A stretch of 64,000 nucleotides of DNA from the IMG/VR virus record IMGVR_UViG_3300016476_000523, positions 1 to 64,000 of that record, one strand, 5' to 3'. Below the pieces are notes generated by a model, which worked only from the letters and a program-made list of their open reading frames with translations, was not told where the DNA came from and did not search any database. Below are positions 1 through 64,000 of the stretch, one piece after another. The stretch is from an uncultured virus (IMG/VR IMGVR_UViG_3300016476_000523) (lineage: Duplodnaviria; Heunggongvirae; Uroviricota; Caudoviricetes). The translations under genes were made by a program, and so were the position numbers. Positions within the stretch are counted from its first letter, which is position 1. Every line of letters begins with the position of its first letter.

Positions 1-203
1 AATTCTTTGTTATCGATAGTTTCATAGTACTTGATTATCGTCTTCTTGAATTTATCTTTACCTAACGACAATATATCACTTTTTAAGTCTTTATTAGAAC
101 CATAGTATTCAGGGTCATCATATTGATCACTGCCTATATATCTCCACGGCGATATACCTAACTCTTTGTTATGCAGGTTTTCAGTTATATATATACAGGG
201 CAT
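1..203 (-). CDS. GIY-YIG (Seg-like) homing endonuclease, N-terminal part; runs off the window edge
   Basis: Translated by hand: MPCIYITENLHNKELGISPWRYIGSDQYDDPEYYGSNKDLKSDILSLGKDKFKKTIIKYY. Shows CIY...YIG...YYGS motifs. ATG overlaps the upstream stop (TAATG). Not in the ORF track. Confidence 0.75.
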   Translation of the reverse strand, partial: MPCIYITENLHNKELGISPWRYIGSDQYDDPEYYGSNKDLKSDILSLGKDKFKKTIIKYYETIDNKE

Positions 204-349
204 TAATTATCTCCTCGTTGTTGAACCAAAACTTCTGTAGTATTTGGATCAAAAATTTTTATACTCGATGAGAAGTAGAATCCACCCACTTCATTTGGCT
301 TTCTAGTGGATTCTACTTCTTTATTATCTTTTGGCTCTTTTTCATTCAT
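203..349 (-). CDS. Small (48 aa) hypothetical late protein
   Basis: MNEKEPKDNKEVESTRKPNEVGGFYFSSSIKIFDPNTTEVLVQQRGDN*. GATAAATA late-promoter box 5 nt upstream; fills the gap between the flanking genes. Confidence 0.65.
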   Translation of the reverse strand: MNEKEPKDNKEVESTRKPNEVGGFYFSSSIKIFDPNTTEVLVQQRGDN

Positions 350-360
350 CTCTTTATTTA

Positions 361-3300
361 TCATTCAATAATATCCGTATTTAAGAATTCAGCAGCAGCA
401 GTTTGACTGATTTGTAAAGGATCACCGTCTGCTACATTAAATATATTAGAATTCCAAGTTTGATTGTAGTAAACATCATTCAAACGATTAGCTGACAACA
501 ATCCATATACTTCAGTGTATGTAGAAATTAACGGTTGCTTACTAGTACCGTTAACTCCTCGTTCTAAATTGCTTAATGTGTTGTTATCAAAATCAACTGC
601 TCCAAATCTTATTTGCTCACCGTTTATGTAAACAGTATTACCTTCAAGTATAGTAATAGTAAGTTGATCACCTGTAGTAATATAAGCACCTGCAGTTATC
701 TTTAGAGTAGGTGATAAGTTTTCAACTACTATTTGATAATCATCACTTGATAATAATTGATTTGTAGTTTGATTAAACACAGTTACACTAGTAATTAGAC
801 GCTTGTCTGCTGCTAGTCCGATATAATAGAATCCAGAATCTACCGCAGGTGTAGTTTCTGTTTGAACAATTGTTCTAACTAATCGTGAAACATCATCAAC
901 ATAAATTTCAGTACTCAAGTCTTGTATTGATTGTGTCAACCATGTTCTAGTTCCAGTGTTAGCTCTATACACACTAGCTATACCGTTCTTGTTAACAAAG
1001 TTTAAGTATATTTCTTCATCAGGTGAAGCATATGGCATCATACTTGTTATTACAACTTCATCTCCGTTAGCAATGCTAGTAAGAATACTTAGTTCGTTAT
1101 TTTCATTAATTACCAAGCTTGAAGAAGGAACACGATATCCATTTACAGTTACCCACAAGCGATCAGTGTTTACTTGATCCCAAACAGAAGTAATTGTGTA
1201 TGAACTTGCAATCCAAGTATACCCATCACCGATATAATTTGATACACCAGTAACTGGGTAGTTTATAGCGCCTACTGCAGGATCATAACCAGTGTATCCT
1301 AAGATACCTGTTTCATATAGATCAAATGTTACAGAATCAATAATCTTAGCGTAGTAAGTATTGTTGTTTAACTGTACTGATCCTAAGGTTCCGTCTATTC
1401 TTACAACATCGTTTTCAGAGAATCCGTGTGCAGTGTTAGTAGTCACGCGAGTTGCGGGGGTTCCACCAACTACAACTTGCATTGCTCCAGTGCCGCCAGC
1501 AGTTACAATAACTGAACCGTTTTCGTCTTTAATCTTGAATACAGTAGGACTAACAATCGTATCTACAAAATAAACAGTTCCATCTGTTAATATATTGGCG
1601 TCGAATGATGTACCTTTAAACTGAACAGTTGAATTGACTACAAATCCAGTAGTACTGTCTACTGTTATTTCATTAGGAGCTCCAGCAGTAGAACTAGTTG
1701 CACGAGTAGTAGCTAATGGAGGCGTAATTTCAGTAGAAATACTTTGAATAGAAGATACTACTTCAGTTGATGTAACTGTAATAGACTGTGTATTCAAATA
1801 CTGACGCTGTGTATCATTAAATGTAGTTACAGCAATCACACTGTTTAGCCCAGGTGTTCCACTAAATGTGATAGTATCTAAATTAGAATCAATCGTATAA
1901 TCTGCTGGTACCACTCGCAACCCGTCTATCTCAACAATTGCATCGGTTACGTTATCTTTACCAACAAAGTTAGTTAGAGTGAACACAGTGTTTGCGCCGT
2001 CACCTAGAATGATTTGTGTTTCTGGTATAGAATATCCATACTGTATTGGATCAGTTTCACCAAATATAGTATAAGCCAAATAGTCATCAGTTGAATTATA
2101 TGGTTCTGCAAAAATTAACTTAGCAGAAACATTGTTATCGGCTAATCCTATAGCATAATCGTTTGATACAAACATAGAAGTACCAGTTGCATCACTTAAT
2201 ACCTTTACTGATCCACCTTGAGTATCACTTATTGTAAACTCAGTGTCGTTTATAACAGTTTTTACATAGTAAGTAGTCATAGGCAGAATGTCGTTGCCGA
2301 ACATACACTGACAGAACTTAATAGGACTGTTTTCGATCAGTTTGTTTGCTCCTGCAACTACTACGATAGCGTTGTTACTAGACTTGGTGCTGATAGCAGT
2401 ACTTGTTGTTCCTATTAAAAGTTTATTACCATTGTGATACACTAATGGATCTGACCATACACTTCCTTCAACTTGAATTAGCATTGAGCCTAATGCATTG
2501 CTAAGAGCAAAGATAGGGCCTGCAACTCCATTCACTGTAGTTTCGGAAATAGTGATAGTATCACCGATATAGTCAATTGACTTAACGTAATATTGTTTGT
2601 TTGCAACAATACCACCAAATACTGATCCAAAGAATCTAATAGGACCGTTCAAAATCAAGTCGCCAACGTTATCACATACAATAGTATCTGATGCTGCAAC
2701 AGTTTCAGTTGCTTCTATGTCTGCACCTGTAGTAGGTCTTATAGCGCCACTACCAGCGAATAAGGATGCTGAGTAGTTGCAGTTTAAAAATATTTCGTTG
2801 AAACCTGTACCAGTATTGATTCTGATAGGATCAGTTTTTGAATTAGAACGCACCAACTGATCACCGTTACCAGTTTCATAAACATCTATTCTTAAAATGT
2901 CTTTGACTGGAGCATATGTTAATGCTGCATCTAATACAACCACATTGTTTATCCAATCGATAGTGTAATCAATATTTTCATAGATCGTAGTTGACACACC
3001 AGTAGTACCATCAATCACAGCTACGAAAATCTCAAATGGATACTGAGTAGCGTTATTGAAACTATATTCAACTTGGGCAGGGAACTCTGGTTCTAGTTCC
3101 AACGATATTACTTTAAACCCAGTGTGCGCGTATTCATCTGCATCCCAGTTTGTTCCGGGACGTGTGTTTACTATCATAGTCAAGTTGTCTGACACAACAC
3201 CAGCAACTAATTCTTCAGGTGCATATCCTGACAAGAATTCGCCACCTTGAATATCATAGTCGAATGTATTGTTGTCAAAAGGCTGTGATTCTAATAGAAC

Positions 3301-6300
3301 ATCTAACTCATACTGATCAGCAGGAGCAAACGGATTACCTAAGTATGTAGTATTAGGATACGTAACTCCTGTAAACAACTGAGTTAAATCAACACCAGGC
3401 ATATTAACTGTTGGCTGATAGTATGCAATAGCTCTATCCATCGCATTCAGTCTACGATCACTTGGCTCTATTAATTGCCACTTACCTATTACAAATTCGT
3501 TATCATTGTTACTTACCACGCACACATACACTCTGCCTTGATACTTAACAATTGATTGATTAAAGTAGAATGGTTCTGGTAAGAATGCGTAACTACCTGC
3601 TTTAGCCATTGTCATACTACCTGAAGCGTTTATTGTAAAGTCTATAACTGTTCCGCCAGGGTTAGTAGTAAGTCTTACTGTAGTAGTGAGTGGTTTATCA
3701 TAAATGTAATATGTTTTTCCCAATTCAATTTCAGTAGAGAATATATTACCAGTAAAGACAACCGGATCATTCACGTTAAAATCATCAGAACTACTAACTG
3801 TTATTTGGTTAGTAGCTGCCACTATTTCAGTTGCAGTTGTTGTGGTAAATCCGTCGTATATAAAACCAACGCCTGATACAGGCACGGTCATAAGAGGATC
3901 TGAATATACCTCTAATTCATTAGGTGATACTACTTTTAAGTAATACTGTTGTTCTTGATCAGAAACTACACCCGAGCAAACAACATCAGTTATCTCTCCA
4001 TCACTATCTATAGAATTAACAGTTAGTAATAAATCATTTTCAGGAGTAATTCCACCAATTAGATTACCTGGAATAGAAATAGTATTGTTAACAGCATATC
4101 CTTCGCCTGCTGTGCTTACTATTGCACGATATCCACCTAAAATATAACTGATATCAAATACTGCATTTGATAAGATTTCTTGTATTAAGTCAAAGTCTCC
4201 TACAGTATCTGTTAATCCGATTGGTGCACCTCCCTTGGTTAACGACACTTTTATGTATGGAGTACCTACACCAACCATTGATCCTGTTTGTGTGATAAGT
4301 GTTTTTACGCTTCCACCAGGAGTATCGCTTATCGTAAAATTTGTGCCGTCGATAATACTTTCTATATAATATTCAACACTTATTACAATTCCGCCGATAC
4401 CTGCTCCTGAAAACACGATAGGCATATCAACATATAGCGACTCAGTGCTATTACATGTAATTGCATTACCTGAGGATGAAGTACTTGTTACTAGTACTTG
4501 TATATTAGGCATATCTGAACTGTTTGGTTCACAAGTACAAACTATTGATCCAGTGTCAGTAGAAAGAACTAATGGTGATCCACCGGGTGTTGTTGTAATT
4601 GTAAAGTTTGTTCCATCAACAATACTTTCTACATAATAAACAGTATCTGCATCTATACCACCAAGTGCATCACTGAAACTAACTGGCATACCAACGTATA
4701 AAGATGAAGTATCATTGCATGTTATTTCATTAGTAGTGTCAGTAGTATCAGTAACAGTCAACTCTAGGTTAGGCATACCTGAATATTCAATTACATAATA
4801 AGTAGTAGCTGCTGTTATGCCACCTACAGTCGTATCAAACACTACTGGCATGTTCACATAAAAATCATCTAGTCCTATTGTTGCGATGCTTATAGGTATT
4901 CTATCAACATCCGCTATAGTAGCTGCTGCAATTCTTTCTATGATATTACCATTAGTACCTGTAATATTAGCATATTGTCCTGAAGTGTTGTACAGTGTAA
5001 ATTTCTGTCCATTTACTTGTCCAGGACTTATTGGTAATGATACATTTAATGTCATTGATCCAGTGTCAGTTGTTAATTTAACTGTTTTGGCTTGACTGGT
5101 TATTTGTGCAGCAGTGTTAGCAGCGGCAGCTACTGTTCCTGTATTAAATAATACGCCATTAATTGCCGCAGAAATAGTAAGTTCAGTATCACTTATTACT
5201 TCTCTTACATAGTATGTTGTACCCGCTACTATGTTACCTAACGTAGTAGAACTTGATCCAGCTACTGTTATATTAGTAAAAATAATAGCATCGTTGGTAT
5301 TAAAACCTTCAGTAGAATCTACTGTAATAATGCTTGCGCCTGATGTACTAAGTGCTATTGTAATTACTGGATCAGGTGTTTGAGAAATAGTAAATCTCTG
5401 CTTGTCTATTACAGTAGTAACATAATAAGTTTCGTTTTCTTCAATTCCACCAAATACGTCACCTACAAAGAATACAGGTAAGTTAGTATAAAATCCTTGT
5501 GTTCCACCAGTTCCAATTAAATTCAGAGGAACTGTTATTGCATTAGTTCCTGATTGTGTTGAGGTTGCTTCCAATATGCCAGGGTAATTAACAGTTAGCA
5601 CCGCAGTATCTGTTACTTGACCAGTGTAGCATTTTAGTCCTGCGCCTACTGCACTGCTAGGTGTTAGTACTTCTGTACTTCCGCCCTCAGTTAAAGATAC
5701 AGTAAAATCAGTATCATCTATTATAGTTTTTACATAATAGGTTGTATCTTCCTGTAATCCACCTATAACTATTCCGGTAAACTTAATAGGCATTCCTACA
5801 TAGAAACCGATAGTTGATCCAGAAGCGTGATCTGTACTTGCTTCAGGAATTAGACGTATTACGTTACCTGCCTGTGTGCTACCTACTGTGCGCTCAAATG
5901 AAGACCAAGTTAATTGTCTATCATTAGTTACGTCGGCGATTTCAAACACTGCTCCTTGAGCACTTGCTTGTATTGACGCTATTAGAGGTACAGGCAATAC
6001 TTGCTCGTATGCTAATTCAATTGAAGAACTCGCAACAGTTGCACTGTTAAAATAGCTTCCTGCAAAGAATGATCCGTAGTACACACCTGCACGCCAATCT
6101 TGAACTTGTGATGTATAACTAGTTCTATCAAAGCGAACCGTAATATTATTTTCTCTGATAGGAGTCGCTGAAGAGATTGCAGAAGCTCTAGCGCCCAAGC
6201 TTAATGTTATCGCATCGTCAAACCCGATATCAGTTATTAACACACGATTGGTGTCATTGATAGCATCACTATAATTAGTATATAAAGCAAATGAAGTGGT

Positions 6301-9300
6301 AGGAACTGTTTCCAACACGTTTACATAATACCACTGATTATTCAGTAGTTTTCCTACGCCTGCTTGATTTTCACCTGCACGGTAGAAAACTAAATCACCT
6401 GTTTGCAGAGCACTGGTATTAGTTACAATAGTATGTAACTGTGAATTTATATTACTGTTTGTAATTGCAATCACAGTAGAAGGTTCTATTCTTATTTCAG
6501 GAAGAACCATATATCCTTGTCCAGGATCTATTACGTTAACGCTTATTACAGAATCCAAGCTCATTACTGGTTCAAGAATTGCTTCCTTAGTAGGAGCTGG
6601 ATATTGGTCTAAGTCAATATACGCGGTTATTCTTGGTGGCTCAGTATATCCTCTTCCGCCATCCAACACTAATACTTCAGGCAAGTCGATATATATCTTA
6701 TCATTAGGATAATGCACTGTTGCAGTGGTGCCGTTCAATCCTCGTGACAGTCCAGTGATCATATTCAATGCTCTATCAACAGATGAGTAAGCGATTTCTT
6801 CATCGCCTATCTTAATAACACCGTTGATAGGGAAGCCCTGAGCATTATCGACAAACATAACATTTGAACCAATAGTCATGTAAGTTGTCAGTGTTGTTAT
6901 TTGATAATCAGGTTGCCCTGATAAACTAACTCCTTTGTTTTGATACCATTGAGTATACGGAGCAGTTTGCCAAATGTCATTAGTGTTTTGGTATTCACTG
7001 GTACTATTAGGTATCGTATATACCAATTCAGGAGTAATAAACTGCTGCACACTGCTATTATATTCAGCAGGCAAGTCAAAGTCTGTTACTTGATTATTAT
7101 AAGTTTCAGATCCAGTATATTTAAATACAAATTCTTTTATCACAACATGATATGGCTTAACTTCATTCAAGTATCCTTCCAAGAAGTCTTGATTATCTGT
7201 TTGGAATACTTCAACAGGTTTCAATTCCCTGATAGTATGAGCAACATCAACCAATGAAGTTTTGTTTAACCATGGCAAGTAGTTTTGTGATTCAATACTT
7301 TCGCTTTGAATATACTCAAATAACAGTATCAACCCTTTATTTCTAAAGATTAATAACTCTTCGATATAAATCTGTTCATTCAAAGCACGAATGATATTTC
7401 TTGTTTCTTCACTTGGATATTCATCATATGTGTCGGTATCATAGAAGTTGTCACCAAATCCCAGTCTGGCTTCAGCGTAGTCCCAAAGAACTAAGTTAAA
7501 CTCTATTGTTCCGTTTTGTAACCCTATTCTAGTCCATACATTGTTACCGTCATATCGATAGAATTCAAATCTACCGCTGCCATTATTTTCTACTTCCACT
7601 ATAGTATTAGTAGGTACAGTTAATGCCGACAAGTCTGCATAGATAGGAACTTGTATTGCTGGTTTAGTACTGTTATTATAACCAGGTGACCACCAGTTAA
7701 TATATTGCCAATAATTAGTGGTATCGTAGAATTCTCCTTTAGCAAACAAGAACGATATATCTGGTCGTATTTCGCTTATTGGAAATTGTGTTAATACTTC
7801 ATTCGCATAAGTTAGATAATTTTTTAGTGCCAAATAACGATCATAGAAAAAGCTTTGTCTTGGTCTTGAGAATATTCCTGACTGTACCGCTTTTGGTAAG
7901 AACGGATTAGGCACTACACTTCCCGCTTCATCGACACCAGACAAACTATCTAATAGTCTATCATACAATCCTTCAGGCATTGCTGTGCTTCCTAATTTAG
8001 GTATTCCAGGTAAGAAGTCATCAGCAAAGTCTTCTCTTATTAAAGTATACTCTACATGTGCTTCGTCGTCTGTTGTACCATTAGCATAACCTATGTGGAA
8101 TACACTGTCGTTTGCATTGATGTATTCACCTGAATTGTAAATAGCAAAAGTATTTTGTTTTAGTGGTGCAACAAACGCAATGCCTGATTTAATAGGATTC
8201 TTTATGTAAGATTCTATAATAGTGTCTGACAATGTTTTGCCTTCTTGTCTAAACACAATATTTGTATTTCTAACCCAGAAATAGTACACAGGAACAACTG
8301 CATTAGACGAATCTAGTCTGCTAGACACTGTGTAGTTTGTTATATCTTTAGGTGTTCCTGGTCCTTCGTATTCACTAGGAGGAACATTGCTTGCTATCCA
8401 AGAATACACTGCAACATCACTTCCTGGGAATACTGTTCCCCAGTACTGGCTATTGTATACTACATCATTTTGATGATAATTAACAAAACGAACGTTCTTG
8501 GTATCAAACCAAACATTACCGATCTTTGATGCACCCCAAATCATTCCTGATTGAGTGTTTCCAACATTGTTATAGTTAGCTGGATCCACTGAAGAAACTA
8601 CATCTATATTCTGCCTTACTGAACCCAGTAGTTTGCCTTGTAATGGGTCAATATAATCAAGATTGATCAAAGTATTATTCGACTCAACACTGAAAATCTG
8701 TGCATTTTGTATGCTATCAATATCAACTATAGGAGCTGAACTTCTAAACACGGTCCAGTCTTTGATACCTGTTTCGTTTTCATATACAGTTACTTGACCG
8801 TCAATTGCCTCAGGGTTGAAATTAGGTGCGCCAACCATTACAACATTTTGATTAAAGTCTATAGATTCACCATACTTAGGACTGTATCCATATTCTATAT
8901 CTTTGCTGTTTACAGACTGTGCGTATACAAACTTACCAATATTTGTTAAACTTTCATTATAGTTTGCAATGTAGTCGAACATATAAACCGCGCCTGCATT
9001 AGGAGAAGTTTCTACAAACTGTGTTGCGTTATTGTCAAATATCGTATCATTTTGATAGAACTCGTCATCTACGAAATCAAATGTGGTTCCTTCATATCTT
9101 GAACTAACCGGTGCGCTAATTACAACTGAATCGTATTCGTTAAACTTAATTGCCAATCCAAATTGCGTAGGACCAAAATTATGAGGAGCATTAATTACTT
9201 GAGTTTCGCTATAAACTTCTAAACCTAGTTCACTTAAAGTAAGTGTGTTAGTTGCTGTTATTACCAATCTTTTATTAACTTGTGTTAAATTATCGTCGAT

Positions 9301-12300
9301 TATTTGAATAACAAGTTTATTATTTGATGCGATTGCTCTTATGTTAGGGATATCATTAAGTACAGCAGCAACTGTTTGAGCATTGCCAACTGGAACACTA
9401 ACCATATATCCGTTTATTAGTAATGGACGACTTGTGATCACGTTACAATCACTGGTGCCGACCACTAATCCAAACTTAGCACCAGCGTTAGTATATCTGT
9501 ACACTGCCCCTTCTTCGCTATTTTCGTTAATTTCAAAAGGAGATCCTACTAAAATTTCAGTTCCAGACTGTGCTATATCAAGTGAATATCCAAATTGAGT
9601 ACCAACACGATTATTAAACTGACTATTAAAAGTTTGTACATAAGTGAAATGCTGACCACTTACTGTGAGTATATCACCAATAGAGTAATCACCAGAATAT
9701 ACTAACTTGTTTCCTACAACACCATAGTTGCTGTCTTGTACAAGAACACCATTTCTGTATACATAAAGGGAAGTAGTTTGTACATTTGCAGTAGTACCAG
9801 TAATTGAACCCTTGGTAGTGATAGAAAAAATATCAGCAGTTGATCTAGTAGTTTTTATAGTAATGTCACTGCCTGATATACTTCTAACATAATAAACATA
9901 GTTAGTTTCAATACCAGTGTCTGCTAAACCTGTACCAGAAAACATAATAGGATCATTTACGCTGATATCAGTAGTATTACTTAATGTAATCAAATTGCCC
10001 ACGGAATTAGTAGCACTTACTGTTTTGCTAACCGTGGTAGGTGTCCATGCTAACGTATTAATATTTGAATTTTCGATTTCAATATTCTGTACTGAGCGTG
10101 AGAATGCATATGCGCTACCCCAACTAGTGATGTTCACATCATAGTCTTTGTTAGGAGCTCCAATAACTACTACGTCACCGCTGTAGTTAGTACTAATTGA
10201 ACTACCAAAATTGTCGTTTGATACTGCGCCAACTGTGGCACCATCAATTTCTTCAGCAAACACATAACTAATTTGTGTTGCGGTGCCTGTACCTGTACCT
10301 ACACCAGTTGCTACGAAAGTTATACCTACTTTATTTTCGATTGCTCCTACTAGGGTGAAATCAGTTGTGCCTATTTCTGTTATTACATAAGTTTCACCTG
10401 AACTAAAATATCCAGCACTGAGTAAAACATTCTGCTTAGTATACGCATGTACTTTGTTGTTATCTATATCAGAGATATAAAGCCAATTACTATCTCCAGA
10501 CAATGCAATTGCACTACCCCAGTTAGTTACTCCGCCAGGTGCTGCGATTGTTTGGCAAGGTACAAAACTATTTGATAATTGACTATCATTTATAACGTAT
10601 ACATGAACTTCAGATGCAGTAGTTGGCTCAGAAATTACATAAGTGTTTTGTGCATATGCTATTTGTGAACCGAATGATGCGCCACCTGATAGTGTTTCAA
10701 CTATATTATATGCGTTAGAAGAGTTTTTAGTATAACGATAAACTTCACCTAATCCAGCGTCACTTACTAAGTAACCCGCTTGATCTGTGTAGGCAACTTG
10801 ACTACCGAAAGTTACACTTGATACTTTTGATAAATCGTTATCGTACTGATAGTTCAAGCTCTTTCTGTATACTTCCCAGCTTCCGCTAGTTCCTTCATCT
10901 ACCCATACTGTGTTCTTTACAAATTCAGCATCGATTAAAGGCAAGCTATTAATATCTGACGGCTTGTCCACTCGCTGTGACTGGAATGTTAATCCAATAC
11001 CTTGACCGCTAGTAGTTGTCACTGTAGTCACTGCTATAGGAATAATTACTTCAGTTAAACTAACTACATTTGATACCAAATAGTAACCATCGATGTTAGT
11101 AGCATAATTTATAATGGCTAGTGTGTCAGACTTTGACAATCCGTGAGGTTGTGCAAACGTTACTGTAGCAGTATTATTAGGATTAATTCTAACTGAAACT
11201 ACTCTGCCTACTTGTTTCCAAGTTAATACATCCCAGTTTCCTAAGTAATTTGCTAACCAAGCATAATCTCTAACATAGAAATCATTTATTGGCACTGGTT
11301 CATTATTTTTATTAACAGCAAGAGGCAATCCTGAATAGAAATAAGAAGACATTTTAACGTCATTAAAGTTTACATATCCAGCATCAGGGAATACTCTTGA
11401 AGGAGTATTAGGATCAATGGTACTTAAAATATCAACAGTATCTATTGGTCTGTTGTAATTGAACAACCCGTATATAGGTACTTCTTGTTGACTGCCTTCG
11501 GTAAATACTCCATTTGTTAAACTTACGATAGATGGATTGCTAGTAAGTTTTTGTTCATTTAGTCTAAAATCAACGAAGTTCTTGTTTAATATACCACCAT
11601 ATTCAGTAGTTTTAATTGCCCAGTTTTCATATACATCATATTCTATTCCGCCTTGAGGCAAATTAGCACCTTTAAATGCTTCTACGGAATTTCTTGTTCC
11701 TTTGTTCTTGATTAAATTCTGATATACATTAATTTGTGTAATATCAGTTAAGTCTACTAAATCTAAATAATCTCTAGGTCTGTATCCTATCAAAGAGAAG
11801 CCTAACAAGTCTGCGTCTCTTTCTAAGTTAGCTTTGTTCACATCGTAGTATAGTGAACTTTCATATGATCTAGTTGAAGAGTTTGGTAAGAGTCCCTTTT
11901 GAATTTGATCATAGTCGGTTTCTTTCCATTCTCTTTCATTGAACACTGTATTAGGCTCAATAACTTTTAAGGCTGTCCAGTATTTGTTCTTATAAAGAAC
12001 GATTGATCCTTTAGTGTACTTGACTGCTCTAGACCACTCTGTAATATTGTCTTGATTTAAAATAAATCCAGAAGCATTAATCGTACCGTTCCACTCAGCA
12101 GTTTTATTACCGCGAACATAAATTCTGCTTTGTCTTAATCCAGTAACTAAGTTATAAATTGTGTCGTTGAACAATGTTTCATTATCAAACACAATCGCGT
12201 GTTCAAAATTACTTAGATTAAATTGACCATAAGAAACTGAGTCTCCTTGATTTAATGCAGTAACACTAAACTCAGTGCCATCTCTAAACACACTCATGTC

Positions 12301-15300
12301 TTTTGCTTGTATTGGATACAAGTTTTGATTTAATACAAAGTTTGTGTTTTGTATAGTCAATGGTTGAACAATGGCATTCTCGCGGTTTATTTTTAGATTC
12401 TGTGCTGCTGGGTTTAATAAAACAATGCTTCCAACTTCCCAGCCAGTTTGTGACCAGTATAAAAACTCACTAATCATCAAATTCCAGTTTACTTCAAAAC
12501 CAGCCACTATGTCATTAAACTGCATACCCTGTGATCTTAGGTAAGCACCGTAACTAGCTAAGAATTGTGCTACTTCTTGTTCACTAAAGAATTTAGTACC
12601 ATATGGAACCAATACCTCAGTGTTAGAGTAATCAACAGCAATACGAACTTTTTCGTTTTCTATTTCAATGTTATTGAACTTACCGTTATTAACGGGCTTT
12701 AATGTTTTAAAGTACGCAGTAGTCTGTGAATTACCAAACACTGTATAACCATCTTGTGTTATTTGTACAACAACACCAGAATATACAATGCGATCAAATG
12801 GTTGATTATCGTATAACAACAATGAATAGCTTTCATCAGGAATTAACAAGGATGCGTTTCTGCTATTGGGAGTTCCTTTTTCTACATAGAACTTTAACAA
12901 ATCTTTATCACTGTACCCAGCTAAACGATATACCAATCTTACGTCTAAGTTATCTAGTAAAGTAGTGATGTTTTGAGTAGCGTTAATGCCTAGTTGTTTT
13001 TCGTAATCAACTATCCAGTTAATATAACTTGTTTTAGCAGTTCCTGAACCGTAAATTTCAACATCACTTATTACTAAATGACTTCTGTTGTTTACTAGGT
13101 ACTGGTTAAATTCTTCACTGTATTTGTAGTTGTCTAAGTCTACGCCCAAGTTAAAGAAGTTAGCTGGTTTCATTAATGCAAATATTCTCATCAAATCGAA
13201 TGGATAAGATGAACTTCTGCGATAGCTTAATTCAACTGGAGCATCATCTCCAACTTTCCAATCTCTTTGAAATGTATTAGCGTTATAGTTACCAACAATC
13301 GAAACAAATGGAGATACTAAATCACCGGCGCTATCTACTGGAATAATTTGTGTTAATCCAGGACGAGCAACTGCTTCTACTGTAATAGGGGTTCCGTTAT
13401 TCCAAATAATACCTTGTTCTAAGTCATTCCAAAGAACTAAGTTATCGCTGGTATAAGGAGCAGGACCATATCTGTCTGTCCACCAAGTTGGCTGATCAGT
13501 GAATCCTAACATTTCCCATGGTGTAGCATTTGGTGTAGTTGTATCATAGAAATATTGATACGCTCCTCTCCAATATCCTTGTTCTATTGGCTGTTTGTTT
13601 AACTTATTGGCTGAATTATAGTAATTAAATGTGTATTCATTTGTTTTTGAAAACACTTGAGTCTTGTAGTTTAGTCTGTTCTGGCCTACCCAATCCAAGA
13701 ATGTCTCGCTGTACATTTGCAAGAATTCACTATAGGTGTAATCAGTATCTCTAAAGAATCCTGGAAGAACTTCGTATGCCTGAATTGGAATAGTGTTGCT
13801 CAACTTGAGATTGTTATAAACTCTTAATTCAAATTCTAATAAACCTTGATCTCTAAAATCTTCTAAAGTGTTTGTTACTGTATCATAAGATCCATATAGC
13901 TTATTGTAAGAACCGTCGTGTCCTTTGATGAAATATGTAGGTTGAGTATAACCAGTGTCTAATACAACTTCTGGTTTAAACGCTGGGTACAATCCAAGCT
14001 TAGTTGGTGTATTAGGAACATAACTACCATAAGTCTTATTGTATTCTTTAACAGTAATTTGATCTCCTGCAATCAAGTCTAGTGTAACTGTTAGAGAAGG
14101 AGAATCTTGACTGATAATATAATCAACATTTCTTACTAACTGTTTTTGAATTCTAGTACCAGAAACTACTCTGGTCAAGTATACTAAAACACCGTTATAA
14201 TTTGCAGAACTAAAGTCATATATCTCAAACAATGGATATATGCTGGTATCTAAGTCATTTGCAAACACATAAGTATTGCTTCTAAAAGGAGACTTAGCTG
14301 GTATCATATCGCTCCAGAAGAACGCTTGTTCTTCGCTTTTTGAAGACGTAATAATATCTATAGCTTGATCTAAAATGTCTGCCGGTGTGTAACGCTGTAC
14401 GTATTCTGAATTGTTAATCGTATCCACTAACAAGTTCTTGAACTTGATGTATTCTCTGCTGTTGAACTTTAATGCATCAAATAAACTGTGTTCTGTTTTT
14501 CGTAAGAAAGTACCAGGCAATACCAGTGATGCACTGTTTTGAATTATCTTTGTACCGTAAGGAACTAGATTACCTAAATCTCTGTAATTGTTAGAACCAA
14601 ATACTTGTCCAATAATATTAGGAGCATTTACGTAGATATCTCTGTATTGCATTCTGATATCACCCACGTTTACTCTTTCTAAGTCTTGATTCAATGGGTT
14701 GTTACTCAAGTTAACTGGTATTGTGTAATACGCTTGATTGCTAATTTGATTACTAAAAACTAGAATTTCTATTGGCGTATCTTCAGTTAACGAACTAGTG
14801 TTCAACAACTCAACAATAGTTGAATTATCAGTTATTGTATATGTGTATTGAGTTATACACTGGCATGCATTGTTTACATAAACTTGTACACTAGACCATG
14901 ATTCGCCAGTTTCTTCAACAGCAGCGATGTCACATACAAAGGTTGAGGTAGGATCATCCTTTAAATATTCAAACTGAAAAACTTGATACTGCTGACTGTT
15001 AGCAACCGCAGTTTGCCATCCTAATTCTCTAGTGTAATCAGTTCTAGTATCGTAGTTGTAAACATAACCTGTATTAACTTTTTGTGTTATCGGTGTTGTA
15101 CCAGAAACATAATCAAATGTATCTAGGTTTAATGAAACGTCAAAGCTAATATCTCCTACGTTTTCTACTGCGCTATAGCGAATAGGGAAACCAAGTATTG
15201 GATCATCTGTTCCAGTACCTATGCCATATGAAAATAGTTTGCATCCACGGAAAGAAGTACCTTCATAAAGTGAGGTGTCACTAAAGCTAATACCATTTTT

Positions 15301-17583
15301 ATCGAATACATCAAATAATGGAGCTTGATTTACTGTAACTTTTTCTTGTGCTAGTTTCCAATCGTCACCATCGAAGTAATAGCTATTTCCTTCGTTATTG
15401 TATCCACGCAAAATAACAGTTTGATTGTCTTGTTCACAATCGCCATCTATTGCTTTAGTAAGTGTAATTACTGGAGTAGAAGAAGGTGTTAATTGAGATA
15501 TACCAACTACATAAATTTTGTTTCTAACATTCAAGTCAGTATCGTCAGCAAATATAATTCGTGCGCCATCAAAAACACCATAACTGTTGGTAGTTTCGTC
15601 AGTGGCTACTATTGCAGCGTCAGTAGTTGCATTAACTGTTTGTGATGTTCCCCAAGAAATCGTCAATACAGTATCACTACCAGATATAGTAATTAGAGTA
15701 ATCTGTGAATTTACAGGCAAAACGTTCATATAATCAGAAACATATTGTCCTACTTGGAATGTACCTACTATATCATTAGTTGGAATAGTTATCGTAGTTG
15801 ATGTTCCTGTAACGCCTGCGATATTAGCAGCATTACTAGTATAAACTTCTACATCAGGGTAGTAGTTATACAACCCTGCTACTTGTGATAGCGCATCAGT
15901 TGAACGTGTATCAATAAAGTCTACTGCGTCTTTTCCTACAGTTCCTGAATTGAACAATTTTAGATTAGGATAGAATTCAATAATAGGACGCTTTGCTTTA
16001 TTAGCTGCATTGGCAAATTGTGTTACGATATCAGGATCGTTATTGTATACAGCAGTTTGATTAATTACTTGTGAATGGAACCAACGATTGCTTCTAGACC
16101 ATGCATTTTTGTTTATTGCGTTTCTTGCTATCGTAATGTAATCAATGTCTATAGGCACAAACAAGTTACTGTCAAAGTTTCCAATATCAAAAGGTGTCGT
16201 GTCGTATGGCACAAACGCGCCAGAAGAAAATTCTTCAGGCGACACTAAACTCTCTACTGATACTAGTTCTATCGCAGTACCTACACCTTCAACATAATAT
16301 TCGCCAGAAAGATAGCTAGATGGAATAACGTCACCAACGAATTCAACTTTCAATCCGTTTGTAAACACAACACCATTGCTTGAAGTGTAATTCTTTTTAC
16401 CTAATATATCTAATTCAACATTAATAGCATTTGTATTATTACTTTCAATAAGTTTAATAACACCTACTTTATTTGGAGAGGTGCCATCTTGATAATATAG
16501 TGTGTCGAGTGTTGCAGTAATATAAGGAATTAATGTGATTATTCCTAAAGGACTTCTATAGAAGTTTCTGTTTATCCAAGTTGTTCCATATGACACTGTT
16601 ATCTTTTGTTCGTTAGGAATTAGCGTAACGGGAGTAAGGCTAATCACATCGCTAACTACAGATATTTGGTAGAAATATAATGATGCTGCTGGTTCATTAG
16701 TGTTATAGAACATAACAGTCAAACCATTAATGGATGTTATGCCATCAATTGAACCAATAGAAGTAAGTGTAGCACCATTTAGTGTTGCGTATGGGATAGT
16801 TGATACTAAGTCAACTAAGTTGTTACCAGGGAAAATATATTGGTTCTGAGCGTCTTTGCTAGGAACAGTAAACGAAACAGTTCCTTGTGTTGCCCCGTTA
16901 TTAGTAACACCCAACACATCTCTTACGTTTAAATTGGTTTGTGTTGGACTAAATCCAGAAACACCTGGTTCACCTTGAATCCAAAACTGAGTATCTTGAT
17001 CAACATTAAACTCATACACTCCGCCACGCAGTAATGTAATAGTAGGGTTGATATCATAATCAGTTGTTTCTAAATCAGTAATTTCATACCCGTCATTCAA
17101 ATCTGTTACAGTATATTCGTTTGTTGAATACACTAGTGCAGCCGCTATAGTGACAGCAGGTGGACCTTCAGGAATCCAGTAGTATTGACTAAAGTTTACT
17201 ATCTTGTCCAAGTTAGTAAAAGAATCCCAAGAATAAATCTGACTTTCAAATAGTCGTGAATTATTATCAACAACACCGCCCTGAAGTTCTAGTGCGTCTA
17301 GTATTCCAGGGTAACTGATAAAATCTTGTGCAACTGACTGATCTGGTTTTGTAAAGACTACACCAGGTTCAAGTTGATAATCAGTTCTAGTTTTATTAGG
17401 TTCAGTAACGTAATAATCGTTTGCATTAACACCATAACCTATCTTGCTACCAATATACCCTTGAATCTTTTGGACCACGGGAGGATTAACAAGTTGATCT
17501 AGTGTTGCTGCCAAAAACTCAGCATTAGTTTTTGTTTGAAAAATTTCTGGAAGAAAATTTAAAGTTCTAACTCTTGTTGTCAT
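361..17583 (-). CDS. Giant (5,740 aa) baseplate wedge/virion structural protein in the gp7-like position, with FG-GAP-like propeller motifs and repeated beta domains
   Basis: Uninterrupted ORF directly after gp6. Contains wedge-like EVKPYH motif, FG-GAP-like motifs (DNFGSSIS..VVIGAP; QFGYSLD..ILVGSP), a CBM-like WSRAVKYTKGSIVLYKNKYW segment and repeated 'P.VF.G...GGI...YYV..I.D...FTIS.T.GG' units. Confidence 0.75.
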   Translation of the reverse strand: MTTRVRTLNFLPEIFQTKTNAEFLAATLDQLVNPPVVQKIQGYIGSKIGYGVNANDYYVTEPNKTRTDYQLEPGVVFTKPDQSVAQDFISYPGILDALELQGGVVDNNSRLFESQIYSWDSFTNLDKIVNFSQYYWIPEGPPAVTIAAALVYSTNEYTVTDLNDGYEITDLETTDYDINPTITLLRGGVYEFNVDQDTQFWIQGEPGVSGFSPTQTNLNVRDVLGVTNNGATQGTVSFTVPSKDAQNQYIFPGNNLVDLVSTIPYATLNGATLTSIGSIDGITSINGLTVMFYNTNEPAASLYFYQISVVSDVISLTPVTLIPNEQKITVSYGTTWINRNFYRSPLGIITLIPYITATLDTLYYQDGTSPNKVGVIKLIESNNTNAINVELDILGKKNYTSSNGVVFTNGLKVEFVGDVIPSSYLSGEYYVEGVGTAIELVSVESLVSPEEFSSGAFVPYDTTPFDIGNFDSNLFVPIDIDYITIARNAINKNAWSRSNRWFHSQVINQTAVYNNDPDIVTQFANAANKAKRPIIEFYPNLKLFNSGTVGKDAVDFIDTRSTDALSQVAGLYNYYPDVEVYTSNAANIAGVTGTSTTITIPTNDIVGTFQVGQYVSDYMNVLPVNSQITLITISGSDTVLTISWGTSQTVNATTDAAIVATDETTNSYGVFDGARIIFADDTDLNVRNKIYVVGISQLTPSSTPVITLTKAIDGDCEQDNQTVILRGYNNEGNSYYFDGDDWKLAQEKVTVNQAPLFDVFDKNGISFSDTSLYEGTSFRGCKLFSYGIGTGTDDPILGFPIRYSAVENVGDISFDVSLNLDTFDYVSGTTPITQKVNTGYVYNYDTRTDYTRELGWQTAVANSQQYQVFQFEYLKDDPTSTFVCDIAAVEETGESWSSVQVYVNNACQCITQYTYTITDNSTIVELLNTSSLTEDTPIEILVFSNQISNQAYYTIPVNLSNNPLNQDLERVNVGDIRMQYRDIYVNAPNIIGQVFGSNNYRDLGNLVPYGTKIIQNSASLVLPGTFLRKTEHSLFDALKFNSREYIKFKNLLVDTINNSEYVQRYTPADILDQAIDIITSSKSEEQAFFWSDMIPAKSPFRSNTYVFANDLDTSIYPLFEIYDFSSANYNGVLVYLTRVVSGTRIQKQLVRNVDYIISQDSPSLTVTLDLIAGDQITVKEYNKTYGSYVPNTPTKLGLYPAFKPEVVLDTGYTQPTYFIKGHDGSYNKLYGSYDTVTNTLEDFRDQGLLEFELRVYNNLKLSNTIPIQAYEVLPGFFRDTDYTYSEFLQMYSETFLDWVGQNRLNYKTQVFSKTNEYTFNYYNSANKLNKQPIEQGYWRGAYQYFYDTTTPNATPWEMLGFTDQPTWWTDRYGPAPYTSDNLVLWNDLEQGIIWNNGTPITVEAVARPGLTQIIPVDSAGDLVSPFVSIVGNYNANTFQRDWKVGDDAPVELSYRRSSSYPFDLMRIFALMKPANFFNLGVDLDNYKYSEEFNQYLVNNRSHLVISDVEIYGSGTAKTSYINWIVDYEKQLGINATQNITTLLDNLDVRLVYRLAGYSDKDLLKFYVEKGTPNSRNASLLIPDESYSLLLYDNQPFDRIVYSGVVVQITQDGYTVFGNSQTTAYFKTLKPVNNGKFNNIEIENEKVRIAVDYSNTEVLVPYGTKFFSEQEVAQFLASYGAYLRSQGMQFNDIVAGFEVNWNLMISEFLYWSQTGWEVGSIVLLNPAAQNLKINRENAIVQPLTIQNTNFVLNQNLYPIQAKDMSVFRDGTEFSVTALNQGDSVSYGQFNLSNFEHAIVFDNETLFNDTIYNLVTGLRQSRIYVRGNKTAEWNGTINASGFILNQDNITEWSRAVKYTKGSIVLYKNKYWTALKVIEPNTVFNEREWKETDYDQIQKGLLPNSSTRSYESSLYYDVNKANLERDADLLGFSLIGYRPRDYLDLVDLTDITQINVYQNLIKNKGTRNSVEAFKGANLPQGGIEYDVYENWAIKTTEYGGILNKNFVDFRLNEQKLTSNPSIVSLTNGVFTEGSQQEVPIYGLFNYNRPIDTVDILSTIDPNTPSRVFPDAGYVNFNDVKMSSYFYSGLPLAVNKNNEPVPINDFYVRDYAWLANYLGNWDVLTWKQVGRVVSVRINPNNTATVTFAQPHGLSKSDTLAIINYATNIDGYYLVSNVVSLTEVIIPIAVTTVTTTSGQGIGLTFQSQRVDKPSDINSLPLIDAEFVKNTVWVDEGTSGSWEVYRKSLNYQYDNDLSKVSSVTFGSQVAYTDQAGYLVSDAGLGEVYRYTKNSSNAYNIVETLSGGASFGSQIAYAQNTYVISEPTTASEVHVYVINDSQLSNSFVPCQTIAAPGGVTNWGSAIALSGDSNWLYISDIDNNKVHAYTKQNVLLSAGYFSSGETYVITEIGTTDFTLVGAIENKVGITFVATGVGTGTGTATQISYVFAEEIDGATVGAVSNDNFGSSISTNYSGDVVVIGAPNKDYDVNITSWGSAYAFSRSVQNIEIENSNINTLAWTPTTVSKTVSATNSVGNLITLSNTTDISVNDPIMFSGTGLADTGIETNYVYYVRSISGSDITIKTTRSTADIFSITTKGSITGTTANVQTTSLYVYRNGVLVQDSNYGVVGNKLVYSGDYSIGDILTVSGQHFTYVQTFNSQFNNRVGTQFGYSLDIAQSGTEILVGSPFEINENSEEGAVYRYTNAGAKFGLVVGTSDCNVITSRPLLINGYMVSVPVGNAQTVAAVLNDIPNIRAIASNNKLVIQIIDDNLTQVNKRLVITATNTLTLSELGLEVYSETQVINAPHNFGPTQFGLAIKFNEYDSVVISAPVSSRYEGTTFDFVDDEFYQNDTIFDNNATQFVETSPNAGAVYMFDYIANYNESLTNIGKFVYAQSVNSKDIEYGYSPKYGESIDFNQNVVMVGAPNFNPEAIDGQVTVYENETGIKDWTVFRSSAPIVDIDSIQNAQIFSVESNNTLINLDYIDPLQGKLLGSVRQNIDVVSSVDPANYNNVGNTQSGMIWGASKIGNVWFDTKNVRFVNYHQNDVVYNSQYWGTVFPGSDVAVYSWIASNVPPSEYEGPGTPKDITNYTVSSRLDSSNAVVPVYYFWVRNTNIVFRQEGKTLSDTIIESYIKNPIKSGIAFVAPLKQNTFAIYNSGEYINANDSVFHIGYANGTTDDEAHVEYTLIREDFADDFLPGIPKLGSTAMPEGLYDRLLDSLSGVDEAGSVVPNPFLPKAVQSGIFSRPRQSFFYDRYLALKNYLTYANEVLTQFPISEIRPDISFLFAKGEFYDTTNYWQYINWWSPGYNNSTKPAIQVPIYADLSALTVPTNTIVEVENNGSGRFEFYRYDGNNVWTRIGLQNGTIEFNLVLWDYAEARLGFGDNFYDTDTYDEYPSEETRNIIRALNEQIYIEELLIFRNKGLILLFEYIQSESIESQNYLPWLNKTSLVDVAHTIRELKPVEVFQTDNQDFLEGYLNEVKPYHVVIKEFVFKYTGSETYNNQVTDFDLPAEYNSSVQQFITPELVYTIPNSTSEYQNTNDIWQTAPYTQWYQNKGVSLSGQPDYQITTLTTYMTIGSNVMFVDNAQGFPINGVIKIGDEEIAYSSVDRALNMITGLSRGLNGTTATVHYPNDKIYIDLPEVLVLDGGRGYTEPPRITAYIDLDQYPAPTKEAILEPVMSLDSVISVNVIDPGQGYMVLPEIRIEPSTVIAITNSNINSQLHTIVTNTSALQTGDLVFYRAGENQAGVGKLLNNQWYYVNVLETVPTTSFALYTNYSDAINDTNRVLITDIGFDDAITLSLGARASAISSATPIRENNITVRFDRTSYTSQVQDWRAGVYYGSFFAGSYFNSATVASSSIELAYEQVLPVPLIASIQASAQGAVFEIADVTNDRQLTWSSFERTVGSTQAGNVIRLIPEASTDHASGSTIGFYVGMPIKFTGIVIGGLQEDTTYYVKTIIDDTDFTVSLTEGGSTEVLTPSSAVGAGLKCYTGQVTDTAVLTVNYPGILEATSTQSGTNAITVPLNLIGTGGTQGFYTNLPVFFVGDVFGGIEENETYYVTTVIDKQRFTISQTPDPVITIALSTSGASIITVDSTEGFNTNDAIIFTNITVAGSSSTTLGNIVAGTTYYVREVISDTELTISAAINGVLFNTGTVAAAANTAAQITSQAKTVKLTTDTGSMTLNVSLPISPGQVNGQKFTLYNTSGQYANITGTNGNIIERIAAATIADVDRIPISIATIGLDDFYVNMPVVFDTTVGGITAATTYYVIEYSGMPNLELTVTDTTDTTNEITCNDTSSLYVGMPVSFSDALGGIDADTVYYVESIVDGTNFTITTTPGGSPLVLSTDTGSIVCTCEPNSSDMPNIQVLVTSTSSSGNAITCNSTESLYVDMPIVFSGAGIGGIVISVEYYIESIIDGTNFTISDTPGGSVKTLITQTGSMVGVGTPYIKVSLTKGGAPIGLTDTVGDFDLIQEILSNAVFDISYILGGYRAIVSTAGEGYAVNNTISIPGNLIGGITPENDLLLTVNSIDSDGEITDVVCSGVVSDQEQQYYLKVVSPNELEVYSDPLMTVPVSGVGFIYDGFTTTTATEIVAATNQITVSSSDDFNVNDPVVFTGNIFSTEIELGKTYYIYDKPLTTTVRLTTNPGGTVIDFTINASGSMTMAKAGSYAFLPEPFYFNQSIVKYQGRVYVCVVSNNDNEFVIGKWQLIEPSDRRLNAMDRAIAYYQPTVNMPGVDLTQLFTGVTYPNTTYLGNPFAPADQYELDVLLESQPFDNNTFDYDIQGGEFLSGYAPEELVAGVVSDNLTMIVNTRPGTNWDADEYAHTGFKVISLELEPEFPAQVEYSFNNATQYPFEIFVAVIDGTTGVSTTIYENIDYTIDWINNVVVLDAALTYAPVKDILRIDVYETGNGDQLVRSNSKTDPIRINTGTGFNEIFLNCNYSASLFAGSGAIRPTTGADIEATETVAASDTIVCDNVGDLILNGPIRFFGSVFGGIVANKQYYVKSIDYIGDTITISETTVNGVAGPIFALSNALGSMLIQVEGSVWSDPLVYHNGNKLLIGTTSTAISTKSSNNAIVVVAGANKLIENSPIKFCQCMFGNDILPMTTYYVKTVINDTEFTISDTQGGSVKVLSDATGTSMFVSNDYAIGLADNNVSAKLIFAEPYNSTDDYLAYTIFGETDPIQYGYSIPETQIILGDGANTVFTLTNFVGKDNVTDAIVEIDGLRVVPADYTIDSNLDTITFSGTPGLNSVIAVTTFNDTQRQYLNTQSITVTSTEVVSSIQSISTEITPPLATTRATSSTAGAPNEITVDSTTGFVVNSTVQFKGTSFDANILTDGTVYFVDTIVSPTVFKIKDENGSVIVTAGGTGAMQVVVGGTPATRVTTNTAHGFSENDVVRIDGTLGSVQLNNNTYYAKIIDSVTFDLYETGILGYTGYDPAVGAINYPVTGVSNYIGDGYTWIASSYTITSVWDQVNTDRLWVTVNGYRVPSSSLVINENNELSILTSIANGDEVVITSMMPYASPDEEIYLNFVNKNGIASVYRANTGTRTWLTQSIQDLSTEIYVDDVSRLVRTIVQTETTPAVDSGFYYIGLAADKRLITSVTVFNQTTNQLLSSDDYQIVVENLSPTLKITAGAYITTGDQLTITILEGNTVYINGEQIRFGAVDFDNNTLSNLERGVNGTSKQPLISTYTEVYGLLSANRLNDVYYNQTWNSNIFNVADGDPLQISQTAAAEFLNTDIIE

Positions 17584-17590
17584 TTACTGA

Positions 17591-20500
17591 TTACCTAATT
17601 TGCAACTCTGCGGGCGTTAATGCCGCTACAACCAATACATCATTTGCTGTTGCTGCCGATACAAAGATTTCATATGGCATACATTTTATTTCATACAAAT
17701 CACCAAAACGCATACTAGGATCGTTTGGAACTAGTACAGCGGAGCTAATTAGTTCTCCGCATTCTGCATGTAGATACGCACTTAATTCAGAGAAAAAGAA
17801 CGTATCTCCAAAATTCCAATTGTTGATATTGAAATATTCATTCATTGCAGTTAATACTGCACTTCTTATTTCACTATCACTAGCATTTGTTTTTGACTGT
17901 TTAATCACTTTAATTGTTGCTCTTAAAGCAGGCTCTGCTTTAGGACCAAATAAGGGCTTAAACATAACACTATTTAACACTACTGAATCCGACAACATTT
18001 TGAAATCTTGCACTTGACCGTATTCTTGGTTTAACTGATTAATTGTTGGAATGTCCGGCTTAGGCACTGTATTAGTAGTATCCTGTATCCAGTTTTGATA
18101 TGCAGTATAGTAAGCTTGTGTTACCACATACAAATCAATAATATTAGTAGTAGCTGGATCTATTCTTGTACTGTTATTTGTATTATGTCTGTACTGGAAA
18201 GACAACCCTTGTCTTCCTGGTTTCATAGAATATTCTGGTTGAACTACTAAAGTATAAAACGGCGTAGTAATCGTTGGATCTTGTACCGAACGATAAAATA
18301 CGTTATATAAACCATCACTATCAACTTCATTATATGCATAAAATATCTGACCTAATGGATAATCATACTTTACTATTTCAATTTGATTTTTGTTGGGATA
18401 TTGAAATACTATGTCATTTGTAGGTACAATAACTTCTCGTGTAAGATTTATCGCATCTTGTATTTGTTTAAAGAATACATATTTACCTATATTATTTGCA
18501 CCAGTTTGATATCCAGTAATCTGTTCAAAAAAGTCTGGATTTAGAACAAGTTGTCTATTATTAATATCGGTCGCAGCTACTTCTATTTGAAAATCATTGA
18601 TATATCCATCTGATTCTACTGTCTGTCCTATGACATTTACTTTTATATCTCTTCCTAAACTTTGAGATGAGTTAGGTTGTGTATTGATTTGTAAAACATT
18701 AACAAAGTCTTGAATTATTTTTCCAGTAAAAGGATCGTAAACTAATTGATCTTTACTAAATGCAAATCTTGTGTCTGCTACGCTACCAAAATAATAAACC
18801 AAGGACCTAACAGTAACGTTATATCTATCAGAACCTATACTTTCAAATTTTATAAAATAATTTTGATTAGTCTCTGATCCAACAGACCATCTTTCTTGAT
18901 TAACACCTATAGAATTATTGAATATTAGTGTAAATGACAATTCTAATTCCATTCGAGTTACACATTCATTAATTATAGAGGTGGATAGTGAATTATCAAA
19001 CACAGGAATAATTTCTCTTAAGATCGCATTTGAAGGAACATATCCGTTCAATGTTACTGGTCCTGTGCCATCTGCAAAGTTACCTTCGTTATTGTTGCTA
19101 CCATCACCTATTACATTTAATACAGTAGTCCAAAGATAAGTTTGATTACTGTTTGTGGGGATTCCAGCTACCAATCTGTTATTAGAATCAAAATAGAAAC
19201 CAGCAGGTGGTTCAAATTTTAAAGTAGCCCCACGAGTTATATATTCTGCATTAGTAGTAGATGAGAATGATCCCAAGTCAATAGGACTATTACTACTGCC
19301 TACAATCTTGTAAAAATATCCAGTTTCACTAGAAGCATCAACTGAACTGGTTTGCCAGTATACTGTGTTTGCGCCGCTAGCAGGCATTGTAAATCTTTTA
19401 TACCATGCATTACTATCGGTACTAGACTGACTGATATAATATTGCGTAGTTCTATTTTCTGCAACCACTGATGCTAGCGTGTTGTTAAAGAAAGCGATAA
19501 TATCACTAGGTGTATTGTTAATCGTTAGCGTTAAAAATGCTGGAGTATCATCTAAGTACAATGCCCCATCAGAACCAAATGAATTAGTACTAGAATATTT
19601 TCCAGTAGGATCTAATAAGTCAAAGTTTTTTGAAATTCCTATAGAACTACGGTTGATAGCTTTACTCTTGATAATAGAACTGTATAGAGTATACGGGAAG
19701 TTATTGTAGTCTTCTCCATTTACCATTCTGTTTTGAGTGTAATATCTCGTAGGTGCTCGTTGTTTAATTTCAGCTATAGATTCTCTGGCCTGAGCATTTG
19801 TAACAGCTAATGGAAGTTCTAAACCAATTGTTAATACTTCATTTCTTCCTTGACGATTTACATATGTGAACGCTACAGTTATTCCTTGCATTTCTGAAGG
19901 TTCAATGGTGTATGTCTGTGCATTACTTGAACGAACATATGCTCTATATGAACCAACAGGTACTTCTGAGAATACGCCGTCACCAAATACATAAGTTACT
20001 TGATCGTTAAATCTAGAATTAACTGAGAATATCTTTTTATCTGAAAACTCTGTTTGTAGGTATGCATCAGCATAAACATTATCTACTTTTCTCCAAAGTA
20101 ATCTGTCACCGTTATTTGCATTCAACTGATACAACCAAGTATCAGTGTTGTTTACACCCTGTATAGTGCCTATGTCTACAGTCTGATTTGATATCTGTTG
20201 TGCTAAATTAAAATCAAAGTTTTGTAGTGTACCTTGTTTGAAGTAGAAAAAGAATCCTGTTTCTGGACTACCATAACCTAACTTGTCGTTTCGATATAAT
20301 ATGTTAAATCTTCCTGATGGTGCAGGAGGAATTTCATAAATATAGTCTTCGCCTAAACTAGTAACTGATACTAATTCAAAGTTCATATTTTGACCATCAA
20401 CGGAAGAACTAAAAGGAACGATAGGTAAACTATTATTTGGTATCTTTATTGAATATTCGTTCGTAACAACACCTAATAATTCTGCACTGTTGCCTGGCTT

Positions 20501-21013
20501 GCCTATGCGTTGAGTATCTACTAACGCTGCATTAATAATTGTATTAAACTGTTCTAGCCAATTTGGATTTGCAGGATCGTTCCAAAGTATAGGAATGTTG
20601 TTTAAATTAGTGCCATTGATATCAAGCAAGTTTTGAGTAGTTTGAATGCTTGTTACTTTAATATAACCCTGAGCAGCTAAATTTCTTTTAGGTGTATAGC
20701 TTACTAAGTTCGCTAGTTTAATAACTGAGTCTCTGCGCTCAGCAGTATCAATAAAGTTCTCACGAGAGTTAAGGTCGTTTCGATATGCTAAGCCTTGGCC
20801 CATGTATGCCATAATATCTAAGATGGCAATAAATTCTGAACTTTCAACAAAGTCATTGAAAGTCTCAGGATAATACAGACGCAAGTAGTCTATAAAACTT
20901 TTTCTCAGAGTTTCATAGTCATAACTTTTGAAGTCTGCTTCCCTAAATGTCTGGTATATTTGCTTCCAGTCATTTGCCCCAAATAGTCCGCTTTGTCTAG
21001 ATGATGTAGCCAT
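17591..21013 (-). CDS. Baseplate wedge subunit, T4 gp6-like
   Basis: DFKSYDYETLR..., ENFIDTAERRDSVIKLANLVSYTPKR, FGDGVF, ESIAEIKQRAP and RMVNGEDY motifs typical of gp6/baseplate J; lies next to gp25. Confidence 0.85.
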   Translation of the reverse strand: MATSSRQSGLFGANDWKQIYQTFREADFKSYDYETLRKSFIDYLRLYYPETFNDFVESSEFIAILDIMAYMGQGLAYRNDLNSRENFIDTAERRDSVIKLANLVSYTPKRNLAAQGYIKVTSIQTTQNLLDINGTNLNNIPILWNDPANPNWLEQFNTIINAALVDTQRIGKPGNSAELLGVVTNEYSIKIPNNSLPIVPFSSSVDGQNMNFELVSVTSLGEDYIYEIPPAPSGRFNILYRNDKLGYGSPETGFFFYFKQGTLQNFDFNLAQQISNQTVDIGTIQGVNNTDTWLYQLNANNGDRLLWRKVDNVYADAYLQTEFSDKKIFSVNSRFNDQVTYVFGDGVFSEVPVGSYRAYVRSSNAQTYTIEPSEMQGITVAFTYVNRQGRNEVLTIGLELPLAVTNAQARESIAEIKQRAPTRYYTQNRMVNGEDYNNFPYTLYSSIIKSKAINRSSIGISKNFDLLDPTGKYSSTNSFGSDGALYLDDTPAFLTLTINNTPSDIIAFFNNTLASVVAENRTTQYYISQSSTDSNAWYKRFTMPASGANTVYWQTSSVDASSETGYFYKIVGSSNSPIDLGSFSSTTNAEYITRGATLKFEPPAGFYFDSNNRLVAGIPTNSNQTYLWTTVLNVIGDGSNNNEGNFADGTGPVTLNGYVPSNAILREIIPVFDNSLSTSIINECVTRMELELSFTLIFNNSIGVNQERWSVGSETNQNYFIKFESIGSDRYNVTVRSLVYYFGSVADTRFAFSKDQLVYDPFTGKIIQDFVNVLQINTQPNSSQSLGRDIKVNVIGQTVESDGYINDFQIEVAATDINNRQLVLNPDFFEQITGYQTGANNIGKYVFFKQIQDAINLTREVIVPTNDIVFQYPNKNQIEIVKYDYPLGQIFYAYNEVDSDGLYNVFYRSVQDPTITTPFYTLVVQPEYSMKPGRQGLSFQYRHNTNNSTRIDPATTNIIDLYVVTQAYYTAYQNWIQDTTNTVPKPDIPTINQLNQEYGQVQDFKMLSDSVVLNSVMFKPLFGPKAEPALRATIKVIKQSKTNASDSEIRSAVLTAMNEYFNINNWNFGDTFFFSELSAYLHAECGELISSAVLVPNDPSMRFGDLYEIKCMPYEIFVSAATANDVLVVAALTPAELQIR

Positions 21014-21070
21014 AATAAGTCTCGGTTAATATATAATATTTATCATTATAAAAACCTGGGGTTTTGAGAC

Positions 21071-21526
21071 TTATGCTATTGACGCGGTGGCTCGATTAAC
21101 ATCTTGATTAAAGAAAACGTTTAACACTAACGCTTGGTTAAATGGAGTAACAGCCATTTGTATTTCCACTAAGATTCCGTTATCTTTAGGAAATACTTGA
21201 ACATAGTTAAGTTGGATTCTAGGATCTTGCCCAGCAACTCTTCGTATTTCAGTTTCTATCTGCTTTTGTGTACTAAAGTTGTTTGGTTCAAAAATAAAAG
21301 ACCAAATACTTGTGCCGTAACCAGGTTGACCTACTTTTTGACCGATTGGAAAATTAAGAGCATTTACTAAATCTTGAATGACTAATTGATCGTCAACCAT
21401 TCTGAATTTTTTACCATAAACTATAGAACTTATAGTCGAACCTGGACCACCAGCTATGCCTATTCTAGCATTCGTGGTCCTTGGTTTGTCAGCGTTTATT
21501 GTACTAAATCCTATATATCTTGGCAT
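21071..21526 (-). CDS. Baseplate wedge subunit, gp25/GPW-like
   Basis: LVIQDLVNALNFPIGQKVGQPGYGTSIWSFIFEP...DPRI matches the gp25 pattern; 151 aa. Confidence 0.85.
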   Translation of the reverse strand: MPRYIGFSTINADKPRTTNARIGIAGGPGSTISSIVYGKKFRMVDDQLVIQDLVNALNFPIGQKVGQPGYGTSIWSFIFEPNNFSTQKQIETEIRRVAGQDPRIQLNYVQVFPKDNGILVEIQMAVTPFNQALVLNVFFNQDVNRATASIA

Positions 21527-21543
21527 ATTGTATTTATTCTCTG

Positions 21544-24348
21544 TTAATCATTAGTAAAGTTAGGAGGAGGTATCTTTGGATCTCCCAATAGTTGAGCAGT
21601 TTTCTGATCTATTGGTGCTCTGTTCACTGTATTCGACGCTATTGCCGGCGTTCTTACTTTACCCTTGCCACCAAATAAGGATTTAATAGAACTAATCGCA
21701 GATAAGGCGCCAGCAATAGAAGCTACGCTACCTAATGCAGTGGTTAGATTGCCAGGTATTGTAGGAATAGGTAAGTTATTAAGTGCATTTGATGCAGCAT
21801 TATTTACTAAAGAGGTAACTTGTCCAGCACCAGGAATAGATACATTAGGTAATTTAAAATTGGTAACTGAGCCCAACGATTCAAACCCGCCGGGTATGTT
21901 TATTGTACCTGAAGCTAAACTACCTATATTAGGTATCGATTTATTTAATAGGCTAGTATTAGTTACCAACGACGTTGGATCTTTTACTAATTCAGCACCA
22001 CGTTGTCCTACTATATTGGACAGCTGGTTAGAAGTAATTTGCTGAGTATTAACTGTCTGCAACAAGTCTACTGGTTTATTTGAACTAAGGTTAGGGAAAG
22101 ATTGGTTAATTGCTTCGTAAGTAGCGTTAACTACCCCTTTGTCTGTCGAGAACTTTCCACCAGCAATCGGAGAATCTTTTAGTGCATTTACTGTTTGATT
22201 CATAGAACCATAACCACCAAATGAATTTATAGAAACGTTAACAGTTGACGTTGCTGAGCCTATATCTTTAACAACACTACTATCGGTGCTTTGCTGCGTA
22301 ACTGTGTTTATCACTGTGGTTGCGTTGTTTTTAGAAGTTGCATATACTAATCCTGCTACTTGCTCAGGTGCTTCTTTTCCTGTTATTACCCCTGCGTTAA
22401 TAAGAGTCTTTTCAGATTGACGCATATTTGTAACTACATATTCTGTTTGTGTCTGTGAGTTTCTTACATAACTGTTTATGTTTTCTGCACCAGGAGCTCC
22501 AGTGAACAATGTACTAGGCATAGCCTGTGTGATGTTTCCTCCTGAATTAGTTAACGAGTTGATAAGTCTATCTGATCCAGGTTTTAGAACGCCAGAATTA
22601 ACTAACTGAGTAGGAGTTTGTGCAAACATACCAGCGACTGCAACATTAACAGTGCCCGTGTTTACAATATCTGCACCTTTAGTGATAGCATCCTTATAAG
22701 GACCAGTAACTGCGTCCTGTGCTGTTGTTGCTATCATACCTAATGTGGATGAATCATTTAGTTGTTCACTTATGTCATTGATGTTCGGTGAAGAAACCGC
22801 AGTTGCTATACTGGCTGGAACTACACCAGCATTTAAACCAGCAGAAACAGCAGCAGATACCAATGCACTAGGACTAGTAGGCATTTGTCCTTGAGCGGTC
22901 AAATCGGTTTGTATTGCTACGCCTTTACCTGCGTAAGCCCAGGGCGCATGAGTAGGTGCGCGTGATGTAACACTTAACAATTTACCAGGTGCAGAAGTAA
23001 ATCCTTTTTGTTGATCAAACAAAGTATCCGGATGGGCAGTTAGCGGTACCGGATCTACACTTAATGCCGGTACAGGTGATTTACCGGTATTTAAATTTAT
23101 AATCCCGCCGTTTATAAAAGTTGCTGCGGTACTTGCCAATGAAGCTACCCCGGTCGCTTCAAGGCTTAATGCGCCTGTTGCCTTTGCCGATATTAAACCT
23201 AATGCAGATGTAGTCCAATTTAAACCCACTGACTGTTTTAAGGATTTCTTAGTTGTAACATTCATATTTTCTGCATGAATGTTTAAGTCTTTGGTAGCGT
23301 GAATATTTAAATTATTGTCAGCGTGTAAGTTTAAATCACCCTGTGTTCGCAAGTTAATTGAGTTTGTTGAATAAACATCTACTGTTCCTTCTTTGCCTAA
23401 CTCTACATAAGATTGTCCATTTGAATGCAATATCATCAACGTTTGACCGTCGTCACTCATTAATATCTGATGACCTTTAGAAGTTCTAATGCGAACTAAT
23501 TGATCATTGCCTTCAATATCTCCATCATCCATTACGATTGAATGGCCACCTCTTCTGCCGATAATTCTTAAGCCGGCGGCATTATTTGCACTTAAATTGT
23601 CTTTTATGTTTTCGTCAGTGTAACCACCTTCATATATAGGTCTTCCTGGTGTACTTACACCCCAACCTACTCTACTAGCAGCTTCTCTAGACGCACTTGA
23701 CGAAATAGGACCTCTGACTGGATCTCTTATTATACCTTGTTGTTCCATGATAGCAGCAGTATAGCTGTGTACTGGTTTAGTTTGAGTTAAATAGTTGGCT
23801 TCATTTGTAATAGCGGTGTTATTAGTATTAATGTTTGTAGTTGGTAGTCTTATCGAGCCACCATATGTTGTGGCTTCACTTTCATTATTACATTTTATTT
23901 GTTCGTTCTGTTCTGTTAAGCTGGCTCCCACAGCAGGAACCATGTGTAATAATTCTGATTCAGGTACACATCCAATATAGAATCCATAATTTATATCTCC
24001 GTTTACAAAGATACAAACCACAGTCGTTCCAATATCAGGAGGTGCATGCCATTCTCCATAAGATGCCGGGTTTCGTAAAAAGCTACCATATTCTTCAGGA
24101 GAACTACCTGAAGTTGGTCTTACTGAGCCAAAGAAGTTGGACATATATCTAACTGTAGTCCAGTTGGTGGCGTTATCAGGGTCTAATCCACTAAAGTCAG
24201 AAATATAAACACGAAGTCTTCCTGTTCTAGTAGGATCGAAATTATCTTTTACTACACCTAAAACGGGCGTAGTGTAAATGTTCGCTCTACCTGCATCAGG
24301 CTTGCTTGCTCTTGTACTACCTCTAGCTTTAAAACTATCTTGTGGCAT
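21544..24348 (-). CDS. Baseplate central spike, gp5/VgrG-like, with a long C-terminal extension
   Basis: N-terminal OB-fold signature (GVVKDNFDPTRTGRLRVYI; PPDIGTTVVCIF) and beta-helix segment GHSIVMDD...IRTSKGHQILMSD...YVELGKEGTVDVYS. Confidence 0.8.
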   Translation of the reverse strand: MPQDSFKARGSTRASKPDAGRANIYTTPVLGVVKDNFDPTRTGRLRVYISDFSGLDPDNATNWTTVRYMSNFFGSVRPTSGSSPEEYGSFLRNPASYGEWHAPPDIGTTVVCIFVNGDINYGFYIGCVPESELLHMVPAVGASLTEQNEQIKCNNESEATTYGGSIRLPTTNINTNNTAITNEANYLTQTKPVHSYTAAIMEQQGIIRDPVRGPISSSASREAASRVGWGVSTPGRPIYEGGYTDENIKDNLSANNAAGLRIIGRRGGHSIVMDDGDIEGNDQLVRIRTSKGHQILMSDDGQTLMILHSNGQSYVELGKEGTVDVYSTNSINLRTQGDLNLHADNNLNIHATKDLNIHAENMNVTTKKSLKQSVGLNWTTSALGLISAKATGALSLEATGVASLASTAATFINGGIINLNTGKSPVPALSVDPVPLTAHPDTLFDQQKGFTSAPGKLLSVTSRAPTHAPWAYAGKGVAIQTDLTAQGQMPTSPSALVSAAVSAGLNAGVVPASIATAVSSPNINDISEQLNDSSTLGMIATTAQDAVTGPYKDAITKGADIVNTGTVNVAVAGMFAQTPTQLVNSGVLKPGSDRLINSLTNSGGNITQAMPSTLFTGAPGAENINSYVRNSQTQTEYVVTNMRQSEKTLINAGVITGKEAPEQVAGLVYATSKNNATTVINTVTQQSTDSSVVKDIGSATSTVNVSINSFGGYGSMNQTVNALKDSPIAGGKFSTDKGVVNATYEAINQSFPNLSSNKPVDLLQTVNTQQITSNQLSNIVGQRGAELVKDPTSLVTNTSLLNKSIPNIGSLASGTINIPGGFESLGSVTNFKLPNVSIPGAGQVTSLVNNAASNALNNLPIPTIPGNLTTALGSVASIAGALSAISSIKSLFGGKGKVRTPAIASNTVNRAPIDQKTAQLLGDPKIPPPNFTND

Positions 24349-24365
24349 TTTGTTTAGTTACCTTT

Positions 24366-26531
24366 TTATGTTTCGGGATAAAAAAATCGTTGTTCTGCGT
24401 TCGTGGATGGCGTATTTTCTTGTATATCTTGTATTAAATCACCCGAAGCGGGTACTGGTCGGTTCGTAGGTGACGGTGGCGCAGGTTCGGATGGTAGTCC
24501 AGTTACTGGTTGCCTATCTACCTCATTATTGGTATCATTTCTAGGATTAGTTATGGTATTATTTGACACAAGTGATAATGGATTAATAACACAATTTAGT
24601 GTTTGTCTAAATGTTCCGCCACGAAATGTACTTGTTACATCAATTATCATATAACTTATACCTTCAATTTTACTGGACTGACTTTGATTTTCTTCTGGAT
24701 ACTTCCAAAAAATAATCTTGTCGTTTATAGTCAAATATCCCTTTTCAGTATCATAGTCTCTAGCTTCTAAGAAGTTTATTTCAATGAATGTTTGTCCGCC
24801 GTGTGGGTTAATAGTAAATCCATCAGGAGCATAAAACTGATCATATAGTGCTTGTTCACTTACCGGAGAATCTGGCATCAGGTAGTCAGGGTCTCCTAAT
24901 ATAGTAATCTGAGCAGTAGCAAAAGAAGCAGGATCATACAGGTTGGTTAAAATAGAGTTTTGTGCTTCTGCGCCAACAGTTAAGTTATTCAATCTAGATT
25001 GATCGTTTCTAGAATTTACATCTACAGGCACTTCAGTTACATTACCCTTACCTGTTACATCTAAAAATATAGTGTAATATCCTTGGTCTATTCTTTGTTC
25101 ATACGATATTATTTCAGAATTCTTTCCTGTATACCAATAATCATATCTTTTATATGGACCGTAATACATATCAGCAGAAACACCATATGGAGTTTGAACC
25201 GCCGGCGTTTCATACGGTTGAATAATATAAACAATGTCATAAATGAAATCACTGATCTCAGGTATCCATTGAGCATTCTTTACTTCAGAACCCAATGTAT
25301 ACCATTTGATAGTTTCTTTACTGCTATTAAGTTCTGATGAATACTGTCCCGTCTCAGTATCGGGTTCGTTTTGAGAAGCATATATAACAGATAGTGCATC
25401 GGTAAGATAACTGCTTTGACCAATTATTTGAGTTAATGCTTGAGTAATAGGAGTATCGTTTTTTATTTGTACTATTCCAACATCTAGATTAGCTGGTCGG
25501 GTATTAGCAACCTCAGTTACAGTATTCGTGTTAGTTACTTCGCTATTGAACGATAGTTTTGCTTTATTGTTCCACTCATAAATTTCTCGCAATGATTCAA
25601 TTTTTGATGATTTCAGTCTTTCTACATCGGGTCCAACCCATCGCACGCTGTATCTATTCAATCGAGGAAGGTTAACTCCCTGACTTTGTGCTGCACTGTC
25701 TTGCTCGAAGTTTAGTTTCTCAATTATTTGATTTACACCTTCTTCTACTGTAGGACCGTAAACCTGTACTCCAGTTTTTAACATACCCTTGGTAACACTA
25801 AAGGATACTTTAGGAGCAATTGCAACTGCTGTTATGTCATATATAGATGGTCCACCTGCTATTTTGAACTTAATATCAGTTATCATGATATCAAAATATC
25901 TATCCTGAATCCTAGATAAATCAGATTCAGGTGCAATTTCTAAATTTGGATTTCGTGTGTTTACAATATTTCCGTTTTCATCATATCCAACAAATGATAC
26001 ACCTAAAATAAAAAATCCTCTTGTAGCTGCTTTAGGTCTTTTTACATCGGTCGAATCTCCATATATCAAATTAGCGACTCTGTTTAAGTCTGACAAAAAA
26101 GAAAACCCATATGGTTCTGTTATTTGAAACTTTATTTCAGTATCAACACTAGCAGTTAGTGTAGCCTTTCCTGACAAGAATGTTTTTATTGATAGATTGT
26201 CAATGTAATAATCAAGTTCGTTTGTTGATGCTCTAAAGCTAGTTTTATCATTAATCCCTCCGCTTTGAGCTATCAGATAAGCACCTTCATATAGGTTTTG
26301 AGATGGTCCTACTAGCGAATTGATTTGAGTTCTACCTGATGCTATAAATGCATCATATGCTTGCGGTGTAATCATATACAAACTTAATTGATATGTATAT
26401 GAAGAAAACGCACCTAATGGATTTTGTAATCGTTTACCGGGTTTATTAACTACTTGATTGGTTTCTAATGTAACTTGATTTTGTTCAGAACCTGAATCAT
26501 CATTAGTAGAAACTAAAATATCTTCTGCCAT
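24366..26531 (-). CDS. Baseplate hub protein (gp27-like)
   Basis: Lies between the gp53-like and gp5-like genes; AQITILGDP and 'Y.IIDVTSTFRGGTFRQTL' hub-type motifs. Confidence 0.6.
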   Translation of the reverse strand: MAEDILVSTNDDSGSEQNQVTLETNQVVNKPGKRLQNPLGAFSSYTYQLSLYMITPQAYDAFIASGRTQINSLVGPSQNLYEGAYLIAQSGGINDKTSFRASTNELDYYIDNLSIKTFLSGKATLTASVDTEIKFQITEPYGFSFLSDLNRVANLIYGDSTDVKRPKAATRGFFILGVSFVGYDENGNIVNTRNPNLEIAPESDLSRIQDRYFDIMITDIKFKIAGGPSIYDITAVAIAPKVSFSVTKGMLKTGVQVYGPTVEEGVNQIIEKLNFEQDSAAQSQGVNLPRLNRYSVRWVGPDVERLKSSKIESLREIYEWNNKAKLSFNSEVTNTNTVTEVANTRPANLDVGIVQIKNDTPITQALTQIIGQSSYLTDALSVIYASQNEPDTETGQYSSELNSSKETIKWYTLGSEVKNAQWIPEISDFIYDIVYIIQPYETPAVQTPYGVSADMYYGPYKRYDYWYTGKNSEIISYEQRIDQGYYTIFLDVTGKGNVTEVPVDVNSRNDQSRLNNLTVGAEAQNSILTNLYDPASFATAQITILGDPDYLMPDSPVSEQALYDQFYAPDGFTINPHGGQTFIEINFLEARDYDTEKGYLTINDKIIFWKYPEENQSQSSKIEGISYMIIDVTSTFRGGTFRQTLNCVINPLSLVSNNTITNPRNDTNNEVDRQPVTGLPSEPAPPSPTNRPVPASGDLIQDIQENTPSTNAEQRFFYPET

Positions 26532-26532
26532 A

Positions 26533-26844
26533 TTAGAATCCCAATGCTTGTTTTAATGTTTCCATTTTTGGTATGTAAATTTGTATTCCCGCAACAAAAT
26601 CAAAGTATGGATCATATCCCAACAAATTAGGATTTCTAGAAGCAAATACCCACCACAATCTAGAATCACCATACAAGTCATATGCCAACAAGTCAGGCCT
26701 GAATTCATACACTTTTGGCAAAGTGTAATAAACATCCGATGAATATTTTGGAATAGGACGATTGTTCATTACATCTAAATATTGTCCATCTGCTATATTT
26801 GTAAGATAATAAGGACTAGTGCTAGGATAGATATTATTTGCCAT
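26533..26844 (-). CDS. Baseplate wedge gp53-like (LysM/tail X-type)
   Basis: RPDLLAYDLYGDSRLWWVF..N motif. Start taken at the ATG overlapping the upstream stop (TAATG). Confidence 0.85.
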   Translation of the reverse strand: MANNIYPSTSPYYLTNIADGQYLDVMNNRPIPKYSSDVYYTLPKVYEFRPDLLAYDLYGDSRLWWVFASRNPNLLGYDPYFDFVAGIQIYIPKMETLKQALGF

Positions 26845-27716
26845 TACCAAATACCTTCTTTAGTTAATCTACCAGTAGCATAGTCTTTCAAGCTGAACTT
26901 GTTACTGATTGCGTTTCTAGAAACAATCGGAGACGCTGAAATTGTTATTTGTATTTCAGTTGGTACATAAGTTGCATCTGCAAACTTTCCTATTGCTGGT
27001 GGAGTGAATTTTGGGGGCGGCGGTTGACCACCCACTAATATAGCGGCACCCAATCTTACCAAGCCTACTGCTGCTTTTCTTAAAGAAAACTTTTCTTCTT
27101 CAGGTGCTTTAGGTTCATCTATGTTACTGGGATCATCACTTATTGGATCAGGAGAAGTAACTTGAGCCCTGATGTAGTCTACTTTATCAGGAAGAGTGTA
27201 AGTAAAGTTTGTAATTACCAATGGATGATCGTTAAACTGGTATGGACCAAATCCACTCAAGTAACACAAAGGCGGCGGCGTGCCTAATAATGGGTTTTCA
27301 TCTCGACCGTAATACATCTTTGTAACTGTTTTAAAAAAGTGAATTACTGCTAGCATATAGTTTGCTTCAAAAGTATCTTGTGCAGTAAAAGTAGCAGTTA
27401 TCGTAATCTGATCAACTGCGCTATTTTTATACTGAAATATTTTATAGTTAGAGTGTGTGACTTCTGTAGGATCATAATTAGCTGCATATGATACTGAAAT
27501 TGTAGGCGTGTATGGAAAAATTACACCACCTCCTTCTTTTAGAGGAGATAAAATCCCTGATGACAACAAAGGTTGCGTTTCACCACCAAGAGTAAGCTTA
27601 ACCCGCCAGTCGTCCTGTGCTTGTTCATATTGTTCTTTTGTAGCGGATTCTTGCGCGTTGATAATGTCACCGGCAATTCCTTCTAATACACCTCTAACAT
27701 AAGGACTTATCGCCAT
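26844..27716 (-). CDS. Baseplate/tail-tube initiator (gp48/gp54-like)
   Basis: FPYTPTI..., G.PPPLCYLSGFG..F...PLVITNFTYTLP motifs. Start placed at MAISP (27716) because the longer ORF start overlaps the promoter box. Confidence 0.65.
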   Translation of the reverse strand: MAISPYVRGVLEGIAGDIINAQESATKEQYEQAQDDWRVKLTLGGETQPLLSSGILSPLKEGGGVIFPYTPTISVSYAANYDPTEVTHSNYKIFQYKNSAVDQITITATFTAQDTFEANYMLAVIHFFKTVTKMYYGRDENPLLGTPPPLCYLSGFGPYQFNDHPLVITNFTYTLPDKVDYIRAQVTSPDPISDDPSNIDEPKAPEEEKFSLRKAAVGLVRLGAAILVGGQPPPPKFTPPAIGKFADATYVPTEIQITISASPIVSRNAISNKFSLKDYATGRLTKEGIW

Positions 27717-27728
27717 ATAGTTCACCCT

Positions 27729-27754
27729 TGATAAATATATAGCTGTATTTATCA
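27729..27754. promoter_or_regulatory. Face-to-face pair of late-promoter boxes (GATAAATA on each strand)
   Basis: TGATAAATA-tatagctg-TATTTATCA, a perfect 9-bp inverted repeat between the divergent baseplate operon and gp55. Confidence 0.6.
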
Positions 27755-27785
27755 TTCAAAAATTCACCAAAATTTCCCAATATGC

Positions 27786-27814
27786 TTGTTGTAAGAGCAT
27801 GATTTATATAGAAT
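27786..27814 (+). promoter_or_regulatory. Sigma70-type promoter for gp55
   Basis: TTGTTG-17 nt-TAGAAT upstream of a GAGG RBS and ATG 27843. Confidence 0.5.
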
Positions 27815-27842
27815 TAATGTTCAATAATCACAAAGAGGTATT

Positions 27843-28745
27843 ATGACTACGATTGCACCAGTAAAAAAAGTTAACTATTTAAACAACAAAGACATTCTAA
27901 AACAGATCCACGAAAGTAAAAGTACTTATTGTTCGTTTATTCAAAAAGAATATAATAGATACGATCTGATTATAGACAAACCAAGTGAAAGCATTGAAAC
28001 AAGTTTAGACTACGCTTTCAAACCCGAACAAATCCAACAAGCAAAAGAAAACAGAGCAGCTAGACTTTCATACGAGTTAGGTGAAAAGATCCTTCCCGAA
28101 AGTATTCCTACTACTGATCTTATTTTTAGAGTAATGACTTGGGATCACATTCCAGTTGCTGCTAAACAACCCAGAAAAACCGTAGTCAAAAAAACAGCCA
28201 AGGATATCTTTGACTTTGAAGATCCTGATGATATCGATAGTAAGTTTGCTGACTTAGAAGACCCTACTACAAAAGATGAAGTAGATGACATGGTCCATGT
28301 AAAGGTAAACTTTCCCCCATTCCAACATTTTAAATTAGATTCCAATAATAGTTTTATCTGCGTGGGTAAATCACATTGGAAAGGTGATTTAAACACCGGT
28401 GAATTCTCGAAAGATCACGGTAGACTAACAGACAAGCTAGCTAGAATGTACATTATGTTATGTGAAAAGTACGCAATGAAGTTTAACTGGCGCGGATATA
28501 CTTATGTAGATGAAATGCGAGGGGCAGCTATCTTACAATTAACATATGTAGGTTTACGATTTAATGAGGCAAAGTCACAAAACCCATTTGCATACTATAC
28601 CCAAACCATTACAAATTCATTTTGTAGAGTTTTAAATTCTGAAAAACGGGTTCAACATATCAGAGACGATATTTTAGAGGCCAACGGATTGAACCCAAGT
28701 TGGACTCGACAGGGTGAAAACTCTGAAAAAGACTATCATGGGTAA
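27843..28745 (+). CDS. Late-transcription sigma factor, T4 gp55-like
   Basis: NYLNNKD N-terminus; NWRGYTYVDEM and F...KSQNPFAYYTQ...NSF motifs; sits upstream of gp47/gp46 as in T4-like phages. Confidence 0.9.
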   Translation: MTTIAPVKKVNYLNNKDILKQIHESKSTYCSFIQKEYNRYDLIIDKPSESIETSLDYAFKPEQIQQAKENRAARLSYELGEKILPESIPTTDLIFRVMTWDHIPVAAKQPRKTVVKKTAKDIFDFEDPDDIDSKFADLEDPTTKDEVDDMVHVKVNFPPFQHFKLDSNNSFICVGKSHWKGDLNTGEFSKDHGRLTDKLARMYIMLCEKYAMKFNWRGYTYVDEMRGAAILQLTYVGLRFNEAKSQNPFAYYTQTITNSFCRVLNSEKRVQHIRDDILEANGLNPSWTRQGENSEKDYHG

Positions 28746-28759
28746 TTTTACCTTTACTC

Positions 28760-28788
28760 TTGTTATTGAACCATCGATACACTATACT
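28760..28788 (+). promoter_or_regulatory. Sigma70-type promoter for gp47 (probably leaderless)
   Basis: TTGTTA-17 nt-TATACT, ending 7 nt before ATG 28796; no SD sequence. Confidence 0.5.
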
Positions 28789-28795
28789 TTAGTTT

Positions 28796-29815
28796 ATGAC
28801 TAATAACTTATTTAAAAAAGCAGCAGTTTTTACGGACCTTCATATAGGTTTAAAGTCCAATAGTATTCTACACAATCAAGATTGTGAGGAGTTCATTGAT
28901 TGGTTTATAACCAAAGCTAAGCAAGAGGGATGCGATATCTGTTTATTCTTGGGTGACTGGCACCATCATCGTGCTAGTATAAACATCCAGTCACTATCGT
29001 ATTCAATTAAACTACTAGAAAAACTTAATAACTCTTTTGATAAAGTTTTCGTGATTCCAGGTAACCACGACTTATTCTATAGAGATCGTAGAGATATCAG
29101 TTCTGTAGAGTGGGCTAAACATCTTCCCAATGTTGTTATTGTTAACGATTGGTTCAAGCATGGCGATGTTGTTATTGCTCCTTGGTTAGTTGAAGATGAC
29201 TTTAAAAAGTTATCTAAAATGAAGGGCAAGTACTTGTTTGGACATTTTGAGCTACCAAATTTCTACATGAACGCACAGGTATTGATGCCCGATCATGGTG
29301 AAGTTAGTGACGCTCATGTTAGTGGGTTTGAAAAAGTATTCTCAGGGCATTTTCATAAACGTCAAGCAAGAAACAATATTTGGTACATTGGAAACGCATT
29401 CCCTCACAATTACGCAGATGCAGGTGATGACGCTAGGGGAATGATGATTCTAGAATGGGACAAAGAGCCAGAATTTCATGCTTGGCCCAATCAGCCTAAG
29501 TATAGAGTTTATAAGCTAAGTGAAATCTTAGACAATCCAGAAGGTTTGCTATTACCTCGCTCACATGTTAGAGTACATCTTGATATTGATATTAGCTTTG
29601 AAGAAGCTTCTTTTATCAAAGAAACACTGATTCCTCAATATGATCTTAGAGAAATGACACTGATACCTATTAAAGGTGAAGGTGTATCTCAAGATAATGC
29701 ACAAACTGAAATCAAGTTTGAATCAGTAGACCAAATAATTTTACAAGAAATCACTAACATTGAAAGTGAATTCTACGATACAAAGATACTATTGGAAATC
29801 TATAAAAACCTATGA
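28796..29815 (+). CDS. Recombination endonuclease subunit gp47 (Mre11/SbcD-like)
   Basis: Metallophosphoesterase motifs DLH, GD, GNHD, GH and SGHFH. Confidence 0.92.
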   Translation: MTNNLFKKAAVFTDLHIGLKSNSILHNQDCEEFIDWFITKAKQEGCDICLFLGDWHHHRASINIQSLSYSIKLLEKLNNSFDKVFVIPGNHDLFYRDRRDISSVEWAKHLPNVVIVNDWFKHGDVVIAPWLVEDDFKKLSKMKGKYLFGHFELPNFYMNAQVLMPDHGEVSDAHVSGFEKVFSGHFHKRQARNNIWYIGNAFPHNYADAGDDARGMMILEWDKEPEFHAWPNQPKYRVYKLSEILDNPEGLLLPRSHVRVHLDIDISFEEASFIKETLIPQYDLREMTLIPIKGEGVSQDNAQTEIKFESVDQIILQEITNIESEFYDTKILLEIYKNL

Positions 29816-31899
29816 TTACTCTTAAAAACTTGACCCTCAGAAACTTCCTTTCTGTTGGAAATGTTTGTCAGGCAGTTAATTTTGACAACAAAGAACTTAC
29901 TCTTATTCTAGGTGAAAACTTAGACTTAGGTGGTGATGGTGCTAGAAATGGTGTAGGTAAGACTACGCTGATTCAAGCATTGTCATATGCTCTATATGGA
30001 TCACCTATCAATAGTATCAGAAAAGATAACTTGATTAACCGCACTAACGCAAAGGGTATGTTAGTTACTCTTGATTTTACTGCTGATGGGGTAGAGTATA
30101 AAATTGAACGCGGTAGAAAACCCAATATTCTTAAATTCTATGTAAACTCTGATTTACAAGATGCTCAAAACGATGCTCAGGGTGAAAACAAAGAAACTCA
30201 AATTCAGATAGAAAAAGCTATACATATGTCTGCTGACATGTTCAAACATGTTGTTGCGTTAAACACATACACTGAACCATTTCTTTCTATGAAAGCAAAT
30301 GATCAGCGTAACATTATTGAACAATTGTTAGGTATCACCCTGCTTTCCGAAAAAGCAGAAAAGCTAAAGATTTTAGCAAAAGAAATCAAAGACCAAATCC
30401 AATTAGAAGACTTCAAAATAAAAGCAATTGAAGAAGCCAACAAAAGGGTAAGAGAACAAATTGAAAGTTTGATTCGCAGACAAAAGCTTTGGCAAGCTAA
30501 ACATAACGAAGACTTGAGTACTTTGGCTTCATCCTATGAAGACCTAAGCTTGATTGATATCGAAAAAGAACTTATGGCTCACAAAGAGTTAGCTGTTTAT
30601 AGCGAAAAGAAAAAGAAGCAAGAAGCTTATGTAAGCTTGTGTGCTCGCCAAACTCTTTGGAAAGAAAAGAATGAAAATGAAATTGCTGCGCTAGTAAAGT
30701 CTTATGATCTTTTAAGCCACATTGATATTGTAGAAGAACTACAACTTCACAAAGACTTATCCGAGTATCAAAAGAAAAAGATAGAGCTAGCAGCTATCAA
30801 GAAAACGGTTGCGTCTTTAGAACTTACATTACAAAAAGAAGAGAAAATCGTTGAAAAGCTGGTAAAAGAGATAGAAACTCTTGAAAATCACACTTGCTAT
30901 GCTTGTGGTCAAGAATTACATGATGAAAAGCATGATCAAGTACTTGGACAAAAACAACAATTGTTAGATAGTGCTCGTGCGGAGCTTACCCAAACCCAAA
31001 ATGAATTAGAAAAAAATAAAAATTCTATTTTTGAATTGGGTTTGGAACCACAGACTTATTACAAAACTGAAGCAGAAGCATTCAAGCATAACGCTGAACT
31101 AGAAAACATTTTAAGCTTGATCAAAGCTAAGCAGGAGGAAACTGATCCTTTTGCTGAGCAAATTAGTGAATTCGTAGTAGAAGAGTTGGGTCCTATGCCC
31201 AAGACTCATTACGATACTGAGCAAGAAGCTATTGAACATAAGTCTATGCTAGGCAACTTGTTGGATCAATTAGAAAAGAAATCTAATGAAGTTGATCCAT
31301 ACGAAGATCAAGTTGCAGATATGAAGAAAAACGCATTACAAGAAATCAAATTTGACACTATCAATGATCTAACCAAAAAACATGATCATTTGAAGTTTTT
31401 GATCGACTTGTTAACTAGCAAGGACTCATTTGTTCGTAAAAAGATTATTGATCAGAACTTGTCATATCTTAACAGCAGATTGACACATTATCTCGACAAG
31501 ATTGGATTACCACATCAAGTTGTGTTCAAAAATGACTTGAGTGTTGAGATTACTGAACTTGGTAGAGAACTTGACTTTGGAAATCTTAGTCGCGGTGAGA
31601 CTACCCGCGTTATATTAGCACTATCTTGGTCTTTCCGCGACGTTTGGGAAAACTTGTACTCACCTATTAACGTTATGTTTATTGATGAGTTGTTGGATAG
31701 CGGTATAGATTCTGTAGGAGTAGAGAACTCTCTAACTATCTTAAAAGATATGAACAGAACACGAAACAAGTCAATTTGGTTAATTAGTCATAAAGATGAA
31801 TTAGTGTCTAGAGTGCCTAATACACTTACTGTGGTAAAAGAAAACGGATTTACGTCTTTTTCTTCAAATACAGATACAGTATCTGCGGTGAATGACTAA
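29812..31899 (+). CDS. Recombination ATPase gp46 (Rad50/SbcC-like)
   Basis: Walker A GARNGVGKT, coiled coil, zinc hook CYAC, signature LSRGE, Walker B FIDE, H-loop ISH. Confidence 0.93.
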   Translation: MITLKNLTLRNFLSVGNVCQAVNFDNKELTLILGENLDLGGDGARNGVGKTTLIQALSYALYGSPINSIRKDNLINRTNAKGMLVTLDFTADGVEYKIERGRKPNILKFYVNSDLQDAQNDAQGENKETQIQIEKAIHMSADMFKHVVALNTYTEPFLSMKANDQRNIIEQLLGITLLSEKAEKLKILAKEIKDQIQLEDFKIKAIEEANKRVREQIESLIRRQKLWQAKHNEDLSTLASSYEDLSLIDIEKELMAHKELAVYSEKKKKQEAYVSLCARQTLWKEKNENEIAALVKSYDLLSHIDIVEELQLHKDLSEYQKKKIELAAIKKTVASLELTLQKEEKIVEKLVKEIETLENHTCYACGQELHDEKHDQVLGQKQQLLDSARAELTQTQNELEKNKNSIFELGLEPQTYYKTEAEAFKHNAELENILSLIKAKQEETDPFAEQISEFVVEELGPMPKTHYDTEQEAIEHKSMLGNLLDQLEKKSNEVDPYEDQVADMKKNALQEIKFDTINDLTKKHDHLKFLIDLLTSKDSFVRKKIIDQNLSYLNSRLTHYLDKIGLPHQVVFKNDLSVEITELGRELDFGNLSRGETTRVILALSWSFRDVWENLYSPINVMFIDELLDSGIDSVGVENSLTILKDMNRTRNKSIWLISHKDELVSRVPNTLTVVKENGFTSFSSNTDTVSAVND

Positions 31900-31961
31900 A
31901 TAAGTGTGAGTCGCGGTATTACAGTACCCACTCACTCTAACAGCTAGAAGGAGCTATCAGC
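31895..31961 (+). promoter_or_regulatory. Late promoter plus structured 5' leader of the homing endonuclease gene
   Basis: ACTAAATA (31895-902); GTGAGT/ACTCAC stem enclosing a GGTA/TACC hairpin; AGCT/AGCT stem around the AAGGAG SD. Confidence 0.6.
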
Positions 31962-32702
31962 ATGAATATTTATCACGAAACCGTACCCTACTTATATAAG
32001 TGGACTCAGTTATCAACAAAAAAATGGTACATAGGTTCTAAAATACGCCAAGGATGGAATCCCGGGCGACATGAAGAATATATATGTTCTAGCAAAATAG
32101 TTAAACCGATGATTATAGAAAACAGATCAGATTGGGTTTATGAAATATTATGTATAGGAGAAGCCGATTATATTAAAAATCTTGAAAAATCAATGTTGGT
32201 TTTTCTTAATGCTAAAGATGACCCTCACAGTTTTAATCAACATAACGGCGACGGAATCTATAATAGATTTGGAATAAAAGAAAGTAACGAAACTAGAGAA
32301 AAGAAACGATTAGCTCATCTAGGAGAAAAAGGATCAATGTACGGTAAGCGGGGACCATTATGTCCTCATTACGGAAAAAAATACTCTGAAGAAAGACGAA
32401 AAAATCAAAGTATTGGTACAAAAAAGTATGCCGAGAGGCGGCCTCAAACTCACAATGATAATATTAGTAAATCGTTGTTAAAAAATCCTAAATTGTCGGA
32501 AGCTAAAAAAGGAGAGAAAAATCCTATGTATGGTGTTCCTGCTTCTGATTATAATAAGTCGATGACTAAACTTAAAAATTCAGGTGATGGCAATCCTATG
32601 AGAAATCCTAAATACCAAATGATATGTCCTCATTGTAATCGTTCTTTTGCCAAAAGTAATTATAATCTTTGGCATGGCGACAAATGCAAAAAGAAAATTT
32701 AA
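31962..32702 (+). CDS. Free-standing GIY-YIG homing endonuclease with NUMOD3-like repeats and a C-terminal zinc finger
   Basis: YLY...WYIGS...YICSS catalytic region; ETREKKR and GEKNPMYG (NUMOD3-like) repeats; CPHC...WHGDKCK tail. Confidence 0.85.
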   Translation: MNIYHETVPYLYKWTQLSTKKWYIGSKIRQGWNPGRHEEYICSSKIVKPMIIENRSDWVYEILCIGEADYIKNLEKSMLVFLNAKDDPHSFNQHNGDGIYNRFGIKESNETREKKRLAHLGEKGSMYGKRGPLCPHYGKKYSEERRKNQSIGTKKYAERRPQTHNDNISKSLLKNPKLSEAKKGEKNPMYGVPASDYNKSMTKLKNSGDGNPMRNPKYQMICPHCNRSFAKSNYNLWHGDKCKKKI

Positions 32703-32731
32703 GAGCATTGTAAAACAAGATAAGTATAGAT

Positions 32732-33280
32732 ATGACTTCACCACAAAAAGCTAAAGGCTCTTCATTTGAACGAGAAGTAGCAAATCATTTGACAAAGCTA
32801 TACAGCGAACGCTTTATTCGTGCTCCTGGCTCTGGTGCATATGTTGGCGGGAAAAATCAATCTCGCAAACAAATGCTACACGAGGGCCAAGTGCGTAGCT
32901 TCAAGGGTGATATCGTACCAGGACAAAGCTTTACAAAGTTTAACGCAGAATGCAAGTCATACGCCGACTTCCCATTTCATCAAGTTCTAGCAGGTAGCTG
33001 CAAGCAACTTGACAGTTGGTTGAATCAACTAATGGATGTTGCTGATGAAGGTGACTTAAACATCTTGTTTGTTAAAATCAATCGTAAAGGTAGATTTGTC
33101 GGGGTTCAATCGAAGTACACATGGGTCACTGACCAATTTATGTACTATACATCACAAAATCACGGGGATTGGATTCTTGTGGATTTTGATCATTTTTTTA
33201 GTTACAACAAAGACCTTCTTAAAGCATATTCAGGCTCAAATTCAAATAACAGTAGTACAACAGACACCACGTCAGAGTAA
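32732..33280 (+). CDS. Holliday junction resolvase-like PD-(D/E)xK nuclease
   Basis: KAKGSSFEREVA...R.PGSGA...GDI...ECK motif arrangement of Hjc-type resolvases. Confidence 0.8.
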   Translation: MTSPQKAKGSSFEREVANHLTKLYSERFIRAPGSGAYVGGKNQSRKQMLHEGQVRSFKGDIVPGQSFTKFNAECKSYADFPFHQVLAGSCKQLDSWLNQLMDVADEGDLNILFVKINRKGRFVGVQSKYTWVTDQFMYYTSQNHGDWILVDFDHFFSYNKDLLKAYSGSNSNNSSTTDTTSE

Positions 33281-33289
33281 TTTTAGGCA

Positions 33290-33770
33290 CCACAATTCGT
33301 TTAGTCGGGGCACCTCGACTCTCCTTGAAACTGCTAGCTTAGTGCTATAGCCGTTAGATTCTGGAGTATGCGTAGATCAATGATCTACGGAACACCGACA
33401 GGGCTCTCGTTATGTGTGCGAACCCTGAATGAGTCTATATCTTATTCTGTCTTGCGGATATAGAACATGCGTTGCTGAAGAATCAATGAGCATTTGCTTA
33501 TACATTGATCAGCTTCAACTACAGTCCCGACTAGTTTTATCTAGACCTTACAGAGCAACCGGTGGCGTTAGGTAGCAAAAACCGCTAACTCTAACGGGGA
33601 ACAGACGGCAAAGGCGAGGGGCCGCAAGGAATCTTACCAGTGGTAGTGCTTTACAGCACTACCATGGCTTCAAGACTGCAATGATTAACTAAACCCCCGC
33701 AGATATAAATGAATCAATATGATACCGAACGAGTACCACGAGTGAAGGTATCAGTTGTCTGAAGGACAAC
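33290..33770 (+). ncRNA. Candidate large structured non-coding RNA (strand inferred)
   Basis: About 480 nt with no credible ORF in a gene-dense genome, visibly GC-richer than the flanks, at least 9 local hairpins and several long-range complementarities (see findings). Confidence 0.7.
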
Positions 33771-33947
33771 TTAGAAGTAGGGTAAATTTGACTTCTTTGT
33801 GATTTCTAAATGTTCTCCGATTAATCTGTTTATTTCCGTTCTTTCATCAATAGACATATTAAGAATATCTTCATAAGTAGCACCACCGCGCATATTCCAT
33901 GCCATGGCTAAGGCTGACTTCTTAATAGAAATAACATCCTTTTCCAT
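33771..33947 (-). CDS. gp51-like small baseplate/tail assembly protein; probably also the -1 frameshift extension of the upstream gp26-like gene
   Basis: MEKDVISIKKSALAMAWNMRGGATYEDILNMSIDERTEINRLIGEHLEITKKSNLPYF* (58 aa; not in the ORF track). Frame is open upstream to the slippery site at 34001-34007. Confidence 0.75.
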   Translation of the reverse strand: MEKDVISIKKSALAMAWNMRGGATYEDILNMSIDERTEINRLIGEHLEITKKSNLPYF

Positions 33948-33994
33948 GGCTTCTATCAGTTGCTTTATCTCTTCAGGACTAGACTGAAGAAGCC

Positions 33995-34819
33995 TTAACC
34001 GAAAAAATCAGAAACATTAAGCGTAAATGGTTGCTTGTATTCGTGACTGCAATTTGCACACTTAACATCTAATGGTTTTAGTTCTGTTTTTGCTTTTAGA
34101 TTGGTATGATATTCTTTAATAGTATCATATACACCTTTATCGCAATTCTGTAGATATTCAATAATATGATGAAAGTTGTTTACTCTAGACTCTGGAGTTT
34201 CAATATATCTAATTGTTGATGCAATCAACTTCGTTGTAATTTCTGTTATTCTAATCAATGTTGTTTTTGTTGCTTCTCTTTTTTCTTGTTCATCGGTAAT
34301 CTGTTCGATTTGTGTTAATGTTTTTTGTATTTCAAATTGCAACAAATTCACTTCATTCATTTGCTGATAAGTAAGAGGTCCAAATTTTATCTTTAAATCT
34401 CCGCTACTTAATGGCTCATCATAGTCAGGTGCAGTAAGGGTTGTCAAAATTGCAGTCAAGTCTAAATCATATACACTAGATTCTTTACAAGCTGGACATT
34501 CTGTTTTGATTTCTAAGTTTTGAGATCCTGATGCAGCTCTGATAGCTATCAATACAGCATCTAAATCAGAATTTGAAATTTGCCATGGATCAATTATATC
34601 AGGAACACAACTTCTTATTAACTCTACAACTGCACTGCCGTTGTACAAAGCGTCTGGTGTTTTTGTAGTAATTTCATCAATTGCTGTCATTGGATAAACT
34701 GGTAGTTCACCAGTTTCTGTTTTGTTGATTACGCCTTCAGCATAATCTTTACCGTTGCTAGGTAATCTTAAGTATACTGCTGGTCTTCTAAAATATTGTT
34801 TGAGTGGATTGTTGCTCAT
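33995..34819 (-). CDS. Baseplate hub assembly chaperone, gp26-like
   Basis: LPSNG..Y, PMTAIDE, DLDAVLIAIRAAS, CPAC and CANC zinc motifs; ends in DFFG. Confidence 0.8.
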   Translation of the reverse strand: MSNNPLKQYFRRPAVYLRLPSNGKDYAEGVINKTETGELPVYPMTAIDEITTKTPDALYNGSAVVELIRSCVPDIIDPWQISNSDLDAVLIAIRAASGSQNLEIKTECPACKESSVYDLDLTAILTTLTAPDYDEPLSSGDLKIKFGPLTYQQMNEVNLLQFEIQKTLTQIEQITDEQEKREATKTTLIRITEITTKLIASTIRYIETPESRVNNFHHIIEYLQNCDKGVYDTIKEYHTNLKAKTELKPLDVKCANCSHEYKQPFTLNVSDFFG

Positions 34820-34835
34820 ATGATCCTCGAGGTTA

Positions 34836-34857
34836 CATAAATACTATTATATTTAGT
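34836..34857. promoter_or_regulatory. Face-to-face late-promoter boxes for the tape measure (+) and gp26 (-) genes
   Basis: CATAAATA (+, 34836-43) and ACTAAATA (-, 34850-57). Confidence 0.55.
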
Positions 34858-34891
34858 AATAATAAAATTGTGGTTTTAAAAAGGAAATAGT

Positions 34892-37129
34892 ATGGCAATG
34901 ACAGATGATCAAATAAACGCACTGAACGAACAAATAGAAAAATTAACCAATAAGATGGATTCATTAGTCGGTGCGTTAAATTCTATTATAGGTACTACAA
35001 CCAATGCTGCTAAAGCTACTGCTAATGCATCCACTGCTGCGGGTGGGCTAGCTAACGCAGTTAATTCTTCTACTACCGCTATTCAGAATAAAACAAAGGC
35101 TGATAAAGAAGCAGCAGAAAGACAATACTCAAACGAACGAGCGTACCGTAGTGCAATTAGTGCTGTTACTGGATTCGCTGATGCGTTAATCTCCGGGGAA
35201 AGGGGTCTTAAAAAGTACGGAGACTCGTTATCAAACGCAAGTGATGCTCTTTCAGAATTATTGACTTCTAGATTTGGTTTAGGTGGGACAGTTGCTGCAG
35301 GTGCGTTATCTGGATTAACGGTATTGACCAAGGAATACTTAAATCAAGGTGATGCATTACTTAAAGCTAAAGTTGAATTATCATCATTTGCCGGATCAAT
35401 AACATTATCATCTTCCGAAATTCAAAAGATGGCTAATGATATGGGATTTACTGTTGGCCAATTCTCAGAAACATTGGGTAAATCGCTTAGAACAGCCCAG
35501 TCAGGATTAGTAGGATTAGGTGCATCAGCAGGTGAAGGTGCAAAACGTTTTGCTCAGATAGGTGATATATCCGATCTTGAAGGTGAACGAGAAAGATTTA
35601 TTAAAATGGGCGTAATGCCTGAAGAATTACTGGAGTCGCAAGCAGCTTACGTAAATCAACTAAGACTATCAGGTGCAATATTATTTTCTAACACTAAAAC
35701 TACAAAAGAACTTCAGTTAGAGTCTTTACGATATGCCGAAAATCTACGAGTATTGAGTGAATTTTCAGGTAAAGATATTGAAACTGTAAAAAAAGAACAA
35801 GATGCAGCATTACAAGACATGGCATATCAAACAAAAATTCTTGAAATGTTTAGAGAAGCCGAAAGATTGAATGAAGAAGGTATAAGAACAAACAATCAAG
35901 GACTAATAGATCAGGCTAACAGTATCAAAACTGAAGTAGAAATGATGGAAAATTCAGTTAGACTAGCTAGCTCAGTTAGTCAAGAAGCAGCGAGTATAGT
36001 AAAAGGTTTGCAAATAGGCCAGCTTAGTAAAGAAATGATGGCATTAGTGGGAGTATTGCCTGGGGGAACACAAGCTTTAAGAGACTATCAGAGAGACGTT
36101 GAAGAATTTGACACAGCAACCGCAACAAAAAATTTATTAGAACAACTAAGTTCTGCTACTGTTGAAACTGCTGAATATATAGGTTCCCGATATCTGGTAT
36201 TAATAGATGACGAAACGAAAAAACTCATAGGACTCACCGATGGATTATTACAACAACGGATAACAAGTTTAGCTACAGATATGCCAATGAGCGAGCGTTT
36301 AGATAAAATATACAATCAACTAGCAAACAAGACTGATATTTTTATGGAAAACCAAGCTACTCTAATATCAACAGAAATGGAGTTAGCAGCAGGATTTGAC
36401 AGTTTATTAGCGTCAACTAATCCTCTTATTTCAGGATTTAATACTACTACTCTGGCGGCAGCCGCGTTAGCCGCATCGTTAGGCATGGCTGCAGCCTCCA
36501 CAGGACGATCTGCTATAGGAAATGCAATCGATCAAGGAGGTAGCCTAGGTAAACTAGGAAAGTTGGCTAAAGGAATTGGATATGGTTCTATAGGTATTAA
36601 TTCGTTGTTAGATGTATATCAAGGATATTCTGAACATCAAGATATTGATGCTAGACTAGCATCGAATCAAATTACACAAGAACAAGCTAATGAAGAAAAA
36701 GTTGAAAGTAAAGCATCCACTGTAGGGGCAGGTATAGGCTCAATCGCATTAGGTGGACTAGGTATGGTACTAGGCGGCCCTGTTGGAGCAATGATAGGGT
36801 CTACTATTGGATCACAAGTAGGAGAAGCATTAGGACAGTTAGTAGGCGAACGAATAAACGCAAACGCTACGACGCCTACTGCTCTTTCAGCAGATACAGC
36901 TACTCCAACAGGAGAAGAACTAGCCCGCGCAGCATCTGAAAGAGCCAGAATGCAGGAAGAAGAACAAAGAGTAGCACGAGCAGCCGTTACACAAAATTCT
37001 TCTACAACCGCTGATCGTCAAGAAGAAGTTTCGCTTCTGTTTATGATGGATCAAAAACTTTCAGATATGATTAGAGAGTTAAGAGAAATTAATTCTGTTC
37101 AAGAAAAAATTTGGAAAAATATGGCGTAA
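34892..37129 (+). CDS. Tape measure-like protein
   Basis: 745 aa, Ala/Leu/Glu-rich and helical-looking, C-terminal glycine-zipper (GAGIGSIALGGLGMVLGGPVGAMIGSTIG); adjacent to the gp26/gp51 chaperones. Confidence 0.6.
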   Translation: MAMTDDQINALNEQIEKLTNKMDSLVGALNSIIGTTTNAAKATANASTAAGGLANAVNSSTTAIQNKTKADKEAAERQYSNERAYRSAISAVTGFADALISGERGLKKYGDSLSNASDALSELLTSRFGLGGTVAAGALSGLTVLTKEYLNQGDALLKAKVELSSFAGSITLSSSEIQKMANDMGFTVGQFSETLGKSLRTAQSGLVGLGASAGEGAKRFAQIGDISDLEGERERFIKMGVMPEELLESQAAYVNQLRLSGAILFSNTKTTKELQLESLRYAENLRVLSEFSGKDIETVKKEQDAALQDMAYQTKILEMFREAERLNEEGIRTNNQGLIDQANSIKTEVEMMENSVRLASSVSQEAASIVKGLQIGQLSKEMMALVGVLPGGTQALRDYQRDVEEFDTATATKNLLEQLSSATVETAEYIGSRYLVLIDDETKKLIGLTDGLLQQRITSLATDMPMSERLDKIYNQLANKTDIFMENQATLISTEMELAAGFDSLLASTNPLISGFNTTTLAAAALAASLGMAAASTGRSAIGNAIDQGGSLGKLGKLAKGIGYGSIGINSLLDVYQGYSEHQDIDARLASNQITQEQANEEKVESKASTVGAGIGSIALGGLGMVLGGPVGAMIGSTIGSQVGEALGQLVGERINANATTPTALSADTATPTGEELARAASERARMQEEEQRVARAAVTQNSSTTADRQEEVSLLFMMDQKLSDMIRELREINSVQEKIWKNMA

Positions 37130-37176
37130 TAACATTGATTTTTCATTATAATTTATATACCGATAAATAGATAACT

Positions 37177-38940
37177 ATGAGTCATAAAAAATATTTTAAA
37201 AATATAACAGGTGCAGTAAGTCCTATTTCAGGAGCTAACAGCAATCAAGGCGCTTGGAATAACAATCCTGGCACTGGCGGATGGAACAATCATGACATGG
37301 GATATAAAAATTATATGTCCAGATTGCCTGAAGTATATACAGGTCATCCCAATCGTTTAGAACGTTACAATCAGTACGAAATGATGGACGTTGACGCTGA
37401 AGTTAACGCATGTTTAGATATCATTTCAGAATTTTCGACTCAGCGAAATGAACATAATAAAACTCCATTTGATGTAGAATTTACAGAAGAACCAACACCA
37501 CATGAACTAGAAATGATTAAAACACAACTTCAGCAGTGGTGTAAGCTTAATCAATTTGATAATAGAATATTCAAAATCTTTAGAAATACACTAAAGTACG
37601 GTGATCAAGTGTTTGTCCGTGACCCAGAAAACTTCAAGCTTTATTGGGTTGATATGACCAAAGTAATCAAAGTTATTGTAAACGAAAGTGAAGGTAAAAA
37701 GCCTGAACAGTATGTAATCAAAGATATCAATATCAATTTACAAAACTTAACCGTAGCTCAGAAAACTAACACAGACTTTGCTGCTAATCCTGCTACTGGA
37801 TTAGGCGGTACTGGTGGTGGAGGACAAGGTGGCGGTTACACAGTACCAGCAATGCCTTATAACACTACTGGATCTCGTTTTACACTTGGTCAAAGTGAAA
37901 GCGCGATAGATGCTAAGCATGTTGTACATCTTAGCTTAACTGAAGGTTTAGACAGATTCTGGCCTTTTGGACAATCAGTTTTAGAAAACATATTCAAAGT
38001 ATACAAACAAAAAGAATTATTAGAAGACGCAGTATTGATCTATCGTGTTCAACGTGCTCCTGAGCGTAGAATGTTCAAGATTGACGTAGGTAATATGCCT
38101 AGTCATTTGGCTATGGCGTTTGTAGAACGTATTAAAAACGAAATACATCAGCGTAGAATTCCATCACCACATGGTGGTTCTACTGTAGTTGATGCTACAT
38201 ACAATCCACTTTCTATGAACGAAGATTACTTCTTCCCTGTAACTGCTGATGGCCGCGGCTCTTCAGTAGAAGTACTACCAGGTGGACAGAACTTAGGTGA
38301 AATCGATGACTTGCGTTACTTTAACAACAGACTAGCTCGTGGCTTGCGCGTGCCTAGTTCATACTTGCCTACAGGTCCAGATGACAACACTACTCCTTTA
38401 AGTGATGGTCGTGTTGGTACTGCAATGATTCAAGAATTTAGATTCAACCAATATTGTGAACGTTTACAAAGCTATATGTCAATGACCTTTGACGAAGAAT
38501 TCAAACTGTTCTTGCGCTGGAGAGGATTTAACATTGATTCTGGGTTGTTTACATTAAGATTTAATCCACCTCAGAACTTTGCTGCTTATCGTCAAAGTGA
38601 ATTAGACTCAGCCAGAGTAACTACTTTTACAACAATGGAAGCTATTCCTTATATTTCAAAGCGTTTTGCTCTTGAAAGATTCTTAGGCTTAAGTGAAGAA
38701 GAAATTGCTAAGAACGAAAAACTTTGGGAAGAAGAAAATCAAGAAGAAGTATACAATGAACCTGCAGGTAGTGATTTAAGAAGCGTGGGTGTTTCTGTAG
38801 GTGACTTCCAAGCTGACCAAACTACTGCTGATGAGGTAGCTGCTGGTGAAGAAGCAGGAGCAGAACCTGGTATGGAAGTAGCAGGTCCAGTAGGTGGCGG
38901 AGAAGCTGGTGGAATATTACCAACTCCTCCCCCGGCATAA
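37177..38940 (+). CDS. Portal vertex protein gp20
   Basis: LLEDAVLIYRVQRAPERRMFKIDVGNMP, EDYFFP...GRGSSVEVLPGGQNLGEIDDLRYF, LRVPSSYL: T4 gp20 signatures. Confidence 0.95.
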   Translation: MSHKKYFKNITGAVSPISGANSNQGAWNNNPGTGGWNNHDMGYKNYMSRLPEVYTGHPNRLERYNQYEMMDVDAEVNACLDIISEFSTQRNEHNKTPFDVEFTEEPTPHELEMIKTQLQQWCKLNQFDNRIFKIFRNTLKYGDQVFVRDPENFKLYWVDMTKVIKVIVNESEGKKPEQYVIKDININLQNLTVAQKTNTDFAANPATGLGGTGGGGQGGGYTVPAMPYNTTGSRFTLGQSESAIDAKHVVHLSLTEGLDRFWPFGQSVLENIFKVYKQKELLEDAVLIYRVQRAPERRMFKIDVGNMPSHLAMAFVERIKNEIHQRRIPSPHGGSTVVDATYNPLSMNEDYFFPVTADGRGSSVEVLPGGQNLGEIDDLRYFNNRLARGLRVPSSYLPTGPDDNTTPLSDGRVGTAMIQEFRFNQYCERLQSYMSMTFDEEFKLFLRWRGFNIDSGLFTLRFNPPQNFAAYRQSELDSARVTTFTTMEAIPYISKRFALERFLGLSEEEIAKNEKLWEEENQEEVYNEPAGSDLRSVGVSVGDFQADQTTADEVAAGEEAGAEPGMEVAGPVGGGEAGGILPTPPPA

Positions 38941-38973
38941 CAAAAAGATAAATAATACAAAAGGGTAATTAAA

Positions 38974-39204
38974 ATGAAGCTAGTAGAAATGTTTGAACCG
39001 CCTATCAGCGGATATCAAGAGGTTGATCAAGACAACTCTAAACCTACCTGGAAAGCTTCTAGAAAAACTAAACTAACCCTAAAGCAAATCAGAAAATTAA
39101 GAAAAATGCTTGATGTTAGACAATACGAACGTCAACAGCATTTAAAAAAAGTTAGAAAACAGTATGGAGCTAAACCTGAAGAAGGTGCTTCACCTGGTCT
39201 ATAA
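38974..39204 (+). CDS. Small basic head-module protein (prohead core-like)
   Basis: 76 aa, RKTKLTLKQIRKLRKM; GATAAATA upstream; lies between the portal and core genes. Confidence 0.65.
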   Translation: MKLVEMFEPPISGYQEVDQDNSKPTWKASRKTKLTLKQIRKLRKMLDVRQYERQQHLKKVRKQYGAKPEEGASPGL

Positions 39205-39323
39205 ATTGTGAAATTTTCACTAATTCCACCGAAAACTTAAAAAATACGCACTTATTACACTGTTTTTAGAGATACAGTCTAAATACTTTCACAACAAAGC
39301 CATTTCTTTCTAGGAGACTAATA

Positions 39324-40082
39324 ATGGATAACAAAAAATTTGAAAAGTTAATTGATCTTATCATTAACGAAAATGAAGAGCAAGCGCGTGATCTTTTCCA
39401 CGAAATCGTTGTAGACAAGTCACGAGAAATTTATGAATCTATCATGGAAGAAGAAATGATGGATGAAGGCATGTATGAAGATGAAATGGAAGAAGGCATG
39501 GGCGGCCAAGTAGGCGACTTGCTTGACGAAATCGAATCTGAAGAATCAGGCATGATGGAAGACGAAGACGAAGACGGCATGGAAATGGCCCATGACGAAG
39601 ATACATTCGACTTAGAAGCCGATGACATGGAAGAAGAAGGTTCGGAAGATGAAATCGAAGATGCTGTAATCAGAATCGAAGACAAACTTGACCAACTAAT
39701 GGCTGAGTTTGAAGATATCATGGGCGGCGCAGACATGGAAGACATGGGTGACGACGAAGAAGTAGAAGTAGACTCTGAAGAATCTGAAGAAGAAGTAATG
39801 GAAGCAGTACAGTTACAGAAAGTATCTGTAACACACGGTGACAATGGTGTACAAACTAAGTCTCCAGTAGCTGCAAATGCAGGACAAAACGGAATGGCAA
39901 GCAAGCCAGTTAAGGCAAGCACTTCTACTGAAAATGGAAGAACTGCTCCTTCAACACAAAGCGTAAAAGGCGCTGGTAGCTTTAAAAATGCTCCAGGACA
40001 AAAGAAGCAAGATTTAAGTGCTGCTCCAAAGCCAGTAACTAAGCAAGCTTCTGATAACAACAAAAGTCCAGTAGCTAAGTAA
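39324..40082 (+). CDS. Acidic prohead core protein (gp67-like position)
   Basis: Extremely E/D/M-rich; AGGAG RBS; located in the head module before gp21. Confidence 0.6.
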   Translation: MDNKKFEKLIDLIINENEEQARDLFHEIVVDKSREIYESIMEEEMMDEGMYEDEMEEGMGGQVGDLLDEIESEESGMMEDEDEDGMEMAHDEDTFDLEADDMEEEGSEDEIEDAVIRIEDKLDQLMAEFEDIMGGADMEDMGDDEEVEVDSEESEEEVMEAVQLQKVSVTHGDNGVQTKSPVAANAGQNGMASKPVKASTSTENGRTAPSTQSVKGAGSFKNAPGQKKQDLSAAPKPVTKQASDNNKSPVAK

Positions 40083-40161
40083 TCTGAGACAAATGGCTTT
40101 GTTACTCAGTAACAAGAGAGAAAAGGGGGATCAATGATCCCCCGAAACTGAGAAAAATAAT

Positions 40162-40815
40162 ATGCATAATAAATCGGTACTACAAGAATATTTGAATCCT
40201 TCACTAGCTAGAACTAATGTAGTTTTAGAAGAAGGACAAGATGCATTTGGAAACAAAGCTAAAAATATGTACATGGAAGGTATCTTTATTCAAGGCGACG
40301 TAAGAAACGCTAACGGTAGAGTATATCCTAGAGTTGAGATTACAAGAGCAGTACAGACCATTCAAGAGCAATTGAAAAACGGTATCTCTATCTGTGGTGA
40401 AGTAGATCATCCAGATGATTTAAAAATCAACTTAGATAGGGTAAGCCATTGCATCACTAATATGAATATGGACGGCTCTAACGGCATCGGAAAACTAAAA
40501 ATTCTTCCTACTCCAATGGGTCAGTTGATTAAAACTATGCTTGAAGCAGGTGTAAAGCTTGGTGTATCTAGTCGTGGATCAGGTAACGTAAATGATATGA
40601 ACGGTCACGTAAGTGACTTTGAAATTATTACTGTTGATATCGTAGCACAACCTTCAGCACCAGATGCTTATCCAAGAGCTATTTACGAATCATTGATGAA
40701 CTACAAAAATGGTGGACACATCAAAGAAGGTTTAGCTGAATCATTAGAAGTAAGAAAATTTAGACAATCGTTACAAAAAGATATTACAAAGTTTATTAAC
40801 AACTTAAAGTTATAA
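40162..40815 (+). CDS. Prohead protease gp21
   Basis: EGIFIQGDVRNANGRVYP, GEVDHP, LGVSSRGSG, DIVAQPSAPDAY. Confidence 0.93.
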   Translation: MHNKSVLQEYLNPSLARTNVVLEEGQDAFGNKAKNMYMEGIFIQGDVRNANGRVYPRVEITRAVQTIQEQLKNGISICGEVDHPDDLKINLDRVSHCITNMNMDGSNGIGKLKILPTPMGQLIKTMLEAGVKLGVSSRGSGNVNDMNGHVSDFEIITVDIVAQPSAPDAYPRAIYESLMNYKNGGHIKEGLAESLEVRKFRQSLQKDITKFINNLKL

Positions 40816-40899
40816 AGAATTCATCAAAACAGAATTTTCTGTTTTGTAATAACTCACGCACCAGAGTATAAACGGAGCATACGATAAAGGGGAACAGAT

Positions 40900-42003
40900 A
40901 TGCTAGAAGCTATCAAACCATTGTTAGAAAGCGGATTAATCAACGAAGATATCGGGCAGCAAATTAATGAGGCCTGGGAAGCTAAGTTGAATGAAGCTAA
41001 AGAACAAATACGTGCAGAACTCAGAGATGAGTTTGCTGGTAAGTATGAACACGACAGAAGTGTGATGGTTGACGCCCTTGATAAAATGGTAACAGAAAGT
41101 CTTTCCGAAGAGATTAGAGAATTCAACGAAGAAAGACAAGCAATGAACGAAGACCGCATTAGAGCCAGACAGCAACTAAGCGAATCTGCACAAAAATTCA
41201 ATAACTTTATGGTTCAGAAATTAGCCGAAGAGTTAAAAGAATTGCGTCAAGATCGTAAAGTTCAGATGGAAAATCAACAGAAACTTGAAAAGTTTATTGT
41301 ACATGCTCTTGCTAAAGAAATCAAAGAGTTTGCACAAGACAAGCAAGCAGTTGTTGAAGCTAAGGTTAAGTTAGTTGCAGAAGGTCGTGCTCAGTTAGAA
41401 AAACTTAAGGCTAAGTTTGTTGCCGAAAGTGCTAAAAAGATCAACACGATTGTTACTACTCACATCAAAGGTGAAATGTCACAACTCAAAGAAGATATCA
41501 AATCTGCTAGAGAAAATAACTTTGGTAGAAAGATTTATGAAGCATTCGCTAGCGAGTTTTCTGTAACTTATCTTAACGATAAAGCAGAAACTAGAAAGCT
41601 TATGAATACATTGCTAGAAAAGGATAAACAACTAAGTGAGTCTATTGCAAAACTACAAGAAACTCAAAAATTAGTTGAAACAAAGGAACGCGAAGTACGC
41701 ATTATCAAAGAGTCTACTCAACGTGCTAAAGTAATTGAAGATTTAACTTCTACTTTAAACGAAGAAAAGGCTACTGTAATGAAGTCTTTGCTTGAAAGCG
41801 TCCAGACACCAAAATTGAAGGCCGCATTCGATAAGTATTTACCAGCTGTACTAAACACAGGCGCTCAGGCAAAACCAGCTAAAACTGTAATTTCTGAAAG
41901 CTTAGTAGAAGTAACTGGTGATAAATCTGCCAAGAAGATTGCTGAAGTAGATCGCACTGAAAAAGACAATGTGATTGATATCAAGCGTTTGGCAGGGCTT
42001 TAA
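40900..42003 (+). CDS. Prohead scaffold protein gp22
   Basis: E/K-rich coiled coil between gp21 and gp23; FGRKIYEAF motif. Confidence 0.8.
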   Translation: MLEAIKPLLESGLINEDIGQQINEAWEAKLNEAKEQIRAELRDEFAGKYEHDRSVMVDALDKMVTESLSEEIREFNEERQAMNEDRIRARQQLSESAQKFNNFMVQKLAEELKELRQDRKVQMENQQKLEKFIVHALAKEIKEFAQDKQAVVEAKVKLVAEGRAQLEKLKAKFVAESAKKINTIVTTHIKGEMSQLKEDIKSARENNFGRKIYEAFASEFSVTYLNDKAETRKLMNTLLEKDKQLSESIAKLQETQKLVETKEREVRIIKESTQRAKVIEDLTSTLNEEKATVMKSLLESVQTPKLKAAFDKYLPAVLNTGAQAKPAKTVISESLVEVTGDKSAKKIAEVDRTEKDNVIDIKRLAGL

Positions 42004-42031
42004 TTAGACATAGATTAGGAGAAAATATAAC

Positions 42032-43228
42032 ATGTCAAAAGTACTCTTAGAAAGCCGTTGGGACGAGACCAAAGAGGCCCTGTTAGAAGGCTTGAAAGGC
42101 ACTCGTAAGTCAACAATGGGTGTTATTCTTGAAAACACTCGCAAACAACTATTGAGCGAAAGCTCTGCAGGCACAACTACTGCTGGTAACATTGCTACAC
42201 TTAACCGTGTAATTCTACCTGTTATCCGTCGTGTGATGCCAACTGTTATTGCTAACGAACTAGTTGGTGTTCAGCCAATGACTGGTCCTGTTGGTCAGAT
42301 TCACACTCTACGTGTGCGTTACGCACAAAGCTTGACTGACACATCCGCAGCACAGACTTCTGTAGTTGCTGGTGAAGAAGCGTTAAGCCCATTCAAGATT
42401 GCACAAGCTTACTCTCGTGTACCAAGTTCAGCTACTACAACTGATCAGTACACTGGTGCTAACACTGCTGCTCTTGAAGGTAACGGCGGTAAGCAAATCA
42501 GCGTTCAGATTCTACGTCAGGCTGTTGAAGCTAAGTCACGTAAGTTGCAAGCTCGCTGGACATTTGAAGCTGCTCAGGACGCTCAGTCTCAGCACGGTAT
42601 CGATGTAGAAGCAGAGATCATGGCTGCTCTTGCACAAGAAATCACCGCTGAAATTGATCAGGAAATTCTATTGTCCTTGAGAACTCTTGCTTCAACTGAA
42701 TTTACTTACAACCAAGCTACTGTATCAGGTACTGCTACTTACGTTGGTGACGAACACGCTGCTCTAGCTGTGTTGATCAACCGTGTTGCAAACTTGATCG
42801 CTCAGCGTACCCGTCGTGGTGCTGGTAACTGGGCTGTTGTATCTTCAGCAGCTCTAACTGTTCTACAGTCAGCAACTACTTCAGCATTCGCACGTACTAC
42901 TGAAGGAACTTTTGAAGCTCCAACTAACACTAAGTTTGTTGGTACTTTGAACGGCGCAATGCGTGTATTCGTAGACTCTTACGCTCCAGACACTACTCCT
43001 GTATTGGTTGGATATAAGGGTTCTTCTGAAACTGACGCAGCAGCATTCTACTGCCCATACATTCCATTGATGAGCAGCGGTGTTGTACTTGATCCGTCTA
43101 CTTTCGAACCAGTAGTTAGCTTTATGACGCGCTACGGATACATAGAACTTACGAATACGGCCTCCTCATTCGGGAATGCGGCTGATTACGTTGGGGAAAT
43201 TGCGGTCCAGAACCTCACCTTCCAGTGA
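42032..43228 (+). CDS. Major capsid protein gp23
   Basis: VGVQPMTGPVGQI, AKSRKLQARWTFEAAQD, AEIDQEI, AFYCPYIPL, FMTRYG; strong high-expression codon bias. Confidence 0.96.
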   Translation: MSKVLLESRWDETKEALLEGLKGTRKSTMGVILENTRKQLLSESSAGTTTAGNIATLNRVILPVIRRVMPTVIANELVGVQPMTGPVGQIHTLRVRYAQSLTDTSAAQTSVVAGEEALSPFKIAQAYSRVPSSATTTDQYTGANTAALEGNGGKQISVQILRQAVEAKSRKLQARWTFEAAQDAQSQHGIDVEAEIMAALAQEITAEIDQEILLSLRTLASTEFTYNQATVSGTATYVGDEHAALAVLINRVANLIAQRTRRGAGNWAVVSSAALTVLQSATTSAFARTTEGTFEAPTNTKFVGTLNGAMRVFVDSYAPDTTPVLVGYKGSSETDAAAFYCPYIPLMSSGVVLDPSTFEPVVSFMTRYGYIELTNTASSFGNAADYVGEIAVQNLTFQ

Positions 43229-43263
43229 GAATTATTCTCATTTAGGAGAGTTACAAGCTGTAT

Positions 43264-43293
43264 AGAAGGGGAACGAAAGTTCCCTTTCTTTTT
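43264..43293 (+). terminator. Rho-independent terminator after gp23
   Basis: AGAAGGGGAAC-GAAA-GTTCCCTTTCT followed by a T run. Confidence 0.85.
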
Positions 43294-43323
43294 GCTTAAA
43301 TTTTATTGAAATGTTAAATTTTG

Positions 43324-43347
43324 TATAAATAAGTTTAGAGGAACTTA
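43324..43347 (+). promoter_or_regulatory. Consensus T4 late promoter TATAAATA with an RBS-occluding hairpin
   Basis: TATAAATA at 43324-31; TAAGTTT/GAACTTA stem (43330-47) around GAGG. Confidence 0.7.
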
Positions 43348-43351
43348 ACAT

Positions 43352-44101
43352 ATGTTTATTAATAACAAATATACAAAAATTTACTACCAAATTATTGATT
43401 CTGCTAAAAATAGAGTAACTGAAACATACACTGAAGAACATCATATACTACCAGAAGCATTGGGAGGACCTGACGTTAGTGAAAATAAAGTAGAGCTAAC
43501 TGCCCGAGAACATTTTATTTGCCATTGGTTACTTACAAAAATGACTTCTGGAATAGATCGCGCTAAGATGATATATGCGCTAAATGGTATGAAGAGAGAA
43601 AATAAATTTCAAGAAAGATATAACACTAAAATAACTGCAAGGGTATTTGAGAAAGCAAGGATTGAGTTTTCTAAAGTTCATTCTGAAACTATGAAAGGTC
43701 GCCCTGCTTGGAATAAAGGTAGAAAATTAGAAGGTGAAGAGTTAGAGAAGCAGAGAGAAAGAACCAAGAATAGAAAGATCGATCCGGTCAAACAAGCAGA
43801 AGGACAGCAGAAAAGAATAGCTAAAGTTACAGGACAAACCAGAACAGATGAGACAAAAAAATTAATGTCTTTAGTCAAAAAAGGTAAACCTAAAGGACCT
43901 CATTCAGACGAACATCGTAAGGCTATTAGTGAAGGAGGGAAAGGGGTAAAGAAACGTGAAGGACATGGCGATAATGTAAGAAAAGCTAATCTAGGTGTAG
44001 TGTCCATAAACAAAGATGGAAAGGAAAAGAAAGTAAAGCAAGATACATTAGATCAGTGGTTAGCTGACGGATGGCAACTGGGCGGAAGAAAACGTAAATA
44101 A
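43352..44101 (+). CDS. Free-standing HNH homing endonuclease with NUMOD3-like repeats
   Basis: EEHHILP..LGG....NKVELTAREHFICHWLL; PAWNKG, ETKKLMS, HSDEHRKAISE; ends GWQLGGRK. Confidence 0.9.
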   Translation: MFINNKYTKIYYQIIDSAKNRVTETYTEEHHILPEALGGPDVSENKVELTAREHFICHWLLTKMTSGIDRAKMIYALNGMKRENKFQERYNTKITARVFEKARIEFSKVHSETMKGRPAWNKGRKLEGEELEKQRERTKNRKIDPVKQAEGQQKRIAKVTGQTRTDETKKLMSLVKKGKPKGPHSDEHRKAISEGGKGVKKREGHGDNVRKANLGVVSINKDGKEKKVKQDTLDQWLADGWQLGGRKRK

Positions 44102-44173
44102 ACGCTGGCACGGAACTAACTGTAAATCTAAGCAATAACAATAAACACTAAATAATAAAGAGAGGTACTCTTT

Positions 44174-44464
44174 ATGATAGCCAAAGATAGCCAGATAGTA
44201 GAAGTATTAGAAGACGGCACTATATATGCGTTTGACCTAGATGTATGCGAAAAAGAAGCAGAAAAAGTATTAAAAAACTTACAGAAAAAAGAAGGCAAAG
44301 TATTCAATTATGATTATAGTGCTACTGTATATACTTTGTTTGTATACTGCATTCACATTTTAAGAGAATCTGGATGGCGAACAGATGAATTAGTAAACGA
44401 AGTCTTAGATCATACCGAAGACTATGATGCAGAAGACCAAAGAGACCAAGACGACGAAGAATGA
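44174..44464 (+). CDS. Hypothetical protein
   Basis: 96-aa ORF with an ACTAAATA box and GAGG RBS; stop overlaps the next start. Confidence 0.65.
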   Translation: MIAKDSQIVEVLEDGTIYAFDLDVCEKEAEKVLKNLQKKEGKVFNYDYSATVYTLFVYCIHILRESGWRTDELVNEVLDHTEDYDAEDQRDQDDEE

Positions 44465-45183
44465 AGCTGGTATTAGGACCTGAAAATCTTCAAACTGAAC
44501 TTGATTTTAAGATAATTGAAAAAATAAACGGCATGCCAGTAGTATCTGGTAAAATTTGTAATGTAAACAAAATTGGATTATACTTGTCTGGTGGTCCTGA
44601 CAGTGCTGCACTATTGTGTTTAATACTAGCTGAATTAGCTAATATGAATGATAAACTGCCAGTACATTGTTTTATTGTAGACAAAAATGAAGGACAAGTT
44701 CACTACGCAATTGACACAATCAAAGAAGTAGAAAAGTTATTCAATACACAAATAACATACAGCATAGAAGAACATCAACAAGATATTGATTTTCCTTCTC
44801 GTTTGGGAAGCAAAACATACAAGCACATATACAATATTAGTCCTAAAACAATATTCTATCAAGGTATAAACAACCCACCAGATAAAAGTATAAAAAAGTT
44901 TTCTTCTGTTGTACCTAGAGATTATGGTAATAAAACATCATTCTTTTATCAAAATTCAGTGATGTGTTTTCCGTTTTTATTTTTACACAAACCGCAAATT
45001 CTAGATATATTTTACAAGTTAAATTGTGAAAGCGTTATTCAATATACTCAGTCTTGTTATATGCAAAGTGTTGGAGCATGTGGTAAATGTTATTCTTGCG
45101 AAGAACGAGAATGGGGTTTTGAAGTGTTAAATAAAAAAGACCCTATTATTTCCAAGTGCCGTTGTCGTTATACCATACAGTAG
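44461..45183 (+). CDS. QueC-like PP-loop ATPase
   Basis: LSGGPDS PP-loop; PFLFLHK; SC......CGKCYSCEER zinc motif. Confidence 0.75.
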   Translation: MKLVLGPENLQTELDFKIIEKINGMPVVSGKICNVNKIGLYLSGGPDSAALLCLILAELANMNDKLPVHCFIVDKNEGQVHYAIDTIKEVEKLFNTQITYSIEEHQQDIDFPSRLGSKTYKHIYNISPKTIFYQGINNPPDKSIKKFSSVVPRDYGNKTSFFYQNSVMCFPFLFLHKPQILDIFYKLNCESVIQYTQSCYMQSVGACGKCYSCEEREWGFEVLNKKDPIISKCRCRYTIQ

Positions 45184-45448
45184 TTTGTTTCCAGACACCA
45201 GCCACTTTTATCCACGTGATTGCTTCTTTCCAAACACCAGCTACTTTTATCCAAAGCTTTGCCTGGGAACTGGTCACTAACGGCTGTTGAGCGTAGCCAT
45301 CGCCTACTTGCATAAAGGCAGTGAAGGGTAAAGCAGAACTTAGTTCTACCCCCTCCACTAATCCAGTAGCCCAAAACCCTTGAACTGGGTTAGCAGTTCC
45401 AGTATCTCGAACCATCTGTGCAGCACTGCCTCCGGCCTGCAATGTCAT
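45146..45448 (-). CDS. Small fibre-associated protein with W-x-K-V-A-G-V-W-K repeats
   Basis: WIKVAGVWK twice plus WYNDNGTWK; follows the upstream fibre gene by 1 nt. Confidence 0.6.
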   Translation of the reverse strand: MTLQAGGSAAQMVRDTGTANPVQGFWATGLVEGVELSSALPFTAFMQVGDGYAQQPLVTSSQAKLWIKVAGVWKEAITWIKVAGVWKQTTVWYNDNGTWK

Positions 45449-45449
45449 A

Positions 45450-47588
45450 TTACGCTACCGTTATCTTTGCATATAAATCAACGCTGCCCGGTAAACTACC
45501 AGAAGGCACGAATCGTCTACGGGTGTTTAGAGTATCTGTGCCTAACCCAGCCACCCACGCCCCGCCGTCCCAATATTCAAACGTTCCGTTTGTAGTTCCG
45601 GAACTTGACTGTGTTAGTACTAATGCATTTGTGTCTGCACGATATATGTCAATGGTATGAACTCCTAGTGCTGCCCCAAACAATGCTACTTGAATCCATG
45701 CGAATGTGCCGTTGCTAGTATTGAAATCGCCGAAATTCCAACGATATTGTGAAGGCAGCGCATCGTCTGTTTCATAAATTAAAGCAAGTGATAATACTCG
45801 TCCTGGCAACATCATTGTTCCTGCTGTTCTAAACATAAATGCAAACTGTATATTTGCAGCAGATGAAACTCCTGATAAGTTTCCAGTTTGTGGCACGTCA
45901 GTCCATGCACCAGAATTATCATCGATTCCGGATGTCCTATACTGAACTTTATACATATCTGGAGCGATACCAAAAATTTCGTTACCTAAATTTTCCACAT
46001 TATTTACCACGACGCGATAAAATTTACTAGGAATGCTGCCTAAATCTATTTTAGGACATATAATACGATTTGGTACCTCATTAATAAACGACATATCGGC
46101 TGCTAATGGGTAAGCAGTTAATGCGTTTATATTAGCGGTTGTAGTTTGTGTATATAAAAAGAATAACCAACCATCTTCTACCCATATAAATGGAATATTT
46201 GCTGAAATTGTGTGAATAAATATAGGACTATCAATATCTCGGTTTGCAGAAGGTAATTGTGTAGCGATGTTACTTCCTCTGCGATCAATCTGCTGTCCTG
46301 ATGTATAATAATCGGTTATAAAAATAGAACCTGTTGATGCAGCGGAAGTAATAACTAATTTATCAAGAGAACCAGCTACGTCCATTGAGGTAAAGCCACC
46401 CGTTGCTACGTTTGTATTTGTACCACCAGGAGGAATTTCAGACATGCTATCAGCTACGAAAGTAGTACTACTTGCAACTATGTTAGATAGCGGAACACGT
46501 AAAATACGAGTAGCTGTCAATAAGTATAAAGAAGGGACCCCACTTCCAGATCCATGTGTCAAAGTAGCAACTCTGCCGTTATTCGCTTGTGAAATGGTAC
46601 CTGTTACTGTTTGGTTACCGGTAATAGTTAAATTAGCACCTGAAAGCGTTGCAGCACCACTACTTACAGTCAGAGCGGCACGAATATTATACTTAAATAA
46701 TTTTAGTGTAGTCGCTGCGCCATCACATGCATAAACAAACTGTTCAGTCCAGTTAGTAAAATCACCTAAAGCACACCCCCCTATGACAGTGTTGGTAACA
46801 GTTGCTGCATCTTTCAGCCAATATACTGCTTTTATTTTATCAACTGTCGTGGCTGCTGGAATGGTAGTAGCAGGGTTAGTAAAATCTTCATATCGCAATC
46901 CCTTTACTACAAATAATCCTCCGTTTGTTGCAGTAGCGTTCGTATTAGCATGAACTATCATTAAATCTTGTATTACATAAGCAGTACCAGCACCAATAGT
47001 ACCAGCAGATGCAGACAGTGTTATACTAGTATTTGATCCAATAGCACTTATCTGATACCATGTTGTGATTTGATTTGGATCAGTTGATCCAAAGCCGATC
47101 CTAGAACCAACAGATAATCCAGTATTCCATGCAGTACCTGAACCAGTAACCGCAGTACCAGAAACCCCCACTGTACCTGTCGTGTAGTCAGTTAAAATAG
47201 CACGAATACCACGCGTAGTAACGTTACCGGTAGTAGGGAAAGTTAAAGTAACCGCCCCTACAAATGTATACGTGTTTGTTGATGGAATCCAAGTCCATAA
47301 CTGTACACGTCTAGTAGCAGCAGCAGTAGCTACGTCTGACCCAAAGATCCAGAATAAGTCGTCAGTTATTTTAATAGGATGTACAAAGTTTGACGGTATC
47401 GCTAAAGACGATTCACCAAAATTAGCTACGTTCAATGCAGCAGGGCCGATAAACTTGTCCACGTCTCCTGAACCTAAGTTGTATTGTCCAGTATGTTTAC
47501 CGCGATTTATCTTATTTGGATCATACGCTCCGCCTATTTCTACTTGTTCTAAAGTACCGTTAAATACTTGTTCATATGCTGCTTTCAT
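45450..47588 (-). CDS. Virion structural/fibre-like protein
   Basis: 712 aa, T/G/S/A-rich; YTTGTVGVSGTAVTGSGTAW fibre motif. Confidence 0.6.
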   Translation of the reverse strand: MKAAYEQVFNGTLEQVEIGGAYDPNKINRGKHTGQYNLGSGDVDKFIGPAALNVANFGESSLAIPSNFVHPIKITDDLFWIFGSDVATAAATRRVQLWTWIPSTNTYTFVGAVTLTFPTTGNVTTRGIRAILTDYTTGTVGVSGTAVTGSGTAWNTGLSVGSRIGFGSTDPNQITTWYQISAIGSNTSITLSASAGTIGAGTAYVIQDLMIVHANTNATATNGGLFVVKGLRYEDFTNPATTIPAATTVDKIKAVYWLKDAATVTNTVIGGCALGDFTNWTEQFVYACDGAATTLKLFKYNIRAALTVSSGAATLSGANLTITGNQTVTGTISQANNGRVATLTHGSGSGVPSLYLLTATRILRVPLSNIVASSTTFVADSMSEIPPGGTNTNVATGGFTSMDVAGSLDKLVITSAASTGSIFITDYYTSGQQIDRRGSNIATQLPSANRDIDSPIFIHTISANIPFIWVEDGWLFFLYTQTTTANINALTAYPLAADMSFINEVPNRIICPKIDLGSIPSKFYRVVVNNVENLGNEIFGIAPDMYKVQYRTSGIDDNSGAWTDVPQTGNLSGVSSAANIQFAFMFRTAGTMMLPGRVLSLALIYETDDALPSQYRWNFGDFNTSNGTFAWIQVALFGAALGVHTIDIYRADTNALVLTQSSSGTTNGTFEYWDGGAWVAGLGTDTLNTRRRFVPSGSLPGSVDLYAKITVA

Positions 47589-47776
47589 TCAACTACTCCT
47601 GATACGTCAATCCCTAACACTGTTGTTGCTAAAAAAGCACAGGTAGGATCAGTTGTCTCGCTTAATTTACTATAACATGGAACAAACTCAGATAATTCGT
47701 ATTCACCTGTCGTGGATACTGCATAATTAATATTGCCCTTAACCTCAGTTCCTGCTTCTATTATATATTTTGTCAT
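47585..47776 (-). CDS. Small hypothetical protein (63 aa, MTKYIIEAG...)
   Basis: AGGAAGAG RBS before ATG 47776; stop overlaps the next start (ATGA). Confidence 0.55.
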   Translation of the reverse strand: MTKYIIEAGTEVKGNINYAVSTTGEYELSEFVPCYSKLSETTDPTCAFLATTVLGIDVSGVVE

Positions 47777-47792
47777 ACTCTTCCTAAAAATA

Positions 47793-50062
47793 TTATGTAT
47801 ATTGTAAGTATATATCGCCGTCATTTCCGCCAGTCGGTGCAGCAGTTCCTGATGTAATTACTGTTCCTACACCAGAATATCCACTGATACCTGACCAACC
47901 GCTAGTGCCACTAAATCCACTGAAACCACTGAATCCAGATATGCCTGAATAACCACTAAACCCAGATATGCCGCTAAATCCAGATACACCGCTAAATCCA
48001 GAATATCCACTTATGCCTGAATAACCACTAAATCCAGATACACCGCTAAATCCAGAAATTCCACTTATACCTGAGTATCCACTAAACCCCGATATGCCGC
48101 TAAATCCAGATATACCCGAGTATCCAGAAGTACCAGCACCAGTTGCACCTGTTTCTCCTTGAATACCTGAATATCCAGAGATTCCACTGAAGCCAGATAA
48201 TCCTGATTCACCTGAAAACCCAGAGATTCCGCTGAAGCCACTGAATCCAGAAAAACCACTAAACCCAGAGATACCACTGTAGCCACTAATCCCACTTATA
48301 CCGGTAGCACCAGTTGCACCTGTTATTCCTGCACCTATTGGAGTAATAACATATGATTGACGAACATTGCCGTCGTGTGTAAATCCACCGGTTACATCAG
48401 ATGAAGATGTAGTCTGAAAATATACTTTTGTGACTAGTCTATCTGTTAATTGCATTGGTATAGCAGATGTTATGAATTCTGAAAAGTTAAACAATGTAGG
48501 GACAGTAGCGTTTATTTCCCCAGTGTTGAACGTGAATAACTGGGTCTCGGTATTAGAACTTGTGGTATCTACTTTGAATGTGGTTATGTTAAAACTGCTA
48601 TTACCGTCAGTGTTACTAACATCTAACCACAAGTACCAATTAAGTTGCCCTACCGGGATAGAAGTAATACCAGGTTCATTAATATTAGTAGCGAATCCTT
48701 CGATTAACACTGAACCTGATGTATTATTTGCAGTAGCAGTCATTGTTTCTTCTGAACCAAGACTTGGGTTTATTGTAAATTGTTCATATGGCTGACTGGT
48801 AGCAGGATTAATCAAATCACTCGCTATAGAATTGAAGTAATATGTTCTACCTTGAGTCGAGTATCCCCTTTCTCCTGAATAACCTGAAATACCACTAAAT
48901 CCACTAATACCACTGAATCCAGAAAATCCACTGATGCCTGAATATCCAGAAAATCCACTGATACCTGAATATCCAGAAATACCAGCACCAGTTGCGCCTG
49001 TTTCTCCTTGAATACCTGAGAATCCGCTTGCACCTGAATAACCACTTATACCTGAGAAACCACTTATACCTGAGAAACCACTAGTGCCAGAAATACCAGA
49101 GAAGCCACTTGTACCTGAATATCCACTGGTGCCTGAATAACCAGAAATTCCACTAATACCTGAAAAGCCACTTATACCTGAAAACCCAGATATACCCGAA
49201 TAACCAGATATACCCGAATAACCAGATATACCAGAGAAGCCGCTTATACCAGAGAAGCCACTTGTACCTGAATAACCAGAAATTCCACTAATACCTGAAA
49301 ACCCAGATATACCAGAATAGCCACTGATACCCGAGAAGCCACTTGTACCTGAATATCCACTGGTGCCTGAATAACCAGAAATTCCACTAATACCTGAATA
49401 TCCACTAAACCCAGATATTCCACTGAATCCAGAAATACCTGAGAACCCCGATATGCCGCTATGTCCTGAAAGCCCAGTGGCACCTTCGATACCTGNNTAC
49501 CTGTAGCTCCAGTGGCACCAGTAGGGCCTACAAATCTCCCTATATTATTCCATAATGATCCGTTATAAACCCAAAGATCACCTGCTAAATTATCTATTGC
49601 ACCATCACCTGAAACCGCACTAGGAAACGCAGTGTTTAGCACTTCTTGTGGATTATCAGGTGGCACAACATTTACGTCAGGAACTGAACCTATTAGAGTC
49701 AATGATGTACCTGCAGGACCCGTAGCACCTGTTTCTCCTTGAATACCTGAATATCCAGAGAAACCTGATATACCCGAGAAGCCACTTATACCACTGATAC
49801 CAGAATAGCCACTGATACCCGAGAAGCCACTTATACCACTATAACCTGAATAACCAGATATACCTGAGTATCCAGAAATACCAGCACCAGTCGCACCTTG
49901 AATACCGCCATATGGTAATGAGTTCCAAGGCGTTACTCCATTACCTATCTTGAATAAGTTTGTGTTAGTTTCGATTCCCATCTCGCCTGATGCAAGTATA
50001 GGGTTAGCATCAGCCCACTCAGTAGATGTCCCTCGTCTAAATTGAAATTGAATATTTGGCAT
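47793..50062 (-). CDS. Mtd-N-domain fibre protein with (S-G-X)n repeats; one gene split in the ORF track by an NN assembly gap
   Basis: Starts QFRRGTSTEWADANPILASGEMGIET..FKIGNG.TPWNSLPY (Mtd N-terminal-like). After NN at 49496-97 the SG-repeat frame resumes in the frame of ORF 47793..48815 and ends SGTAAPTGGNDGDIYLQY. Confidence 0.75.
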
Positions 50063-50065
50063 ATT

Positions 50066-50647
50066 TTATGTTACCCCGCCGCAATCAAACGCGGGTCCTA
50101 CAAAGTATGTACTATAAGGCGTACCACCATCAAAAATATAAGGAACTACTGTAGCAGTTCCTGAGTATCCGCTAAATCCTGAGTATCCGCTGTAACCTGA
50201 AAATCCACTTGAGCCTGAGCCGCTTGATAACGGAAACCACACACCCTCTCTTACGATAGAGAGTTCATTTGTGTCAGGGTTAAACCACAACAAGCCATCT
50301 TGACTAGGAGCAGGTTCAGTAGTAGAGTAAAGAGTGACAGCACCACTGCCGCTGCTGCTACCTACTTCTACCCAAAGATTATTACTAGCAACTGACAGTA
50401 CATCTGTGTCAGGGTTAAACCACAACAAGCCATTAGGAGTTGCAGGCGGTGTTATAGTTGAGTAAATTGCTTCTGCACTAGAACCACCGCCAGCTATAGG
50501 CAATCCGCCGGGCGTTTCACCATCGCTTACACGAATGCTTTTTGTTACAGGGTTGTAGAATAATCGATCAAAATCGCCTACGAATGTAAAAGGGTCAGCT
50601 TTATTTTTTCTAGTTGACCAAAACTCCATTGTATGTATTTCGGACAT
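50066..50647 (-). CDS. Small structural/fibre-associated protein
   Basis: RLFYNP....RVSDGETPGG motif; duplicated 'YST..P....GLLWFNPDT..LS' unit; short SGY repeat; DGG/DCGG tail. Confidence 0.6.
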   Translation of the reverse strand: MSEIHTMEFWSTRKNKADPFTFVGDFDRLFYNPVTKSIRVSDGETPGGLPIAGGGSSAEAIYSTITPPATPNGLLWFNPDTDVLSVASNNLWVEVGSSSGSGAVTLYSTTEPAPSQDGLLWFNPDTNELSIVREGVWFPLSSGSGSSGFSGYSGYSGFSGYSGTATVVPYIFDGGTPYSTYFVGPAFDCGGVT

Positions 50648-50659
50648 TAAAACTCCTTC

Positions 50660-50980
50660 TTAACTACCGAAAATTGCGATAAGTTTTTTCAACAACTCAA
50701 TTTGATTATCTGAATATTTAGGTTTTTCTTGTTCTGCTTTCTGAACAGTAGTATCAGTTAGTTCAGTAGTATCAGCATCAGGTGTTACCCCTACCGCAGT
50801 TTTCATAACACTTAATTCTTGTTGAAGAGGTGGAGACCACTTTGCTTTATCGTCTTCCCCGTATTCTATACCAGGATTAACAACAGGCTCAGTGTTATCT
50901 TCTTTTTCAGTATTAATAATGTTTATATTTTTTATCACTACTGTGGGATTGTTCCCTAAAATGTCAGAAAGCTTCATCAA
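50660..50980 (-). CDS. Hypothetical protein
   Basis: 106 aa containing PPLQQEL; GATAAATA box at 51006-13. Confidence 0.6.
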   Translation of the reverse strand: MMKLSDILGNNPTVVIKNINIINTEKEDNTEPVVNPGIEYGEDDKAKWSPPLQQELSVMKTAVGVTPDADTTELTDTTVQKAEQEKPKYSDNQIELLKKLIAIFGS

Positions 50981-51020
50981 ATTAACTCACAAAGAATATA
51001 TTACTTATTTATCTTAAAAA

Positions 51021-51386
51021 TTAAATTCTAAACTCGCTGTCAACTGTAACATTTAGTATAGATTTCTTTTCTATTTTCGTTCTTTTCCTGAACAATCTAC
51101 TACAATTAGCGCACAATGTCATCATGTTATTAGTGTCTTTATTGTTCTTATCACCATCTTTATACACTAAATCTAATTGACATCGATCTTTAGCTGCAAA
51201 ATTACATTCTTGACATATCGTTTTTTTATTAACTAGGTGCTTATGCTTCTCGCTGTAAATTGCTTTAGCACAGTCATCGCAATACTTGTGCCATTTCTGA
51301 AATCCATGCTTACTTATACCGTTAGGTCGCGCAAAATTGAGTTTACAATTAATACATCTTGGTCGTGGTAATGGTTCTGTAATCAT
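51021..51386 (-). CDS. Zinc-finger protein with a degenerate HNH-like fold
   Basis: Four CxxC motifs; CQLDLVYKDGDKNN...NMMTLCANCSR resembles the HNH pattern 'D.DHIDG...NN...NL..LC.NCH' but lacks the histidines. Confidence 0.6.
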   Translation of the reverse strand: MITEPLPRPRCINCKLNFARPNGISKHGFQKWHKYCDDCAKAIYSEKHKHLVNKKTICQECNFAAKDRCQLDLVYKDGDKNNKDTNNMMTLCANCSRLFRKRTKIEKKSILNVTVDSEFRI

Positions 51387-51478
51387 AATTCTATTTATTA
51401 AAGTGAATTAATATACTTTATTACGAGTATATTTTCTAAAAACAAATAAATACTATAATAAAAACGGGATCGTAGATT

Positions 51479-53374
51479 ATGGCATCAGAATCTTTTAACT
51501 CATTGGGCGGTTATTCAGTTGGAATACCTGCCGTCGAAGTAGTAAACCAATCAGGTAATATTGTTACTAACGTAAACTATCCTGCAGGAAACGTTACTGC
51601 TAACACAGTGTATGCTAATACATATCGTTATGCTAACGGTGTATTATTTTCGTCTAATGCAGGCGGCACTAACACACAACTACAATATAACAACAACGGT
51701 GCGTTCGGTGGCATCACTGACGTAACTTGGAACGGTACAAAATTATCACTAGGTTCTGTGTCAAATGTTCAAATACTAGGTGGTACTAATGGTTACTTCT
51801 TACAAACAGATGGTACTGGAAACTTAACATGGTCTCCAGCTTCAGGCGGAACACCTGGAAACGGTGAACCTGGTGGATCAAACACTCAAGTACAATTCAA
51901 TGATGCGGGAGTGTTTGGTGGCGATGCAGGATTTACTTATGATAATGTTACTAACATTCTTTCAGTAAACAATTTAACGGTATCTGGAAACATAATTGGA
52001 ACAGAAGCTACGATAGATGAGATAACAGCAGGTAATGTTACAAGTGATTTCTTTATAGGTGATGGATCACAGTTAACTGGAATACTACCTAATAATGCTA
52101 ACTATGTAGTTCAGCCAACACAATCAAATATCACGCAGTTAGGCACACTAGTAAGCTTAGATGTTTCTGGTGATGCTACATTTACATCAAATGTTGATTT
52201 AGGTTCTGTATCAAATCTACGAATATCTGGAGGTGTAAACGGATACGTTCTTACTACTGACGGCACTGGTAATGTTTCTTGGGAATCAGCAGGCTCAGGC
52301 GGCGCACCAGGAGGCGCAAACACACAAATACAGTTTAACAACGCAGGCGCATTCGCTGGTTCAAGTGCATTCACATTCAATAATGTATCGAATGCAGTAC
52401 AAATGACGGGTAACTTAACTACTAAAAACATTACTGCAAATAACGCAACGTTTTATGGAAATGCGTTAATGACTGGTAATACAACAGCTACTTATTACTT
52501 TGGAGATGGTAGTTTCTTAACCAACGTAGTTGCAAACATTGCAAACACTGTGCAAGTAGCAGCTCAGCCCAACATAACATCATTGGGTACTTTGGTAAAT
52601 TTAGCAGTTTCAGGTAATATTGTTACTTCTCAAACAGTAAGTGCTAGTGCTTTCCAAACATCAGGTAATGCAAACGTTGGTAACTTACGTGCAACAGGAA
52701 ACGTAACTATATCTACAACATTAACAGCTAATGGAAATGTTAATTTCACTAACTCAGCCAATGTAACATTAGGTGATATCAGCAATGTTCATATATTAGG
52801 CGGCTTAAATGGATATGTGATCGCTACTGATGGCTTAGGTGGTTTAAGTTGGCAACCTCAAGGTGGTGGCGGTGGAGGAACACCCGGAGGCACTAACACC
52901 CAAGTACAATATAACAAAGATGGCGACTTTGCAGGCAGTGCGTTTTTCTCGTTCAACGATTCAAATAATACAGTACAAGTTGGTGGATTATTAATTGCCA
53001 ACACTATACAAGTTGGTTCAGGCGCTTATAAATTTGGAACGTCGGACGTTCATTTTGCCAACACAAGTTCAATGACTAAAACAGTTCTTTATACAATACC
53101 GGTAACTGATTGTTCTGGCGTAGATTTTGAAATAATAGGTACTGATACCGCTGGATCAAAAAGACAGTCAGTTAAAATTTCGTCCTTATATTATGCAGGA
53201 GTTGTTGAATACAACGAATACGCTGGTTTAATAATAAATGGTGGTGTTGGAGATTTTGAAGTTGAATACAATGCAGGTAATATTTTAGTACCTCCTTCAC
53301 TAGATTTAGTAGTTACGCCATATTCTACTAACAACACCGTTTACAAGATGTTGATCACGATACTTGCTGCTTAA
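51479..53374 (+). CDS. Tail fibre/virion structural protein
   Basis: Repeated GG.NTQ.Q.N..G.F.G and GG.NGY.L.TDG.G.LSW units; N/G/T-rich. Confidence 0.7.
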   Translation: MASESFNSLGGYSVGIPAVEVVNQSGNIVTNVNYPAGNVTANTVYANTYRYANGVLFSSNAGGTNTQLQYNNNGAFGGITDVTWNGTKLSLGSVSNVQILGGTNGYFLQTDGTGNLTWSPASGGTPGNGEPGGSNTQVQFNDAGVFGGDAGFTYDNVTNILSVNNLTVSGNIIGTEATIDEITAGNVTSDFFIGDGSQLTGILPNNANYVVQPTQSNITQLGTLVSLDVSGDATFTSNVDLGSVSNLRISGGVNGYVLTTDGTGNVSWESAGSGGAPGGANTQIQFNNAGAFAGSSAFTFNNVSNAVQMTGNLTTKNITANNATFYGNALMTGNTTATYYFGDGSFLTNVVANIANTVQVAAQPNITSLGTLVNLAVSGNIVTSQTVSASAFQTSGNANVGNLRATGNVTISTTLTANGNVNFTNSANVTLGDISNVHILGGLNGYVIATDGLGGLSWQPQGGGGGGTPGGTNTQVQYNKDGDFAGSAFFSFNDSNNTVQVGGLLIANTIQVGSGAYKFGTSDVHFANTSSMTKTVLYTIPVTDCSGVDFEIIGTDTAGSKRQSVKISSLYYAGVVEYNEYAGLIINGGVGDFEVEYNAGNILVPPSLDLVVTPYSTNNTVYKMLITILAA

Positions 53375-53383
53375 GGAATTATT

Positions 53384-56023
53384 ATGGCTTTAAAATTATT
53401 TAACTCAGCATCAGGATTCTCAGTAAGTCTTACTGCGGTCACTGTAATTGATGCTGATGCTAATGTATATGCTAATAATTTAGCAGTCATTGGAAACGTG
53501 AGTTTTACTGGTACTGATATTAATTTAGGTTCAGTAACAAATATTCATATCTCAGGCGGCACATCAGGATATCTATTATCAACTGATGGTTCAGGAATAT
53601 TATCATGGGTCTCTCCCACATCGGGGCCTCAAGGTACATCGGGATTTTCTGGTATTAGTGATTACTCTGGTTACTCAGGATTTAGTGGGTATTCGGGTTA
53701 TAGCGGATTATCCGGCTTCAGTGGCATAAGCGGTTTCTCGGGCATATCTGGATTTTCTGGCCAAAACGGAACAATAGGAGTTGATGGTGCAACTGGTGCT
53801 ACTGGTATTTCTGGCTTTAGTGGAATTAGTGGATTCTCAGGCGTATCCGGCTTTAGTGGCATCTCCGGCTACTCAGGCTTCTCAGGAACGAGTGGATTCA
53901 GTGGCTTTTCAGGTATTTCTGGATTTAGTGGTATTAGCGGATATTCAGGTGAATCAGGTATTTCTGGATTCTCAGGCATATCTGGCTTTTCTGGCCAAAA
54001 CGGAACAATAGGAGTCGATGGTGCAACTGGTGCAACTGGTATCTCAGGCTTCTCAGGAACGAGTGGATTCAGTGGCCTTTCAGGTACATCTGGTTACTCA
54101 GGCATAAGTGGCATAAGTGGCATAAGTGGCTACTCAGGTACTTCTGGTTTTAGTGGTATCAGTGGTTATTCTGGCATATCTGGCTTTAGTGGTATCAGTG
54201 GTTATTCTGGCATAAGTGGTTTTAGCGGCACGGGGGCAACTGGAGCAACCGGTCCAATAGGCGATAGATTCTCGACTACATCGACGACTTCTCTTACTAT
54301 ATCAACTGGAATACAAAATTTAACTGTGGAAGCAGGATTAGCGTACACCATTACACAAGATGTTATGATCGCATATGATGTTAACAATCACATGCAAGGC
54401 GAAGTTCAGTCATATAACATTTTGGATGGATCACTTTCTGTAAATGTTATCACAACAGTAGGATCAGGAACTTATTCATCATGGACTGTTAACATCGACG
54501 GTGCAGTGGGTACGCCTGGAGCAACTGGTGTTAGTGGTTATTCAGGTATCTCCGGCTTTAGTGGTATCTCCGGGTACAGCGGTATATCTGGTTTCTCAGG
54601 AATATCAGGATTTAGTGGAATAAGTGGTTTCAGCGGCTTCTCTGGTAGATCAGGATTTTCAGGCTTCTCAGGTATAAGTGGTTATAGTGGCGTAAGTGGT
54701 TATTCTGGTATATCTGGCTTCAGCGGCATAAGTGGCTACAGTGGTATATCCGGATTTAGTGGAATATCAGGATTCTCAGGTATTAGCGGCTTCTCCGGTA
54801 TTTCTGGCACTAGTGGTTTCTCAGGTATAAGTGGTTATTCAGGTGCAAGCGGATTCTCAGGCATATCAGGATTCTCAGGCGCAGTAGGTGCTACAGGCAT
54901 AAGTGGTTTCAGTGGTATTTCTGGTTTCAGTGGTATTTCTGGTTTCAGTGGCTTCTCAGGTAGATCAGGATTCTCAGGCATTTCTGGATATTCAGGTATA
55001 TCTGGCTTCTCTGGCATTTCTGGATATTCAGGTATATCTGGCTTCTCTGGTATAAGCGGTTTTTCAGGTATCAGTGGCTTCTCTGGCATTTCTGGATATT
55101 CAGGTATATCTGGCTTCTCTGGTATAAGTGGTTATTCAGGTTTTTCAGGCAGATCAGGTTTTAGTGGCATTAGTGGATTTTCAGGTATATCAGGTTATAG
55201 TGGAATATCTGGATATTCTGGAACGAGCGGTTACTCGGGAGCAGTTGGTGCGACTGGTCCGATAGGTGGTAGTAATACTCAGATCATATTTAACGATGCA
55301 GGAACGGCGAATGGTAGTGCTAATTTAACGTTTGATAAGACTAGCAACATAGTAACTATACTAGGCAACTTGGGTATAGGAACTTCCACTCCGACATTTA
55401 AACTTCATGTATTAGATACAGCAAGCGGAGATGGAACATTTGCCGGCGGCATTCTAGTAGAAAACTCTAACGTAACCGCTGGTGAATCTGTAATTGCATT
55501 TAAGAATGCTAATACAAGTGCAAACTATTGGTTTTCTGGAATAAACCAAAGTAACAACTACTCACTAACTTACGGAACTGTACTTCAAGATGCTAATACC
55601 AAACTAACATTAACTGCTACTGGTAACTTAGGTTTAGGTACCACGACTCCTGTTTACAAACTAGAAGTTAACGGTTCATTCGCTGCAACTACTAAGTCAT
55701 TCGTAATTGATCATCCAACTAAGCCTGGTATGAAACTAAGATATGGTAGCTTAGAAGGACCAGAGAATGGTGTTTACATCAGAGGAAGATTAACAAATAG
55801 CAATATAATAGAATTACCTGATTATTGGAGTAAGCTAATCGATCCTGAATCCATTACAATACAACTTACACCTATAGGCTTACATCAAAAACTATTTGTA
55901 GAATCAGTGTCAGTAGATAAAGTAATAGTTGGAAATGAAAACTTATTTAATAAAACAGTTGATTGTTACTTTATCATATTCGCAGAAAGAAATGATGTAG
56001 ACAAATTACAAGTGGAGATATAA
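53384..56023 (+). CDS. Fibre protein with long (S-G-F/Y/I)n repeats and a C-terminal chaperone-like domain
   Basis: Two SG-repeat blocks; GNLGIGT..P..KL.V units; C-terminal KSFVIDHPTK...LRYGSLEGPE..VY.RG domain. Confidence 0.75.
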   Translation: MALKLFNSASGFSVSLTAVTVIDADANVYANNLAVIGNVSFTGTDINLGSVTNIHISGGTSGYLLSTDGSGILSWVSPTSGPQGTSGFSGISDYSGYSGFSGYSGYSGLSGFSGISGFSGISGFSGQNGTIGVDGATGATGISGFSGISGFSGVSGFSGISGYSGFSGTSGFSGFSGISGFSGISGYSGESGISGFSGISGFSGQNGTIGVDGATGATGISGFSGTSGFSGLSGTSGYSGISGISGISGYSGTSGFSGISGYSGISGFSGISGYSGISGFSGTGATGATGPIGDRFSTTSTTSLTISTGIQNLTVEAGLAYTITQDVMIAYDVNNHMQGEVQSYNILDGSLSVNVITTVGSGTYSSWTVNIDGAVGTPGATGVSGYSGISGFSGISGYSGISGFSGISGFSGISGFSGFSGRSGFSGFSGISGYSGVSGYSGISGFSGISGYSGISGFSGISGFSGISGFSGISGTSGFSGISGYSGASGFSGISGFSGAVGATGISGFSGISGFSGISGFSGFSGRSGFSGISGYSGISGFSGISGYSGISGFSGISGFSGISGFSGISGYSGISGFSGISGYSGFSGRSGFSGISGFSGISGYSGISGYSGTSGYSGAVGATGPIGGSNTQIIFNDAGTANGSANLTFDKTSNIVTILGNLGIGTSTPTFKLHVLDTASGDGTFAGGILVENSNVTAGESVIAFKNANTSANYWFSGINQSNNYSLTYGTVLQDANTKLTLTATGNLGLGTTTPVYKLEVNGSFAATTKSFVIDHPTKPGMKLRYGSLEGPENGVYIRGRLTNSNIIELPDYWSKLIDPESITIQLTPIGLHQKLFVESVSVDKVIVGNENLFNKTVDCYFIIFAERNDVDKLQVEI

Positions 56024-56728
56024 GTGGCAGTTGCATACAATCCTAAAATAGTTACTGATGGATTATCATTTTTTATTGATCCTGCAAATCCTAAAAGTTA
56101 TCCAGGTTCAGGAACAACAATAAACAAATTAGTTAACATTAGTCCAACTGCAACAGCAAGTATGGTAAATGGTGTAACTTATTCTACTGATAATAAAGGT
56201 ATAATGACCTTTAATGGTACAACACAGTATATAAGATCGGATGATAGAAATTTAGGAGCAGGTTTATATCCCTTCTCATCAGGTGGATGGTTCAGAACAG
56301 AAAAATCTGATGGCACATCTCAAGCACTTGTTATAAACTTGAACATAGGAAGTAGTAGTGTTTATTGGGCGTTGTTTATTGCAAACTCAGGAATATTATC
56401 TATTTCCAGAAGAAACACGACAACATACACTGATGCATCTACATACACTCCTGTGATAGGTGAATGGTTTTACGCACACGCTAATTTTCCTAGCACTACT
56501 ACTGCGGAGATATATGTCAACGGAGAATTAGATACTGCATTTACTGGACTTACGGCAGTAACATCATCTACTGGTGCGAATGATGTATTGATCGGTTTAT
56601 TACGCACATCGAGTCCTACTTGGTATCTGGACGGCAGTTGTGGCCCGGTAATGATTTACTCTAAATCACTATCAGCAGCAGAAGTAAAACAAAACTACTT
56701 AGCAACTAAAGGGAGGTACGGTTTATAA
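56024..56728 (+). CDS. LamG/concanavalin A-like lectin domain protein
   Basis: IVTDGL...DPANPKSYPGSGT N-terminus; W.Y......IYVNG and IYSKSLSAAEVKQNY C-terminus; GTG start. Confidence 0.8.
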   Translation: MAVAYNPKIVTDGLSFFIDPANPKSYPGSGTTINKLVNISPTATASMVNGVTYSTDNKGIMTFNGTTQYIRSDDRNLGAGLYPFSSGGWFRTEKSDGTSQALVINLNIGSSSVYWALFIANSGILSISRRNTTTYTDASTYTPVIGEWFYAHANFPSTTTAEIYVNGELDTAFTGLTAVTSSTGANDVLIGLLRTSSPTWYLDGSCGPVMIYSKSLSAAEVKQNYLATKGRYGL

Positions 56729-57423
56729 TGGCATTATTTCACTCTCCTAAAGTAGTTACTGATGGACTAGTATTATATCTAGACGCAGCAAATCAAAAGA
56801 GTTATCCAGGTTCAGGTACTGATTGGTTTGATTTAACTAATAATTCTAATTTTATTATATCAGGACCCGATTTCGTATCAACTAATCCAGCGCATTTTAG
56901 TTTTTCTGATAATCAAGTAGATCAAGTGTATAACTCATCCTTTACTGGGTTTGGCGGCTTAAGCCAACTGACATGTTCAGTGTGGGTAAGATTAGACAGT
57001 GTTGCAATAGGTTGTGCCATAATATCATACGCCGTAACTGGATCAGACAACGAATATCTAATGTTCTACGAAGGATCCGCGTCACCTAAGAGATTCCATC
57101 TATGGTTCGACGCCACGCAACTTTTCGTAAACCAAACTCTTTCTGCTAATACTTGGTATAACTTTACTAATGTAATTAACGCAACACAAAACATCTTGTA
57201 TATAAACTCAACCGCAGTAAGTACACAAACTAAAACAGGAACTTCATTAATAGGCAATGGATACTGCGTATTAGGTCAAGAACAAGATTCAGTTGGTGGA
57301 GGATTTGCCACAGACCAAGAGTTGGTGGGAGATATAGGACAGCTTATGCTTTATAACCGAGCACTATCAGCACAAGAAGTAACACAAAATTATCTAGCAA
57401 CTAAAAGCAGGTATGGATTGTAA
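56728..57423 (+). CDS. Pentraxin-like (CRP/SAP-type) LamG lectin
   Basis: IISYA...DNEYLMF and VLGQEQDSVGGGF...QELVGDIG motifs within the same LamG frame as the upstream paralog. Confidence 0.8.
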   Translation: MALFHSPKVVTDGLVLYLDAANQKSYPGSGTDWFDLTNNSNFIISGPDFVSTNPAHFSFSDNQVDQVYNSSFTGFGGLSQLTCSVWVRLDSVAIGCAIISYAVTGSDNEYLMFYEGSASPKRFHLWFDATQLFVNQTLSANTWYNFTNVINATQNILYINSTAVSTQTKTGTSLIGNGYCVLGQEQDSVGGGFATDQELVGDIGQLMLYNRALSAQEVTQNYLATKSRYGL

Positions 57424-57455
57424 TAAATAGAGTATCATAAGGTAATACGTAAAAA

Positions 57456-60400
57456 ATGGCCAATACAGATAAAAACATTATAATAACTCCTAACGTAGGA
57501 CAAACAAATGATCCTAAGATAGAGTTTTCTGGTGCAAATGCCTCAGTAGGCGCACAAACAGTAACTCTTAATGTTTATCCTGATAATAACGGTACGTTAT
57601 CATGGGAAGGATCTGCTGGCCAGTTGTTTTCGATTACCAATGACTTGACTGGTACTATATTTTCTGTAAATGATGTATCGGGTATACCTAGTCTAGAAAT
57701 AAATGCTGATGGCAATATATCGATGGCTGAATTTAGTGGAAACGTTACTATAGGTAATGGTTCTCCCAACGCATTAGTCTTATTCGATAGCTCAATACAA
57801 GTAGTTGCTACTGCGAATCTAGGTGATGTTTCTAATGTTAAAATTGGTGGCGGTACTTCAGGATACGTAGTAAGCACTGATGGTACGGGCAACTTGTCTT
57901 GGATACCATCTACATCAGGCCCGCAAGGTGAATCTGGTTATTCTGGTATTAGTGGATACTCTGGCTACTCAGGCACGAGTGGTTTCTCAGGTATCAGTGG
58001 TTTCTCAGGCATTTCGGGTTTCAGTGGTTTCTCGGGAACAAGTGGATTTAGTGGTTTCTCCGGTAGATCAGGATTCTCGGGCATCAGTGGATATTCTGGC
58101 TACTCAGGCACTAGTGGTTTCTCAGGTATCTCTGGATTCAGCGGCATTAGTGGCTACTCAGGCACGAATGGAACTAATGGCACAAGTGGTTTCTCAGGTA
58201 TCAGTGGTTTCTCAGGCACTAGTGGTTTCTCAGGTATCTCTGGATTCAGCGGCATTAGTGGCTACTCAGGCACGAATGGAACTAATGGCACAAGTGGTTT
58301 CTCAGGTATCAGTGGTTTCTCAGGCATTTCGGGTTTTAGTGGTATTTCAGGTAGATCAGGATTCAGCGGCATTAGTGGCTACTCAGGAACAAATGGGACT
58401 ACCGGCACAAGTGGTTTCTCAGGCATTTCGGGTTTTAGTGGTATTTCAGGTTTTAGCGGCATCAGTGGATACTCAGGCAGAAGTGGTTTCTCGGGTACAA
58501 ATGGAACCAATGGTACTAGCGGTTTCTCGGGTATTTCTGGTTATTCAGGTATTTCTGGATACTCCGGACTAACAGGAGCAACGGGCCCTGCAGGGCCCGG
58601 AAGTTCAGCAGCATTTTCTTACTGCAACACGGACAACATTACATCATGCGCTCTAACTGATCATACTGCTATAACAACTGCAACTGATAACTTCTTTGCA
58701 GGCACATGTTCAGGTAGATCGATTACTACTGGATCATACAATAATTTCTTTGGTACTCAGACAGGTGCATGTACTACTGAAGGATCAAATAACTTCTTTG
58801 CTGGTCAATGCACAGGATTCAACAACACTACCGGTGAGTCGAACACATTTATAGGCTGTCAAGCAGGATTCTGTAATACAACTGGTCGTCGCAACTTCTT
58901 TGCTGGATTGTGTGCTGGATTTCAAAATAGCCTCGGATGTCATAATACTTTTATAGGAAGTCAGGCAGGTTTCTGTAATACTACTGCATCATTTAACATC
59001 TTTGCCGGACTATGTGCTGGTTATTGTAATCAAACCGGTCAGCATAATACCTTTTTTGGATGTGAAGCAGGGTACAACAACTCAACCGGCAATTACAACA
59101 TATTCATAGGACTCAAGGCTGGTTATTGCAATACCACCGGGTCTCAGAATATATTCATTGGCAGACTGTCAGGATGCCGTACTACTACAGGCAGTGACAA
59201 TTTATTTTTCGGACAATCAGCAGGTGAAAGAACTACTACTGGTACTAATAATTTGTTCTTTGGTAGACGTGCCGGATTATATAATACTACTGGTTCTAAT
59301 AACATATTTTTTGGTTCTTGTGCAGGTGAATGTAATACTACTGGAGCACATAACGTATTCATAGGAAGAGAAGCAGGATGTAAAAACGAAACAGGTACCT
59401 ATAATTTCTTTGCAGGTATGTGTGCTGGATATAACAATACTACCGGCGCAGATAATATTTTTATTGGAAGATTTTCTGGATTCTGCAACACGATAGGTAC
59501 TAACAATTTCTTTGCCGGATGGTGTGCTGGATACAAAAATACCACTGGGGTAAGTAATACATTTATCGGTAGCTGGACTGGAGGCAATAATAGCACGGGT
59601 TCATGGAATAACTTCTTAGGTCAAGAATCTGGATTCTGTCATACTACTGGTTGCCATAACAATTTCTTTGGATATCGCGCAGGCTATTCAAACACTACTG
59701 GGTCCAATAATATTTACATAGGTTGCCAAGCAGGATTTTGTAGTACAATAGGATCAGATAACTTCTTTGCAGGCGATTGTGCCGGCTATAAAAATACTAC
59801 TGGTAATAATAACGTATTTATAGGCGATAGAGCGGGATTCTGTAATACAACTGGCGTGAATAACATTTTTATAGGTTCAGAAACAGGATATTGTGCTACC
59901 ACAGGTGTTAATAACTTCTTTGCTGGATTCTGTACTGGTAGATTTACGACCACTGGCACAAATAACAGTTTCTTTGGATGCCTTGCAGGTTACTGTAATA
60001 CCACTGGTGCTAGAAATTTCTTTGCTGGTCTGTGTGCTGGATACAAGAATACGACTGGTGTAAACAATATTTTTATTGGTGATCGTGCTGGTTTCTGTAA
60101 CACAACTGGTACTGATAATATCTTTATGGGTTGTCTAACTGGCGGATGTAGTACCACTGGCTCTCACAATTTCTTTGCAGGTGAGTGTAGTGGTTTTAGA
60201 AACACAACCGGTAGTTATAATACTTTTATCGGCGAGGCAGCTGGTTCATGTAATACAACAGGGGCACATAATTTTTATGCAGGACTATGTGCTGGATTCT
60301 GTAATAACGGAAGCAGTAACATCATGATAGGGTGTAGAGCTGGTAGACTTAGTACTGGCGGCACTCAGAATATTTTTATGGGCACTACTGCTGGTACATG

Positions 60401-61223
60401 TAATACCACTGGTTCTTATAATAACTTCTTTGGAGCTGCTGCAGGATTTAATAATACTACTGGATCACACAACACCTTTTTTGGATGTTCGGCTGGAATT
60501 TGTAACACTACTGGTTCATACAATACATTTATTGGGAAAGGAGCTGGAGTATGTAACACTACTGGAGCACATGGTTTCTTTGCTGGATTATGTGCTGGTT
60601 ACTGTAACACTACTGGTACAAACAACATATTCTTTGGATGTAATGCGGGTATTGCCGTTACTACTGGCATAAACAATATTATCATAGGGTCAGTTGCGGG
60701 TTCTGCTGGTTTAAGTGACACAGTAATCTTAGCTGCTGGTACAACTGAAAGATTGAAAGTAGACGGTACTGGGTTATCAATCAACGGATCTTCGTTTGGG
60801 GTAGCAATTACTGATGATACATCTACAAACGCAACTAGATATCCTACGTTTATTAGTGCGACTAGCGGTACTATAACTGCTGAAAACGTATCATCTACGA
60901 AGTTAACATTTAATCCAAGCACTGGTGAATTATCTGCTACAAACTTTAACTCATTGTCAGATATAAATACTAAAACAAATATTAGTACATTAACAGACTC
61001 TATCACTAAACTTAAGCAGTTGCGTGGTGTAGATTTTAATTGGAAAGAAGACAACAGAAAGAGTATGGGTGTTATCGCTCAGGAATTAGAACAAGTATTC
61101 CCTGAACTAGTAACAACTTTACCTAACGGAACTAAAACTGTTACTTATAGTGGTTTGTTTGCTGTATTGATAGAAGCAATTAAAGAACAACAAAAAGAAA
61201 TCGAAGAATTAAAAAAACGCTAA
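57456..61223 (+). CDS. Fibre/adhesin with SG repeats, Cys-rich 14-residue beta-roll repeats and a C-terminal peptidase S74-type chaperone
   Basis: SG block ~57930-58570; NTTG..N.F.G..AG repeats ~58670-60700; SDINTKTNI...LRGVDFNWK....GVIAQELEQVFPELV...LIEAIKE. Confidence 0.85.
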   Translation: MANTDKNIIITPNVGQTNDPKIEFSGANASVGAQTVTLNVYPDNNGTLSWEGSAGQLFSITNDLTGTIFSVNDVSGIPSLEINADGNISMAEFSGNVTIGNGSPNALVLFDSSIQVVATANLGDVSNVKIGGGTSGYVVSTDGTGNLSWIPSTSGPQGESGYSGISGYSGYSGTSGFSGISGFSGISGFSGFSGTSGFSGFSGRSGFSGISGYSGYSGTSGFSGISGFSGISGYSGTNGTNGTSGFSGISGFSGTSGFSGISGFSGISGYSGTNGTNGTSGFSGISGFSGISGFSGISGRSGFSGISGYSGTNGTTGTSGFSGISGFSGISGFSGISGYSGRSGFSGTNGTNGTSGFSGISGYSGISGYSGLTGATGPAGPGSSAAFSYCNTDNITSCALTDHTAITTATDNFFAGTCSGRSITTGSYNNFFGTQTGACTTEGSNNFFAGQCTGFNNTTGESNTFIGCQAGFCNTTGRRNFFAGLCAGFQNSLGCHNTFIGSQAGFCNTTASFNIFAGLCAGYCNQTGQHNTFFGCEAGYNNSTGNYNIFIGLKAGYCNTTGSQNIFIGRLSGCRTTTGSDNLFFGQSAGERTTTGTNNLFFGRRAGLYNTTGSNNIFFGSCAGECNTTGAHNVFIGREAGCKNETGTYNFFAGMCAGYNNTTGADNIFIGRFSGFCNTIGTNNFFAGWCAGYKNTTGVSNTFIGSWTGGNNSTGSWNNFLGQESGFCHTTGCHNNFFGYRAGYSNTTGSNNIYIGCQAGFCSTIGSDNFFAGDCAGYKNTTGNNNVFIGDRAGFCNTTGVNNIFIGSETGYCATTGVNNFFAGFCTGRFTTTGTNNSFFGCLAGYCNTTGARNFFAGLCAGYKNTTGVNNIFIGDRAGFCNTTGTDNIFMGCLTGGCSTTGSHNFFAGECSGFRNTTGSYNTFIGEAAGSCNTTGAHNFYAGLCAGFCNNGSSNIMIGCRAGRLSTGGTQNIFMGTTAGTCNTTGSYNNFFGAAAGFNNTTGSHNTFFGCSAGICNTTGSYNTFIGKGAGVCNTTGAHGFFAGLCAGYCNTTGTNNIFFGCNAGIAVTTGINNIIIGSVAGSAGLSDTVILAAGTTERLKVDGTGLSINGSSFGVAITDDTSTNATRYPTFISATSGTITAENVSSTKLTFNPSTGELSATNFNSLSDINTKTNISTLTDSITKLKQLRGVDFNWKEDNRKSMGVIAQELEQVFPELVTTLPNGTKTVTYSGLFAVLIEAIKEQQKEIEELKKR
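58107..58326 (+). repeat. Exact 108-bp tandem duplication inside the SG-repeat block
   Basis: CTAGTGGTTTCTCAGGTATCTCTGGATTCAGC... starts at 58111 and again at 58219. Confidence 0.85.
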
Positions 61224-61244
61224 TAGTTCAAAAGGAGAACGAAG

Positions 61245-62993
61245 ATGGCAATAAAAATAGCAGGAGATACTGTCATTGATGACAGTAAAAATTGGTTAGG
61301 TAATCCTATACCATCATTAGGTAGCGGAGGCGCTACAGTTACAGGTTCAGTAACACTTACTTCTTCTAGTGATGGCATGCAATCTGTCACTACAACCGCT
61401 TATGGACAGTCTGTGACATTACCTGACGCAACAACACTTTCCGAAGGAGTATCAGTATTTGCTATAGCAAATCGCGGATCATTTCCCTTATTAATAAAAA
61501 ATAATTCTGGTACATTATTGGGCTACGTGCCTATTGCTAGCTATGTTCAGTGTAGTTTAGCAGACAAATCAACATCAGCTGGTGTATGGGATTTGTTTGG
61601 GGAAACCCCATACGGACCGGATGCAGGAGGCACAATAACATTTGGTACTGGAAACAGTGTTGTTAATAGAGTGGTTGCTGTAACGCTTGATACTAATAGA
61701 GTGGTTCTATTAGCAGGCGGCCCGTCTGCGCTTCAGGCAATAGTATATGATTCAAGTACACAAACATTCGGGTCTTCTGCTCTAGTAAGAACAGCAAACG
61801 TAGAAAATAGGTTTAGTGCCATTAAGTCAGATACGGATAGAGTGTTAGTTTTTAGTTGTGACGCATCAAATGGGTCACAAGCGGTTGTACTATCTATAAG
61901 CGGTAGCTCAATCACAGTTAATACTCCAGTGTCATCGTCCTTAACAGGAGATTGTTCGTCTATAGGAGACGGATCAGTAAATGGAGCGAACATGGTTCAA
62001 ATAGGAACTTCTTTTATTGTTTCATATAACGATTCAGTTAACGATCGAGGAAGAGTGAGAGCAATAACAATCAGTGGCACTACCCCAACATTTGGAGGTG
62101 AAACCACGCCTAGTGCAACTAAAGCGTCATCCTTGCCGATCGTTTATGATGTTGATGGTTCGGTTTGTTTAGTTTTCTCCACTAACGGAACTACTATATA
62201 TGTTACCCCGTATACGGTATCTGGAAGTACCATGACAGTGGGAACAGATGCGTCCATTGCATCCGATTCCGAACCATACTTAGTAACTAGAGTAGGGAGT
62301 AGATGGGCAGTACTTTATAATTATCCAGGCGTTAATCAGTTTAGAGGTGCAATAGTGAGTGTTTCAAGCACAACTGCGTCAGTGAGTACTGTCCAACTTG
62401 GATCTGTCGCAGCAGAGAATAGATTATGTATGAAAGTAAACGGTAGTAATGTAATTTGTGTTGCGGATACCGGCAGCGGTGGTAATGCATATTTAAATGT
62501 TTTGACTGATACTTCTGGTACCGCTTCAGCTGGTACAGGAATTACTCTCCCGATAGGAAGTGGTGGATCACAAATTGGTGCATATGGATATGCGTCTGAC
62601 GGTATTTATTATACAGCACCTGCAGCAAGTGATCGATTCACTAGTTTTAAACTAGGTAATTCAGGGGCACAGCCGACAGCTACTGCACTAAACACATACG
62701 GTTATGTTAGTAGTAGTTTAGCTATTCCTGTTATAAACACACTAGGTAGTAATATGAGCACTGGTGTTACTGTATTATTATCTGGTCAAAATTCATATAG
62801 AATTACTAATCTTACTACTGTGTTTGATTCACTAGCCGGCTACTTAGTACCGTCTGTATATCAATGGCAAGAGGTAAACACCAACTCTACGGCGGTCGCA
62901 TCAACGACTGAAAATCAGAAATGGGTTTGTAGGAACGCAAAGGGCACTCCCTCAGATAGAGTATATACATTCATAAGATACACGGCGGTATAA
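61245..62993 (+). CDS. Putative receptor-binding/fibre-tip protein (beta-propeller-like)
   Basis: MAIKIAGDTVIDD N-terminus, VTLPDATT, repeated 'v.SISGSSITV.T' blade-like units. Confidence 0.6.
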   Translation: MAIKIAGDTVIDDSKNWLGNPIPSLGSGGATVTGSVTLTSSSDGMQSVTTTAYGQSVTLPDATTLSEGVSVFAIANRGSFPLLIKNNSGTLLGYVPIASYVQCSLADKSTSAGVWDLFGETPYGPDAGGTITFGTGNSVVNRVVAVTLDTNRVVLLAGGPSALQAIVYDSSTQTFGSSALVRTANVENRFSAIKSDTDRVLVFSCDASNGSQAVVLSISGSSITVNTPVSSSLTGDCSSIGDGSVNGANMVQIGTSFIVSYNDSVNDRGRVRAITISGTTPTFGGETTPSATKASSLPIVYDVDGSVCLVFSTNGTTIYVTPYTVSGSTMTVGTDASIASDSEPYLVTRVGSRWAVLYNYPGVNQFRGAIVSVSSTTASVSTVQLGSVAAENRLCMKVNGSNVICVADTGSGGNAYLNVLTDTSGTASAGTGITLPIGSGGSQIGAYGYASDGIYYTAPAASDRFTSFKLGNSGAQPTATALNTYGYVSSSLAIPVINTLGSNMSTGVTVLLSGQNSYRITNLTTVFDSLAGYLVPSVYQWQEVNTNSTAVASTTENQKWVCRNAKGTPSDRVYTFIRYTAV

Positions 62994-62995
62994 TC

Positions 62996-63448
62996 ATGAA
63001 AAAACTAACAACAAATGTAGGCGTATTCGGTCCATTCTATTCAATTGAAGTTCTCGAAGACAGATACCACTGTGACAATGCTGATTTCCACTACACTGTG
63101 GTGGGAACAGGAGTAATCAGTGATGTGGAGGAAGGAGATTTCCCTCCACCATCCCCACCGGTGCGACCTCCTGAGGAAATTCAAGCAGAAGTAATCGCGG
63201 AAACTCAAAAGCGACTTGACGATTTCGCAAGAACGAGAAACTATGATGGTATTTTAAGTCTGTGTACTTATGCTACTTCTACTAATGTGAAATTTCAAAC
63301 AGAAGGTCAATATGGAGTTGAAGCAAGAGACAATACTTGGGCAACACTATATGAAATTCTTGATGAAGTACAAAGTGGAACAAGACCTATGCCATCTAGT
63401 TACGCAGATATAGAATCAGAACTACCAGTACTATCGTGGCCTAATTAA
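62996..63448 (+). CDS. Tail fibre assembly-type protein
   Basis: QKRLDDFARTRNYDGILSLCTYATS...F..EG......RD.TW...ELP.LSWP, a pattern typical of small proteins following fibre genes. Confidence 0.65.
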   Translation: MKKLTTNVGVFGPFYSIEVLEDRYHCDNADFHYTVVGTGVISDVEEGDFPPPSPPVRPPEEIQAEVIAETQKRLDDFARTRNYDGILSLCTYATSTNVKFQTEGQYGVEARDNTWATLYEILDEVQSGTRPMPSSYADIESELPVLSWPN

Positions 63449-63483
63449 TTCATCTCGACTTGGTTAGGCTACTAAATATCAAT

Positions 63484-64000
63484 ATGAAAAAAGTACTGAT
63501 AGCTACGCCATGCCTCGACCAAAAAGTAGACGCATATTATGTTCACAGTTTATGTGAATCAATCAAACTTGGTAAAGAACATGACTTTGATATAAATGTT
63601 GTGTTCTTGGCCAACGAAAGTATTTTGCCAATGGCAAGAAACGAACTATTTAATTTAGCATATCACCAAAGTTACGATATCATGGTGTTTATTGATGACG
63701 ATGAATATTGGGATGCTAAAGCACTTGTTGAGATATTATTGTCTGAACGCAGTGTAGTTACTATTCCAGTAGTAAACAAAACTGATAAACAAACAAAGTT
63801 TAATGTTGATCTTGAAAGTAAAAACATAGATGCTTATGGATACGCACAAGCCAAAACAACAGGAACTGGATTCTTAAAAATCACACGCGAAGTTTTTACA
63901 AAACTATGGGAATCGAATCCAGAACTTGAGTTTAGAGGCAAAAAACTAAAGAATATTTGTGAATATACTATGAGTAACGGCAGCTTTGTAGGTGAAGATA
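63484..64000 (+). CDS. GT-A fold (family 2-like) glycosyltransferase, truncated by the window end
   Basis: Translated by hand: MKKVLIATPCLDQKVDAYYVHSL...ESILPMARNELF...MVFIDDDEYW...TGTGFLKITREVF; DxD motif; ACTAAATA box upstream. Not in the ORF track. Confidence 0.75.
   Translation, partial: MKKVLIATPCLDQKVDAYYVHSLCESIKLGKEHDFDINVVFLANESILPMARNELFNLAYHQSYDIMVFIDDDEYWDAKALVEILLSERSVVTIPVVNKTDKQTKFNVDLESKNIDAYGYAQAKTTGTGFLKITREVFTKLWESNPELEFRGKKLKNICEYTMSNGSFVGED

Follow-up and report, generated by a model that had tools for sequence, protein, structure and literature searches.

The window analysed here, a stretch of 64,000 nt, comes from an IMG/VR virus record of 75.6 kb. Among the T4-type core genes of the record are those for the baseplate wedge proteins gp25 and gp53, a gp55-like late sigma factor, gp47 and gp46 (SbcD and SbcC) and a gp51-type hub chaperone; it also carries the portal gp20, the prohead protease, the major capsid protein gp23 and collagen-like fibres. 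The closest cultured relatives are giant phages (PA5oct, Phosso, Atu_ph07 and the Rak2 group), with which gp51 identity is only ~30%. The genes and features around the element are the following:

27843, 28796 and 29812, plus strand: genes for the sigma factor, gp47 and gp46, in this order
31962–32702, plus strand: NUMOD3 homing endonuclease gene, after gp46
32732–33280, plus strand: PDDEXK_15 (resolvase-like) endonuclease gene (Pfam PF24608, E 4e-25), directly 5′ of the RNA
33290–33771, plus strand: predicted gene for the whole non-coding RNA, ~480 nt, conserved from about 10 nt ahead of helix P1 through the terminal hairpin
33771–34819, minus strand: gene for a gp26/51-like baseplate-hub chaperone, extended by a −1 frameshift (Pfam T4_baseplate; slippery run and open −1 frame)

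The gp51/26-like ORF itself (33995–34819, minus strand) continues in the −1 frame past a T TTT TTC run (34007–34001), and this extended frame reaches a stop codon at 33773–33771. With the extension, two convergent stop codons delimit the element exactly, 33281–33770 being the interval that separates the stop of the PDDEXK_15 gene (plus strand) from that of the chaperone gene (minus strand). The preliminary description had singled out this stretch as richer in G+C than its flanks, which is correct (0.44–0.485 vs 0.28–0.39), and as the only long ORF-free stretch of the window; it is the longest, but other gaps of ~380 nt (38941–39323) and ~430 nt (48816–49243) are present. ARAGORN detected no tRNA or tmRNA gene in the window.

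The largest ORF within 33281–33770 has no more than 48 codons for amino acids. The longest frames vary in position, strand and phase from one copy of the element to the next, and no ORF is common to the copies. All six frames contain stops in 101 of 101 copies under table 11, and stops are found in every frame under alternative codes as well (101/101 copies with TGA read as Trp, 97/101 with TAG read as Gln). A period-3 signal is absent from the column entropy of the 101 copies (power rank 92 of 210). A protein-coding gene, in the standard or a stop-reassigned code, is ruled out by these stops and by the absent periodicity.

Conservation and distribution

With gp51 as the anchor, 244 IMG/VR relatives were confirmed and 80 loci kept. 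The element lies just downstream of gp51 in 77 of these (blastn, 60–89% nucleotide identity), while the gp51 proteins of the same loci share just 45–66% identity. The three loci without a match comprise the two most distant ones and one truncated by the end of its contig. When the invariant stem of hairpin P11 (see below) was used as a search motif, at least 120 further IMG/VR loci came to light, plus two GTDB contigs. The latter (L082 and L083) are chance matches: their best profile E-values are 0.043 and 0.4, confined to the motif itself, and by a rough estimate of our own about two chance matches to the motif were expected in GTDB. A profile HMM built from the first alignment matches 198 of 203 loci, including all 120 found by the motif.

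Altogether 101 unique full-length copies were obtained, with 55–86% identity to the copy in the window (median 61%). The core model, R1, has a single match per genome in each of five large records (250–525 kb, three of them estimated to be complete). In the alignment of relatives, 72 columns are invariant, mostly in the junctions and in P11. To judge from the loci recovered, the family is common to hundreds of uncultured giant T4-like phages, in which it has a fixed genomic address.

Comparative fold of the RNA

The predicted fold has three parts: a 5′ domain (P1–P4), a four-way-junction core (P5–P8) that two pseudoknots hold together, and a 3′ domain. Its elements, all on the plus strand and given 5′ to 3′, are listed here with the pairing seen in the alignments:

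33303–33320 (+): P1 hairpin, variable in sequence with the pairing kept; 6/6 pairs changed on both sides; 71.5% paired (MAFFT, poorly aligned)
33321–33366 (+): 5′ domain, 96.7% and 91.4% paired
33321–33324 with 33363–33366 (+): P2, CUCC with GGAG, near-invariant in clade 1 and CACC/GGUG in clade 2 (a second clade, see below)
33327–33330 with 33354–33361 (+): P2a
33333–33336 with 33348–33351 (+): P3 hairpin
33371–33389 (+): P4 hairpin, variable in length; 6/6 basal pairs compensatory
33393–33564 (+): four-way-junction core, P5–P8
33393–33397 with 33560–33564 (+): P5, 99.2% paired
33399–33427 (+): P6 hairpin, 99.6% and 100% paired
33429–33468 (+): P7 hairpin, 98.9% paired; 11/11 pairs compensatory
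33447–33452 (P7 loop) with 33603–33608 (+): pseudoknot PK1, 99.0% paired; 5/6 pairs changed on both sides
33471–33476 with 33554–33559 (+): P8, 94.8% paired; encloses P9 and a conserved internal loop
33477–33516 (+): P9 hairpin, variable, inside P8
33525–33528 (UCCC, P8 internal loop) with 33597–33600 (+): pseudoknot PK2, 94.6% paired; 4/4 pairs compensatory
33566–33596 (+): P10 hairpin, 95.5% paired; 10/11 pairs compensatory; followed by the 3′ strand of PK2
33641–33664 (+): P11, a 10-bp hairpin, 98.6% paired; 6/10 pairs never vary; loop of 4–8 nt
33680–33719 (+): A-rich linker, variable in length and sequence
33720–33753 (+): P12 hairpin with a conserved G/A-rich distal part; 87–95% paired after local realignment, 49% in the global MAFFT alignment
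33754–33770 (+): P13 terminal hairpin, abutting the convergent stop codon; 100% paired; 5/6 pairs compensatory

Several lines of comparative evidence carry this model. RNAalifold, applied to 51 of the 58 unique gp51-anchored copies (excluding six cut at contig ends and one near-duplicate), returned 63 pairs, 41 of them compensatory. Covariation was also measured independently of any fold, by a G-test over all column pairs of the 101-sequence alignment with APC correction; here Watson-Crick partners rank at the top, those of both pseudoknots included, and two long-range helices are exposed that are incompatible with any nested fold. The core (33386–33612) was assessed on 51 representatives drawn from the 101 copies, with mutual identities below 86%. 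Its partners are paired in 96.2% of cells, compared with 79.6% in shuffles (none of 500 reaching the observed value) and 32–40% for slid partners, and 47 of its 56 pairs are compensatory, that is, with changes on both sides. Over the full length, 101 pairs are 88.9% paired (shuffles 76.5%, slid partners 36–42%), with compensatory changes in 72 of them. The full-length alignment, variable hairpins included, was made by MAFFT. In this global alignment the length-variable P1, tip of P4, P9 and P12 are weak (49–72% paired for P1, P9 and P12) because length-variable helices align badly in MAFFT. As modelled from these alignments, about 16 helices are supported by covariation.

Among the cells of the supported pairs (7575), G·U occurs 238 times and A·C 46 times. 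The plus strand is therefore the folded RNA, in the same sense as the nuclease gene. That a structured RNA under selection is present can be regarded as almost certain: the element is conserved, single-copy, non-coding and selected for an elaborate fold on one strand. Single-sequence folding is better than that of shuffles on both strands; it is more exceptional on the minus strand (z −4.16) than on the plus strand (z −2.69), an observation that counts against an RNA on the plus strand.

Both pseudoknots tie the loops of the core, that of P7 and the internal loop of P8, to the strand 3′ of P10. Their pairs differ in both bases among the relatives; in PK1, for example, one pair is UA (35 sequences) or CG (15) and another GC (27) or AU (23). 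A single further pair joins position 33445 of the P7 loop to 33524, and is found as CG (28), UG (12), UA (9) and GC (2). Between the two clades, conservation is highest in the 5′ domain (nhmmer E 4e-8 and 2e-10). In the 3′ domain, the stem of P11 is invariant, as if a protein or a second RNA recognised its sequence, and P11 is a likely recognition site for such a partner. Taken alone, this stem lacks the asymmetry of the pairs as a whole (G·U 16, A·C 15), and so by itself could equally be a DNA palindrome. A tentative helix proposed by RNAalifold (33617–33624 with 33665–33671) shows almost no variation. P13 is the probable 3′ end of the RNA, or a terminator; a consensus scan found no T-run there that would qualify as one. 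A helix closing the ends, between the 5′ leader and the 3′ linker, was considered and rejected, since cognate strands pair no better than non-cognate ones (−4.24 vs −4.34 kcal/mol, p = 0.69).

The preliminary description, made from the one sequence, had proposed an undescribed structured phage RNA of ~480 nt at this place, and both the strong covariation and the conservation in more than 100 relatives bear this out. Eight of the nine local stems that it listed are kept in the relatives: seven with compensatory changes (33303–33320, 33371–33389, 33399–33427, 33434–33464, 33566–33596, 33720–33753 and 33754–33770) and one, 33641–33664, that is invariant and hence without covariation. The ninth, a nested arm at 33471–33519, was half right; its inner hairpin is real but variable, and 33471–33476 pairs with 33554–33559, not with 33510–33514. 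Its long-range pairings did not survive the comparison. For CTTGAA/TTCAAG, position 33329 covaries with 33355 and not with 33669. As to GCCGTT/GACGGC, 33348–33355 pairs locally with 33329–33336, and GACGG (33604–33608) covaries with the loop at 33447–33451; in AGATTC/GAATCT the 3′ half is conserved solely among close relatives of the window. The suggestion of a pseudoknot was sound in that pseudoknots exist, but the partners are different ones (33447–33452 with 33603–33608, and 33525–33528 with 33597–33600).

Nuclease neighbours and the second clade

Of 68 clade-1 loci whose flanks are long enough to judge, 64 have the PDDEXK_15 gene directly before the RNA, its stop codon lying 0–30 nt ahead of P1. 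The other four have an ORF of 148–150 aa in its place; in the one locus where this ORF was tested (L012), it encodes a SegE-type GIY-YIG domain. GIY-YIG genes occupy the same position in the two most distant gp51 loci and in L208, an IMG/VR relative of Phosso.

In the second clade, a GIY-YIG gene is followed by a diverged RNA of ~430–490 nt. The clade-1 profile matches the clade-2 5′ domain (E 5e-5 in L052, 4e-8 in L262) and 3′ hairpins, and in the reverse direction the clade-2 profile matches clade-1 5′ domains 27 times among 101 sequences, with a best E of 2e-10. The core model R1 reaches an E of 0.06 at best on clade 2, so that homology of the two cores is likely but unproven. Among 80 loci anchored on GIY-YIG, blastn detected RNA of the L052 type in 27, and the L052 GIY-YIG gene has at least 596 relatives in IMG/VR. 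In L052 itself the GIY-YIG gene is preceded by a radical-SAM gene and not by SbcC, and the SbcCD genes do not adjoin it. The constant feature is therefore that of a small nuclease followed by the RNA, which outlasts the remaining synteny. In both clades this nuclease gene is immediately upstream and in the same orientation, and the proteins are PDDEXK_15 or GIY-YIG proteins of 135–200 aa.

Relation to known RNAs and possible roles

Searches of Rfam 15 (4227 models) at gathering thresholds gave no match in the 64-kb window. At E ≤ 10 there were just three chance matches to C/D snoRNAs, one of which falls inside the element with 14.1 bits against a threshold of 75, and among 20 diverse members searched at E ≤ 5 no match was shared between members. 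Models for GOLLD and ROOL had no match on either strand of the window or of the 20 members, nor did the HEARO model in the window. The preliminary description had not recognised the element as a tRNA, tmRNA, RNase P RNA or group I/II intron, and none of these was detected. RNase P RNA has no match at E ≤ 10 in the window or the 20 members, and no helix joins the ends; for tmRNA, both ARAGORN and the Rfam model gave nothing. The intron models likewise have no match, and the element sits between convergent stop codons without flanking exons.

No match to three members was found by blastn in 50,697 phage records. R1 is absent from four whole genomes of cultured phages (PA5oct, Phosso, Atu_ph07 and Melnitz), and the comparable loci of the first three have no significant nhmmer or R1 match; in Melnitz there is no gap after the GIY-YIG gene. 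A PDDEXK_15 gene also borders a long ORF-poor stretch in PA5oct and Phosso. The four published ncRNAs of PA5oct are located elsewhere than the comparable locus (PMC7318152). The Phosso stretch, ~1 kb without ORFs between the genes for RNase HI and PDDEXK_15, has a similar neighbourhood (gp51, resolvase-like and recombination genes) and itself recurs in an IMG/VR relative with 73.5% identity along 1047 nt, where its hairpins show compensatory changes. It differs in being twice as long and divergent from the nuclease gene, and shows no homology to the RNA family by nhmmer, with the profile of either clade, or by R1. Motifs that by eye looked alike in the Phosso gap and the RNA are not conserved in L207 and have no profile match. 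No description of the RNA was found in the literature covered, passages of two 2026 preprints included. The RNA family is thus very probably new, in the sense of being unrelated to any catalogued RNA family; large ornate phage RNAs as a kind have precedents.

Of these precedents, GOLLD and ROOL are the most similar in kind: as described by Kretsch et al. 2025 (PMC12286853), they too are phage-encoded, ORF-free and hundreds of nt long, with many helices and covariation-defined pseudoknots, and are likewise without a known protein partner or assigned function. According to the same source, they are often located beside tRNA islands (PMC12286853). In the three complete genomes of the present family, each with 33–53 tRNA genes, the RNA lies at 162, 346 and 99 kb, with the nearest tRNA genes 54, 71 and 94 kb away. 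It also differs from GOLLD and ROOL in following a small nuclease gene in T4-like giant phages. The omega-RNAs and HEARO RNAs are the long structured RNAs of IscB and TnpB, and the HEARO model is contained in Rfam. What they share with the element is length, a high degree of structure and a position right next to a nuclease gene of the same orientation. Unlike them, the present RNA has no RuvC neighbour, transposon ends, evident guide segment or HEARO match, and an omega-RNA was rejected since the neighbours are PDDEXK_15 or SegE-type GIY-YIG proteins rather than RuvC, and the variable RNA parts are hairpins. Large pseudoknotted RNAs also include RNase P RNA and tmRNA, of which tmRNA is known in certain huge phages. 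They resemble the element in size and in having a pseudoknotted core, and the phages of the family carry large tRNA sets; the element differs from both in its lack of an Rfam or ARAGORN match and of a terminal helix joining the ends.

The explanation that seems, as a whole, rather probable is that 33290–33771 (plus strand) encodes a non-coding RNA of ~480 nt, belonging to a family that no catalogue contains, which would act in trans as a particle. It would be transcribed rightward as the last element of a recombination unit comprising the genes for the gp55-like sigma factor, gp47, gp46 and the small nuclease, and the RNA would probably be freed by cleavage in the conserved A/U-rich stretch right before P1. 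Transcription as a distal part of the unit, with release by processing, is proposed because the interval from the nuclease stop codon to P1 is too short to hold a promoter. The 24 sequencing records listed for the sequence are all contigs of DNA metagenomes. A consensus scan found no promoter or terminator at the boundaries (two promoter-like sites vs 2.9 expected, neither suitably placed), and the T4 late-promoter motif TATAAATA shows no enrichment across the window (3 occurrences vs 9.4 expected). The 3′ end would be at the P13 hairpin that abuts the convergent gene. By analogy with the known classes, the RNA may then form a compact stable particle, as a scaffold, a protein-binding RNA or an RNA-only assembly like ROOL and GOLLD, with a mode of action other than antisense pairing and with the invariant stem of P11 as the most likely site of partner contact. 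Against its rivals this role as a trans-acting scaffold or RNP (or RNA-only assembly) is put forward tentatively, its chances being somewhat short of even.

An element acting in cis at the 3′ end of either operon, the recombination one or the convergent late one, as an mRNA stabiliser, processing platform or transcription insulator without any function in trans, would accord with several features of the locus, namely that the element fills the entire gap between the convergent stop codons, leaves no space for a promoter of its own, and ends in a hairpin abutting the stop codon of the opposite gene. This reading is nevertheless unlikely, as termination or 3′ protection would need far less than what is kept here at only 55–60% sequence identity, namely ~16 helices, both pseudoknots and dozens of unpaired positions without variation. 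Improbable too is that the RNA is the partner of the adjacent PDDEXK_15 or GIY-YIG nuclease, whose cutting it would direct, scaffold or regulate in the manner of omega-RNAs with TnpB and IscB. The steady position and orientation of the nuclease gene (64 of 68 clade-1 loci, with the stop 0–30 nt before P1) argue for such a partnership, as do the unrelated SegE-type GIY-YIG fold that is still directly upstream in L012, L052 and L208, the persistence of the pairing in L052, where a radical-SAM gene and not SbcCD is adjacent, and the ORF-poor stretches that PDDEXK_15 genes border in cultured PA5oct and Phosso. However, the clade-1-type RNA occurs with either fold, as in L012, so that a switch of nuclease does not go with a switch of RNA type; there is no sign of a variable single-stranded guide, variability being confined to hairpins and the A-rich linker; and both nucleases are plausibly just interchangeable Holliday-junction resolvases that end the recombination operon. 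An RNA-dependent nuclease particle, for recombination or against the host, of a hitherto undescribed kind, in which the 480-nt pseudoknotted RNA would give a catalytic domain of 135–200 aa its choice of substrate, is considered quite unlikely.

A ribozyme, with the pseudoknotted core and its invariant unpaired bases as the catalytic centre for self-processing or pre-tRNA processing, would explain a complexity that is typical of large ribozymes (a four-way junction with two pseudoknots, and 72 invariant columns that cluster at junctions), and the 33–53 tRNA genes of the three complete genomes could supply substrates for the second activity. It is given a low probability, since no RNase P, group I/II intron or small-ribozyme model matches at E ≤ 10, no helix joins the ends (p = 0.69 for cognate vs non-cognate strands), flanking exons are missing and the tRNA arrays are 54–94 kb distant. 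Earlier suspicions of catalysis in large bacterial RNAs are not known to have been borne out in most cases. The preliminary description had offered a structured replication origin as an alternative. Such an origin could be a DNA structure or could involve a structured transcript, as a primer or in an R-loop, comparable with ColE1 RNA II or the T4 origin transcripts. The element does adjoin recombination and replication-restart genes, and in Phosso an RNase HI gene follows the comparable ORF-free stretch. The five-fold excess of G·U over A·C indicates, though, that pairing was selected in RNA and on one strand, not in duplex DNA; there are no iterons or direct repeats inside the element, and a globular pseudoknotted fold is unlike what is known of primer RNAs, all of which make an origin very improbable. 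The GC skew of the region is uninformative.

Large and intricate RNA classes are rare in bacteria and phages, the usual list being OLE, GOLLD, ROOL, HEARO and raiA, and each of these has led to new biology, such as RNA-guided nucleases in the case of HEARO and RNA-only nanocages in that of ROOL and GOLLD. As defined by comparison of the relatives, the element represents a real and new family of large phage RNAs with pseudoknots that is structurally well defined. It comprises more than 100 diverse sequences, a covariation-backed model with two pseudoknots, and a fixed address in abundant uncultured giant T4-like phages. With these in hand, the RNA is ready for folding in vitro, cryo-EM and binding tests without a cultured host, and its constant position behind a small nuclease gene provides a concrete, testable hypothesis.

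ORF-poor stretches beside PDDEXK_15 genes in cultured phages

Two cultured phages have a stretch poor in ORFs next to a PDDEXK_15 gene, and one of these can be compared with its counterpart in an IMG/VR relative:

5733–6746, − strand: ORF-free stretch of ~1 kb in the 469-kb Sinorhizobium phage Phosso (L205), with the RNase HI gene on one side and the PDDEXK_15 gene on the other
5564–6581: counterpart of the Phosso stretch in the IMG/VR relative (L207)
5026–6538: ORF-poor stretch of ~1.5 kb in Pseudomonas phage PA5oct (L204), adjoining the PDDEXK_15 ('RusA-like resolvase') gene

The first two are 73.5% identical over 1047 nt, several of their hairpins show compensatory changes, and the Phosso stretch ends in a terminator-like hairpin. 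It is a candidate for a second large structured RNA of the same neighbourhood. Homology to the present RNA family was undetectable, either by nhmmer with the profiles of both its clades or with model R1. The PA5oct stretch holds only four annotated ORFs, of 38–50 aa, and a 660-nt gap; the four published PA5oct ncRNAs, as given in PMC7318152, do not include it.

Genes flanking the RNA

Two genes near the RNA, the convergent chaperone gene and a homing endonuclease gene on the upstream side, lie at:

33771–34819, − strand: gp51/26-like baseplate chaperone gene, comprising the ORF and its open −1 frame
31962–32702: NUMOD3-type homing endonuclease gene, between gp46 and the PDDEXK gene

The 274-aa gp51/26-like ORF stops at 33995–97, and a slippery run, T TTT TTC (34001–34007, − strand), lies six bases upstream of this stop. 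After the run, the −1 frame is open for a 78-codon extension ending at 33771. Given the run and the open frame, the '58-aa ORF' is probably the frameshift tail of the chaperone.

In relatives, the gp46–PDDEXK slot is empty or occupied by other ORFs, and it is therefore a variable insertion point. In the clade-2 phage L052, a radical-SAM/SPASM gene (7820–8779, − strand), not SbcC, precedes the GIY-YIG gene and the RNA.

Other features of the window and of complete relatives

Three complete genomes of relatives (G001, G004 and G005; 360–525 kb) carry 33–53 tRNA genes each, in one or two dense arrays. Within the window, one uninterrupted reading frame (361–17583, − strand) runs to 5740 aa, very large even by giant-phage standards, and two more ORF-poor gaps occur at 38941–39323 (~380 nt) and 48816–49243 (~430 nt). 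Fibre-like genes with collagen repeats are found at:

47793–48815
49244–50062
53384–56023
57456–61223

One fibre-like gene has an N-terminal Mtd_N (major tropism determinant) domain, which hints that it may be a diversity-generating target.
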